A stretch of 64,000 nucleotides of DNA from Macrostomum lignano (GCA_002269645.1 NIVC01000018.1:1-64000), one strand, 5' to 3'; counted from the stretch's first letter, positions 1-64,000 are shown. Program-made: numbers and translations. Notes: generated by a model not told the origin, from the sequence alone.

Positions 1-434
1 GATTTATTAAACCAAAGAAAGAAATTATTTTTAAGAAATTGTGTTTTTTAATGGATTTGTGTTAATCATTTTTGCTCTTTGCTTGGTTGCCCTGAAGGTG
101 GCACTAGATTGCTAGTCAATTATGTTCATTTCTCATTTGGCCTTGCCTAATATATGCAAGCTGTCAAAATATTAGATTTTTACCATGATGTATAGTTATA
201 TAGTTAACAAGACAGAATGGTAGGAGAATATTTGATGGAAATAAAATAAAAAACTTTGAAAATTCAGACATTATGATTTGAAAATTTTAATAAATAGTCA
301 ATTAACTTTTTGGAATCTTATAGACATAACTTTTAAGCTTGTTTTTTGAAAGGTCTATTGTGCATTATTGTTTCTAATGTAGAAAACAGTTTAAAAAGAT
401 TGCTTTATACTTTCAATACTTTTACTGATTTCAG

Positions 435-3400
435 ATGACATAATACCCAGTACTAATTCAATGCCATCAAAAAATCGAAACATAGGAGTTGATTGTGGAA
501 ATTGTAGCAAACGTTTGCTCCCCGCAAAGTTTGTTTGCTTTTTCTGGAAAGCAAAGAATGAAGTATATATATCAGTGAAAAACCAATTCAAAGTAGCTGC
601 AATGGCTAGTTTGTACATTGAAAAGGTAGGAGCAAAGGATGAAGTACGATGTCAATTTTGCAATGCCAGTGTTGGAGTTCAGCTGCCATTCGGACCGCAT
701 GGTTCGAATTATATCTCATTAGGAAAGAAAAAAGTCATTGTTGGAGGGATTCAATGTGAGCCAAACGACAAAGTTTCCCAGAAATTGATACCACGGCTAA
801 AGAAACAAATCGATGAGGTGAACATGGACACCTTCTATGGCAGATCAATAGTCCCTGATTTCGGCAACTGGTCCAGTCTAATAGCTCGCCAAGTCCCAGT
901 TCAGTTCGCTTCGCCCTCTGCTCCTGAGCACTTCGACTGGTCCGACCTCCTTGTATCGGACAAAGTGCCACGGACCTACCAGCTGGAGGCTTTCGTTGAG
1001 GCACTTCAGCGAGATCTTGTACTGGTGCTGCCCACTGGCTCAGGCAAGACGCTGGTGGCAGCTCTGCTGCTGGCTCGGATGCGAGCTCTGAACCCGGGAC
1101 GGATGGGGGCCCTGCTGGTGGAGCGAGTGCCGCTGGTGTTCCAGCAGGCCAAGGCGCTGGAGGCGGACACTGGGCTAAAAGTGGCCGCGCTGTGCGGAGA
1201 AATTATGACCTCTTGGAAAATTCGAGAACTTCTTGATGGAGCGCATGATTTGGTAAGCAATCTTGTTATTTTTAACTATTTACCCAAGTCTCGTCTCTCC
1301 TTAACAAAAAAGCTTTTCCGGATCGTTTTAGGTGGTGATCACGGCAGGCGCCCTGCTCTCCCTAATTACTAATCGGCGAATTCCAGACTTGAGCGCGTTT
1401 TCATGCATTGTAATCGACGAGTGCCACCACGCGAGTTCCCCGCGGCACAACTTCCCGCGCGTCCTTAAGCTGAACCACCAACTGCCAGAGGATATGCGAC
1501 CTCGTTTGCTAGGCTTGACTGCATCGCCTGTTGAACCTGGAGACGGCGATTCCGAAGGACAGAAGAAACTGCGTCGTCTTTTATCATTTTTTTCTCCTGA
1601 TTGCGTTGCGTTCCGACCTGCAAAAGCAGAGGAGTCGGCCGTGCAAACAGTGACCAAGCTCTGTCATCCGTCCTCGCTGCAGATACAATTCACTGAGGAC
1701 CTTAGCAAACTTTTAACAGATAGCAACGAAAAACTGAACCTTGGCCTACCGATCCGAGAGTCGATGCCTGTGCCAAGCAACCGGCTGCGCATGCTGGCTG
1801 GTCAGCTGCGCGGCTTCATCTATAGCGGCCTGCCACAATTTCGAAACAACCGAGAAGAGATTCGCGACCTGCTGTGTCTCCTGGCCGCCATGGAAGCATC
1901 CCAACTTGTTGGCGTCTCAAAGGCAGCCCCTTTTCTCGACGACCTTCGCTGCATTTCCACAGCCACCATGCGATTTCGCTCTGATCCAAACTGGCAGCTG
2001 GATGTTTCTGAGCGCATGCGGGTGGTCGAAGCCGAGGCCGCATCGCTGTTGCAGGTCGAGAACAAAGAGTCTCGACTTCTCGTGCTGACGTGGACTCGCC
2101 GAACGGCCCGACTGCTGCACGCGCGCCTGTCCGAGCTCTTCCCGAACCTCAGGCCCCAGCTGGTCGTAGGACGTGGTGGCGCAGACGGCATGGACTGGGA
2201 CGGCGAGCAGTCAGTGGCTATCGACAGCTTCAATGACGGCAGCAGTCGTCTGATTGTGAGCACAGCAGTGCTGGAAGAGGGTCTCGACGTCAGCGCGTGC
2301 GACGTTGTTATCAGGTTCGATGCAGCCAAGTCGCTTGTGCAGCTGTTGCAGAGCCGCGGCCGGGCGCGCAAAAAGGACAGTCGGTTCTTGATGGTCGTCG
2401 ATGAAAACGAAGCGGCCGCTGCAACTGATTTGAGCGAAAGAGAAAATATGCTGAACCGTGTGGTGGACGATCACTCGCTTGAAAACGGGGTTCCATCCGA
2501 GCTGACGCGGCAAATGGTAAAGCATTTGGCTGAACGAAAGAGCCCTGTGCAAGCTGCTCGATCTGTTGTAGCTCACTACTCAATGGGATTGACAGGCAAA
2601 ATGGGAGGCCAGATAATGGTCCAGCTATGCTGCCCCGAGTTGCAGAGGAAAGACTGTGATAAAGAAGCTTTAATGCTAAGTATTGAGAAAGAAAACTTCG
2701 TTAAAGTTCGCTCCATCGATTTGCTATTTGATCAGTGTGAGAATCATTCTTTGCCTTCTGGGTTGTTTCCACGAGACTCAACAGTCGCTGCCGTGTACTT
2801 GGAAACGCACTCAACTTTAGATTCTCCTCTTGGCATTTATCACGAATTCGCGCGTCGTTGGTCATTCGAACTGAACAATAAGCCAATTTATGCGATGCCA
2901 GACGTGCGAAAAGTGGAAGATTCGGACGACGATTCCATTAAAAAATCCGAAAGAACAGTTCAGACTCTCAGTTCCGTTGCAATTGGCCAGTTTCAGACAA
3001 AAACTAAAGTAGTTGAGGCGTTGCATATTTCGGAAGAAAATATCGAATTAGAAATAGATTCTAATCGCAATCTCATTTCAGTATTTTTTCGTGCTGCTGG
3101 AGTTTCACTGGTAGTATCAAGCATTGGTGGAACTAACGGGTTTGCAATGGTGGACTGGTCCAAAGAATTGATTGCTTTACCTTTGGCAGTAGCGCCAACT
3201 ATTCTAAAAACTGTGGAACAGGAGGATCAGCAAAACGACTGGGATTTCAATCCGATTTCTTCTGAAAGCTTTTGCAACACTGAAGATCTTTCAGGAAAAA
3301 TTCGTCAGAAATTTGAAACCAATTCTGTACTCATCCTGCATCTACCAAGAGCCCCTCGATCAGCTGAGCCCCTCGACTGGATGAGACTCCGTGCGACGTT

Positions 3401-6400
3401 TCCTCTGCCGCTGCTCGATACCCGACTTGAGTCCGAAGAGTATGCCTCCCCAGGGGAAAGTGAGACGCTCTTCGAATACTGTCATAGAGTTAAGCCATTC
3501 CAGGAATTGTCCGTCCGTGACAAAGCAGAGTTCCAGTGCCGCTGGCAAATGCAGGCTCTGATTGACAGCCGTCGCTTCCTCATCACTCAAGAATCAGCTG
3601 CAGGTATTGAAAATAGAATCGCAGCAGCTGCACAAGCAGACTCTGAACTCGATAACGACTGCCCAACAAACCTCATTAAACTGGCCAACGCACTGTTGAC
3701 GTTGTCGGCTACTGGGGATGGCGACGCCTTCTTTGAAGATGTGCTTGGAGACCGGCTGAACTCTGCGCTTAGTGTTCTCGAGGTGACCGATGAGGATGCG
3801 GAAGACGCTGCTGTTGGTCCGCCAGTTGCATGTGGCTCACTGCTCGTGAAGCGAGTTGCTGTGACTCCAACAAGAGTGGTATTGTTCCCCGCCACTCCCG
3901 TAGCATCGAGTCGCCTTCTGCGTCGGATCCCTCCAGAAAGACTCGTGATGGTCGCCTTCACCGACGAGTCATGCGGAGTCGTGCGAGGCGGCGGCGTCAA
4001 TGTTGCCTCTGCTGCTTCAGTCGGTGCTCGATTCACCAAAGTGCTGCGGGACGGTCTGACTCTGGCCGGACGGATGTACCGGTTTTTTTCGGCAAGCAGC
4101 GGTCAGCTACGAACGAGCCGGTGCTTCTTTGTGGCCGCAGAGTCTGTCGAGGAAGTGCAGCGACTGCGAGACCAGCTGGTCGAGAATCCGACAGAGTTCC
4201 GATCGGTTTCCAAATATCTGTCTCGACTGGGACTTTTTCATACAGCTGACACATGGGTAGCCAAATTAGAGACCAACCAAGTATCGAAATGTATTGACCA
4301 TCGAGCTCTCAATGACGACCTTCTGACGGACGGTGAGTATCAGTTCGTGCATGTATATGAGCTTTAATGTGCATTGTGCACAGCAAATTTTGACCTCGCA
4401 AAGCATTCGCACATTGCAGGAAGCGGGAAAATCAGCTCAGAACTCGCTATGTCAATTAAATCCAAACTGGACCTGCCAGAGCTACCGTTTGCCTTCCAAT
4501 TTCGCTTTGGTGGAGCCAAAGGAGTCCTGACCACTGTCTCCGATAAGGACCCAAATCTAGACTTCAGCAAGGAATCTTGCTGAGACCATCCACTGTGAAG
4601 TTCAAAAGCTCAGACACAAACTTGTGCATTGTCGGAACGTCTCAGTGCGGTAGACTTTGCCTCAACAGAGAGATCATCACTCTGCTGGAGGCGCTGGCCT
4701 CCAAGTGTGACAGCTGGAACCCGTCGCAACGTCTGCGAAACATTCTCGACGCGGAACTGCGAAAAATAGCCGAGTCTCTAGCGACTCCTTCGGCAGCCAC
4801 CGCGGCACTTCGAGAATTTATTGACAAACCGAGCTTGGCAACAGCGAGTGTTGTGGAAGCTGCGCGACACTTCAACTTTCTGACCGATCCGCACTGGCTC
4901 GGTCTGCTGCGATGCGTTTTCCGATTTCGGCTGTCCGACCTGCAGAAGCGAGCTGCTCTGCCAGTGGGCGACCTCGGTTGTCGCGTAATGGGCGCACCTG
5001 ATCCGCTAGAAGTGCTGGCTGAGGGCCAGGTGTTTCTTCGAATCAAGCGGAAACCCAGTGATCAGGCTAAGCAGATTGAGGGTCCAGTGCTGATATATCG
5101 AAACCCATGCCTGCATCCGGGAGACGTTCGAGTGGTGCAGGCCGTGGCCAAACCGCAGCTGTGTGGGTGGCTTAACCTGCTGCTGCTTCCTTCGCGCACT
5201 GACTGCCGCCGCTCACTGGCTGCCGATTGCAGCGGCGGTGACCTCGACGGAGACCAGTTTGGAGTTGTGTGGGACCCGGAGCTCGTGCCGCCTCTAGAGG
5301 CAGTCCACGAACCTCTGGACTATGCGAAGCTGGCATCAAACGAGCCACAGCTACCCGAAGGAGCTGACGTTACGAACCCAGTCTTGCTGGCCAACTTCTG
5401 CGCACAGAACTTTGCGAACAGCTTTCTTGGTCGAGTAGCGAATTTGCACCTGGCCATTTGTGATCAGCTGCCTGGTGGCGCCCTCAACCAGTTGGCGATC
5501 GAAGTTGCAAAGGCTCAATCGGTCGCAGTCGACTTTCCAAAGACAGGAATCGTACCGGAGGTGCCTGAAGCAGCAGTAAAATTCGTTAAAGAGAAAGGCT
5601 ACCCAGACTTCATGGAGCGCTCTGATTCCTACCCTTCAGATAAGCTTCTGGGTCAGTTGTACCGAAGATGCCGCTCCTGCGACCTGGATTGGGATCTGCT
5701 GGACTCGATCGATCAAGAAAATCAACAGTACGAGTACGATGTGACATGGGCCGGTCAGGAGAAGTTTTTGAAAAGCGCCAGTCGGCTGTTTGAGCTCTAC
5801 CGCTCTGATCTGCGGGCACTGATGTCGCAGTGGGGCGCAAGAAGCGACAGGGAGCTGCAGCTCGGTCGCTGCTTTCAGTGGCACCCGCTGCTTCGAACAG
5901 ATCGTGGTCGCGCTCACATAGCCATGCGGCAGGGGTTTGACGCTTTGGGCAACAAGTACCGGCGAATATTCGATCAACTTGCTGGGGACGACCAGAACAA
6001 ACGCAGAGCTCAGGCAGCTGCATGGTTTGCAGTGGCGTACAAAAGTGTCGGGACCTCGAAGGCGAAGAAGCCACGAGGTTTAAGTTTCCCGTGGGTCGTG
6101 ACCGACGTTTTGTGTGAAATTCGGTCTCACGGCATGTCGACCTCTGTACTGCAGACCGGCAGCGCGTCACTGCAGTCAATTGATGAAGGTCTCGAAGTGT
6201 CGATCGGTCGCTCGGTCTTTGCCTTCTTCCGCAAATCTCTTCCGGGTCTGCGCGATGCAGTCGGTCGTGCCGACGCAGCCGCCGCACTGGTCAGCGGTCG
6301 CCTGTCCCAGCAGTGTGCAGGAGTGCTCAGTTGCAAGGTGTATGGCTCAGCCTCGATTCTTGTGTGTGATGAGGCTTCATCAGACATCGACTTGTGTGTG

Positions 6401-9400
6401 CTACCTCTTGATAAAGCGTACTCTGAGCCGTGGCTTCCCGCAGAGGTTTCTGTACTGGGAGAATGCGCTCGCCATCGTCATTGGCTCGAGACGCTTGTGT
6501 GGCCCTCACTGGATGCTGCAGTGTTGGAAAAGACTCGATACCTCGATCGCCAAGTTCCGTTGATTCGATGCCGTCTTGGACTGGACGGCGGTGAGGACGT
6601 GGATGATGGCCAGGAGTGCGACATCAGTATGAACAGTGTAGGTCTGGGAAAGACGCGCTACCTTCTCAGCTTGTACAGTCGCTGTCCGTGGCGGCTACCT
6701 TTGCTGTGGCTGCTGGTTCAGTGGGCGAGGGCAGCTGGAATCGTTCGGTCATCAAGTGAGAGCCAGGGGCTGATGCCTACAGCCGAGTTTTACGCTCTTG
6801 TTCTGCATTGCTTTTCTGAGTTCGACGAAGTCGCAAGCAACTTCGAGGAAAGTAATAAATGTCTGCTTGATCTATCATTGTCTGAGCGCCTAGCTTTTTG
6901 ATGGACCGGCTGACTGATAAAGCTTCGGATGCGAATTTTGCCTTTTTGGGCAGCTGCATACTACGTTTTGTTCGGTTTTGCAGTGAATTGTCCGGTGCCG
7001 TGACGTACAAGTGGCAAAGAGTTGAATCCGCTTCATCGGTTCAGATTTCGGCTGAGGTCGTTAGAGGCGTGGCGGAACTTGCGGACGTTGCCTCTCGCGT
7101 TCTCGTCTACACCCACAGCGCAGCGTCCATTGTGTCTTCCGCCGCAATTATTTCAAGTCTCTCTGGAAAAGCCATTCGGCTGACACAGCGTTTGCCCGGA
7201 ATTTTAAGCACTGAAATGTTGCGATCCCTTCGCTTTCACGAGACACGTTTGCGCTTGACTACCGGATGTGATTCTGTACAACTGGAAGAGACCACAGGAT
7301 CGCGCCGACTTCTGATACGGGCAATCGGAGCCCCGTCAGCTATCGATCGCCTTCGACATGAACTCCGCGAACTGTCTGCTAGATTTGGCTTGTCTGGCAG
7401 CTGGACGAGGAAGTACAACAACGGTTTGCGCTACTTTTTGGAGGGAGGTGGAACCGTCATGGCCACTCGATGTCTTTCAAACAGTTGTCGGATCGAGCTA
7501 ATTGATCACCTTGGCTCAGTGAATGTTGAGCATCAAATGCATGATGTTTGCGTTCCGCTGTGTCTCGGGACGGATGGTATTGATTTTACATCATGGACAG
7601 ATGAAGCCGCGCGTCGCTTATTCGCTCTGATGTGTCGCCAGTTTTCTCGCCTTCGATCATCGAGGTCTGAATGCCAAGTTTCTGCAATGCTAAAAGACCT
7701 GGAACTTTCAGTTCGCGTTGGCCGAGTTTATTTCCTAAACGCAACTAACGGTCTTCCTGACGACCGCCGTAGCATATCTCTAGCTGAGCTGGCAGTAGCA
7801 CTGGCGGCCGGTAAGAAGTTCCGCAAGGGTTGCGAGCGACCCGACTTTCGTCGCCGCGATGCCTCCGATGCCACTAGAAAGCATCGCGCAGAGAAAATGG
7901 TTAGTCTTGCGGCTCCTGGCGGCGCATCTCAAGAGCCTCATCCGCCGCTTAAACCGGAACGGGCTCCGAAGCCAAACCGTCGAAAGAAATACAAACTAGG
8001 CGTTGGCTTTCTAGCTGGAATTGTTGCGGATCTGCATCGAATTAGCACCGGAGCAACCGTAGAAGTCTACGAGAAGGCCCTGAAATCATTAGGCTATGTA
8101 GAAATTCCTAAACAGACAGAGCCGGCTCTGACCGGCTGGAAGGTGTCCGTGCGCTTGAGCGCTTCCTATCAGGCTCACCTGCAGCATGATCTTTCATTGC
8201 AGCTAGTGCGAGTCTACGAGCGACCGCTGAATTGTATTTACATGAATTTATTAGACTCTGATAGGCCTGGCGAGAGAAACTCAGCGATTACAGCCTCCAG
8301 CACAGTTGACTGTGAAACTGGAAGTCCAAGTGAAGCCATCGGATTGGAAAATGCGCCGAGAGAAAAATCGAACTCGCACAAACAGAAGAAGAATAGAAAA
8401 TTCAAACGCAAGCGCAAAGGCGATAAAAAAGATGGAGATAAGCATTATCTCGCTGGTGCGGAACAATCTGCTCGGGATGCAACTCAATCTTTGGACAGAA
8501 GAGACGATTCCATTGAAACTCAGGGAGCCGCTGAAACACAAACGGTCAGCTCAGGCTTAACAGAGCAGAGGCAGAGCACCAATGTGATGGATGACAGCGC
8601 CTGTAGCAATTTAGCAGGCAAACAAGGTAAGACAAATGAAGTCAAAAGGCGTTGTTGCAACCGCTGGAATCATGGAAACTACTTGCGAACAGCGCAAATC
8701 TCCAGAAATCGATTGGAGTATACTAAAACATCGAACATCAAGAAAGAAAATTGGTGCATGCATTAAAGTCAAAAGCGGAACTGAAAATCTTACAAATGTC
8801 AGCACAACCGACGGTGCAACCTCCTCTGAAGTTTTCACCGAGGTCGCAACTGGTTGCAGCACTAGCAACGAAGGCTCGTCAGCTAAGACCAACCAGAGGG
8901 GTCAAAGAGGTCAAGAACGCGGCCCAAAAGCAGCTGGCGTAGTGGAAGCTAAAATAGATACGGAAAGTGTGGAATCCTTGGCAGAATCCAAAAGCGACGC
9001 GGAACGCTCAGGTGCAGCAGTGAATGCATTGAGCACTAATGACCGCGTTTTTTCGAATGAGAAGAAATCCAATAAAAACTTCACTTTGGTGACTCCTGAA
9101 AGTGAATTCTCAGCAACAAGCAGACAGAGTGTCGGTGGTGAAGTGGTAGATGCCGCAGCTGCAATGCCTCCCAGCGAGTTGACTAAGAAAGATGGCAGAC
9201 GCCAAAGAAAAGCAGCGTCGAACAACAAATCTTCAAGCAGTGTCGATCAGAGACAAAAGTGCGCCAATGAAGCCGAATTCTGCGGACGACCGAGCACAGT
9301 TGATGCCAGCGGCAGAGCTGCAGCTGCCGGCTACCTGGAGCAGCTGGACTTGCACATTAACCTGGCCGCGTGCGAACCAGTCCGCCCGAGCATGCACCGG

Positions 9401-9799
9401 GAACTTTTCCCAGACGGTGAAGAGTTTCCCTATCTGGTCCGAGATCCAACCACTGGCAAAGTAGTGATCAGCGACCGGGTGCCAAAGTCGCTGACTGTCC
9501 TGGTGACGCGTCAGCGGTCGGTTGTTCGTCAATTTCGCCGTCCGAGCAGCGACGCCGAAGATGTTTGGCCGGAGTTGCGCATCATCAGCGGCTCGCTGCA
9601 CTTTGGCGGCGACCAAAATCTCGAGGCGCAGCCGGTGTGCGATTTGTCGATGCACTTTGACCCAGCGCCGCTGCTGACGGCGGCACAGTACGGTCGGTAT
9701 GGCAACCTCAGCGGCTACTGCAGACGCCTGATGCAGCTCAGCTTGGAACTGACTAGTGCGCTCAAGGAGCAAATCCGGCTGGCTGCTGGTGATGGTTAG
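435..9799 (+). CDS. Large RNAi-type multidomain gene: Zn module + RIG-I/Dicer-like DExH helicase + eukaryotic RdRP + Cid1/TUT-like nucleotidyltransferase + KH-like + unknown C-terminal domain (frameshifted as assembled; possibly 5' incomplete)
   Basis: Inferred exons 435-1252, 1332-4332, 4420-9799. GT-AG introns 1253-1331 (79 nt) and 4333-4419 (87 nt) restore HDL|VVITAG and TD(G)|SGKIS. Helicase motifs PRTYQLE, LPTGSGKT, DECHH (1416), GLTASP, STAVLEEGLDV, QSRGRAR. RdRP motifs AFQFRFGGAKG, RPSTVKF, RNPCLHPGD, SGGDLDGD (5240-5254), AVDFPKTG, YPDFME. NTase motifs YGS (6341), DID (6383-6391), VPLIR, CDIS (6620). Frame breaks near 4570, 6897 and 8645 (the last could instead be intron 8627-8705). 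Acceptor-like tttcag at 429-434. Confidence 0.9.
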
Positions 9800-9891
9800 A
9801 GACTACTGCCTTGTTGTATTAGTTTTTTGCTTTCGTCTTCGATTAGCTACTGACAGCTAGGGCGTTCGTCTTTGTCCTTTTTTATTCACCC

Positions 9892-10203
9892 TAATAATAA
9901 TAATATTAGTAGTAATATTAATAATTGATTACACCTGGCCCAATCAACCGACAGCCCAGCCGCAGCTATTGCGCGGCGCATCTGAAGGCTGCGTACGGCT
10001 GTTCAGTCCAAGGACTGGGGGGGGGGGGCGCCACATACACCCTCAATTACCCCAGCTAATGCTGGCACCCATTTTACAGCTGAGTGAGCTAAAGCAATGC
10101 AGAGTTAATTGTCTTGCTCAAGCACACATATTGTTCTAATGGGATAGGGAATCGAACCGCCGACCTTCAAGTCGCGCGAGTCCGACTCTCTAACCACTAG
10201 GCG
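9892..10203 (-). mobile_element. tRNA-derived SINE, near full length, with (TTA)n-like tail
   Basis: Minus strand begins gcctagtggttagagagtcggactc...ggttcgattccc (A/B-box pattern). Body is shared with the copy at 21042-21262 (cttaactctgcattgct...cagctgtaaaatgggtgccagcattagctggggtaattgagggtgt). AT-rich simple tail at 9892-9935. Confidence 0.8.
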
Positions 10204-11347
10204 GCAACCTCCTTCCTCTGAATATCCGAAACTGCACTGTAGCTCCCGACAAGCAAAGTCAAAGCTGATAACCAACAAACTCATTTTAAACAATCGGTTT
10301 AAATAAAAAAGTTTACATTTTTTAAAACATAAATTTCTTTTTTTGCTAAACCTTTTCCCAAGATTTGGGTGTAAAAACCGGTTCATGCACAGCGTGTTGT
10401 GTGCGCTTATTTTTTCATTCATGAAGTTAAACAGTACATTTTTAATCCAGCAGAATACTATTTCACATTACAAGCTGTCACAGTATTTTTTTTATATACG
10501 CTTTGCAGAATCTCAAATTATTTATACGCTCGTACTTTTCGAAACAGCTTCAATTTTACGCTGGTTTAACAGTCACGCTCGCATATTCAGTGTTGCATGG
10601 GCAGGTCCCGTTGTTAAGCGTTGATCCGTTGGTATCGGAAGTTACCTTTTATAACAATTAACGAACCATGGTTACTTCTTCAGGGTAACGCAATAACGAC
10701 TATACGTTACTTTTTGTTCACTTCCGTTACTCTTTTTTACTTTTATTATTTGTTATCTACAATTTTTCTAAGTCTCATTCAATTTGAATGATTAAAAATG
10801 ATTCTCAAAACATACAGAAATCCATATTGTCAACAGAAATCATTTCATTTCATTTCATTATTGGCTTAGGTGAAGAATGACGCTGAGAGGACCATACCCT
10901 AAAATCAGTCTGGTGGACAGAGTGAGCTAGGGTGTATGATGTGTGCATGCTTGACTGCAGGTGATTTGGAGTTTGATGTTTTTGAATTAAATCAAATTGA
11001 TAGCGAAAAAACCGAATGGTCGATATGAATATATGAGCAAGCCACCAAATTTGTAAGTAGCTATTTTCAACAAGTAAGGAGTTAGGGATTCACTCTCTGA
11101 AAAAAGTACGTTATTTTTATCATTTTTAACGGAATCTATGGCTGCCTTTACCACTTTGTACCACTAACGAAAGTAACGTTTTTAATAACTCTGCCAAACA
11201 CTGGCTATATTAAATTATTCATTCTGTCTACTCTATAACATTCTTTTATTATATAGATTTTTCCTATTGCTATTATTGTTCTTGTTTTTTTATGTCAAAT
11301 GTTTCTAAATAACATTTTCATCTCCAGAACCACCTTTTATCCTTTTT

Positions 11348-12761
11348 TCAGTGCTGTTTAGTACCAGAATTTCTAGTATAGTTTTCTAACGAATCAGCTG
11401 CTTTTTCTCGAAAGTGATAGTTGTGGATTCTTTTTAGTATTCCTCTATCAGACCCAGTTGTCACACTTTCGATGGTGGATTCCGCATCGTCGTCAATCTT
11501 GGTGACTTTGGACCCATAGGCAGCCAGACAAGCGCTCATTCGGGCCACACAGTCCATGTCTCGCCGCTTGTATACATCCACTGAGCTCGAATTCTTGTGT
11601 CCCGTCATTAGTGTAATCGCTTGATTATCGAAACCGGCCTTGGCCAAACAGTTCACCTAAGTTTCAGCAGTTGGGTAAGACAGTATTCTTACAGTTTTAC
11701 TGAAGTGAGTAGGCCATGCAATCTTTACTCACCGTGGTTACTCGCACACAATGGTTGGTGTACTTCCGCTGCAGAGCCAGACACGCACTCAGATTCTTCA
11801 TGAAGTCTCCAAGTGAATCTTTGCCGAGTCGTTGGCAGGCTGAGAAGCCAGACTTATTGAGCCTTGGGAACAACACCTTACATCCATTCGGTAGTTGAGA
11901 GACGTACATTTTAAAGGCTTCGACGGGACAAACAGCTTTGTCTTGCACGCTGTACATCCGAGCTAACTTGAGATCCTTGAATGCCTTCTCGTTCAACGAC
12001 GCTTTAACATTTTTCGACAGCATGGCGACAGCGACGCGTACAAACTCCGTACCTCCTTCTGACACTATCTCAAAACATCCAGGTGTCAACTCTCTCAGAT
12101 TTTCTCGGCCTCGCAGTGCGAAATGGAGCAGAACGTTGAAAATGTTTTCGTCCTGCAGTTTACGAAGGGACGTTCGGTCAAAGTATGCGCGAATAGTTTG
12201 CATGTCGTCCTCGGAAATAGCTTCGTATTTGTCTACCTTCTCGACGTGTCCTTCCATGTACATTTTCACCATGGCGACAAGAACGCCATTGCAACGCTTG
12301 AAGGCTTCTCCGGTAATGATGTTCACCTGGCGATTAACGGACGGGGATTGCAGGTGGCGTTGAATAGCCGCACGAAAACAGATGAGAGACTTTGGCGCAT
12401 AGTAAGTTCCATCCTGCTTTCGAAGGGATGAATAGAAAAGCCTCAGATAATCGTTCAAAAATCGATCCGGAACACGCTCAAACTCCTGGCAGAGCCCCTT
12501 CTCGTTGAGGAACTGTCGGAACCTTGCCACGTGAAGCTTCCGTTGCGTCTCGGTCGATTTCGGCACTGAGTCACTCTCAAGTCGGTCCAACATTTCCAGA
12601 TCTTCGCTACCTAGCTCAGGCAGCCCGTTGGAACTGGACGACGCATCCAGGTTGTCCATCTCCAGAACGTAGCGCGTGCTCGACTCTCGGGTGACAAAAG
12701 CCAACTCGTCCGTGGAGAGTCCACATATTTCTCCGCCAGGAATGTTTGCGTAGCGAATCAT
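11348..12761 (-). mobile_element. Crypton-type tyrosine recombinase (DUF3504 / ZMYM-KCTD1-QRICH1-related), two exons, ~445 aa, apparently intact
   Basis: Exons 12761-11733 and 11656-11348; 76-nt GT-AG intron 11732-11657 joins HCVRVTT|VNCLAKAG. YR catalytic set is present: R in HFALRGREN, HxxR in NHCVR, H in TGHKN, Y in SVDVY. Confidence 0.85.
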
Positions 12762-12865
12762 AGCTACTTTTCCTATTTGCACTCCGAATAGGAGAATTAA
12801 TTCAAGCTCAAAATCAACTTGAGAATAAACTCATGGCAGCCAGGCTAGCTGTCTTCACTGTCCTT

Positions 12866-12962
12866 TAAATTTGCCATAAACGATTAATTATCTCTACAAC
12901 CCTTTCATTTAGAAAGCAACTAAATTTGCCATAGACGATTGATTATCTCTACAACCCTTTCA
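12866..12962. repeat. Two 42-bp direct repeats (period 55) upstream of the Crypton gene
   Basis: taaatttgccata(a/g)acgatt(a/g)attatctctacaaccctttca at 12866-12907 and 12921-12962. Confidence 0.85.
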
Positions 12963-13057
12963 AAGCGCATTCCGGCAACAATCGCATTTCATACTCAGCA
13001 TCCGCACTATGTCTGGGCCATAGACAAGGGAAGTCAAAAGGGTACAATAATGACATG

Positions 13058-13146
13058 TACCGATTTTTTTCGGCAGCAATTGCGTAAGCTGAAGCCGCGT
13101 AGCGGCTGAAGCTTAGTAGAGCAATTGCTGCCGAAAAAAATCGGTA
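13058..13146. repeat. 89-bp palindrome, candidate Crypton terminus
   Basis: Perfect 26-bp inverted repeat 13058-13083 / 13121-13146 enclosing an agccgc-GTA-gcggct stem-loop. Confidence 0.85.
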
Positions 13147-13544
13147 TATATCGTTACATTGTCGCCGCCTGGGACAGCACCTAACGGCATCATGTCTGGC
13201 GTATGGCTTGCATGAGTTTAGAATTCGACTCATCGATATGTTGATTGACTGTTAACTGCATCACTTCGGTCCACTGCGACCGTCGCCTGAAAAAGAAAAA
13301 AACTTCAAAAAACCTTTATGATCGAATCTAGTGCTCATCCTAAATTGTGCTCCAATTCAAACTGAGTCGTAGCAGAATCAGTAACTGTTCATTTGAAATT
13401 CTGTCACGGACAGGACTTGTTTTCTCTATGGCCGCCCAGACTGTTATAATTGCGCATCCCGCTGTTTTGTTTGTGTGCCTACGGCAGATGAAAAGTATAT
13501 AACCTTCGTTTCTCGCTCGCTCGGCCGTTAGACGAGCCGCCACA

Positions 13545-16260
13545 TTAGTGAGCCCGACTTTTCTCAAATTGTGTGATTTGAGAATGCCAGAGCACACAGC
13601 AACCAGCGCTATCACAGTTGACGCAGCTGCCGACGTCACAGAACATGAACCTGTCATCGCTACTGGCATCAGCACAGCAGCCAGCGCTTTTAACGATGCG
13701 AGCGGCAACACAACTGTCAGCGCAGTAGCGCTCAAGCTGCCTCCATGCATTTTGGGACTTCCAGCCCCGAGCATGGTTTATCCTAGCCGAGGCTCAGTCC
13801 ACACTCGGGGGCGTCACGCAGGACGCAACCAAATACTACTATCTAGTCGCAGCGCTAGACCAACAGTCCGCAGAACGTTTCTTCGATGTTCTCGAGAACC
13901 CCCCCCCCCCTACTGAAGACAAGTACGGGCAGGGCAGTTGAAGGCTCGCCTGCTTGTTGGCACTTTCGGTTTATAGAGGCAACAAAAGGCCAATCGATTG
14001 CTCAGCATAACCGGCCCCGGTGATCATCGTCTGTCTGAGCTAATGGACGAAATGTTGGCGTTGCTGGGTGACCACTCACCCTGCATACTTTTTGAAAAAT
14101 TGTTCCGTCAGCAGCTACATGTACCGGCCAACATCCGTACGGCGTTGGTCTCCGCGGATTGCAAGAAACCCCGATCGGCGGCACTACTCGCCGACAAGCT
14201 TTAGGCCAGTCGACCTCAGCCAGCGATGGCGGTGATTCAGCAGCCCGACCAGCCTATGGTCGCGGTCGTCCATGAGAGTCTTGTCAACCGTTTTGACAGG
14301 GGTCAGCCACCACAGCGCCACTCTGAGGAAGCCAGTGGTCTTTGCTTTTTACTTTTTCGGCAGGAAGGCCAGGCGATGCTAAGCCCCGTGTAGGTTTCAG
14401 GGAAATGGGCAGGCCGGCCTCAGTAAACAGCTTGGCGGCCGGCAGCAGCAGTCTACTCCTCGTCCCAGATTTTCAGACAGGCCGGCGTTTTCTTGTTGAC
14501 ACCGGTGCCGAAGTTGGCATCTTTCCGATCACCGGAGCAGATGCCCGAATGCTGCGCCAAGGCCCATCGCTCTACGCCGTCAACGGTAGTCAAATCCGAA
14601 CTTTTGGCACCCGTCAGCTCACTCTGGACCTAGGCATCCGGCGTTGCTCTCGGCCATTCATTCTGGCTGCGGTTCAGCAACCACTGATCGGCATGGATTT
14701 TCTCCGGCATCATGGCCTGCTGGTGGACCTTCCGCATCGGCGTCTGCTCGATGCTCACTCGCTTTCCAGCGTGCACCTAATTGACAGCATGGGGCCGGGC
14801 CTGCAGCTCGCTGGACAAGTTAGCAGTGGCCAAGGAGGAGTTCCGACTCTTGAAGCAGCTCGGCATCGTGCGCCGGTCCAACAGCCCGTGGTCAGCGCCG
14901 CTTCACATGGTGCCCAGCAGCCCAAGGCCTCGGGCAGCTGCATGGCGACCCTGTGGCGATTTTAGGCGGCTTAATGACATCACCGTTCCTGGCCGCTACC
15001 CGGTGCCGCATATCCAGGATTTTTTATCGCAACTGGCCGCTTGTCCAATTTTCTCAAATATTGCATTGTGCGCGGTTACCACCAGGTGCCAGTGATGGCG
15101 GCAGATGTGCCCAAGACCGCCGTCGTCACCCCGTTTGACTTTTTGAATTCCTGCGAATGGCATTCTGTTTGAAAAACGAGGCCCAGGCTTTTCAGCGCCT
15201 GGTGGACTCTATCTGCCAGGATCTGGATTTCGTTTTCGCTTATATAGACGATTTCCTGGTGGCCAGCAGCAATCCACCTGCTGTTCCAGCGACTCTCCAG
15301 CAGCGGCCTCCTAATCAATCAGGCAAAGTGTCAGTTCGGCCGCAGAGAGATCGACTTAACTGAATCACTGAGAATCAACACTCAGGGAGCTGTGCCGCTG
15401 CCTGCCAAGGTCGAGGCCATCGCTCGTTTTTCACCACCCTCCACGTCAAGGGCCTGCAGGATTCCGTCGGCATGGTGAATTTCTACCACCGGTTTGTGCC
15501 GCGGGCTGCACAGCTGTTGCGACCCATCCACGCAGCCACCGCCGGCAAAAACAAGCTTGTCTACTGGACACCCGAATTGACGACCGCCTATTATTAATGC
15601 TAAGCAGGCGTTGGCAGGCACTGCCATATTGGCACACCCGCTGACCCATGCGCCCATTGGCCTCACCGTGGATGCATCTGATTTCGCCGTCGGAGCTGCA
15701 TTGGAGCAACGGGTGGGCAACGCTTGGAAGCCCCTTGCTTTCTTCAGCCGGCAACTACGCACCCCCGAACAGAAGTACAGCGCTTTCGACCACGTGCTGC
15801 TCGTCCTATACTTGGCGGTCCGGCATTTTCGCTACTTCCTAGAAGGCCGAGTTTTCACCGTCCACTGACCATAAGCCGCTGGTCGCCGCCATGTCGAAAA
15901 TGTCGGATCCTTGCTCAGCAAGGCAGCAGCACCACCTGGCTTATGTGTCCGAATTCACCACGAATATCCAACATGTGGCAGGCAAGGACAACGCAGCAGT
16001 GGACGTGCACGGTGGGTTCTGTTCAGCCCCAGTTCCTCCCTGGTGTTGATTTCATGGGAATGGCCAAGGTGCAGCAGGCGGATCCAGCGAACCAGACCAG
16101 CAGCAGCCTCCGGCTAGCGCAGGTGCAATTCGGTCCCAGGTTGGATTTGTTGTGCGACACCTCCACCGGCCGACCGTGCCTTTTCGTTCCGCCGGATTTT
16201 CACCGTACCGTATTTGATGCCATTCACGGCCTCTCGCACCCGTCCGTCCGCAGCACGGCA
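13545..16260 (+). mobile_element. Decayed Gypsy LTR retrotransposon, CsRn1-like (gag-PR-RT-RNaseH-partial IN), multiple frameshifts, 3' truncated
   Basis: PBS-like tagtgagcccgac (13546-13558, resembling the Trp PBS tggtgaccccgac) follows ...gccaca. Gag KLPP(F)WDFQPRAWF..AEAQ..TKYYYLV across a frameshift; CHCC-type knuckle LCFYFFGRKARRC.APC. PR FLVDTGA; RT WRPCGDFRRLN and YIDDFLV; RNase H LTVDASDFAVGAALEQ; IN zinc finger IHGLSHP. Confidence 0.88.
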
Positions 16261-17145
16261 ATCATCAGACTGTCGGATAGCTGGATGTTCCGCTATCCGG
16301 ACATGTCCCTTATCCCTGCCGGGCAGTTGCGCATTCAGATCTTCGAAGTTTCGAATCCGACACCATCCGTCCACCGCCTCTGGAGAAGCGTAAGCCGGTA
16401 AGCGGGAGCTCTGCGTGGCGCAAGCGCCCAGGAAAAGGAGCCCAGTGTGTCACGACCCCTCCGAGGACATGGACCCCATCAAGGGGGAAAGCCTGAAAGC
16501 TGTAGCAACAGGCGGACGTCGGAAGGCTCGGAAACCCGCCCGGAACACTATCCGCTCTGGTCTGACTAACCGCAAACCGTCTGACTAACCGCAAACCGTC
16601 TCACTAACCGTCAAGGTCAACAACCGCAGCAAACCCCAGCCCAGTGTCATCATTGCGGCCCCCTGGTGTTATGATTTCGGATATCCGTGTCTTGCGTTAT
16701 CCGCACAAGTACTATCTGCATGATCTCCACCCGCACATTGCAAGTGCTTTCTGATCTCCCCTGGATATTTCAAGCGTCTTAAAGTATCCAGTCCGGGTAT
16801 CTCAGGCTGTTCTGCGTTCTCCGGGGTACTTGCGGTCCCTCGGAAGTCACCAGAAGGTTCAAATATCCGGCCAAGAAGGTAAGGTTTGCTTTGCAATACG
16901 AGCTATCCGGATTGACGTGATTTCCGGGTCAACGCGAACGAACGATTTGTCAGTTAAAAATTTTCAAAGCAAAGAAACACAATGTACGGGTAAGTACCGA
17001 ATTGGCAAAAATGAAGACACAATTATTGTATTTATTTTTTCATTAACAGAAAATACTGCTTCTCACAACCACGTTCAGCCAATAAGATAGCTATTAGCTC
17101 GTGTTGGTGGGCAGCATAAGTCAAAAGACTTTGCGTGGATAAAGA

Positions 17146-17700
17146 TCAATTAGTTAAAGTGACAAAATATTGGGGAAGCACTTCGACTATGCCAGCGAAT
17201 AGACGTTTTCGTCCCACGCATCTGCGCACTGAGTACGTACAGTCGCTCCAAGTGGACAGAAGTTTTCCACCTTTTCGATCGTCGCAACGGTAATTGCGAA
17301 GTCTAACAAGCATGCCATGTTTGATTGTCTCCACTTCTTTGGCAATCCTCGCGTGACGTTCCCGCATTTGGTGCTGGGCAATTTTGATTCTGAAAAAACA
17401 GCACTGAAAGGCTAATCCAGAGTCGTCGAATCGCGTATGCTGTTGTAAGCCAGTTGGATTGCGTCCAGGTGCCGATCCCTGCAGTTAATGTCAGTTGGGG
17501 AGTTGCAACCCTTGCGAAGCAGGCTCAGGCACGTTTGGTTTAGCTTCTCAGTTTGTCCATTCGTCGGAGGATGGTAAGCACTCGTTAGTCGCCTTTCCGT
17601 ACCACCCTCCTTTAGCAAAGCCTCGATGAGCCTTTGCAAAGCCTTCTGCAAAGTTGCAGAATTCCCTGCCTTGGTCACTCAGAAGAATGCGAGGCCAGCC
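17146..17700 (-). mobile_element. Fragment of a second Gypsy-type integrase
   Basis: LTSAYHPPTNGQTEKLNQT...IQLAYNS is an rve integrase core signature; broken by stops and frameshifts. Confidence 0.7.
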
Positions 17701-19717
17701 AAAAAGGCCAAATAGGCGCGCTTTTCAGTTCTCGAGCGATCGTGTCGGGTCGTACATTTGATATCGGACGAAAGATAGCAAATTTTGTAAAGTTGCAACT
17801 TATAGTCAGGATATAACGAGCTCCCCTCTCAGTTCTGGTCGGCATTGTAACGCAATCTATAAGCAGAGGAAGCCGAACAATCGTTGAGCGTCAGTAGGCC
17901 ACCTCAGTAGGCCACCTCAATCGGATGTAGCGATCGTATTTCACACTGTTTGCTGGTGAACTTCTTGTTCATCCTCGATCCTCTAACATCTATTGCACGA
18001 CTCTATTACCTACGCTACAATTGTGGTATCGCTGTAGAATCGCGCGGTAAAGAGGCCAATGGTGTTCTTTTTTTCCATGTGACATGAATCGACGTCCAGT
18101 GTTTTGATCTTTTCCCTGACTTCATTCTCCGTAAAGAGCACACACCACTGCTGCTCTGGGCGCCTTTTCTTGCTACTTTTAGAAAGCCACCAAGATAGCT
18201 TTAGGATAGCTCCAGAGGTATTCACAGGAGCTATTCGTGTTCACCTATCTGATAGGCAGGATGCCTCTGCCTACAAGACAATACTTCTCATCATACACTT
18301 CTGCCTTAAATTCAGCACAGAAAAGCAACAAGCAAAAGTTCAAATCCTATCCAGCTACTGAACAAAGGATCAGACCGCACTAAGTACACCCGATAAGAGA
18401 AGGCCTCTCTGCACCCAACCAGTCTGAGTACCAAGCTGCCGTGGTGACCAGGAATCCCGCAGTGACTGAGACAACCAGACAGGGGTGCTGCTGCTGCTTT
18501 TAGGTGATGTAGTTCTAGGGCGCTTCACCGACGGTAACATGCAAGACGCGTCTCTGGCGCGCATCCGGAAGCGTTTTCGGACGCTTTAATCCCGCCTATG
18601 CCCTAAGCAACCGCAACTCCAAAGGAACAGTATAACAGAAAGCTCAAGGTTTTCAAAGCAACGGTGGCAAATTAACGCACGGATGCACTTGGTATATTTC
18701 CTCCTCGAGGCGGCGGAACGCGGCACAGGAGTGACGGGGGACGGAGGTTACATAGATGACGTAACGCAGAGATAATATTGCAGGAAGGCCCAATAAATAG
18801 TCGGGCCGCCCGGGGTGCAGGACAGAAAGTTAGATCGCAAACACAAAGGGCTTAGAGCAGACATCTAATTCCCAAGGACCACTAGGAATACTTCACTATA
18901 AATCTAGTCTAGTAGTCCTTGCTAATTCACAATTGCCAAAACTGCACAAGGATCGATTGAGGGAGGCATATGGGCTCAACCAGTCCCAGCGCCTGAAGAG
19001 ACCAGATAAAACTGCGAGTAGACGAGGAGAGACTAAACGGCTCTGGCCAATCGCAGGGCTGCCCATAGGCTCACAAAAATGGGGGCGCAGGACTGGAGAC
19101 GCCGGGATGAAGCGAAATAGAGCTTGCCCTATTTGGGCAGAGGGGAGATTCGGAGAGGCGACTCACAACAGTGTTAGTCGGAGTGGGGAGTAAGCCGTGC
19201 CGCCTCCCTTACATAGTCTTCCGGCGGCCTATCGGTTATACCCGCGTCGTCAAGTTTTCTGATTGGACGAGCCCGGGATGACTAGCCTGACTCTGATTCG
19301 CAGAGCTCCAGATCCCAAACCCTCTCCACCCGCGCCACCTCTCAGACACGCCAGGGAACTTGATAGGTTGCGGTCATAAATCATAAAAAACAAGATAATA
19401 CATGTACAGTACGTAAGATCTATATAAAAAACGGTCAAAACTGTGAAAAAGCAGACTGAGGATTACTTTTCCAGGCTCTTTAGCACCAAAAGTGTCAGGT
19501 AGGTGGATCGTATGTAAATCAAAATTAGCCCAGACAGGTTGGACCTCCTCCTGACCTGGTAGCAGATTTCGGCTAGAAAAGTCCTTTCCAGCAGAAAACT
19601 TCGGCTAATTTCGTAATCTTGATGCATTTTAAAATGAACTTCGGTTCCAGTTTCGAGTTTTCCAGTTTTTATGCGAACTAGAAGTTCTCCATTATTTTGA
19701 TTGCGAACTCAGCTGAC

Positions 19718-19911
19718 CTGGACTGAAGCTCGCTCGAACAGCTGGGCGAAATTCTCTTCAAGTAGCCGAGCCGAGTCCTCAGCCGACAAGCGGTTGTCAT
19801 CCACTTGTACTGGGAATGATCTGCAGATCAGATCGTGAGCTCCGATGTCCACGTAGGCGTGTGTGTACTCGGGGCTCAGTGGCATGGGCACGGCCATCAC
19901 TGCGCCTCGAT
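19718..19911 (-). CDS. Isolated internal coding exon of an unidentified gene
   Basis: Acceptor ttctcacag (AG 19913-19912) and donor cag|gtcag (GT 19717-19716) enclose a 194-nt open frame, RGAVMAVPMPLSPEYTHAYVDIGAHDLICRSFPVQVDDNRLSAEDSARLLEENFAQLFERASVQ. GC-rich island in AT-richer flanks. Confidence 0.5.
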
Positions 19912-19991
19912 CTGTGAGAAATCCGGATCCAGGAAAAGCAATGTGCAATTACGGACCTTTACGGTGCAAATATGTACATTATTATGTACAT

Positions 19992-20505
19992 CAAGGGTCG
20001 GCAAACTTTTTCAACGTTTCAACGTAAGGGCCAGATATAAAATTTAGCGCATGACTGCGGGCCAGAGAGAGAGGAGAGAAGAGAGGCAATAGAGGAGGAA
20101 AAGGAAGAAAAGAGGAGAGAGAGAGGAGATGAGAGGAGAGTGGAGATGAGAGGGAGAAGAGGGAAGAGAAGGGAGGCGTGGGGAGAGGGGAGAGAGGCAA
20201 GATGAAGTGAGAAAGGTGAGAAGATAGAGGAGAGGGGAGAGAGGGTCGAAGGGGGAGAGGAGGGAAGGGATATGAGAGGGGAGAGGTGGGAGAGGAGAGA
20301 GGAGATAAGAGAGGAGAGTGGAGATGAGAGGAGAGGGAAGAGAAGGGAGGCGTGGGGAGAGGGGAGAGAGGGAAGATGAGGTGAGAAGGGAGAGAAGAAA
20401 GAGAAGAGGGGAGAGAGAATCGAAGGGGGAGAGGAGGGAAGGGATATGAGAGGGGAGAGGTGGGGAGAGGAGAGAGGCGATATGAGAGATGAGAGGGTAG
20501 ATGAG

Positions 20506-20539
<34 letters not shown>

Positions 20540-20667
20540 GGATAGGAGACCCCGGAGGAGCGGAGAGAGGAGGAGAGGAGACCTGAGAAGAGACACAAAC
20601 CTTGAGCGGGCCGGATTGCTATTGTGAAGTTTCAAAGGACCCGAGGGCCGGAGTTTGCCAACCCCTG
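19992..20667. mobile_element. hAT-like MITE filled with a GA-rich low-complexity expansion
   Basis: TIRs caagggtcggcaaact / agtttgccaacccctg. Internal polypurine tract 20060-20590 with an internal duplication. No matching 8-bp TSD seen. Confidence 0.65.
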
Positions 20668-21041
20668 ACCAGAATACATAAGTATGGCTTTGTTCGTGCC
20701 GCCATTACAGAAGACGGGCTTTGTGTAGATATTTTTTCGTCAGCTTGTTAATTTTTGTATACCAGACTTGATTTAATGGCAAACCCATAATTAGAGCTTG
20801 GTCTAGTAATATTTTAACCAAGCTTAATCTACTTGCACAACAGATGATGATTGGTTGGAGACAAATGTACATGTAGGTGTTGGTCAATTACAATCACTTA
20901 CAGCTAATATTTAGTAACACAGCAACTCATTTTGATAATAAAAAATTACGGAAAGACAAAGACAAATGTGGTGAACTTGTGCTCTTTTGAGCACTAGCTA
21001 CACTGTGCGTCACCACCGCTTACTTTAAATGTGAAGGGGTT

Positions 21042-21262
21042 GGGGCCTGGAAAGGGCCTCGTGGTTTCAGAGCGTCGGATTCACGACTGAAAGGTCGGGG
21101 GTTCGATTCTCGACTCACTCGGAACAACTTGTGTCCTTGAGCAGGAAGACACTTAACTCTGCATTGCTTCAGTTCACCCAGCTGTAAAATGGGTGCCAGC
21201 ATTAGCTGGGGTAATTGAGGGTGTGTGGCGACCCCCCAGTCCTTGGACTGAACAGCCGTACT
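21042..21262 (+). mobile_element. Second copy of the tRNA-derived SINE, 3' truncated
   Basis: B box ggttcgattc at 21100-21109; central ~130 bp nearly identical to the reverse complement of 9995-10125. Confidence 0.8.
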
Positions 21263-21441
21263 ACGCAGTTCTTCGCATATCGAGGCAGAATGGCGACACG
21301 GAGCGGAGCGACTTTAAAAGCAGATTTCTGCAAGTAGCTGTCTGTTATTTTTGTTAGTTAGCAAGCTATGAAATTAAGTGGGGCTTCATCTTGTCTGAGC
21401 ACACTATATATTTAGACATAAACTGGCAAAGCAAAAGCACT

Positions 21442-21738
21442 AGTGGGGGCTATTACACCTTTTTACGTTCAATTTTGATCAAAGTCCAGTTCTAAAAAAA
21501 CTGGATTCCTTTAGTGTATTCCTTCATCCATGATTCTAACCGAAGTAAGGTTTAGCCATAGACAAAATTATCCTGTCTGAATTGAAGTTCCGCTAGTTTT
21601 TTTAGAACTGGACTTTGATCAAAATTGAATGTGAAAAGGTTTAGTTGTGCAGACAATGTACTCAGCCCCTCGAGGAATTTTAAAACCCCACGCACTGGAG
21701 GGCTTGAAAAACTCATCGAACAATAGGAAGCCCCCACT
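21442..21738. mobile_element. Small non-autonomous inverted-repeat element
   Basis: Perfect 35-bp inverted repeat 21468-21502 / 21595-21629, plus an outer agtgggggct / agcccccact pair (21442-21451 / 21729-21738). Confidence 0.55.
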
Positions 21739-22733
21739 GGAGGGCGAGCGCAGCGAACATAGAGGTTAATGCCCTGGAGTCCCTACATCGCAACCGATAT
21801 CTAACGGCTAGAGTTAAATCACTATATTATATAGGTGATATTCTGCAATAGGTATACTAAGCAATAGGTTTCGGTGCGTTTATATTGCTCTTGACCTGCT
21901 AGAATCTAACAGCCGTGTCGCTAGTTTTTGGCGCACATTTACATGTCGGAGGGATCCCCTTCCCAAAGTTCGACAAAATAGATGCAATATGTAGCTCGTA
22001 TCTCATACTTCCCATTGGATTGGACAGGTCTGGTGCTGACCTTTAATTACATATATAGTCTTCGAGTTTTTGTGCCCCCCCCCCCCTGAACAATTGTCCT
22101 TGTGCCATTGCCTGGGTAAGGTACATTGCGCTCGCAAAGCATGCCAGTGAAGTATGAGACAGGCCATGCGCAGGCCTATGGGCTCAGGTTTGCGATGCTT
22201 CACGCCGGCCCCAATCAGGGGTACTTGTCAAGGCAGACCCTAGGGCTGCTGGACAGACTGGGATCCGACGCTGGTCACCCTCCGACGCTGGAATGGGCGT
22301 CCGCGCCTTCACGCTGTGTCCCTCCGGGACAGCCCTACAGCGAAGTCAAGTCCAGGTACATCGCAAGTACTCGTAGTTCTTGAAAAATGCTATTCATACT
22401 AATTATTAATACAAACATCATTTGGCCATGACAGTACCAAACCGAGCAAAATATACGATAATTAACCAATGGTTCTTTAACTAAAAATAGTCGTCAAGTT
22501 TGTCTTGATGGTTTTGTCTCGCATAGAGACGCCGAACCGCAGTACCTCTGTGACACTTGTCTCTGCCTGGCTGAAAGCTTGTAACGTGTTAGTGGGCTGG
22601 GTTGGAGGGTAATAGTTGATCAGGAAGGGCTGTGGGTAGCTGTATAGGAAGGCAGGCCTATACCTGTTCCAGTTGATGCTCTGACCGTCTCCCTCGGAGT
22701 GTCCTCTGAGCGAACAGCCAGCGACTCTATTAA

Positions 22734-25226
22734 CAGTAGGAATACCAAGCCATTTTTCCGCCCGTCGAACTACCAAGAGGGGGGGAAAAATTTCCCCCCC
22801 CCCTGACAATTTTTTTGCTGCGCCGGAACGGAGCAACGCAGGCACACGAAATTCAAGAACACGGGCTAACTTTTTGTTGCGCACCTTCTCAAACAAGAAT
22901 CAAGTCGCCAACCCTCCGGACCGTCGAGATATTCGACGATTCTGCCAGAAGGTCGGATTTTTCCCATAAGCGCTAGTGTATTCAGTACATCCCTGTGCGC
23001 CAATCAGCACTGCGCCTCAGTGCAGCCTTGCCAAGTCTCCAAATTTCATCAGCACGTCGACCAAATGTGTCTGCATCAGCTCTGACTTCGTTGGTTACTG
23101 GCCTTCACCGAGACGGAGCTTCTAGACCTTCAACAGGTGGCACCAGGTGACTATGAACACCTTGATGCGAATTTCTCTAGTTTCGCCGATCAAGCCTCGA
23201 CAGTAGGCAAGCCTCAACTGCCAGACACCCTCAGCTAGTCTCCTGAGCATTCCGTCATCATCCCGACGCCGTCGGCTCCTTCAACAGATGACACCAAGTT
23301 ACTATGGACACCTTGATAAGATTTTCTCGAGTTTCACCGATCAAGCCTCGACAGTAGGCAAGCCTCAACTGCTGGACACCTTCAGCTAGTCTCCTAAGCA
23401 TTCCGTCATCATCCCGACGCCGTCGGCTCCTTTAACAGATGACACCAATTTACTATGGACACCTTGATAAGATTTTCTCGAGTTTCGCCGATCAAGCCTC
23501 GACAGTAGGCAAGCCTCAACTGCCAGACACCCTCAGCTAGTCTCCTGAGCATTCCGTCATCATCCCGACGCCGTCGGCTCCTTCAACAGATTACACCAGC
23601 TGACTATGGACATCCTGATAAGAATTTCTCTAGTTTTGCCGATCAAGCCTCGATAGTGGGCAAAAATCAACTGCTGGACATCATCAGCTAGTCAGTCAAG
23701 CATTCAGCCATCACCCCGACGCCGTCGGCACCTTCAACAGGTGGCACCAGGGGAGTAAGGACACCTGAGCGTGATTTTTCATCATGCTCTTAACATTTCT
23801 GAATCATTATAAAATGAAAAAACGGATTGAATTTACTGGCTTCTTATAAGCAAAACCCTTTCTGCATAAAAATTGGGTTCAATATTATAGTTGAATAAAC
23901 TAAACAGCTTTTCGAATAAAATATGTATGTAGCTCGTATGCATAAAAGTATGCGTAATAATAATATAATATACAGCAACATGAGTTCAAGCTTAACTATA
24001 GCAATGTCCGTGCTTTAAAAATTTTTAGAGCTTCAGAAATGTTAAGAGCATGATGAAAAATCACGCTCAGGTGTCCTTACTCCCCTGGTGCCACCTGTTG
24101 AAGGAGCCGACGGCGTCGGGATGATGACGGAAGGCTTGAGAGACTAGCTGAGAATGTCCAGCAGTTGATTTTTGCCCACTGTCGAGGCTTGATCGGCGAA
24201 ACTAGAGAAATCCGCATCAGGGTGTCCTTACTCCCCTGGTGCCACCTGTTGAAGGTGCCGACGGCGTCGGGGTGATGGCTAAATGCTTAGGAGACTAGCT
24301 GAAGGTGTCCGGCAGTTGAGGCTTGCCTACTGTCGAGGCTTGATCGGCGAAACTAGAGAAATTCGCATCAGGGTGTCCATAGTCACCTGATGCCACCTGT
24401 TGAAGGAGCCGACGGTGTCGGGATGATGACGGAATGCTCAGGAGACTAGCTGAGGGTGTCCGGCAGTTGAGGCTTGCCTACTGTCGAGGCTTGATCGGCG
24501 AAACTAGAGAAATTCGCATCAAGGTGTTCATAGCCACCTGGTGTCATCTGTTGAAGGAGTCGACGGCGTCGGGATGATGACGGAATGCTTGAGAGACTAG
24601 CTAACAATGTCCGTCGGTTGAGGTTTGCCCATTATTGAAGCTTGATAAGAAAGACCTGACATAGTTGCAAAAGGACGTCCATAGTCACCTGATGCCACCT
24701 GTTGAAGGAGCCGACGGTGTCGGGATGATGACGGAATGCTCAGGAGACTAGCTGAGGGTGTCTGGCAGTTGAGGCTTGCCTACTGTCGAGGCTTGATCGG
24801 TGAAACTGGAGAAATTCGCATCAAGGTGTTCATAGTCACCTGGTGCCACCTGTTGAAGGTCTAGAAGCTCCGTCTCGGTGAAGGCCAGTAACCAACGAAG
24901 TCAGAGCTGATGCAGACACATTTGGTCGACGTGCTGATGAAATTTGGAGACTTGGCAAGGCTGCACTGAGGCGCAGTGCTGATTGGCGCACAGGGATGTA
25001 CTGAATACACTAGCGCTTATGGGAAAAATCCGACCTTCTGGCAGAATCGTCGAATATCTCGACGGTCCGGAGGGTTGGCGACTTGATTCTTGTTTGAGAA
25101 GGTGCGCAACAAAAAGTTAGCCCGTGTTCTTGAATTTCGTGTGCCTGCGTTGCTCCGTTCCGGCGCAGCAAAAAAAATTGTCAGGGGGGGGGGGGAATTT
25201 TTCCCCCCCTCTTGGTAGTTCTACTG
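22734..25226. mobile_element. Foldback-type non-autonomous DNA transposon with ~1.1-kb inverted arms containing 151-bp tandem repeats, TTAA target duplication
   Basis: TTAA at 22730-22733 and 25227-25230. Termini cagtag(g)aa(c)taccaag. Arm 22734-~23803 is the reverse complement of ~24033-25226 around a ~230-bp AT-rich spacer. Repeat register cctt(c/t)aacag at 23127, 23278, 23429, 23580, 23731 gives period 151; the right arm has one extra unit. Confidence 0.85.
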
Positions 25227-25905
25227 TTAAAGCTGGAGCGTGCCAGAACCAGGACTGAGTCTGACCAGGACGGGGCCGTTGGCACGGCCTTATAAAAATG
25301 GCGGGTTGGCGAAGCAAAGGGTGAAATAGTCCCGGCGATTAGCCCTTCTGCCGCTTCAAAGATAAGAGATTGTCTTGGCAAGAGTACCCGGGGTTTAGTT
25401 GGGGGGAGAGGCTCTTTCGGGTTGCCACGGCCGTGGGGGCGGTCATACGACCGGTTTTTTGGCTCTTTCTAACCCGGAGAAGGCACGGGCTTCCCTGATT
25501 GGTTCACTCAACCCCTTCTGGCCCCGGGGAGATTTTGATTTGAGCTTGGAGTAGGTGAGCGCCCCGAAGGCAGGGGGTAGGGCCCGCCCCTTTGCCCGAC
25601 TGGTGTTGCCTGCTTAGCTTGTTGGCCACAGTCACTCTCACTCTAGCTTAGAAACCTTGTGCACATTCGTACACTCCCAATCTGGAACCCAATTTATTAC
25701 TAGTGGCGTAAGAGCCTGTTCAATGGCTGAGGCGCCTTTTACTTATTTTAGTTAGTTAGTCGTCATCAAGTTAGGTTTTGTAGCCTAGAGCCATGCGCCC
25801 ACACAAGGGCATTTTTGAGCAATGAGTACAATGCATATGTACTAGTTATAAAAGTCCTCTTAAAAAGTTGTTTTTATTTTTAGGCCACCATGTTTTTGCA
25901 AATAA

Positions 25906-26032
25906 ATGGTTTATGAATCAGATTAAACATGCCTTTTGAGGGAGTTATTTATATAAATCACGAGGGCCGAAGGCCCGAGGGATTTATGAAAATAACTCCC
26001 GAAGAAGGCATGTTTTATCTCATATAAACCAT
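25906..26032. repeat. ~127-bp imperfect palindrome, candidate left terminus of the second Crypton
   Basis: atggtttat...agattaaacatgcc...gggagttattt...gggcc-GAA-ggccc...aaataactccc...ggcatgttttatct...ataaaccat; loop GAA at 25969-25971. Confidence 0.8.
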
Positions 26033-26332
26033 AGATAAACTCCGGGATAATATTAGATAATACCCCGGAGTTATAATATAATCCTGCAAATACAAAAAAG
26101 AAGTGTCTATGGCCAAAATGCCTACTAACTGAGAGGTGGGGTCGAGGGGGCGATGAGCCCCCGCGGGGGTGTGGGGGCAGAGCCCCCACGTAAACAAACA
26201 CTTATAATTAATTGTCTATGGTCTAAAGTGATGTATGTTCTTAAAAGCTACACGTCGGGAGATCAGGTCTGACTTTCATTTAAGTTTCGACAGTTCATTC
26301 ATTTATTACAGAGTCTATCGAAAGGCTTTTCG

Positions 26333-27722
26333 ATGCGTCGAATTCTTAATCCACTCGTCGACTATTCAAAAGGTTTTATTGGCAACTTCGATCCAAACGT
26401 CCTACCGCTCGATTTCGTAAAGTCACGCGCTGGTGGAGATTTTCAAGATCATCAGTGGCTGGCGACTGAGATGAAAAGATATGAAGAAGAAGTGGAGTTG
26501 GAAGATTTATACGAGATAGAGACGTTTGAGACACCACTGTTGGATGGTGGCGGTCGTTTTGCTATAGTCGACAGTGTTGCCGCGCTGAACGAGTCTGTCC
26601 GTCCAAAATGCACAATCAATCGGAACAACTGGGCCCTGCGAATTTTCCAGGCATGGGTGAGCTCTCGTGTCAGTGAGATCGGCATGAAGCCCATCACCGA
26701 GTTCAGCTGTGAGGAAATCAATACGATTCTCGGTCGCTTCATCCACGAGGTGCGAAAGGTCAACGGCGAGCGTTATCCTAGAGGGTCATTAGTATCGATA
26801 GCCGCTGGACTCAATTCGGCCATTCGAGAGGTCCAGCCGACAGTAGATCTGTTCAAGTCAATGGAACTACGGCCATTCAGGGACTCGTTGGACGCTGCCA
26901 TGAAACTGTCAACCGCCGCTGGTACTTCACTCAACAGTAAGCCAGCTGGGATTTTGTGTTTCTGACGAAGAAAAAATATGGCAGTCTGGAGTCCTCGGCT
27001 TGGATAATCCTGATCAGCTGACCAAGACGCTCTTTTTTCTCAATGGACTCCACTTTGCTCTACGTGGAGGTGAAGAGCATTCGAATCTGATGCTTTCCCA
27101 GATAACAATTGAAATACGCGACAACGAAGAGTGTCTTATTTACCGAGAAGCCTCATCAAAGACCTACCATGGCGGCTTGAATGACAAACGTCGCAAACAA
27201 GTGGAGCGGTTGTACGTCCCTTCTCACGCTAGATCCGTCTGTCATCTACAAGCGTTCAAGACTTATCTAAAGGTGCGTCCCCCAGACGCTACACGATTCT
27301 ACCTCCAATCGGCCAAAAAGTGGGATAGCGGTGCGGCGTGGTATTGTAACAGACCGATTGGCAAAAACTACATGTGCAAAATGATGGCTACGATCACCGA
27401 GGATGCTGGCGTGCCCAAGCTGACAAACCACAGCCTGAGGGAAACATGTGCGACGCGTCTCTTTCAAGCTGGTGTGGACGAGCAGCTTATAATGGAGCGT
27501 ACTGGCCATCGCAGTGTCGACGGCGTACGTGCGTACAAGCGAACATCTACGAACCTAATCAAGTCGTCTAGTCTGGTGGTCGATGGCAGGCCGATTCAAG
27601 AAGCCACGACCTCATCTGGTGCATCTGGAAGTGGTGGCCACAGCTTCGTATTCAACAACTGTTCCGTTGTTCAAAACATTTGTACGATGGGTACCTGTAG
27701 TCGACCTGATGGATTGCTATAA
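26333..27722 (+). mobile_element. Second Crypton-type tyrosine recombinase (DUF3504), one +1 frameshift near 26955
   Basis: N-terminal NNWALRIFQAW...LGRFIHEVRKVNGERYPRGSL; C-terminal VSDEEKIWQSGVLGLDNPDQL, HFALRGGEEH, NHSLRETCATRL, TGHRSVDGVRAYKR. Removing one T from atttt at 26953-26957 joins the two ORFs. Element probably spans ~25906-27976. Confidence 0.85.
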
Positions 27723-28554
27723 ATCGTTAGCTATACGTAACAAACTGAAATAATATGCGAACATACTGGTGAAAACTGTTTTGACCATTGCAATGATCTG
27801 TTAAATTCAATTTTTTATCATATTGCATGTTTAGTGTCTATGGTCAGAATCAACTGACTGAAGAAATATACCGACAAATAAAATCCCGGAAAAACTAAGA
27901 TTATCAAGTCATGTAACATCCCGCGACTTGAAAAAATGTACCGGAAAGTTGCGTTATCTATGGTTTATAAATAGATACTATATTATTCCAACTGTCAAAT
28001 ACGCAAAATACGCTTAACAAAAATAGAAAAAACTTTTATTCCTTTATTGGCTTTAATTTTTATTAAATAAATTTAAATTGTAAGTCTGAAACATACGCAT
28101 AAGTTTATTATTGTAGAAAGACAACATAAGTATATAAAAAATCAGATTGAAAACAAATGCAAATCAGTTAAAAATACGAACAGCACCTTTCTCTCTCTCT
28201 CTTATTGTGGATAAGTCAATGCCAGCACGAAATGCAGCGACGCGTATGAAGATGCTGGATTAAAGATGACGGATGTCCGGCTTGGGTGAACTTCCGTAAC
28301 GGAGCTGCAATGGTAGAAATAGCAGGTACGCGTCTTTTTTGGCGTTAATTGTTCATGACTTCAATTGTTTTTAGAAATGCGAAAATCTGATAGTCTTTTG
28401 AGTGAATTGCATTGCATCTAATAATAATTACATCATTGAAACCTATGATTATACACTTGACAAATTTTACCAATCAATCAGGTTTCCTACAAAACAACTA
28501 CAAAATTTAAAACAACTCCAGCTGCAGCTGGGATGGGACGTGTGTTCTGGATTC

Positions 28555-28880
28555 CGGGGCGGGGGAGACCCAAAGTGGGGGGCGGATTCCAGGGGGTGAA
28601 GAGCCAAATTAAGGGGGGGCGGATTCCGGGGGTGAAGAGCTAAATTAGGGGGGCGGATTCCGGGGGTGAAGAGCTAAATTAGGGGGGCGGATTCCGGGGG
28701 TGAAGAGCTAAATTAGGGGGGCGGATTCCGGGGGTGAAGAGCTAAATTAGGGGGGGGGGCGGATTCCGGGGGTGAAGAGCTAAATTAGGGGGGAGGGGCG
28801 GATTCCGTGGGTGAAGAGCTAAATTAGGGGGGGGGCGGATTCAGGGGGTGAAAAGCCAAATTAGAGGAGGGGGCGGGCGG
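28555..28880 (+). repeat. G-rich ~32-34 bp minisatellite
   Basis: Unit g(5-9)cggattccgggggtgaagagctaaatta, about 8 copies with variable G-run length. Confidence 0.9.
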
Positions 28881-29493
28881 GGAGGCGGATTCCAGGGGTG
28901 GAGATCCAACGCCCAAAGGGAGCGGATTTTGGGGGTTAAAGACCCAAATCGGGACGCAGATTCTGGGGGATGAAAATATGGGGGGGGGGGGCGGCCGCCC
29001 CCTCGCCCCACCCCCGATTGCTGCATTCAGCTTACAGGCCAGACATTTCTCCCCGGTCATTATCATTATCTTTTTCATCCTTGCAACTCGATGAAAGGTT
29101 GTTGCTGCAGCTGGGGCTGACTATAAATAAAAATCACATATAGTATTTTTAGTTGTAACTCTTATAGGATCCTATTGACGCATAATTTCTGCTTGCAAAA
29201 TAAGAATTATAAAATAATTATTTAGAAGTCAGTAACACATTTCTTTGTCTTTAATTGACAGATTGAAAACCTTAGCGGATTGGAAAGGACTACGACGGCA
29301 CCGCAGTGCTATCCAATTCGCTATAATAAGTCAATGCAACTTGTTTATTATTTTTTTATAACACAAATTTCAAGCAAGCACGACTTCTAAACGCACAATA
29401 AATGACGACTTCCTATTCAAGGATTAGGTTGAAAATGCGAATAGACCTGCCCAGCTGAATGGCATAACTGATCTCAATAGAATTTCTAAGAAA

Positions 29494-32400
29494 TCACCGC
29501 CCAGTTCGTGCCCGCTTTTTTGCTCGACTGCCGCCGCCGCCGCCGCCGCCGCCAGTTTCCCGACGCTTTCGACTCTTTGGCGGGCCGGCGCGCCTGTCGA
29601 TGCGGTCGGACCGAACCCGGTCCCAGTGGGCCCGCTTGGCCGCCTTCGCCTGATCGGCCGAGTCGCCTTCCAGCATTTCAGCGAAGCCTTCGGCATCGAT
29701 GTCGACGTCGCCATTTTCCTCGCGGTTGCCGCCGCTGACTTCGTAATCTTCGCCGTCAGAGGACATGCCCAGATCGGACAGCTCCTCATCGTCAAGCATG
29801 TCGATGTCGTCCTCGCCGTCGCTTTCACCGACATCATCGTCGACGCTATCATCGCCGTCCTGTCCAGCCGCCTTCTGTTTGGTCGATTGTTTGGCCGACT
29901 TTTTTCGCCGTTCAGCGTCGGCTCGGCCGAAATCGTCGGCAAAGTCGGCCGCTTCCGCGTCGCCGGACAGGCCCTACGCGTGAGCGAGATATTCAAGATT
30001 GGCCATAATAATTCAATTGGTTTACATACATCTAGAATCGAGCTCCGGACCTCAGTGAACCCCCGTTAGCCAGCTCTATTGTGTTAGAAAATCTGCCGCT
30101 CACCTGCTCGAAGTCCTCCAGGAAGTCGTCGAATTCCTCGTCGCCAACCGAGCTGGCGTCCGAGTCGAAATCGTCCGGTGGCCGGCGGCCCTCGCCGACG
30201 ATGCGCAGGTAGCGGTGCAGGTGCCGCTCCGTCGGCGCCACGCTGGCCTCGTCCGGTATGCGCGCCAGCTCTTCGCGGCTTGGCGCCAATTTGGCGCCAG
30301 CAGCGGACGACGACCGGCGCCTGGGACGAAACCTGGCCGACGGGTCGCCTGGCGGCGGCGCTTTTTTGGGATTCTTGAAGGAGAATCGCTCGAGGAATTT
30401 GGCCAGGGAGAAATCCGCCAGGGGATCGCCGTCGTACACGATTGGCTGCCTGCGGTTCGGTGTGGGTGAGTTTTAGTGTAGAGGCTTGTAGATGGCGATG
30501 ATTCAGGCAGTGAAACCAGAAATGATTCAGGCAGTGAAACTAGAAATGATTCAGGCAGTGACACTAGAAATGATTCAGGCAGTAAAACTAGAAATGATTC
30601 AGGCAGTGAAACCAGAAATGATTCAGGCAGTGAAACTAGAAATGATTCAGGCAGTAAAACTAGAAATGATTCAGGCAGTGAAACCAGAAATGATTCAGGC
30701 AGTGAAACTAGAAATGATTCAGGCAGTGAAACCAGAAATGATTCAGGCAGTAAAACTAGAAATGATTCAGGCAGTGAAACCAGAAATGATTCAGGCAGTA
30801 AAACTAGAAATGATTCAGGCAGTGAAACCAGAAATGATTCAGGCAGTAAAACTAGAAATGATTCAGGCAGTGAAACTAGAAATGATTCAGGCAGTGAAAC
30901 CAGAAATGATTCAGGCAGTAAAACTAGAAATGATTCAGGCAGTGAAACCAGAAATGATTCAGGCAGTGAAACTAGAAATGATTCAGGCAGTGAAACCAGA
31001 AATGATTCAGGCAGTAAAACTAGAAATGATTCAGGCAGTGAAACCAGAAATGATTCAGGCAGTGAAACCAGAAATGATTCAGGTAAACTCCTGGAAGTGA
31101 TTCAGCACAAAAGGCGCTAGTTTTATTGATTTAGCTTGAGGTGAAGAAACAATGCCGACTCTAGAACTATTGCAATTACACTGCATACAAGTGAATGACT
31201 ACAGTGGCTCACTTTGCAATAATCTGGGAGGCGAACAGGCGCACAGACGGATGACAATGGGACAGGTAGTGCGGCAGCTCCCACAGCGGCTCGGCCTCGG
31301 CGCCGCAGAATTCCGGCTGCCGGCTGAGCGGGTCGTAGCTGGCCGCCGCCGCCGCCGCCGCCGCTGCCATAGGGGTGCCGGTGGTGGCGTCGGCGGTGGC
31401 CGGGGCGGCGCCGCCGCTGAGCATGTCGGTGACCAGGCCGGGTCGGTCGCCTTCCAGCTGCCCAATGAGCAGCAGGGAGGCGCAAGCGAATGCAGAGTCT
31501 TGCATAGTGGCCACCTGATGGGGGCGGCAGTAGTGTGCGCGAGTTGTGAAAAGTAGTATGAGTGGAAACATGTGTCAAATGCATAATTTCTCTAAGGAAT
31601 TGAAGGCCGATTATCACAATAGATAAGCATGGGATAGATTAGAAATGAAGGCCTATTATCACAATAGATAAGCATGGGACAGATTAGAATTGAAGGCCGA
31701 TTATCACAATAGATAAGCATGGGACAGATTAGAATTGAAGGCCGATTATCACAATAGATAAGCATGGGATAGATTAGAATTGAAGGCCGATTATCACAAT
31801 AGATAAGCATGGGACAGATTAGAATTGAAGGCCGATTATCACAATAGATAAGCATGGGATAGATTAGAAATGAAGGCCTATTATCACAATAGATAAGCAT
31901 GGGACAGATTAGAATTGAAAGCCGATTATCACAATAGATAAGCATGGGACAGATTAGAATTGAAGGCCGATTATCACAATAGATAAGCATGGGATAGATT
32001 AGAATTGAAGGCCGATTATCAACAGTAGATAAGCATAAAGCATGGGATAGATTAGAATTGAAGGCCGATTATCAACAGTAGATAAGCATCAAGCATGGGA
32101 TAGATTAGAATTGAAGGCCGCTTATCAACAGTAGATAAGCACTAAATAATGATGTACTTTAAGCTGCGTTTCAGTTTTAGATCGAGGCCCATCTCACCTG
32201 CAGGATCCGCCTAACGAACGCGCGCACCCTCGGCAGCCGGCTGTCCCAGCTCAGACTGCGGTACAGCAGGTGCATCAGCATGGCTCGCTTAGCCACTGGC
32301 CCAATGTCCAGCAGCCGCTGGTACAGCGCCCTGTAGAACCTGTCGCTCAAACTAGGATCCCGCTGCACTAGCTGGAACAGCACCAGCAGGCACTGGACTC

Positions 32401-33884
32401 CGACATTAAATCCGGCCAAATGGACGAGGCCAAACAGCAACCTGGCGTGCTCGGACAGTTCGGCCAGTTTGTCCGGGCCGCAGAAGGGCAGAGCTCGATG
32501 CAGTCCGGTCAGCAAGCCGGCAAACAGTCTGCCGGCCACCTCCTGGCGTTTGGCGGCCGCTTTAAAGAAGGCCAGGTAAATCCCGGCCAGGCGGCCGGCC
32601 ACGCCGCCAGCGTTGGTGTCGGCGGCGGTCAGCGGCAGCTGGCACAGCAGGCAGACGGCGTACCGATGCGTCCGAGCCACCCCGGAGTTGACGCCGCGAG
32701 CAGCGGCAGAGTCAGCGTTGCCGCGAAACAGCAGCCGTTCGATTTCGTCAACTAGAGCGGCCTGCGGGCGATTGGTAGGCAATGAGTTCATGTTCTGATC
32801 CTCTTCTGACACTTAGATCTCAAATCCCCACAGTTTCGATCATTAGGCCAGTTCCGCCCCCTACCCTGCCAGTTCCGCCCCCTACCCTGCCAGTTCCGCC
32901 CCCTACCCTGCCAGTTCCGCCCCCTACCCTGCCAGTTCCGCCCCCTACCCTGCCAGTTCCGCCCTATACCCTGCCAGTTCCGCCCCCTACCCTGCCAGTT
33001 CCGCCCCCTACCCTGCCAGTTCCTCCCCTACCCTGCAAATCCCGCCGGCGCCCCACCTTCATCTCCGGCCGCTTAACCGCCAGCAGCCTTAGCCTGTGCA
33101 GCGCGGCGCCGCAGACCCGTCGGCTCGGATCGCCCAATTTGTTAGCCAGACTGGCCATCGCGCGGCTCCGGCAGTCCCGATGCCCGACGGCCAGCTCAGC
33201 GACGGCGGCCACCGCCCGTAGCCGAGCCGCATCGACCGGGTCGCGCAGCAGGCCGTCCAGTCTGTCCAGAAACTGCTGCAGCAGCTGGCCCAGCCGCTCT
33301 TCAAAGTACCAGAGAGCGCGGACGTGACGCGCCGCGTCTCGGCCTTTGCGCGCCAGAACCGGCGCCAGACGGGTGAACGGGCGCCGGTCGAGTGGCACGA
33401 GGCGCCTGCCTGGCGGCAGCAGGTGCTCGAGAAACAGTGACTTGACTGCATCCAGCACGGTGAGAGCGTCGCGTTTAGCTTTAGGCGTCACCATAGCAAC
33501 CAGGGCCTCCAGGTGAGCAAGGCTCTCCAACGGGTGGTCGCGCACCAAGCCGGTCATGACGCCGACCCGGTCGGCCTGGGTGCCGGACTCCAGCACCCGG
33601 ATGGCGAACCGATCGGCGAAGCTGCGCGACGTCTGCATGTCGGAGCGGAAGGCCTTGGCCAGCTGGGCCAGCGCTTCGCCGCCCTTCTTGCGGGCGAACT
33701 CCGTCTTGCCGCCCGGCTCCGACGGCTCGCTGGGCTTCAGCGCCGCCTTAGTCAGCGGGTCGCGGTACCAGCGTGCCGCCGCGTCGGCTGGCGCTGCCGC
33801 TTCGTCACCTGCCGTGGAGGCTGCCAACGGCTTGGCCGGAGCGGCCTTTGTCGATTTTTTCTTGTTGCCGCCGGGTGCCGTCAT
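29494..33884 (-). CDS. CEBPZ: CCAAT/enhancer-binding protein zeta (CBF/NOC1/Mak21), 60S biogenesis factor, ~839 aa
   Basis: Exons 33884-33057, 32761-32198, 31514-31213, 30449-30104, 29973-29494 (2520 nt, phases consistent, all GT-AG). Motifs LWYFEERL, NKLGDP, DEIERLLFR, RFYRALY..LLD, YDPLSRQPEFC, LWEL..HCHPSVRLFA, YDGDPLADFSLAKFLERFSFKNPK, acidic C-terminus. Confidence 0.93.
30495..31085. repeat. 24-bp minisatellite in CEBPZ intron 3
   Basis: atgattcaggcagt(g/a)aaac(c/t)agaa, about 24 copies. Confidence 0.95.
31597..32140. repeat. 45-bp minisatellite in CEBPZ intron 2
   Basis: gaattgaaggccgattatcacaatagataagcatggga(c/t)agatta, about 12 copies. Confidence 0.95.
32846..33035. repeat. 21-bp minisatellite in CEBPZ intron 1
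   Basis: gccagttccgccccctaccct, about 9 copies. Confidence 0.95.
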
Positions 33885-33947
33885 GGAGTGCGAGCATGTG
33901 TTTTGTATTCAATTGGACTTGCTGGTGGCTACGTGAAGTGAGCATTG

Positions 33948-34585
33948 GTGGCCCAGCAACTGAGGATCTGGGAGGCTGGCCCAGCAACTGAGGATCTGGG
34001 AGGCTGGCACAGGAACTGAGGATCTGGGAGGCTGGCACAGGAACTGAGGATCTGGGAGGCTGGCACAAGAACTGAGGATCTGGGAGGCTGGCCCAGCACT
34101 GGTGATCTGGGAGACTGGCCCAGCAACTGGGGATCTGAGAGGCTGGCCCAGCAACTGGTGATCTGGAAGACTGGCCCAGCAACTGGGGATCTGAGAGGCT
34201 GGCCTAGCAACTGAGGATCTGGGAGGCTGGCCCAGCAACTGAGGATCTGGGAGGCTGGCCTAGCAACTGAGGATCTGGGAGACTGGCCCAGCAACTGAGG
34301 ATCTGGGAGGCTGGCCTAGCAACTGAGGATCTGGGAGGCTGGCCCAGTAACTGAGGATCTGGGAGGCTGGCCCAGTAACTGAGGATCTGGGAGGCTGGCC
34401 CAGCAACTGGGGATCTGGGAGGCTGGCCCAGCAACTGGAGATCTGGGAGGCTGGCCTAGCAACTGAGGATCTGGGAGGCTGACCCAGCAACTGAGGATCT
34501 GGGAGGCTGGCCCAGCAACTGAGGATCTGGGAGGCTGGCCCAGTAACTGAGGATCTGGGAGGCTGGCCCAGCAACTGGTGATCTG
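33948..34585. repeat. 28-bp minisatellite immediately upstream of the CEBPZ first coding exon
   Basis: ggaggctggcccagcaactgaggatctg, about 23 copies; the array ends ~20 nt from an acceptor-like AG at 33930-33929. Confidence 0.95.
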
Positions 34586-35904
34586 AGACAGTGACGGTGG
34601 ATGAATCAAGCGCTGTCAATGAGTAATAATGAAAAGAGGCGACACTAGTCAAGCATTAAGTCGGTGATAAATAAGCAGAGCCTACATATACATTAAAACA
34701 GGCAATTTATTTAGTGTAAATAATCAGGCCCTTAAAGTAGTTGCACGGCTGGCACAGCACTATAAACAAGGAATTCTATAGAATAGCGGAAGCCTTGGCC
34801 ACTGGTAAGCAGTTAATGATCATGCATAAATGATTATTATGGCCTGTTGCAGCACAAGCAGGGCGTGTGTAGTGAAATTAATTTTGAAAAGCAATAAGAT
34901 TGGAATGTGAAACAGTGTCGGGTTAGCAGTAGGGAACTGCAATTATAAATAAATAGATGAATTGACAGATAACACATCACATTAGACACGATAAAGTGAG
35001 CCTATTTAGTCAGGCTAGTACAAAAAAGGATTAGTAGTATCAATAGTATCATATATGCAATTAAGCCCCAACATCGTTCGCATTAACTTAACAATTCCGT
35101 GGCACTTTTTTATAAACAATTAAAAATTAATGAATAGGCAAAATATCCATTCATAAGAAGCGATTCTGGAATGCTACGAAAAATTAAAGATGGGAGAACA
35201 CAGAAAAAAAGATTTTTATTTTAGAAATTTCATATGGCACCATCGGAACAGTGGCAGTCTTGTCGTCATGGTAACCGCAATAAAGCGAAACAAGACAAAA
35301 AAAACACTAAGTTCATAAAACAATATCCGGGAAGACAAAAATTATTAGCCAGGAGAAAGTTTTTTTTCAAAATTTCCGCTTAGATAAAAAAGTCCATAAA
35401 AATTTTATTCTACTAAGCTAAATGTATAATTAGTCAATCAGACATTATAATGACAATTAGTGATTGTAAACGTGTATATGTACACAACAGCAATATAATA
35501 ACACGCATAGAACAGAAGGGCAGAGAAAACTGCACTGTTATTTCATTACTTTCTTAATATTTCTTATGTATATTTAGTCCAATACAATAAAACTATTCGC
35601 GAATCAGACTAAGAACCGAATAAACGGATTGCTAATCTAGTTATTCGATTATTTACTAGCACTACAAACAGGACCTACCGTACAAACTCTATCACCTAAA
35701 GTAACAAACACTATTAGAATAACTAGGTGGGATACTCGAAATTAAAGCTGTGAAAAAGTAGTGTGTCCACTCTTTTTTCAGTAGTTTGTCTGCGCAGGGT
35801 CACCTAAATTTAATTGTGGCAGCTAAAATTTCATTTCTTCCTCTGTTTGTGGACCCCTAGGAGCATATGGGGTTAAGAGTAAACAGGCATTACGAGATGC
35901 AAGA

Positions 35905-36302
35905 CGGACGAAACTCTGCCCTGGGGAAGGCAGGCCTAATCTAGCTCAGCCAATGAGAGAGCAGTAAGAAAGAGGTTAAAGTTAGATGGACGAAACTCAG
36001 CCCTGGGAGGGGGGGGGCAGGCCGCCTTATCTAGGCCAGCCAATGAGAGAGCAGTAAGAAAGAGTTCAAAGTTAGACGGACGAAACTCTGCCCTGGGGCC
36101 TGGGGAGGCAGGCCTAATCTAGCTCAGCCAATGAGAGAGCAGTAAGAAAGAGGTTAAAGTTAGATGGACGAAACTCAGCCCTGGGAGGGGGGGGGGGCAG
36201 GCCGCCCTATCTAGGCCAGCCAATGAGAGAGCAGTAAGAAAGAGTTCAAAGTTAGACGGACGAAACTCAGCCCTGGGGGAGGCAGGCCATAATCTAGCTC
36301 AG
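35905..36302. repeat. ~85-90 bp tandem repeat with alternating A/B variants
   Basis: Shared core ga(c/t)ggacgaaactc(t/a)gccctggg...gccaatgagagagcagtaagaaagag; order A-B-A-B-partial A. Confidence 0.85.
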
Positions 36303-36797
36303 CACACGCACTGGATTTGGGTGCAGCTTCAAACATGGTGAAGATGTAAATTTCTGCCTGTAGAAGGCCAGAGGCGATTGTTTTGTTTTCAAAAACTTAA
36401 AAAAATATAGTAAAATGAGTACATTTTAGCTTAAAAACGCTAATTGTACTACTGAAGAAGTACATGTAAGTGAGCGCATTTTTTGCGAGTGACATCATCT
36501 AGTTATTCTACAAGTATTATCTCTTCCTAAACACAATAAAGAAGTTACGAAGGAGCCTTAAACCGATGAAGGCCAGCAGATACTATCGGATCTAGTATTT
36601 ACGTTTGATTTTCCGTTTGATTTCATTTGATCACCATTTAATTCGGTGATGCCATAGACATAGGAGTGGCTTCTGCCTGTAGATCTGTAGATTAAATTGT
36701 TGTAATCTTACTCCCCAATACACCTATTACTTACTCCCCAATGTGATTTTGTATCAGACAAATTGACAAACACGAATGTCAAAGCCGCCACAACAGC

Positions 36798-37514
36798 TTA
36801 AATGACAGTATCCGATGGAGTGTGACTCTTCATGAGCTTCTCCGTAACCGTAGACTTAGCGTGCATAGGAAAAGCGTACTCATTCAGCTGGGTGAGCTCC
36901 CTATCTAGCTTCATCTGCGGCACCAGGAAGCAGCTGGTGAAGAAGCAGAACAGCGCAGCCAGCACGGCCAGGCCGAAGCTCCAGGACGGCCAGTTCAGTG
37001 ACGGCAGCGGCAGCCAGTAAGGGTCCAGGCACTTGGACCCGAAGATGATCACTCCGATGCCAATCAGAGTGCCAATCACGGCGAATAGGTAAGCCAGGCA
37101 CCGGCTGAGCAGGGCCCGCCTCTCGGCATTGTTAATGCAGCCCAGCACGTACAGCAGGCATAAGATGAAGCCGCAGATCAGCAACAGCAGGCTGATGGTG
37201 ATGAAAAACTGAACAAAGCGGAACCAAGGCGGCATCAGGAAGTCTCTAATTGGGTAGAACTCCGGAGCAAATGACCACCAGCAGCCAAAGTAGGAGCGCA
37301 TCTCCGGGTCAAGCCGGTGCACCAGGCCGTCAAGGCAGAACTCCCACAGGCCGAGTCTGTCCACCGGGGTGTGCACCCGCGGCCAGGACTGCAGCCAGAA
37401 TGGCGTCACGAATGACACCAGGGTGCACAGGAGGCTCACAGCTGAGCAGACTAGAGCTGAACGGCCGTAGCCGGACACAATTCGCTTTCTACTGTTATCG
37501 TAGTCGGAGTTCAT
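36798..37514 (-). CDS. Invertebrate claudin / PMP22-family tetraspan protein (pickel/megatrachea-like), intronless CDS, 238 aa
   Basis: Four hydrophobic segments; first loop W-LQSW...LGLWEFC...GCWW; PPWFRFVQ and WPSWSFGLAV motifs; C-terminal ...DTVI is a PDZ-binding-like end. Confidence 0.85.
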   Translation of the reverse strand: MNSDYDNSRKRIVSGYGRSALVCSAVSLLCTLVSFVTPFWLQSWPRVHTPVDRLGLWEFCLDGLVHRLDPEMRSYFGCWWSFAPEFYPIRDFLMPPWFRFVQFFITISLLLLICGFILCLLYVLGCINNAERRALLSRCLAYLFAVIGTLIGIGVIIFGSKCLDPYWLPLPSLNWPSWSFGLAVLAALFCFFTSCFLVPQMKLDRELTQLNEYAFPMHAKSTVTEKLMKSHTPSDTVI

Positions 37515-37574
37515 TGCTGAAATTGACCGAATGCCAATAAAACTGTTAGATAAAACGTTTGACGATGATGAGAG

Positions 37575-37925
37575 TACAGGGGATGGGGAAGAGAGTGTAG
37601 GGGATGGGGAAGAGAGTGTAGGGGATGGGGAAGAGAGTGCAGGGGATGGGGAAGAGAGTGTAGGGGGTGAAGAAGAGAGTGTAGGGGATGAGGAAGAGAG
37701 TGTAGGGGATGGGGAAGAGAGTGTAGGGGGTGAAGAAGAGAGTGTAGGGGATGAGGAAGAGAGTGTAGGGGATGGGGAAGAGAGTGTAGGGGGTGAAGAA
37801 GAGAGTGTAGGGGATGGGGAAGAGAGTACAGGGGATGGGGAAGAGTGTAGGGGGTGAAGAAGAGAGTGTAGGGATGAGAAAGAGAGTGCAGGGGATGGGT
37901 AAGAGAGTGTAAGTAATGGGTAAGA
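37575..37925 (+). repeat. 21-bp purine-rich minisatellite (gtaggggatggggaagagagt)
   Basis: About 16 copies between PPAN and the claudin; same family as 38695-39110. Confidence 0.92.
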
Positions 37926-38191
37926 GTTTGGAATGTTACATGACTATGGCATAGAATTTGAGCAAATAAAGATTAACCACAAGATAACAGCAATTCAAAA
38001 ATGCAATTAGCACATCGCCGCCAATGCTCGGTTGGGGTCAACATCGGGGCTTGGGGAAGAAATGCCTGAGCATTGCGCAATCAATTTGGTTAGCTTTATT
38101 AATTACGTAATTTCTACTAAGCAGAAGAAATTTGCGTTATTGACATATTGAAGATGGAGAATTCTTTTTCTTAGAAAACTAAATAACTCGG

Positions 38192-41100
38192 TCACTTCCT
38201 GGCCCGGCCGGCCTTTCTCACGCCAGCCGACTTCTTTCTGGCTGTTAATTTTGTTGACTTCTTCTTTATGCCGCTTTTTGCTTTGGCCTTGCCCGCCGGA
38301 GACTTCTTTGCCAATGCCTTTGCCCGGACTGTCTTCTTGTCCTTTCCGGCTGCGGAGCTCTTAGCCAACCCCGACGAGGACAATCGAGTCTTCTTCTTCG
38401 GCGGAGCGGCTGCATCGTCGCCGTTAGCACCCGCCGCCGATTCGCCTTCGCCCTCGCCGTCGCCTTTGGCTTCCTCTTTTAGCAGACGGTCGGCCTCTTC
38501 GGCGCTGAGCTGTCCGGCCGCCACCATGCCCTCCAGGCAGCGACGCTTGTGCCGCAGGCGCTCCTCGGCTTTGGCCGTCACCCGGTCAGCCTGCGGTGAG
38601 CGATGAAATAAATACGCTTGTATGATTGATATAAACTACTGTTTCAGTGAAGATTCGAGTAGGCAAGCAGCCAATTTTAATGTTATATTTATAGAGTGCA
38701 GGGGATGGGGAAGAGTGTAGGGGATGGGGAAGAGTGCAGGGGATGGGGAAGTGTAGGGGATGGGGAGAGTGTAGGGGATAGGGAAGAGTGTAGGGGATGG
38801 GGAGAGTGTAGGGGATGGGGAAGTGTAGGGGATGGGGAAGTGTAGGGGATGGGGAAGTGTAGGGGATGGGGAAGTGTAGGGGATGAGGAAGAGTGCAGGG
38901 GATGGGGAAGAGTGTAGGGGATGGGGAGAGTGTAGGGGATGGGGAGAGTGTAGGGGATGGGGGAGAGTGTAGGGGATGGGGAAGTGTAGGGGATGGGGAA
39001 GTGTAGGGGATGAGGAAGAGTGCAGGGGATGGGAAAGAGTGTAGGGGATGGGGAAGACTGTAGGGGATGGGGGTGTAGGGGATGGGGAAGTGTAGGGGAT
39101 GGGGAAGATGGCATATGTGAGCGTATGCTTAACTACATCTATTAAATACTGAGCTAAGCAGTAAACCCTAAAGACGCGATTGTTCCGGAATTTATAGAAA
39201 ATTGAATAGGGCCATAGCAACAACAATAGCAGCAGCACTAGATCTTGTGCCGAACTTTGGATCGGTCATTTTTAATAAAGCCCCGAAAATTTACTGCTTC
39301 CAACGATTCAAACCTTTTCGCTTAACATTTTAAAACTTGCGAAGTAGGAAGCACAGCATTTCCCTCACCTGATCCGATCGTCTCTTAGCCTTAAGCCGCC
39401 GCTTGCGCCTGGCCCGACTATCCAGCTCGACCAGCTGCTCTGGCGTCTTCATCACAAACTTGTGATAGAGCACCGCTCCTGAGTTGACGCCTTCCTCCAC
39501 TTTGAGCAGCTGCAATTCTATCCGAGGACCGAGCTCCGTTAAGCGAACAGCCGACGCACCGCCCTGGGGATTGGCCGGCCCGACGCCAACAGGCAGACAG
39601 TCGATGGTGTTGTGGTCGCCGTCAAAGTCCGCGTCGGACAGGCCGGAGTCGGACGCGCAGCCGGCGCCGTTGACGAAATCGTTGAAATCGGTGTAGCGGC
39701 TCAGATCCGGCACCTGAGTCGGTTGGCGTTCAAGGGCGGGTGCTTAATAAGGACTTCTCAATCTTGGGCGTGACACTAAGCAATGACCTACTGAAGATTG
39801 TGGAGAGAGGGTGATAGAATAGTAGACTGAGATGAGGATGCTACTACACCTGCTGAGTAGACTGGGAGGGTGCTACAACACCTGCTGAATAGACTGAGAT
39901 GAGGATGCTACTACACCTGCTGAGTGGAGGGTGCAGCACTCACATTGAATAGACTGGGAGGGTGCAGCACACATTGAATAGACTGGGAGGGTGCAGCACA
40001 CAGTGAATAGACTGGGAGGGTGCAGCACACAGTGAATAGACTGGGAGGGTGCAGCACACAGTAAATAGACTGGGAGGGTGCAGCACACAGTAAATAGACT
40101 GGGAGGGTGCAGCACACAGTGAATAGACTGGGAGGGTGCAGCACACAGTGAATAGACTGGGAGGGTGCAGCACACAGTGAATAGACTGGGAGGGTGCAGC
40201 ACACAGTGAATAGACTGGGAGGGTGCAGCACACAGTGAATAGACTGGGAGGGTGCAGCACACATTGAATAGACTGGGAGGGTGCAGCACACAGTAAATAG
40301 ACTGGGAGGGTGCAGCACACAGTGAATAGACTGGGAGGGTGCAGCACACAGTGAATAGACTGGGAGGGTGCAGCACACAGTGAATAGACTGGGAGGGTGC
40401 AGCACACAGTGAATAGACTGGGAGGGTGAAGCACACAGTGAATAGACTGGGAGGGTGCAGCACACAGTGAATAGACTGGGAGGGTGCAGCACACAGTGAA
40501 TAGACTGGGAGGGTGCAGCACACATTGAATAGACTGGGAGGGTGCAGCACACAGTAAATAGACTGGGAGGGTGCAGCACACAGTGAATAGACTGGGAGGG
40601 TGCAGCACACAGTGAATAGACTGAGAGGGTGCAGTACACATTGAATACCAGAGTGTGAATTGTCCCATCCAGCCTGGCAGCACTCAAACCTTCTTCCTGC
40701 GCAGTCGTCGCACAGCCTTGGACACGCCCCTGGGCGCCAGTCGCACGCTATAATGCCGCAGCTGGATCTGATCAGTCTCCGGATCGTAATTCAACAGTAA
40801 GCATCGACGAACAGTCCGCAGATTCAACTGCTGCAAATTCAACGAAGGCAGCAGGCTTCGAAAAGTGGTAGTCAGCAAGCGAAGCTGCCGACCCTCGCCA
40901 GTGAAGCCGTTCATAATCAACAGAGGCGGATGCTGATAAATTGAGGCGCTACTGTTGATCCGGCGAGCCGCGCTGAGCACATCGGCGCGCAGGCAGTAGG
41001 ACAGGACACGAAAGGTCAGAGTAGGACCGTGCGGACAGGCAACTATGCGCATGTTAATAGAATCGCTAGGATGAGTGAAATAGACCAGGTGGCTGACGGC

Positions 41101-41337
41101 GAATTTACCAGCAATGGCTACGGCGTCTTTAAGCACGTTAGACTTGCTGAAGCGCAGGCGCATGGCGGTGTAGGGCTCGAATGCTAGGCGCAAGTCAGTG
41201 GCCAATTGTTTAACAAATTTGCCAACCCCAGCCCTGGAGAAGATCATTGTGTGCGGCTTGGCTTTCTCCTCTTCTTCCCGGCCTGGCTGGGCTTTGTTGC
41301 GCCGTTTGGCGCGACCTTTTTTGTTCTTGCGAGCCAT
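38192..41337 (-). CDS. PPAN: Peter pan / Ssf1 Brix-domain 60S biogenesis factor, ~463 aa
   Basis: Exons 41337-40690, 39713-39369, 38590-38192 (1392 nt, all phase 0, GT-AG). Motifs PHTMIF, DLR..FEPYTA..L, GPTLTFRVLSY, LLLNYDPET..IQLRHY, sigma70-like AVRLTELGPRIELQLLKVEEG, basic tail. AATAAA on the minus strand at 38100-38095. Confidence 0.93.
38695..39110 (+). repeat. 17-21 bp purine-rich minisatellite in PPAN intron 2
   Basis: gt(a/gca)ggggatggggaa(ga)gt units, about 22 copies. Confidence 0.92.
39840..40640. repeat. 29-bp minisatellite in PPAN intron 1
   Basis: gaatagactgggagggtgcagcacacagt, about 24 clean copies plus degenerate lead-in units. Confidence 0.95.
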
Positions 41338-42634
41338 GCAAATGAGGCTGAAAATAAGGACAGAAACAAACTTTATGTATTATTTATCAGAGTAGCTTAG
41401 AAAGTTGTTGATTTGGTTTGAATTATCTTATTTTAGTAGCTGAATGTTTTGTACAATTTTTTTGCATGTGGTGGGGAAATATAGGCAGTATGAATGCAAA
41501 ACAATGCCATATTTTTATGGCAAGATATTTATTTTGCCTAATTTAATTTTCATATCTTTTATTATTTATTATCTCCAAAAAGCATTAGGTTATATAATAA
41601 TAAAATTTAGGCCTTCTGAAAGTGAATTTTTCTTTGTCTAGAAAGGCCTATACATGAGTAAACCATATTTATTATTTTTTGCATAACTCATTAGCCCATC
41701 TAGCTAGCTGACAAGATATCCAAGGCAAGTATGTCACTGCAAGCTGCATTGGATGGTCCAGTAGGTACTGGGCACAAAAAATGTCACAGATGAAGTTCTG
41801 CCAGTCAATCATCGACTGGCAGCTAATATTGTATTGGCACATACCAGTATTTTTGCTGCCTAGCATCCACCAAACACTATTAGATTAGGTCAATAAGTTG
41901 GCACAACTCTAGGTGATTCCATTCAAAAAAAGAATCCTTCCAGATTGAGACTTAAGCATGGCAACCAGGATAGGCCCAAGCATACCTATCAATGAACCAA
42001 TCACCTTGACAACATTGCAGTCAAAAAGGTATACCATGGTAGTTATTATATGCACATTGGTTGGCAATAAGTTGGTAAGTGGCTAGCCAGTTAATTAGGT
42101 CGCATGTTGTAGCTATCATCATAGCAAGGTCTTACATGGTTATTTCCATATTATACAGAGCCATTGCTATGCACTTTTGCTATGCTGTACTTGTGCAAGA
42201 GGAATAATAAAAAATGGTGCAGAAAGGTGTCTAGCCATAACCACAGATACTAAATAACCTAGATGGTTCACTCAGCACTATCTTTATATGTCAGTTTGAC
42301 TTGCTACTCTCTGTCCAGTGGCATAAGCGCATATTTGCTCTGTTTTTGTTTTTTAAGGAAATAATAGGCAAGCTTGGCAGTGGATGAGTGGATTGAAATT
42401 CTCAGGCATAAAACACTCATTTAAAATCTGTTCCCTACCCAAAAAATGTAGTCTTGGCCATAGAAAGCCAAAGAAATTGATTGACTTTGTTTTTAGCTAG
42501 CAGTCAAGTGCTACAAGATACGGGAGTTTAAATGAGAGGTAGGACGGATGGAGAAAGGAAAGATTTTATACTTTGCACTTTGAGGCTTACTAGCAAACAG
42601 AGCAAGACTGACACAATACCAGCAAAATTTTGTC

Positions 42635-43900
42635 ATGGAATTCAGCTTAAAGTGTTGCTGTGGCAGCCATACAGTGCAATCTCTAATGGACAAAGGAGTG
42701 GCTGTGCGAATGCATGCAGGTTTTCCAGCAGACAACGGAGTTGGAATTGATGGTGGCAGATGCTGGAAATTGACTTGGACATTGCCAATATAAGCATTGG
42801 AGCCATTTGCAAGATGGGATTGCGAGTGTGCAGTTTGCATTTTACTGAAAATGAGTACAACTATCCTTCTTTGCAATATGAAGATACAACATGTTTGCGG
42901 ATGAATGCCATTCCAGACAGGGAGCTGCTCTACCCCGCCTCATTCCTCATTTAGGTGTTTGCAGTCATGCTTGGGCACAACCTTGGGATTCACCCGGCCA
43001 TTTCTATTGGCAAAACACGCATGTAAGTCACTATTGGCTGAGAGCAGTCACGTGACTATTGTTCTGTCCAATAGCGACTTACATGCGTGTGTTGCCAATA
43101 GAAACGGCTGAGTGAATCCCAAAGTTGCGCATGTATGTTTGCAGTGACAAAGAAGCTGACAATGTGAGCTGCAGCCATTCATGTTTCAATACTACTAATG
43201 ATGAGCCACCACAGGCTGGAAAGCAGCAGGCAATATGAATGGCCAACAGCTTAGCTAAGGTCATGCCAAACAACGAAGCAATAACAGCATTGCTCAGCTG
43301 CGCAGCACAACAGTTTTAATGAACAACTAGAACTCAGCTCCTTTGTCAGTGCCCTGTGGTCCGTGGCTGCCAGTGGCTTGACTTGATATCCCGCAACTGC
43401 GAAGATAACAACTGCAATGCTGCCATCATAGCAGCCTGCACCACCACTGGTTCTAGAGACTGTGTAACTACCAATACCAAAGTAAGTCTACTGAACTCAA
43501 GTAGTGTTGCACGCCAGGCACCATTGCAGCAGCAGCTTCACAAAAAGCTAGACTCCTTGCAGAATACCAGTGCAGCAATGCCTCGCTGGAAGCTGCTGAG
43601 TACGAGTACATTGGTGGGTATGTTCTAAAGCAAAGCCAAGTTCTTCACTGTCAGCTATGCAACTCTGCTTATAACATCTGCACCTGCAAGGGTTCATATC
43701 CAGCACAAGACCTACTTGCATGTATCTTGTGGGTTTACTACACCCTCGCCGGTGGCGCTTGTTGCATTTTTGAAGATAGAAGCTGAGTTTTCAACCCTGA
43801 GACCCAACTTCATAATCCAACCATGTGTGGCAGCTTGGTTTGTATACCACGTTCAGACACAATTAATAGCACTACCTATCTGTGAGCTGCATTGCACGCG
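42635..43900 (+). pseudogene. Degenerate THAP / P-element-like transposase remnant, internally deleted
   Basis: Broken THAP-like reading KCC...VRMHAGFPAD...WW...LRVCSLHFTENEY...LRMNAIP (42635-42925). P/THAP9 C-terminal-like YIGGYVLK...HCQLC...GFTTPSPVALVAFLKIEAEF (43560-43830). No DDE core visible between them. Confidence 0.55.
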
Positions 43901-44087
43901 GGTACTCAATCAAGTTCTTAGAACTTTGCTCACCTACCATAGGTGCCATCAGGAAATGAAGAATATAGGTGCAGTGGCTCAGAAAAAAGACTGCGCAAAA
44001 TTAGTAAGCTAAACTGACTTTGTCTCACTAGTAGTATAACTCAAGAACTTTATATTATTTTTGTTGCATTACATAAAAAATACATTA

Positions 44088-44873
44088 GGCTCATTCCATA
44101 TAAGATGGACATATTTGGAAAATAGAAAAAAGTCAATATTTTTGCTTGCCATTGCCTAATTAGCCTATTTTTTTACCAAATGTTTATATTGTGCAATATA
44201 TACAATCTAAGAATAAAGGAATGGTAAAATGTTGGATTAGTATGTTATCAATTGGCAAAAAGTCATTTTTGTAAAAATTTGGACATTTTTCGAAGCAAAA
44301 GACATCATTAAGATTTTGTACCTTTTAAAAACAAATAGAAAGCTTTTGAAGGTTGAAACAAACTATAGATAAAAGTATAGTACTTGCATCATCAGATAAA
44401 AGCATTGGTGACCAAATAATCTATTATATTTTTAATGTATTAGTACCTCAAAGTTACTGAATTGACAGAAAAAAATATGTTACGACCATAATGTTACAAC
44501 CATAAGGCTGCCTTTTCTTTTGTATCTTTGTTGCCTTTTGAGTTTATATATTCTAATAAAAGAGTATGATTTCTAAAGATGTTCTTAGTCAAATTTTAAA
44601 AATGTATAGCAAAATATCAAAAATGAAAAATGTTATAAGACTTTTACCTTTTAGTTTCTATATGTCAAAAATCCTGTCGTTACGACCATAAGTGTCATTT
44701 AAGGTTTAATAGCATCTATACTAATGATGATATCTATATGAAACTCTATAAATATATTCTAGACAAAATAATCTTTCATTTAAAATATTGGTTTAGTATA
44801 TTCTATTATTAGATTTCATTTTATAAGTAAAAATAACCTGTCATGTTACGACCATGCTTATATGGAATGAGCC
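44088..44873. mobile_element. 786-bp MITE, copy 1 (17-bp TIR, 4-bp TSD ATTA)
   Basis: TIR ggctcattccatataag / cttatatggaatgagcc; ATTA at 44084-44087 and 44874-44877; highly similar to 55132-55918. Confidence 0.88.
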
Positions 44874-45447
44874 ATTATTGGATTATAAATTTTCTCTACT
44901 TTTTTCCTTTTTTGCAATCCAAGAAATATTGCTTGAATGTTTGTCAAAAGAATAAAAATAGAATCACTAAGTATACCAGAAGCAATTAAAGTTTGACTTA
45001 TGATTGCATAGACAACGTCAATTATTTCTGTTTTCGTCTAATTATTCACAGCTAGCTGAATAAATAAATATTGAATTTTATGATCATACTACTATTAAAC
45101 AGAGAGTAGTTTTGCTAAATATATTCAAGTAAACCATATATGGTATTTACTACTTAGTATCTGTGGCTATAACATTGAAGAGTTAAGCATTGTAGCCAAT
45201 AAATTTAAGATTTTATTTCTATTTACTTGTTATTTGTTAACTTGGTAAAGACCATAGACATTTGGACTAGACCATAGACCTTTTTCAAGTTGCAAAATAT
45301 TTAGAAATTTTGGTCATAGACTTTTTGACTTTTTGGTGTCAGTCCTATTACAACAAGTTTAGAAGCATAGAATTAGTGCTTAATCAGGCTTAGGTCTCTT
45401 AAAAGTAGTTTTTTATACTTAAAATAGTTTGTAGATTACTTTTCTAG

Positions 45448-45955
45448 GTACCTGTCCATTTTGGCGACACCCATTTCAGCAATAGGTCAATTTGGCGACA
45501 ATTCTTAAATAGGATTTTGAATGCATTCTTATCTCATAGCAACAAAAAATTTCAAAACCTACATAAATTTATAACCTTTGTTTAAATGTTGTTAAAACGA
45601 ATTATAGTATAAAACTTTACATTAAACATTAAAAGCTTTGTTAAAACTATGTTAAAATTTTTAATATAAAACTTAATTAACATGTTGGACAGTATAAAAC
45701 CTGGACACTGATGGACATTTAGACACCAAAAGTACAGTAAAACGAATGAATTACAATAAGAAATTAATGTTTTAAGAAACGACAAGAAAAAAGCTTGTAG
45801 AGAACTATGAGATATGAGATAAGATAAAATTTTATGAGATAAGAAAACATTCAAAATCCTATTTAAGAATTGTTGCTGAAATAGTTGTCGCCAAATTGAC
45901 CTGTTGCCAAAATGGGTGTTGCTAAAATGGTTTGTTGCCGAAATGGACTGGATTC
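45448..45955. mobile_element. Mutator-like MITE A (9-bp TSD CTTTTCTAG)
   Basis: Imperfect TIRs gtacctgtccattttggcgaca / tgttgccgaaatggactggattc with internal repeats; CTTTTCTAG at 45439-45447 and 45956-45964. Confidence 0.75.
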
Positions 45956-45964
45956 CTTTTCTAG

Positions 45965-48104
45965 GGTACCCGATAAAATGCGGAATCCGCAACGGAATCG
46001 GAATGGAATAGTACGGTAAAACGCGGAATCCGCAGCGGAATAGTAAACTGCGGAACGAAGTGCGGATTCCGCATATTAAAGTAAAACGCGGAATGCGAAA
46101 ATGAAAAAAGTAAAATGCAGAATGAAAACTAACTGAATTATACTTTTATTCATCAACATCAACATGTACTAAAGACTACAAATAGCTATCTAGCTACATG
46201 TATATATAGCTTAATTTATTTAGAAGCTGATTTTTTGTAGTGTCAAATAAAGTTTCTATCATCGGAATGTATGTATATTAACAACATATTGTGCAGTTTT
46301 CGGAAATAAGTATACGCTAAAAATACAGAAATAAATTTCTTTGCAAGAAATGTTTAAATATTCCATTTGCCTATCTTGCAAATGCATTCGGAAGTGTTAC
46401 CATGATGCTCACTTGCGCTAGGCTTCTGCGCCAGTTTATCACAATATATCATGATATTAAAAAGTGCTTATGCATGGACCTGGCCTGATTTCCAAGTGCC
46501 AAAATGTGCTACAAGGGAACCTAACGTACAAGCAAAACCCTTTCCTGGACATCCTTTTTGATGCGACCAACTATTTCTAAATGTACTGTTTGATTGAATC
46601 TATGCATTAACTTTTCTGTGGACAAAGCCCACGAGATTAAGTTCCGAAGAGGGTTTACAGGCGACAACAACCCGCTTTACGGGTGTGCGGGTAGAGCCTC
46701 TATGTGACTATGACCCGAAACAACAGCCCAGCAGTTGATTTGTGTCCTTAGAAGTAAGCACTATTTGCAGGCATAGATTAATAAAGTTAACAAAAAGGTT
46801 GCGATAAAAACAATGCCCATTTTTGTAATAGTTACTCCGGAACCCGATGTGCAACTATAAATATAAACGTATGCCCAGATTGATAATTTCCATACTATGA
46901 CTTGACTTCGCGATTCAAACACTGCATCAACATTACAATTCGGGGAGTCGAATTTCTTGGGTTTGTCCTCCAGTGGAGGAGTTCCACTCGTTATACCTAA
47001 CTTTCTATTGCCTAGAGAAGTCACTATATATGATTTATCTGATTCATACCCCCAAGCAGTGGTTAATTCGATAGAATAGAATGAAGGGATTGTTATGCAA
47101 GTGAGAAATCAAATAATTTTATACATTTTCTTATATTTACTAGCAAAATAGAGCCCCAATAATAAATAATCAAGCACTTATTCGTTAGCGATTCGCTGTC
47201 CCGTCGCTGGCGAAAAGTCGCTGGCGAAACTTCGCTAATGTTCCGCTGACGATTCGCCAATGCGACCGAGGTGGAAAAACTATGTTTTATGCTGCAGGAA
47301 GAAAAGTTCCAGACAAACACAGCTTTTTGAAACGTTCCATATGGGAAATGAAGAAAAAAAATGTCGCCACTACTTCGCTGTCTTGCTGACAATTCGCTTG
47401 CGATTCGCCGGCGATTTTACCAGAGGGTACTGACCTTCCATACTGATCTGACTGATCTGACTTTCCATGCTTCCTTGTACTATTTATTGCCTTTCTTGAC
47501 ACTAAAAACGTAAAAGCGTCTTGCAAATCGTAATTTTAGCTTCGCTAAAATCTATCTTGTCCTAAAGTTTCGGATATAATTTTTTTTTAGAAATGCACAT
47601 TTAATGCTACGATTTTTTTTGACAGCAATAGGATGTAGGATGACTTCTCGCCACATGTCAGCGGGCACTTTTGAAATACATTAAATATAAAAATTGTACG
47701 TAGTATGCACTTTCGCTTCCAGAGTATGATTTTACCTTAAATAAGTTGCCAAAGCTCTATCTTCATTCCGAAAATTACTGTATCTTAACCATTCTGCTGA
47801 GGATTTTGCTAAGGGAAGATCAACAGATTTGATTTGAGTGTCATAGTGACAATGAAAAACAATTTGTTCAGCAAAAATGTACATAAATTTCAGATGTTTT
47901 TTTAAATATAAGGTGATGAATAAAAGTATAATTCAGTTAGTTTTCATTCCGCATTTTACTTTTTTCATTTTCGCATTCCGCGTTTTACTTTAATATGCGG
48001 AATCCGCACTTCGTTCCGCAGTTTACCATTCCGCTGCGGATTCCGCGTTTTACCGTACTATTCCATTCCGATTCCGTTGCGGATTCCGCATTTTACCGGG
48101 TACC
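45965..48104. mobile_element. Mutator-like non-autonomous element B with ~190-bp TIRs (9-bp TSD CTTTTCTAG)
   Basis: 45965-~46155 is the reverse complement of ~47914-48104 (ggtacccg.taaaatgcggaatccgc...); CTTTTCTAG at 45956-45964 and 48105-48113; no transposase ORF inside. Confidence 0.85.
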
Positions 48105-49742
48105 CTTTTCTAGAGTCAAAATAATTTAGCAAATGAAACTTGACAATTGCCTAAAAATAAAATATATTGATTATATAAAGGCCCTATTTGATTTTAAATA
48201 TATTATAACATAGCATTTATAATTATAATTATAATTATATTATATTATGTTTAAAATGAAAAAAATGGAATTGCAAATTAATAGTAAAAAGAATAGATAT
48301 TATAAAGTCAAAGACTAAAAGAAGGTCAATGTTATGGCCCTTTTGGTCTTAAAATTATATAGGCCTAATTATTTTATATTTTGTAGGCCTAAGCTAAGGC
48401 TATTGAAATTCAAAATGTTTATATAAAACTTAAAAGATGACATATTTATAAACTAAAAGTCATATCATGTATAAATATAAAAAACAAAGTAGAAACTATA
48501 GAACTAAAGAAAGTAAGGTACTAGGTAAGATAACTTCTACTAGGCCCCATGTGGCCATGTAGAACAAGGCTTCCTTATTATTTTTGTCTATTTGCTATTC
48601 ATCATTAGTTTAGGCAGTTAGGCTGTTAGGATTCTACCAAGGCTAATGGCAATGCTAGGCCTGACAATGATGTTATGTTTTAGTCAGAAGTCGACTAGAG
48701 TCTAGGCCTCCCATGGCCCTAGCTAGAGGCTAGAGCCAGAGCCAAAGGCCAAAGCCAGTGCCAGACTCAGAGAAGTTATAACTTATAAGCTCATTAACTA
48801 CTATGATAATTATACCGGTATTACAGTTTACTTACATTTAAAACTAGGCCTAATCCCAAAATTCAATGCTTTATCACGTTTTATCATGCTTACCATCCAT
48901 GCCTTTACATTCCTAAAAATCGACAATTCCTTCCCTTCTGTGCATTTCCGGTTATCGCATGCTGCTGAGTGCTGTGCACTACTGTGCGGGGAAAAGTTTA
49001 AAAATAGAATCTTCAGTTAGCAGAATAGTGAAACTCTTTGCAAAAAATAATTTAGAATTAAAGTTTTTGTGAATTTTATAACGCATTTGTACACAATGCA
49101 AAAGACATTTTAAAAAGTTGCGTTAAAACTATTGAAGACAGTGAGATAAAATTCAAACACAAATATGAGTCAATGCTTCCAGGAAAGCAAAACAGTTCCA
49201 TTAGAATAAGAAGACTTGCAATGTTACAATGTATTTAATAATCAGTCGGTAAAAGATTCGGAATGATATTTAGACTCTTGCAATGTATTTAATAATCAGT
49301 CGGAATTAGAGTCAGAATGATATTTAGACTCTTGCAATGTATTCAATTTAATCAGTCGCTGGACAGTCGGAATAAGAATCGGAATATTCCGACCGTTATT
49401 CCGACTCGTAATTAGGGATTGCAATCCGGGACCCGAAATCCCGGAATTTGGGGTCCCGAATCCCGGCACTAACTTTTGTTATTATTTTTACAATAGTTTT
49501 GTAATATGAACATAATTGGGCCTATAACTAGGCCTAGTTTATCATACTGCGCTAATTTCTGTTAATCGCCTCATGTTGTGTGGCGCGGCGCCTTTTTAAA
49601 CCCCACATCACAGCTTTAATGTGAAATTTATTCCAATATAAATTTTGATATACATGATTTTCTTCTTTACTTTTAATTAGTACTTTTATACTACTTACTT
49701 GAATATGTCACAAGATAATGCTGTTTTTCATGTACAAAAAAG

Positions 49743-51724
49743 GGGTGCACGACAATTGACTGCCACAATTTGACTGCAGTCAATTTGACTGCGAACAATT
49801 TGACTGCCAAGCAATTTGACTGCCGACAAAATGACTGTGAACAAAATGACTGCAGACAAAATGACTGTGGAAATTTGATTGCCAACAATATGACTGCGGC
49901 AATTTGACTGCCAACAATATCATACATGCGCAACCTCCGAAATTCGGTCGGCCATGCGACTTAGTTTTAACAAAAATGCGACGTAGTTTTTGGCCAAAAA
50001 TGCGACTTAGATGTAAAAAAAACCCTAAAGCTAAATTAACGCAACTTTGGGTAAACGGCAGAAGTAACTATGACTGTCTTATTAACTCAAAATGCCTCGT
50101 CAGCTACTTAGTACTACTACTTCGTTATTTTTCGGGTGGCCGTTTTTGCGACTTCCTTGGTTGGCCGCCAAATCGGTCGGCCGGATCGGCCGACTCGGCC
50201 GACTGTTGCGCATGTATGAACAATATGACTGCGGCAATTTGGCTGCTAGCAAAATGACTGCAGCAATTTGACTGCCGAGCAATTTGACTGACAGCGAAAT
50301 GATTGCCAGAAAAATGATGCTCCTAAAGTTTAGCACTCTGTCAACCCTTTTAAGTCAATGCATGTAGTGAAATATTGTATTTGCAGAACAGAACACATAA
50401 CTTTTATACAACAGGCTGTAACAGCTGTTGAAACCCGCGGATTTTGAACAGTGGGAAATGGGAATTCCAATCTTAGGAACTATTTTGCATATATTCTAAA
50501 ATCTGAAGTTAAACTCAAGCAAAAACTTTTATTATTAGAGTTAAACATAACATATAGAATGGGCGCTTCCTCGCAGTTTAGGCTACTGGTTTTCTATTTG
50601 CTACTAAGGATTTTACTAGTGGATTATTATCTGCTGTCCTGATTTGAGATTTGGTAGAATTGCTGCCACCAGGCTTCCTGTTTCCTAGCCCTATTATTGT
50701 AGAGCCAAAGGATTGACTCAGGAAAACTGAATTGTTTAACAAAAGTTTTATACTTCAAAAGAAAACAAAATAAAACAGCATGCAATGGCTGGTGCAAAAT
50801 GTCAGGCATCGACTACCTGTAGGTGTACTGCTTCGGCATCAACTACCTCGACAGTTTTACTTTAAAATTTCTCAATATTCCCTGCCTCTTACCTTCCTAA
50901 TTTCTGAGATCTGCCGCCAGCCAGCGGAAATAAAACTAACTAACAAGTCTGTTCTCCCAAGCCCTAAACTGTTTTATACTTCTAGAGAATCCCAAAAACT
51001 AGCAATTTTCCCCCACTCTAATTACTTTCCCAAACCTAAACTACTGACAGTAGGCAAAAAAGCATATCTGCTTCGCTACTAACTCCCATTCCTAAATAAT
51101 GCCCTACTACACATAGATTACATTCCTGTAAAATTAGGATTGGAGGCAAACTATTGATATTGTTGGCTGGCATGCGGCGCAGAATGTCAGAAAAACTCTG
51201 GCCTCTACTTCTGCCTCTCGATCCCTATGTTCCTTGCATCCTTTGAACCTTCTATCTTCTCTTCTGTTTTCTTACTTCTCTCTCGTCTCTTTTCTCTTGT
51301 CTCTGCTCTCTCATCTCCCCTCTCTCATCTGTCATCTTTACTCTCTTATATTGGTATGTTCTCTCACCTCTCTCCTCTGTACTCCTCTCTTTCCCCTCTT
51401 TTGACTCCTTTCTTTCCTTAGTCCTCTTCTTAGTCCTCTTCTATATTCTCTCCCCTTTATTCACTTCTCTTGTCTCTCTGCACTTTGCTCTTTCCACTTT
51501 TATCTCTCATCTCTCTCTCTTCTTTTGCATAACAAGAATGCACCTAGCAAGTTTTTCAAATTCATTTGTCAATATAAAGCTGTGCACAACTAGGCTAGGC
51601 TTTTGGTTTTGGTGTTTGGGGTTGCCAACTTTGGGGTTTGGAGTCAAATAATAAAAGGAGAAGGTGATCAATGGAGCCCACAAGTTTAGGTGGCAAGCAA
51701 ACTCATAAAACTCCATTGAGAGAG

Positions 51725-51773
<49 letters not shown>

Positions 51774-52132
51774 AACATTGAGGGACTGGGGGAGAGAGGA
51801 GGAGGGGTGGCCTCTTGTTTTCTATATTGTCGGCAGTCAATTGCTGCAGTCATTTTGCTGGCAGTCAAATTGCCGTAGTCATATTGTCGGCAGTCAAATT
51901 GCTGCAGTCATATTGTTGGCAGTCAAATTTCCGCAGTCATTTTGTCGGCAGTCATTTTGTTGGCAGTCATTTTGTTGGCAGTCAAATTGTCGGCAGTCAT
52001 CTTGTCGGCAGTCATTTTGTCCATAGTCATTTTGTTTGCAGTCATTTTGTTGGCAGTCAAATTGCTCGGCAGTCAAATTGTCTGCAGTCAAATTGTGGCA
52101 GTCAAATTGTGGCAATCAATTGTCGTAGACCC
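49743..52132. mobile_element. Mutator/foldback-like element with TIRs built from ~15-bp tandem units
   Basis: Ends gggtgcacgacaattgactgcc / ggcaatcaattgtcgtagaccc. Arrays of aatttgactgccgac-like units at 49750-50320 and, inverted, at 51826-52125. Flanked by ACAAAAAAG (49734-49742) and ACAAAAAAA (52133-52141). Confidence 0.75.
49921..50218. mobile_element. 298-bp P/hAT-type MITE nested in the left TIR array of the Mutator-like element
   Basis: Perfect 14-bp TIR catacatgcgcaac / gttgcgcatgtatg; perfect 8-bp TSD AACAATAT (49913-49920, 50219-50226). Confidence 0.9.
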
Positions 52133-54253
52133 ACAAAAAAATCATTAATCTATAGAACAATATAAAAAAATAGAAGCAAAAATTTGTTGAGCCCATATTT
52201 TTTTGCCTTAAAATTTCAACCGAAAAGCTTAAAAATATGTTTTTTTCTAATCCCAGGATCCCAGGATTGCAATCGCAAAAAACTGGGATTTTGCAACCCC
52301 TAGGGGCCTACTCATAATGCAGTTAAATTACAAGTTGGACAAAGTTTATACCCAATGGCAATAGGCTAAATAGGGAAAAGCTAAAAAAATCTTCCATCTA
52401 GTCTTAAAAAAGCTTATCTATTGAGTTTTTTTAGACTAGTCCAAGAAAAGCTCATCTGTTTTTAAATATTAGTCAGTACTTTAATGTAGTCACCTACTGA
52501 CCAATGGAAGTTTAAGAAATAATTGTCACAAGCCTTAGGCCTAGTGTATATGGCAAATAACAGCTAATTAATAAGTTTGCACTTGCCAATCTTAATGTGT
52601 CTTTTGTCTATGATGAGAAGCTGCTTCATCTATTTAATTTAAAGGGAACTAAAATAAAAAGTTTTTTTAATTAAGCCTATTAATATATATTGCCAGGTTG
52701 CCCATTGGCAACTAGCCAAATTATCAAAGATAGGCCTAGATAATTCCAAGGCTATGTTTGAAAAGCAAAAATTTGTTATTTTAACTCTAAGATTGTTATC
52801 TATGCTACAAACAATAACAAACTAATGTTCTAGGCCCCTTCACTATTTTATAATATCCCACCAATTTGTTACCAAGTTGTTGCAAGCCTAATTCCTTTGT
52901 CTATTGAGTCCTGCAGTTTCTTTACCAAATTGTACTAGAAATCATTTATCCTATTCTAAAAATGTATTAAGCCTATTATTTCTAAAAAATCCTACTTTTA
53001 TACTTACATGTACTTTATATGCTATGGGTTATTGTTGGTACAAATTACCCTGGGTAGCTTCAGTGCCTGGGCAGCAAGACACTGCTGTATACTACTAAAC
53101 TTTTAAACTATATAGTCCAAACATGGCGTTACCAAGACTGAGGGGTTTCTAGCTTTTAGTACTGTCTTTCACGACTTAAAACTGCATCACACTTAGCTGC
53201 AACAGCCTGAATCTATTCCCTAGGAATCCTCCTTTCCTGGGTAATTCAACCTTTCCACTGGGTATTTCACCCCTTTTACTGGGTATTCCACCCCTTTACT
53301 GAGCAAAATGCTTGATCCCCAATCCCTGCTTATAACTGTACTGGCAAAAATGCCCTTTTCTATCCAACACAGTATTTTATCTCGAAATCCTGCTCAAATA
53401 ACCAAATCAACAAACCAAAGGAATCTTGATTTCTAGTTAACTGAGTAATGAACCCAAAAGGTAAAAGAAATGTTCTATTTTGGCCTTGTATTTATAGTAG
53501 ACAAAGTCTTGTCCTATTGGTTTGCATATCATGCATTTAAACAACAGCTAACTAAAACAAAATTACTTTGCCTTATTAAAACAAAATTTCTAAAACAAAA
53601 ATATACGGTATTTGTTATTTGGTGGGAATTTAACTTTTAAGAATAATAATAATTTCATAGAATAAAATATAGGCCCTTCTACAGTTGGCTTCCCTGAATA
53701 TTATTTTGTGAATTATTAAGTGAGCAAAATGATACTAGTAATGTATAATAATGGAAAAGACAATAGTACATAAGCATAAAAAACTGAGCAACTTATTATG
53801 GCACAAAGAATAATAAACGTGATTGCAAAGGAATATATAAACAATAGAAAAACTGAGTCACAAAGTACACCAAGCAACTATTCGCCAAAAAATAAGCAAA
53901 ATGAAAATTGGGTATGCAATTATTAGTTCAAAAAGTAAGCAAAATGGGAATTTTTTGCAAAAAAGATGCTTAACAAGTAATTCACACAGGTAAGCAATTT
54001 ATAAAAGCAAGTTTATAAAGAAATAAGCACTTGTATAGAAAATTCACACAAATAAGCAATCTCACAAATTTTAGCAATTGCAAAAGTCCATACTAGCAAT
54101 AGAGATTCTCAATTATGCTCCAGCTTGAATTTGTCCAGTAGCTGGTCATGGTACAGCCAACCGATCTAGTCCACCATCCAACAAATTTTGATTTGCAGCA
54201 ACAGACAATGGTACTGCACCGCTTGGCGCCATGCTGCGATTCGCAACTCCAAG

Positions 54254-55926
54254 TCAAACTGTTGCACTAGCAGGCATAATACCGGCTTGGCCTGCGTGCA
54301 CTGGCATTGGAGTGGGCCAGTCAGTGCATAAATAAGCCATTCGCATCAGGTGCCCCTTCAGCATCTTGATGAAATGCTTCAGCTGATCATGCTGTCCTCT
54401 TGGGATCCTGTCAAGGACAGCTGGAAAATTGGCTCCTAAGCTGAGGTCTGTGGCCGATGCGGGGCTGGCTGACCCTCGTGCTGCTTTGTCTTGAGGCCAT
54501 TGCTACTTCGAGATCATAGACAGTGCTGGTGGCGTTGGAGCTACTGCTGACATTGTCACAGGCTGCCCGCTGTTTGCTGATGCTGCTGCTGCTGCTGGCC
54601 TTTGGCGGCTGGCTGCTGCTACTGCTGGCGCTGGTTGTTGCCCTCGCCCGCCAGCTGCTGCCGACAGCCTCGGCTGAATTGGCTGGTACTGACTGGCAAG
54701 GCAGATTGGGCTCTTGGCGCCCTGCAGCTGCCGCTTCATTATGGCCAAAATTACAGGCACTGGCCTGTTGGCTTGATCGCTGAGCAGCTGAGCTTGGGCC
54801 TTAGAGTCATGTGGAACCAAAGGTTGACTCCCCAGAGCAGGCCGTTTAGCTGACTGAGTGCCTTCTGCTTCCGTAGACGTCCGCTTGATGACCATGGACT
54901 TTAGCTGCCTAGCCGGGTGGTCTTCTTGGCATTCCACCGTAGTCGGTGCCATCATGGTGTTGCTGTCTGACATCGCCATCATTGTCAATGCCATCACAGC
55001 GTTTCTGTCTGACATTACTGTTGTTGTTGGCACACTCGCATTTGCTTTGATTTCTTCTACACTACCTACTTCAATGTCTGCTAGGATCTTATTGAGGATG
55101 TCATCCTCCGCCATGATGTCAATAGTGTCTTGGCTCATTCCATATAAGATGGACATTTTTGGAAAATAGAAAAAAGTCAATATTTTTGCTTGCCATTGCC
55201 TTATCAGCCAATTTTTTTACCAAATGTTTTTTATGTGTAATATCTACAATCTAAGAATAAATGAATGATAAAATGTTAGATTAGTATGCTATCAAGTGGC
55301 AAAAAGTCATTTTTGTAAAAATTTAGACATTTTTCTAAGCAAAAGACATCATTAAGTTTGTGTACCTTTTAAAAACAAATAGAAAGCTTTGGAAGGTTGA
55401 AACAAACTATAGATAAAAGTATAGTACTTGCATCATCAGATAAAAGTATTGGTGACCAAATAATCTATTATATTTTTAATATATTGGTACCTCAAAGTTA
55501 CTGAATTGACAGAAAAAAATATGTTACGACCATAATGTTACGACCATAAGGCTGCCTTTTCTTTTGTATCTTTGTTGCCTTTTTGAGTTTATATATTCTA
55601 CAGAAAGAGTATGATTACTAAAGATGTTCTGAGTCAAATTTTAAAAAATGTATTGCAAAATATCAAAAATAAAAATGTTATAAGACTTTTACCTTTTAGT
55701 TTCTATATGTCAAAAATCCTGTTGTTACGACCATAAGTGCCATTCAAGGTTTAATAGCATCTATACTAATGATGATATCTACATGAAACTCTATAAAAAT
55801 ATTTTTGACAAAATTATCTTTCATTTAAAATATTGGTTTAGTATATTCTATTATTATATTTCATTTTATAAGTAAAAATAGCCTGTCATGTTACGACCAT
55901 GCTTATATGGAATGAGCCTCTTCCAT
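54254..55926 (-). pseudogene. Disrupted ~300-aa ORF of unknown function (MITE insertion at codon 3, one in-frame TAG)
   Basis: Removing 55132-55918 and one TCTT restores ATG GAA GA|C ACT = MEDTIDIMAEDDILNKILADIE. The frame continues through a single TAG (54505-54503) into ...VLDRIPRGQHDQLKHFIKMLKGHL... and ends at TGA 54256-54254. Confidence 0.6.
55132..55918. mobile_element. 787-bp MITE, copy 2 (4-bp TSD TCTT)
   Basis: Same TIRs and orientation as 44088-44873; TCTT at 55128-55131 and 55919-55922. Confidence 0.88.
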
Positions 55927-57396
55927 TATGGAGATTACAGTCCAGCACGGTCAATCAAACCAGAATGGTTAATTAGCTGTCAACACGACTATAGTTGACT
56001 TCCTCTTGCCTTGAGTGTTTGTTTATATAGGCGTGGCACCCCACCCCAGGCATTGTTTGTCTTAATTTGCCCATCAGTTCATTTAATCAAAAGCTGAATT
56101 TTCATTGGCTGACTGCCCTGATTTCCTAGCTGACCACTCCTGGTCTTCCCAATAACTGACTTCTAATTGGCTGTTCTGATTACCTTCCCTCACCCAATGA
56201 GATCCCACCTGTTTATTTGTTCTGTGCCTTACCCTCGCTACCAATTCTTCCCTGACTCAGAACTTTAGTCCCTCTAATAAGCTCCAGACCGAGATTAGCC
56301 TTTTCAAATAGCACTGACATCTGTTTGGGAGCTTGGTCTGACTGCGCGTGTTATACCTTTTAGCTGATATTACGTCATCATGTCCCTCACTCTGCTTGGC
56401 ATGCAATATCTCTTCCTTTGACTCACTGTCTCTTCCTTTGACTCAAAAGCTTTTTGATATATATGGTTACATATAGCTTTTTTGCTAGTTCCTAGATACT
56501 GTCATCTACCACTGTCATTTGACCAATTTATCATCTACTAGCTAGTATTGGTGACTTTGTCATCTACTAATAAAGGCACTCAGTGAGCTTAGTCACTTTG
56601 TTATTCACCAATCAAATGAATAAGAAGTGACCATAGTTGGGGTAAGATTAAGGTTTTGATCATCATCAATTGAAAAAAATTGTTAGTTCAAACTGACATG
56701 ATGCAACTGTGGTCTTTCACTTCTTTATGTAATTGCCCCCTGAGCCCTTGAAAAATTTGGCTATTTGGCCCTTGGTCTAAAAAGGTTGTTGATGACCCCT
56801 AATCTAAGATGACAAAGTGGCAGATGATGAACTGTCTAGGAACAAATTTGCTACATAAAAATGCTAAATTTGAGCAGATTTTTAGTAACTACACATATTA
56901 AGGCATTTGTCATTTATTATCTAAAATAAAAGAAGTTGGTTTTCAAAACTAAAAATTTTTTAACATTTTTTGCCAAAGTTTGATTTAATATACTGCTATT
57001 TGAACTTTATTCTTATGAATAGTTATCATTGACCTTATTGAAGAAAGCAAAGCTTTTCATGGATAGCATCTGGTGCACTTGTAGAAAATTGTCTATGTGA
57101 CTAAACTGAAAAGTTTTTTTATGCACATACTATTAGTTCATATAGATTGTGTCATTATGTATAAATTTACATGTATTATTAAATAGTTGTATTTTCTAGT
57201 TGCATAATATAATTTCTAGATTTTTGTTGCTATGCAAAACTTATTTTGTTTTTAAAAATAAAATTATAGAAATTTCAAAACAACTTTAATATATAATAGC
57301 CATATTTTTCTAAGATATCAGCTTCTAGTTATTTTGATTGATTTGATCCTTAATAATTATACTAACAATGATCCAACTAATTATTTGTTTCAATTT

Positions 57397-58986
57397 ATGG
57401 CGCCAGGATTTCTTGCCCAGTGTGAGCAGCACTTTGGCACCAAGGATTTGTATGCCATCCTAGGCTGCGAGTCCACCGCCAGTCCGGCCCAGCTGAAGAA
57501 GGCCTATTATAAAAAGTCGTTAGAGCTTCACCCAGACACGAATCGCGTTGACGAGAAGGCGAATGCCACGGCGAAATTCCAGGTGCTGTCCAAGGCCTAC
57601 TCGCTGTTAGGCGACGAGGAGAAACGTCGAATCTACGACGAGTCCGGCGAAGTTGACGACGATTCTGGCGTTGAATTGGCCGAGGAGTTTCAGCGCTGGG
57701 AGGATTATTGGCGACTGTTGTTCCCGCGGGTCACCACGCAACGGTATAATGAGTTCAAGGCCAGCTACATCGGCAGCGAGAAGGAGACTGCCGATGTTAA
57801 GAAGGTGAGCGCTTAGGGCTGCGAGATTTCCAGTCTAATCTTCAGATTATAGGATTGCTAATCCTTGGATTTCAGTCTAATCCTCGAATTATAGGATTGC
57901 TAATCCTTGGATTTCAGTCTGATCCTCAGATTATAGGATTGCTAATCCTTGGATTTCAGTCTAATCCTCAGATTATAGGATTGCTAATCCTTGGATTTCA
58001 GTCTAATCCTCGAATTATAGGATTGCTAATCCTTGGATTTCAGTCTAATCCTCAGATTATAGGATTGCTAATCCTTGGATTTCAGTCTAATCCTCGAATT
58101 ATAGGATTGCTAATCCTTGGATTTCAGTCTAATCCTCAGATTATAGGATTGCCAATCCTTGGATTTCAGTCTAATCCTCAGATTATAGGATTGCTAATCC
58201 TTGGATTTCAGTCTAATCCTCAGATTATAGGATTGCTAATCCTTGGATTTCAGTCTAATCCTCAGATTATAGGATTGCTAATCCTTGGATTTCAGTCTAA
58301 TCCTCGAATTATAGGATTGCTAATCCTTGGATTTCAGTCTAATCCTCGAATTATAGGATTGCCAATCCTTGGATTTCAGTCTAATCCTCGAATTATAGGA
58401 TTGCTAATCCCCAGATTATAAAATTATCCTTAAAAAATCTCCTTCCCATTCCCATTGTGCCTCTGTCCCGCAGGCCTACCTGGAGTTCGACGGCGACATG
58501 GACAAAGTGCTGGAGTCGGTGCTGTTCGCCGACTATCCCGACGAAGACCGCATCGCTGGAATTATTCGCCAACTGATCGACTCCGGCGAGGTGCCCGCCT
58601 TCGAGGCATTCACAGCTGAGCCGGCCGCTAAGAAAGCGCGCCGAAAACGCGCCTACGAGCGCGAGCGACGCGAATTCGACAAAGCCAACGCCGAGGAGAA
58701 GCGGCGCAATGGTAAAGGCATTGTCGGGCTGGAAGACGAGGCAGAGGAGGAAAACGGCTTGGCCAAGGCCATCCAGCTGAACATGCGGCAGCGAGCCGGT
58801 GCCATGGAGTCGCTGATTGACAGCCTGGCTGCTAAATACGGAGGCAGCGGTAGCGGCGGCAAGAAAGCTAAGAAGCCGGCGACAGTTGCTGATGGTGGAA
58901 TCAAGAAGCGACCAAAGAAGTCAATTGGCGCCGGCTCGTCGTCTGCTGCTGCTGCTGCTGGCAACAAACGCGGAAGGAAATCGTAG
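57397..58986 (+). CDS. DNAJC9: DnaJ homolog subfamily C member 9, ~306 aa
   Basis: Exons 57397-57804 and 58474-58986. N-terminus CEQHFGTKDLYAILG, J-domain HPD, KFQVLSKAYSLL, WEDYWRLLF, YIGSEKE..DVKK|AYLEFDGDMDKVLE, C-terminal LIDSLAAKYG. Confidence 0.93.
57830..58420. repeat. 42-bp self-complementary minisatellite in the DNAJC9 intron
   Basis: aatcctc(ag/ga)attataggattgctaatccttggatttcagtct, about 14 copies. Confidence 0.95.
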
Positions 58987-59188
58987 AAAATAAATAATCG
59001 AAAAATGGATTAGAAACGTTGATACAAAAATTTATTTTCACGCTTAATCAATAATGGTGCATTTCTATGTTTATAAACTCAATAAACCGTAGGTCTGCAA
59101 AGTGGGATTGATCATTTTGTCTATGGCAATCAGCTGTCAACGGAATGGAACTCAGGGGGACATTGGATGTTACAATAAATGAAGAAAT

Positions 59189-59721
59189 TATAGCATTTTG
59201 CAGTCAAGTTTGAACTGCGGGCATTCAAATTAGACAAGAAGGGAAGAGCCAAATTTCAGAATCCGTCCCCAAGTCAAGCAGAACTTTATGTCTGTGGCAC
59301 AAACTGAAACACACTGACGGGCACTCAATTTAGACAACGGGCATTCAAATTAGACAAGCAGCGGAAAGTCTATGTGTGCCAGAGAGAAAGACCATGGACA
59401 ATCCGATTCGTCGCTATGCAAGAATTTCCAGAGAGAAGCGTGACCTCATTATTGGGGCATGCCAACGTGGTGACTCTGTGGCTGAAATTGCCAACATGTT
59501 GGATGTCAAGAGATCATCAGTGTACAACAGACGCAACACGATCTTGAATTGCCCAGCCAATGCGCCTGAGAACTTGTCTAATTTGAATGCCCCTTGTCTA
59601 AATTGAGTGCCCACCAGTGTGATTTTGTCTAGGCCATAGATAGCATTTGTGCCAGCAGTGAGATCTGGTCAAGCGTCTAATTTGAATGCCCGCAGTTCAA
59701 ACTTGACTGCAAAATGCTATA
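59189..59721 (+). mobile_element. Internally deleted Tc1/mariner-like element with IR/DR ends and an HTH remnant
   Basis: Perfect ~47-bp outer inverted repeats tatagcattttgcagtcaagtttgaactgcgggcattcaaattagac, TA-flanked. Inner inverted copies of gggca(t/c)tcaa(a/t)ttagac at 59320-59358 and 59575-59612. ORF 59376-59606 ISREKRDLII..CQRGDSVAEIANMLDVKRSSVY resembles a Tc1 N-terminal HTH. Confidence 0.7.
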
Positions 59722-60538
59722 CTACATATAGATGGCTAATCTAAATTACATCTGTGGCTAAGATGCCCCCTAAACTCTTTCAGGGAAATCTTAGGGATAA
59801 GTAATTTTTTAGCTTTTACCAGCTAATAGATATCTCTTAGGGAACATTACAGCGTAACATATTGTTTCTTCGCCATGGTCCCTATTGCTTGTAGCACTCT
59901 ATGGCCAAACCTCCCTAACAAATGAAGCCTATATAGTGAAATCGAAATGCTGCCCCTGAAACAACGAAATGCCCCCGAAGCCTTCCCAGCAAAGAAAAAA
60001 ACCTATACAGTCAAATCAAAATGCCTCAAAGACCGCATGCTGAGATTGTCTATGGCCAAACGTGACCATTGATTTTAAAGTGCAAAGCCAGCGGGCGCGA
60101 AACCCGCCAATGGCCAATAGGGGGTCTGTGGAGCCATAGACAATAGACATAGAACATAGGACAATGTTAAGGTTGGTCTTCAATAGCTTGATTAGCCCAC
60201 TAAGGATTTAATTGCCAGTTGCTAGGCTCATTTGGTTTGAAAACATATATATATTTCTTTAGTAATTGTACGCTAGCAAGCGTGTTCTACAACAATTTAG
60301 ACCTACCTGCATTTCTTTCGTCAGGTTAATGTTCGTTTGCTTAACCAATTTTTCTCTTCATAGCGCATAATACTGTTTCTTTTTGTTTTTTTTAAAAATA
60401 ATTTAAAACAATGTATTTCGAAAGTCATTTAATGCCGTTAAATAATTTAATACGCTATACATAACGTGACAATAATAAATAACGATGCGCACCATTTTTT
60501 TATAAATCTGTTTGCTGCAGTTTATTTCTTAGCGAAAT

Positions 60539-63068
60539 ATAGAGGTCATTCCCAGTGCAGCATAGAGGTCATTCCCAGTGCAGCATAGAGGTCATTCCCA
60601 GTGCAGCATAGAGGTCATTCCCAGTGCAGCATAGAGGCCATTCCCAGTGCAGCATAGAGGCCATTCCCAGTGCAGCATAGAGGCCATTCCCAGTGCAGCA
60701 TAGAGGTCATTCCCAGTGCAGCATAGAGGCCATTCCCAGTGCAGCATAGAGGTCATTCCCAGTGCAGCATAGAGGTCATTCCCAGTGCAGCATAGAGGTC
60801 ATTCCCAGTGCAGCATAGAGGCCATTCCCAGTGCAGCATAGAGGTCATTCCCAGTGCAGCATAGATGTCATTCCCAGTGCAGCATAGAGGTCATTCCCAG
60901 TGCAGCATAGAGGTCATTCCCAGTGCAGCATAGAGGTCATTCCCAGTGCAGCATAGAGGTCATTCCCAGTGCAGCATAGAGGTCATTCCCAGTGCAGCAT
61001 AGAGGTCATTCCCAGTGCAGCATAGAGGTCATTCCCAGTGCAGCATAGAGGTCATTCCCAGTGCAGCATAGATGTCATTCCCAGTGCAGCATAGATGTCA
61101 TTCCCAGTGCAGCATAGATGTCATTCCCAGTGCAGCATAGATGTCATTCCCAGTGCAGCATAGATGTCATTCCCAGTGCAGCATAGATGTCATTCCCAGT
61201 GCAGCATCGATGTCATTCCCAGTGCAGCATAGATGTCATTCCCAGTGCAGCATAGAGGTCATTCCCAGTGCAGCATAGAGGTCATTCCCAGTGCAGCATA
61301 GAGGTCATTCCCAGTGCAGCATAGAGGTCATTCCCAGTGCAGCATAGAGGTCATTCCCAGTGCAGCATAGAGGTCATTCCCAGTGCAGCATAGAGGCCAT
61401 TCCCAGTGCAGCATAGATGTCATTCCCAGTGCAGCATAGATGTCATTCCCAGTGCAGCATAGAGGTCATTCCCAGTGCAGCATAGAGGTCATTCCCAGTG
61501 CAGCATAGAGGTCATTCCCAGTGCAGCATAGAGGTCATTCCCAGTGCAGCATAGAGGCCATTCCCAGTGCAGCATAGAGGTCATTCCCAGTGCAGCATAG
61601 AGGTCATTCCCAGTGCAGCATAGAGGCCATTCCCAGTGCAGCATAGAGGTCATTCCCAGTGCAGCATAGAGGTCATTCCCAGTGCAGCATAGAGGTCATT
61701 CCCAGTGCAGCATAGAGGTCATTCCCAGTGCAGCATAGAGGTCATTCCCAGTGCAGCATAGAGGTCATTCCCAGTGCAGCATAGAGGTCATTCCCAGTGC
61801 AGCATAGAGGCCATTCCCAGTGCAGCATAGAGGTCATTCCCAGTGCAGCATAGAGGCCATTCCCAGTGCAGCATAGAGGTCATTCCCAGTGCAGCATAGA
61901 GGTCATTCCCAGTGCAGCATAGAGGTCATTCCCAGTGCAGCATAGAGGTCATTCCCAGTGCAGCATAGAGGTCATTCCCAGTGCAGCATAGAGGTCATTC
62001 CCAGTGCAGCATAGAGGTCATTCCCAGTGCAGCATAGAGGTCATTCCCAGTGCAGCATAGAGGTCATTCCCAGTGCAGCATAGAGGTCATTCCCAGTGCA
62101 GCATAGAGGTCATTCCCAGTGCAGCATAGAGGTCATTCCCAGTGCAGCATAGAGGTCATTCCCAGTGCAGCATAGAGGTCATTCCCAGTGCAGCATAGAG
62201 ATCATTCCCAGTGCAGCATAGAGGTCATTCCCAGTGCAGCATAGAGGCCATTCCCAGTGCAGCATAGAGGTCATTCCCAGTGCAGCATAGAGGCCATTCC
62301 CAGTGCAGCATAGAGGTCATTCCCAGTGCAGCATAGAGGTCATTCCCAGTGCAGCATAGAGGTCATTCCCAGTGCAGCATAGAGGTCATTCCCAGTGCAG
62401 CATAGAGGCCATTCCCAGTGCAGCATAGAGGTCATTCCCAGTGCAGCATAGAGGTCATTCCCAGTGCAGCATAGAGGTCATTCCCAGTGCAGCATAGAGG
62501 TCATTCCCAGTGCAGCATAGAGGCCATTCCCAGTGCAGCATAGAGGTCATTCCCAGTGCAGCATAGAGGTCATTCCCAGTGCAGCATAGAGGCCATTCCC
62601 AGTGCAGCATAGAGGTCATTCCCAGTGCAGCATAGAGGTCATTCCCAGTGCAGCATAGAGGCCATTCCCAGTGCAGCATAGAGGTCATTCCCAGTGCAGC
62701 ATAGAGGTCATTCCCAGTGCAGCATAGAGGCCATTCCCAGTGCAGCATAGAGGTCATTCCCAGTGCAGCATAGATGTCATTCCCAGTGCAGCATAGAGGT
62801 CATTCCCAGTGCAGCATAGAGGCCATTCCCAGTGCAGCATAGAGGTCATTCCCAGTGCAGCATAGAGGCCATTCCCAGTGCAGCATAGAGGTCATTCCCA
62901 GTGCAGCATAGAGGCCATTCCCAGTGCAGCATAGAGGTCATTCCCAGTGCAGCATAGAGGCCATTCCCAGTGCAGCATAGAGGCCATTCCCAGTGCAGCA
63001 TAGAGGCCATTCTCAGTGCAGCATAGAGGTCATTCCCAGTGCAGCATAGAGGCCATTCTCAGTGCAGC
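60539..63068. repeat. 2.5-kb 23-bp minisatellite, about 110 copies
   Basis: ataga(g/t)g(t/c)cattcccagtgcagc with three recurring variants. Confidence 0.97.
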
Positions 63069-63128
63069 TATAAAGGGGATTATTTTGAACGCCAGTCTCC
63101 AAGCCCAAGCGTCCCAAACGCATTGCAG

Positions 63129-63873
63129 GAGTCGAAATCGTCAGCAGGCGCCAGCGGCGGGCCAAATCCGCGCCAACAGCGAGTGGTTAGCCAGGCTGAT
63201 TCCGTCAGCAATTGGCGCCGACCGGGCGCGGGTGCTGCTGCGGCGCCAACTGGAAGCGGATGTAGCGCACCGTCGCCAGACAAGTGGCGCGGCGGCGGTG
63301 GAGGCAGTCGGCGACCTCCAAGAGGTGCCGGCGAGGGTGGAACGAGGTAGAGTACAATCGAGCGTGTATCGTATGTAAATTGTAGTACACATTCACTATA
63401 ATGTACATTGTATGTGTACATTGTATGTACATTCAATTCTAGAGTCTATGTACATTAAATTGTGCAGTATATGTACATTAAAGTGTAAATTTATCCATTT
63501 AATGTTGTGTAGGCGTACCGGCTTCCAATCGGCCAATGGCGACATGGCCACCGGCGGCGGCAGCTCTTCGATGCCACCGTCCACTGCAGCAGCCAGCCTG
63601 GACACATTTGATTTGCAGCGGCTGGACCCGTGCGTGCAGAAGCTGGTGTTGCTGCTCACTTCGCCTCCGGATCCGGACAGAGCGCCGGCCACTGTCCGAA
63701 GTTTATGGCGAGCCAACTGCGCGCAGGCTCTGGCCGAGCTGCGGTCCGTGGCCGAGCAGGGGCCGGACAGCGAGACGGCGCAGCGGGTGCTCAGCCCGGA
63801 CGCCGTGGCCATTCTGCTGCAGCTGCTGCCACGACTGCAGCCCGGCGATGAGGCCCCGGTGGGGCCGCTGCAG
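63129..63873 (+). CDS. Two exons of an unidentified gene (low-complexity segment followed by a helical, possibly HEAT/ARM-like region), continuing beyond the window
   Basis: Exons 63129-63346 (phase 0 to 2) and 63513-63873 (phase 2 to 0) join in frame: ...GEGGTR|RTGFQSANGDMATGGG...FDLQRLDPCVQKLVLLL...ANCAQALAEL; donor cag|gtagg at 63874. Confidence 0.6.
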
Positions 63874-64000
63874 GTAGGCGCTGGGAATGCGATAGAAATA
63901 CAGAAGAAAGGGAAGCCCAATGCAAGCCAGGTAAATCTAAGTGGATTGAGGGCGGTGCTAAGAGTGGTTTTAAGGCGTTGCTAAGGGTGGTTTCAATGGT

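Follow-up and report, generated by a model that had tools for sequence, protein, structure and literature searches.

In fission yeast, ciliates and nematodes, RNA-dependent RNA polymerases (RdRPs), helicases and nucleotidyltransferases (NTases) purify together or show genetic cooperation. The S. pombe RDRC consists of Rdp1, Hrr1 and Cid12, Tetrahymena Rdr1 assembles with the nucleotidyl transferases Rdn1 and Rdn2, and Paramecium has RDRs with Cid1/Cid2. The C. elegans RdRPs RRF-1 and EGO-1 work with DRH-3, a Dicer/RLR-type helicase, and act on the pUG tails added by MUT-2/RDE-3. Debate continues over how tailing and RNA copying are coupled. The flatworm Macrostomum lignano, for which RNAi by soaking works and transgenesis exists, is a suitable animal for studying this coupling.

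Some of these activities are also known in fused form. Helicase-RdRPs have been described from Dictyostelium, oomycetes, Hydra and Nematostella (PMC4791657), and Dictyostelium RrpC is required for siRNA spreading and for silencing the transposon DIRS-1 (PMC3661229, PMC3950715). Among flatworms, M. lignano is reported as the one that retains RdRPs (PMC5594548). Any novelty that the initial annotation attached to the gene described here does not, then, extend to its helicase-RdRP half, which belongs to a published class. For the fusion of an RdRP with an NTase one mention was found in the literature, a preprint figure legend according to which a PAP nucleotidyltransferase domain is present in two RdRPs from Amoebozoa (bioRxiv 10.1101/2023.10.19.562841).

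The gene lies on the plus strand of a 64,000-nucleotide stretch of M. lignano DNA (the window; all coordinates refer to it). The chain of ORFs runs from an ATG at 461 to a stop codon at 9797-9799, so that the coding region spans 461-9799, with all three enzymes on the plus strand. With introns removed and frame breaks mended there is one stop, at the end, and the predicted protein has 3031 residues if 8627-8705 is an intron or 3058 if it is coding. The domain order is a CxxC…CxxC zinc domain, helicase, RdRP, NTase, a KH-fold domain and further conserved C-terminal domains. The corrected protein can be aligned over its entire length with 31 full-length relatives, and homologues align through every domain junction. 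The initial annotation had proposed a helicase, an RdRP with a DLDGD loop and an NTase on one reading path, and this is borne out by Pfam domains, motifs and a complete NTase triad; every catalytic motif of the three enzymes is intact. Its point that the RdRP-NTase fusion needs no frame correction also holds, as the uninterrupted ORF at 4577-6901 contains both the RdRP catalytic loop and the complete triad. Its list of domains was right for the enzymes and overlooked the N-terminal zinc domain, which resembles the C-terminal domain (CTD) of RIG-I-like receptors (RLRs), as well as the KH and conserved C-terminal domains. A search of the window found no second copy of the gene, and an Rfam search of the window gave no match that reached the gathering score.

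The zinc domain (aa 1-165, positions 461-955) carries the pairs C12xxC15 and C64xxC67 and is conserved at the N-terminus throughout the family; in alignment A2 C12, C15 and C64 are invariant and C67 is conserved in at least 90% of sequences. When 22 members were compared with Pfam, 11 matched RIG-I_C-RD (best E 7e-5) and 11 matched Yippee-Mis18, all below threshold. A profile of the domain matches LGP2-type CTDs in the PDB over the whole length and at both CxxC pairs, again weakly, with E 0.04-0.06; the PDB matches that bear on the RLR-CTD relationship range overall from E 0.004 to 0.06. These similarities hint that the domain may be related to the RNA-end-binding C-terminal domain of RLRs and to the Yippee/Mis18/MsrB fold.

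The helicase core (aa 170-611, 968-2372) is of the Dicer/RLR SF2 type. It has motif I GSGKT (1037-1051), motif II DECH (1416-1427), motif III TASP (1518-1529) and motif VI QSRGRAR (2349-2369), and in the frame-corrected protein it matches the Pfam families DEAD (E 1.4e-16), ResIII (E 7e-14) and Helicase_C (E 9.8e-12). In the PDB the core comes closest to an ancestral Dicer helicase (E 1e-38), plant DCL1/DCL4, LGP2, RIG-I, Dicer-2 and MDA5; the Dicer/RLR matches range from E 1e-38 to 1e-22, and the alignment with LGP2 covers Hel1-Hel2i-Hel2. The DEAD domain is split by intron 1 (1253-1331, 79 nt, GTAAGC…TTTTAG, GT-AG). Its removal joins AHDL to VVITAGALL, matching M. lignano gene model P0010, and the DEAD profile then runs continuously over positions 2-160. 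A poorly conserved linker of ~455 residues follows (aa 650-1105, 2487-3854). It shows low identity yet is occupied in the family alignment, and a Pfam search of it returned no recognised domain.

The RdRP region (3861-6094) comprises the Pfam domain (aa 1108-1681) with head and C-terminal helices up to a conserved SFPW motif, and includes intron 2 and the first frame break. In the frame-corrected protein the match to PF05183 is full-length (E 2.3e-116, profile positions 1-581 of 582). Removing intron 2 (4333-4419, 87 nt, GTGAGT…TTGCAG, GT-AG, phase 1) regains the conserved motif LLTDGSGKIS, again matching P0010. The catalytic loop DLDGD (aa 1539-1543, 5240-5254) has the DxDGD form. By profile and catalytic loop this is a cellular RdRP, predicted to carry out RNA-templated synthesis.

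The NTase (aa 1850-2175, 6173-7149) is of the non-canonical poly(A)/poly(U) polymerase type, with a palm and a PAP-associated-like half. Its motifs are GS at 6344-6349 (YGS, aa 1906-1908), DID at 6383-6391 (D1920, D1922) and a third aspartate, D1999, at 6620-6622 within CDISM (6617-6631). The corresponding columns of alignment A1 (S89, D101, D103, D180) are invariant, and the pattern hG[GS] … DxD … third acidic residue is that of the Cid1/GLD-2 TENT family. Taken alone, the window sequence scores 19.7 bits against PF22600 (E 9e-4), missing the gathering score of 27, and the window protein alone gives no Pfam match to PAP_assoc (PF03828); relatives P0001, P0004, P0121 and P0132 exceed the Pfam NTase gathering score. 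Against the PDB the single sequence finds only GLD-2 (E 0.21) and a profile is needed: the family profile matches GLD-2 with E 3.3e-10, followed by CutA, Cid1, mtPAP and TUT7/4. The AlphaFold2 (AF2) model (pLDDT 65-89) shows a palm and a PAP-associated fold, and the best 32 PDB matches found by Foldseek are all terminal uridylyl/adenylyl transferases (probability 1.00). Of these folds CutA, TUT7, mtPAP and Cid1 match best, over ~320-400 columns with a target TM of ~0.5. A Pol-beta-like NTase fold had been proposed for 6100-7100, and the model agrees with it. The assignment to the Cid1/GLD-2 type is thus solid by family profile and predicted structure, and weak by single sequence. The domain is predicted to add untemplated nucleotides to 3' ends, with a nucleotide specificity that is unreadable from sequence.

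Downstream lies a type I KH-fold domain (aa ~2184-2255, 7174-7389), identified by its modelled topology, beta-alpha-alpha-beta-beta-alpha (AF2, pLDDT 83-90), and by Foldseek, where nearly all of the best 50 matches are KH domains (hnRNP K KH3, TM ~0.7, rmsd 2.8). Sequence profiles give weak hints of it (vigilin 0.21, hnRNP K 0.5). RNA binding by this domain is uncertain, because the GxxG loop is not conserved: it is absent in M. lignano (LSTEMLRSLRF) and present in some relatives, e.g. GKAR in P0001. One or more conserved alpha/beta domains follow (aa ~2270-2545, 7432-8259), seen in A1, in A3 and in the family alignment of 31 sequences, with the motifs YF(M/L)EGS, RFG.FY and ERPL.W and a modelled pLDDT of ~70-88; profile and fold searches of Pfam and the PDB gave no matches to this region. 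Next comes a lineage-specific, K/R/S/T-rich low-complexity insertion (aa ~2550-2900, 8272-9403, occupancy 0.01-0.20). The conserved tail domain (aa ~2900-3031, 9401-9796, occupancy ~0.6-0.68) aligns with the C-termini of relatives, which supports counting the last ORF as part of the gene.

How widespread is this architecture? Word-indexed protein searches with the NTase and C-terminal module, whether as a single sequence or as A1, came back empty. An exhaustive HMMER scan with A1 (NTase and C-terminal module) yielded 670 relatives, so the empty results are an artefact of the prefilter. The motif sets of helicase, RdRP and NTase occur in the same order in 30 of 42 long relatives, with DLDGD in all 42 and the NTase motif in 38. 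These represent at least 30 distinct 50%-identity clusters from most eukaryotic supergroups, the animals Hydra and Oopsacas included, and the rarity that the initial annotation implied for the three-enzyme fusion has to be given up. The relatives with all three motif sets stem from Hydra, a sponge, dinoflagellates, an oomycete (RDR1), Amoebozoa, chytrids, a heterolobosean and a streptophyte alga. A Cavostelium Trinity transcript ORF and Hydra RefSeq models are among the three-enzyme relatives; the Artemia model P0004 is N-terminally truncated and has the RdRP and NTase only. The M. lignano protein has Dicer-like DEAD and Helicase_C domains N-terminal to an RdRP in one chain. Judged by this order and by its full-length alignments with Hydra, oomycete and amoebozoan members, the gene is part of the pan-eukaryotic helicase-RdRP lineage of Dictyostelium Rrp, oomycete RDR1 and Hydra LOC105846402, and a member of an old, widespread and functionally unstudied family, no one-off invention.

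We lean towards reading the locus as a single intact gene whose protein acts as a self-contained RDRC. The domain content suggests that one protein could sense dsRNA, tail a 3' end and copy the RNA in cis. The zinc domain, helicase and KH domain would select and hold an RNA, and clear it or translocate along it. The NTase may then extend the template (or the product) at its 3' end by a short untemplated stretch, marking, stabilising or recruiting the tailed RNA. From the template the RdRP would make dsRNA or antisense small RNAs, and these copies may enter Dicer/Argonaute silencing directed at transposons, viruses or exogenous dsRNA targets.

It is possible, although unlikely, that the NTase, KH and C-terminal module serves no purpose in small-RNA amplification, being either a catalytically silent scaffold or part of an antiviral or RNA-surveillance sensor-effector, whose zinc domain and helicase would detect foreign RNA and whose tailing activity would tag it for decay. 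The zinc domain and helicase do resemble the sensor modules of RLRs, chytrid members are automatically annotated as MDA5, and Cid1-type uridylation or adenylation commonly triggers RNA decay. That said, the family-wide invariance of the NTase triad speaks against a dead domain, and the obligatory association with an RdRP whose DLDGD is intact, seen in all of the long relatives, points to a central role for RNA copying; the Dictyostelium relatives, too, function in RNAi (PMC3661229, PMC3950715). In Nematostella, despite its helicase-RdRPs, secondary siRNA amplification was not detected (PMC12768352), and animal RdRPs can be functionally labile (PMC6396948). For these reasons amplification in M. 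lignano is not guaranteed, and the Nematostella result also counts towards a function outside amplification.

The reading of the locus as one intact gene depends on how its frame breaks are explained. At 4560/4561 one base is absent and the frame passes from 0 to 2. The window reads CTAGACTT here; P0010 has CTAGGACTT and reads through. There is no space for an intron, the Pfam RdRP profile skips just 6 positions, and homologues align straight over the corrected join. At 6895-6899, in the PAP-associated-like C-terminal half of the NTase, a T5 run stands where T6 is needed, and three-frame translation passes from frame 2 to frame 1. Here gene model P0122 has SERLAFLMDRLTD, just what the corrected run predicts. 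A candidate intron from GT at 6852 to AG at 6983 was rejected, as its 132 nt keep the frame and meet a stop, and as homologues leave room for only ~22-27 residues between the two frames. Finally, three-frame translation requires a shift from frame 1 to frame 2 between ~8618 and 8766, where 8627-8705 lies within the lineage-specific low-complexity stretch and is covered by no homologue in the family alignment. This segment is either a third intron (79 nt, GTAAGA…TCTCCAG, GT-AG) or a coding segment from which 2 nt (AC) are missing at 8631, and we retain both readings. A join at 8628/8693 had non-canonical boundaries and was replaced by GT 8627 … AG 8705.

A second copy of the locus, L001 (contig NIVC01001144.1 of GCA_002269645.1), is 99.74% identical and has none of the three breaks: it carries one more G at the first, T6 at the second and 2 extra bases at 8631, which make 8627-8705 read through in frame. 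Because of this copy the breaks are probably assembly indels, and the gene would be intact in the animal. L001 has other small coding-region deletions of its own, at sites where the window stays open. The coding substitutions between the copies number 13, 4 synonymous and 9 non-synonymous, too few to judge selection.

Could the window instead hold a decaying paralogue, its breaks real mutations and the locus devoid of a full-length protein? The M. lignano genome is highly duplicated, three disruptions fall within 9.1 kb, L001 likewise has several deletions, and most of the substitutions are non-synonymous. Against this, no stop codon has been made by substitution, the catalytic motifs are all intact, and the non-synonymous differences are confined to a variable loop and the low-complexity insert. 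The breaks are all deletions of 1-2 nt, in a T5 run (6895-6899), in an AC repeat unit (8631) and, without a repeat, at 4560/4561. No break is common to the window, L001 and P0010, a pattern expected from long-read assembly error. We therefore regard a pseudogene as distinctly improbable.

The deposited M. lignano models divide the gene: P0010 ends inside the RdRP (~aa 1465) and P0122 spans aa 870-2346 only. We attribute this division, at least in part, to assembly indels. At its C-terminus P0122 diverges from aa 2347 on, which is where L001 has a deletion of its own (window position 7662); no mapped indel or known contig end accounts for the P0010 end or the P0122 start. The window's breaks fall within P0010 and P0122, and both models read through them. 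That the divided models reflect two or more real products, a helicase-RdRP like P0010 and a separate NTase protein arising by internal initiation, alternative polyadenylation or proteolysis, is very improbable, given that no stop codon separates the RdRP from the NTase within their common ORF, that transcript-assembly relatives carry all domains in one ORF, and that the L001 deletion coincides with the P0122 C-terminus.

If the gene is the single intact chain that we favour, it offers a single-gene handle on the coupling of tailing and copying. A natural single chain is a Rosetta-stone argument that this coupling is direct and ancient, and the one-chain version is spread over amoebae, dinoflagellates, sponges, Hydra and a flatworm. 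More tentatively, the complete chain from zinc domain to C-terminal domains might be an ancestral single-polypeptide RDRC, present in the last eukaryotic common ancestor, although we hold this idea to be doubtful. If it were true, the RdRP, helicase and Cid12/Rdn/MUT-2-type subunits that are separate proteins in model organisms would be split or replaced descendants, and a CTD-type RNA-end sensor would have been paired with a Dicer/RLR helicase before there were animal RIG-I-like receptors.

Among known systems, the closest are the helicase-RdRPs that include Dictyostelium RrpA/B/C, oomycete RDR1 (Phytophthora, Plasmopara) and the Hydra and Nematostella RdRPs; we call this group RDR-gamma after the clade to which PMC4791657 assigned the Hydra and oomycete relatives. 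Like the M. lignano protein, they have a Dicer-like DEAD/Helicase_C module at the N-terminus, in fusion with a cellular RdRP. Hydra vulgaris LOC105846402 aligns with it from end to end (29% identity, ~2,600 columns), and Plasmopara halstedii RDR1 and a Heterostelium album RdRP have the C-terminal module in common with it. The M. lignano protein differs in its own lineage-specific low-complexity insert of ~350 residues. Publications on helicase-RdRPs cover the helicase and RdRP and do not discuss the NTase, KH, C-terminal and zinc domains; where these studied proteins have an NTase/KH half, it has essentially been overlooked, and the published domain schemes are incomplete.

RIG-I-like receptors and Dicer, whose helicases are duplex-RNA-activated ATPases, are closest to the helicase core with its Hel2i-type insertion, and RLRs have a domain like the zinc domain. 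However, the M. lignano protein has no CARD, its weakly similar CTD-like domain is N-terminal to the helicase, and there is no Pfam match to RNase III or PAZ domains across the 3,031 residues. For these reasons it is, on its domain composition, neither an RLR nor a Dicer. With the TENTs Cid1, GLD-2, TUT4, TUT7 and CutA it shares G-S, DxD, a third Asp and a palm with a PAP-associated-type fold, whereas the M. lignano domain is set within a 3,000-residue protein downstream of an RdRP. The comparison with RDRC-type complexes made by the initial annotation is apt, as there too a helicase, an RdRP and a non-canonical nucleotidyltransferase cooperate in small-RNA biogenesis. Those complexes are built from separate polypeptides, and the likeness is one of working, not of membership; by this analogy the M. 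lignano protein may be the one-chain counterpart of the RdRP complexes found in fission yeast, Tetrahymena and C. elegans.

The fusion gene is real, and the three enzymes that the initial annotation read on one polypeptide, helicase, RNA-dependent RNA polymerase (RdRP) and nucleotidyltransferase (NTase), are confirmed. The gene occupies 461-9799 of the forward strand as a chain of six ORFs (461-1372, 1332-4367, 4374-4583, 4577-6901, 6898-8766 and 8636-9799). When these are searched uncorrected against Pfam, the DEAD/ResIII helicase domain is split into two halves over the first two ORFs, together with a Helicase_C match, the RdRP domain is stretched across three ORFs, and an MTPAP-like nucleotidyltransferase palm is found below threshold in the fourth (4577-6901). 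Two GT-AG introns are present on the same strand: removal of 1253-1331 restores AHDL joined to VVITAGALL, and removal of 4333-4419 restores the RdRP motif LLTDGSGKIS. Two further joins are frame breaks. At 4560/4561 the frame changes with no more than six positions of the RdRP profile skipped, and at 6895-6899 it changes within a T5 run. An intron would not fit at either of these two joins. With one base added at each break the reading frame stays open, over 3,031 codons with 8627-8705 spliced out and over 3,058 codons with it read as coding. Residue numbers below refer to this corrected protein.

A second version of the locus, on contig NIVC01001144.1 of the same assembly (GCA_002269645.1), helps to explain the breaks. 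At the DNA level its positions 6856-18847 are 99.74% identical to window positions 1-12000; the differences are 15 substitutions and 14 small indels, the latter nearly all 1-base deletions that are each private to one version. The second version has an extra G at 4561 and T6 in place of T5 at 6895-6899. It also carries two extra bases at 8631, and thus a third discontinuity reads through in frame. Conversely, it lacks bases at window positions 2938, 7662, 8358-9, 8388, 9043 and 9542; at these positions the window keeps an open frame. An exhaustive protein scan recovered a 1,486-aa gene model from this contig (P0122), which is 99.7% identical to residues 870-2346, is open through both 1-nt breaks and contains SERLAFLMDRLTD exactly as the correction predicted. 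A UniRef model from M. lignano (P0010) covers 19% of the RdRP ORF, with 99% identity there, and is 94% identical to residues 1-847. Across the first break it reads NLGLQQGILLRPS, and therefore has one base more there than the window. Each of these two public models spans only part of the fusion gene; one model end, the C-terminus of P0122, falls at such an indel, the deletion in the second version at window position 7662.

The two versions share no disruptions, all of the disruptions are 1-2 nt deletions, and no stop codon has been created by substitution. For these reasons we take the frame breaks to be errors of long-read assembly or, at worst, lesions private to copies that are nearly identical. 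Judged from this sequence comparison, the animal itself most probably has an intact fusion gene.

The flanking DNA is that of an ordinary animal genome and holds Crypton-like elements, one claudin-like and one Brix-domain gene, and numerous minisatellites. Two remnants of Crypton-like tyrosine-recombinase elements lie at 11697-12782 (reverse strand) and 26333-27722 (forward strand), their ORFs matching the QRICH1 domain, DUF3504 and Phage_integrase. A claudin/PMP22-family ORF (36798-37514, reverse strand, E 7e-20) and a Brix-domain ORF (40684-41337, reverse strand, E 4e-29) are ordinary animal genes that confirm the nuclear genomic context. The ORF at 14342-14965 (forward strand) weakly resembles a gag-polyprotein aspartyl protease (E 0.006) and may be a retroelement remnant. 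Minisatellite arrays are dense at 20067-20581, 23127-24859, 28577-28876, 30498-34585, 35920-40647, 57825-58410 and 60539-63076, e.g. a 23-bp unit in 110 copies (60539-63076), a 29-bp unit in 25 copies (39926-40647) and a 151-bp unit whose stretches at 23127-23766 and 24070-24859 run in opposite orientations. Several long spurious ORFs in the window, as well as its strong GC-skew blocks, are due to these arrays.

In the corrected protein the helicase matches Pfam DEAD (E 1.4e-16), ResIII (7e-14) and Helicase_C (9.8e-12), and motifs I (GSGKT), II (DECH), III (TASP) and VI (QSRGRAR) are all intact. Its closest solved structure is a reconstructed ancestral Dicer helicase (E 1e-38), followed by Arabidopsis DCL1 and DCL4, LGP2, RIG-I, Dicer-2 and MDA5, with the alignment to LGP2 extending across Hel1-Hel2i-Hel2. 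The label 'RLR/Dicer-type', assigned from the sequence in the initial annotation, is therefore correct. The RdRP is complete, covering the entire profile (E 2.3e-116), and the DLDGD motif noted previously is present.

The NTase had been recognised from G-S, D-x-D and a third Asp, and all three columns are invariant across an alignment of seven family sequences. A profile of the seven matches GLD-2 best (3.3e-10), then CutA, Cid1, trypanosome TUT4, mtPAP, TUT7, TUT4 and Tailor. The AlphaFold model has a pLDDT of 65-89 at residues 1850-2175 and low confidence elsewhere. Each of the best 32 PDB neighbours of the predicted structure is a non-canonical poly(A)/poly(U) polymerase, with CD-NTases, the CCA-adding enzyme and Pol X members appearing only beyond E 0.01. 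The Pol-beta-like fold proposed for 6100-7100 is thus matched.

Beyond these three enzymes lie domains that the initial annotation missed. Downstream of the NTase, residues ~2184-2255 are predicted to form a KH-fold unit (beta-alpha-alpha-beta-beta-alpha), in a model built from an 18-sequence alignment with a mean pLDDT of 70. The structural neighbours of the modelled unit are nearly all type I KH domains, e.g. hnRNP K KH3, FUBP1, PCBP and Nova (TM ~0.7); the GxxG loop of the unit is not conserved. There are also a conserved alpha/beta region (residues ~2270-2545) and a conserved C-terminal tail (residues ~2900-3031), neither of which has recognisable relatives; between the two, M. lignano carries a low-complexity insert that is lineage-specific. 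At the N-terminus a CxxC…CxxC zinc domain is kept family-wide. Among 22 members, sub-threshold Pfam matches are to RIG-I_C-RD in half (best 7e-5) and to Yippee-Mis18 in half. Along its entire length, and with both CxxC pairs matched, the profile aligns to LGP2-type CTDs and the nematode DRH CTD, though at no better than E 0.04-0.06. A relationship between the zinc domain and the RLR CTD is a lead suggested by these alignments, not a result.

The initial annotation implied that the three-enzyme fusion was rare. Instead, it belongs to an old and widespread family. Scanning without a prefilter, HMMER recovered 670 proteins at E≤0.001 with the NTase and C-terminal profile; at E≤1e-30 there are 96 clusters. 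Many of these are 2,300-2,900 aa long, with the NTase and C-terminal module beginning near residue 1,750-1,850. Four full-length members were checked with Pfam, and helicase, RdRP and NTase are identified in each. In the set of 42 representatives with lengths of 2,200 aa or more, DxDGD is found in every one, the NTase motif in 38, helicase motifs I and II in 31, and all three motif sets in 30, with an identical order every time. Named animal members come from Hydra vulgaris (LOC105846402), from the sponge Oopsacas minuta and from Artemia franciscana, whose model P0004 is truncated at the N-terminus and shows RdRP and NTase only. Others are from dinoflagellates (Effrenium, Prorocentrum/Polarella), an oomycete (Plasmopara RDR1), Amoebozoa (Cavostelium, Heterostelium, Pelomyxa), the heterolobosean Willaertia, the streptophyte alga Mesotaenium, one liverwort record, and chytrid fungi in records auto-named 'MDA5'. 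Two full-length chytrid members (P0215 and P0258) are called 'Interferon-induced helicase C domain-containing protein 1' (MDA5) in GenBank, a name generated automatically from just the helicase portion. A Trinity transcript supplies the ORF of at least one member, and the models for Hydra are isoforms in RefSeq; a single mRNA is thereby documented in relatives, not in M. lignano. The Rosetta-stone reading of the fusion is sound at the domain level.

Helicase-RdRP fusions are known from Dictyostelium, have been extended to oomycetes, Hydra and Nematostella, and were placed in the RDR-gamma group (PMC4791657). M. lignano has been reported as the flatworm that retains RdRPs (PMC5594548; bioRxiv 10.64898/2026.03.11.711021). 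A nucleotidyltransferase is mentioned neither in these three papers nor in the Dictyostelium Rrp papers that we found. A preprint figure legend gives two amoebozoan RdRPs with a PAP nucleotidyltransferase domain (bioRxiv 10.1101/2023.10.19.562841). We found no other mention of an RdRP-NTase in a search that left out most subscription journals, and an earlier description is possible. The helicase-RdRP half of the family is already known, and the NTase, KH and C-terminal half is under-described.

We propose that the fusion protein may be a self-contained RNA-dependent RNA polymerase complex (RDRC). The zinc domain, helicase and KH domain would choose and hold RNA, the NTase would put a 3′ tail on the template, marking or recruiting it, and the RdRP would next make complementary RNA that feeds a Dicer/Argonaute pathway. 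The order of the domains and the intact motifs are shown by the sequence; the coupling of these activities, their substrates, the added nucleotide and the biological targets are what we infer. Some caution is due, as secondary siRNAs are undetectable in Nematostella despite related genes (PMC12768352), and animal RdRPs can be functionally labile (PMC6396948). The proposal follows from the domain set, which is that of an RDRC in one chain. Genetic and biochemical work has described such complexes as Rdp1-Hrr1-Cid12 in fission yeast, as Rdr1-Rdn1/2 in Tetrahymena, and in C. elegans as RRF-1/EGO-1, which work with DRH-3 on MUT-2 pUG tails. The composition of each of these systems, with MUT-2 counted in that of C. 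elegans, is matched in a single chain by the M. lignano fusion protein.
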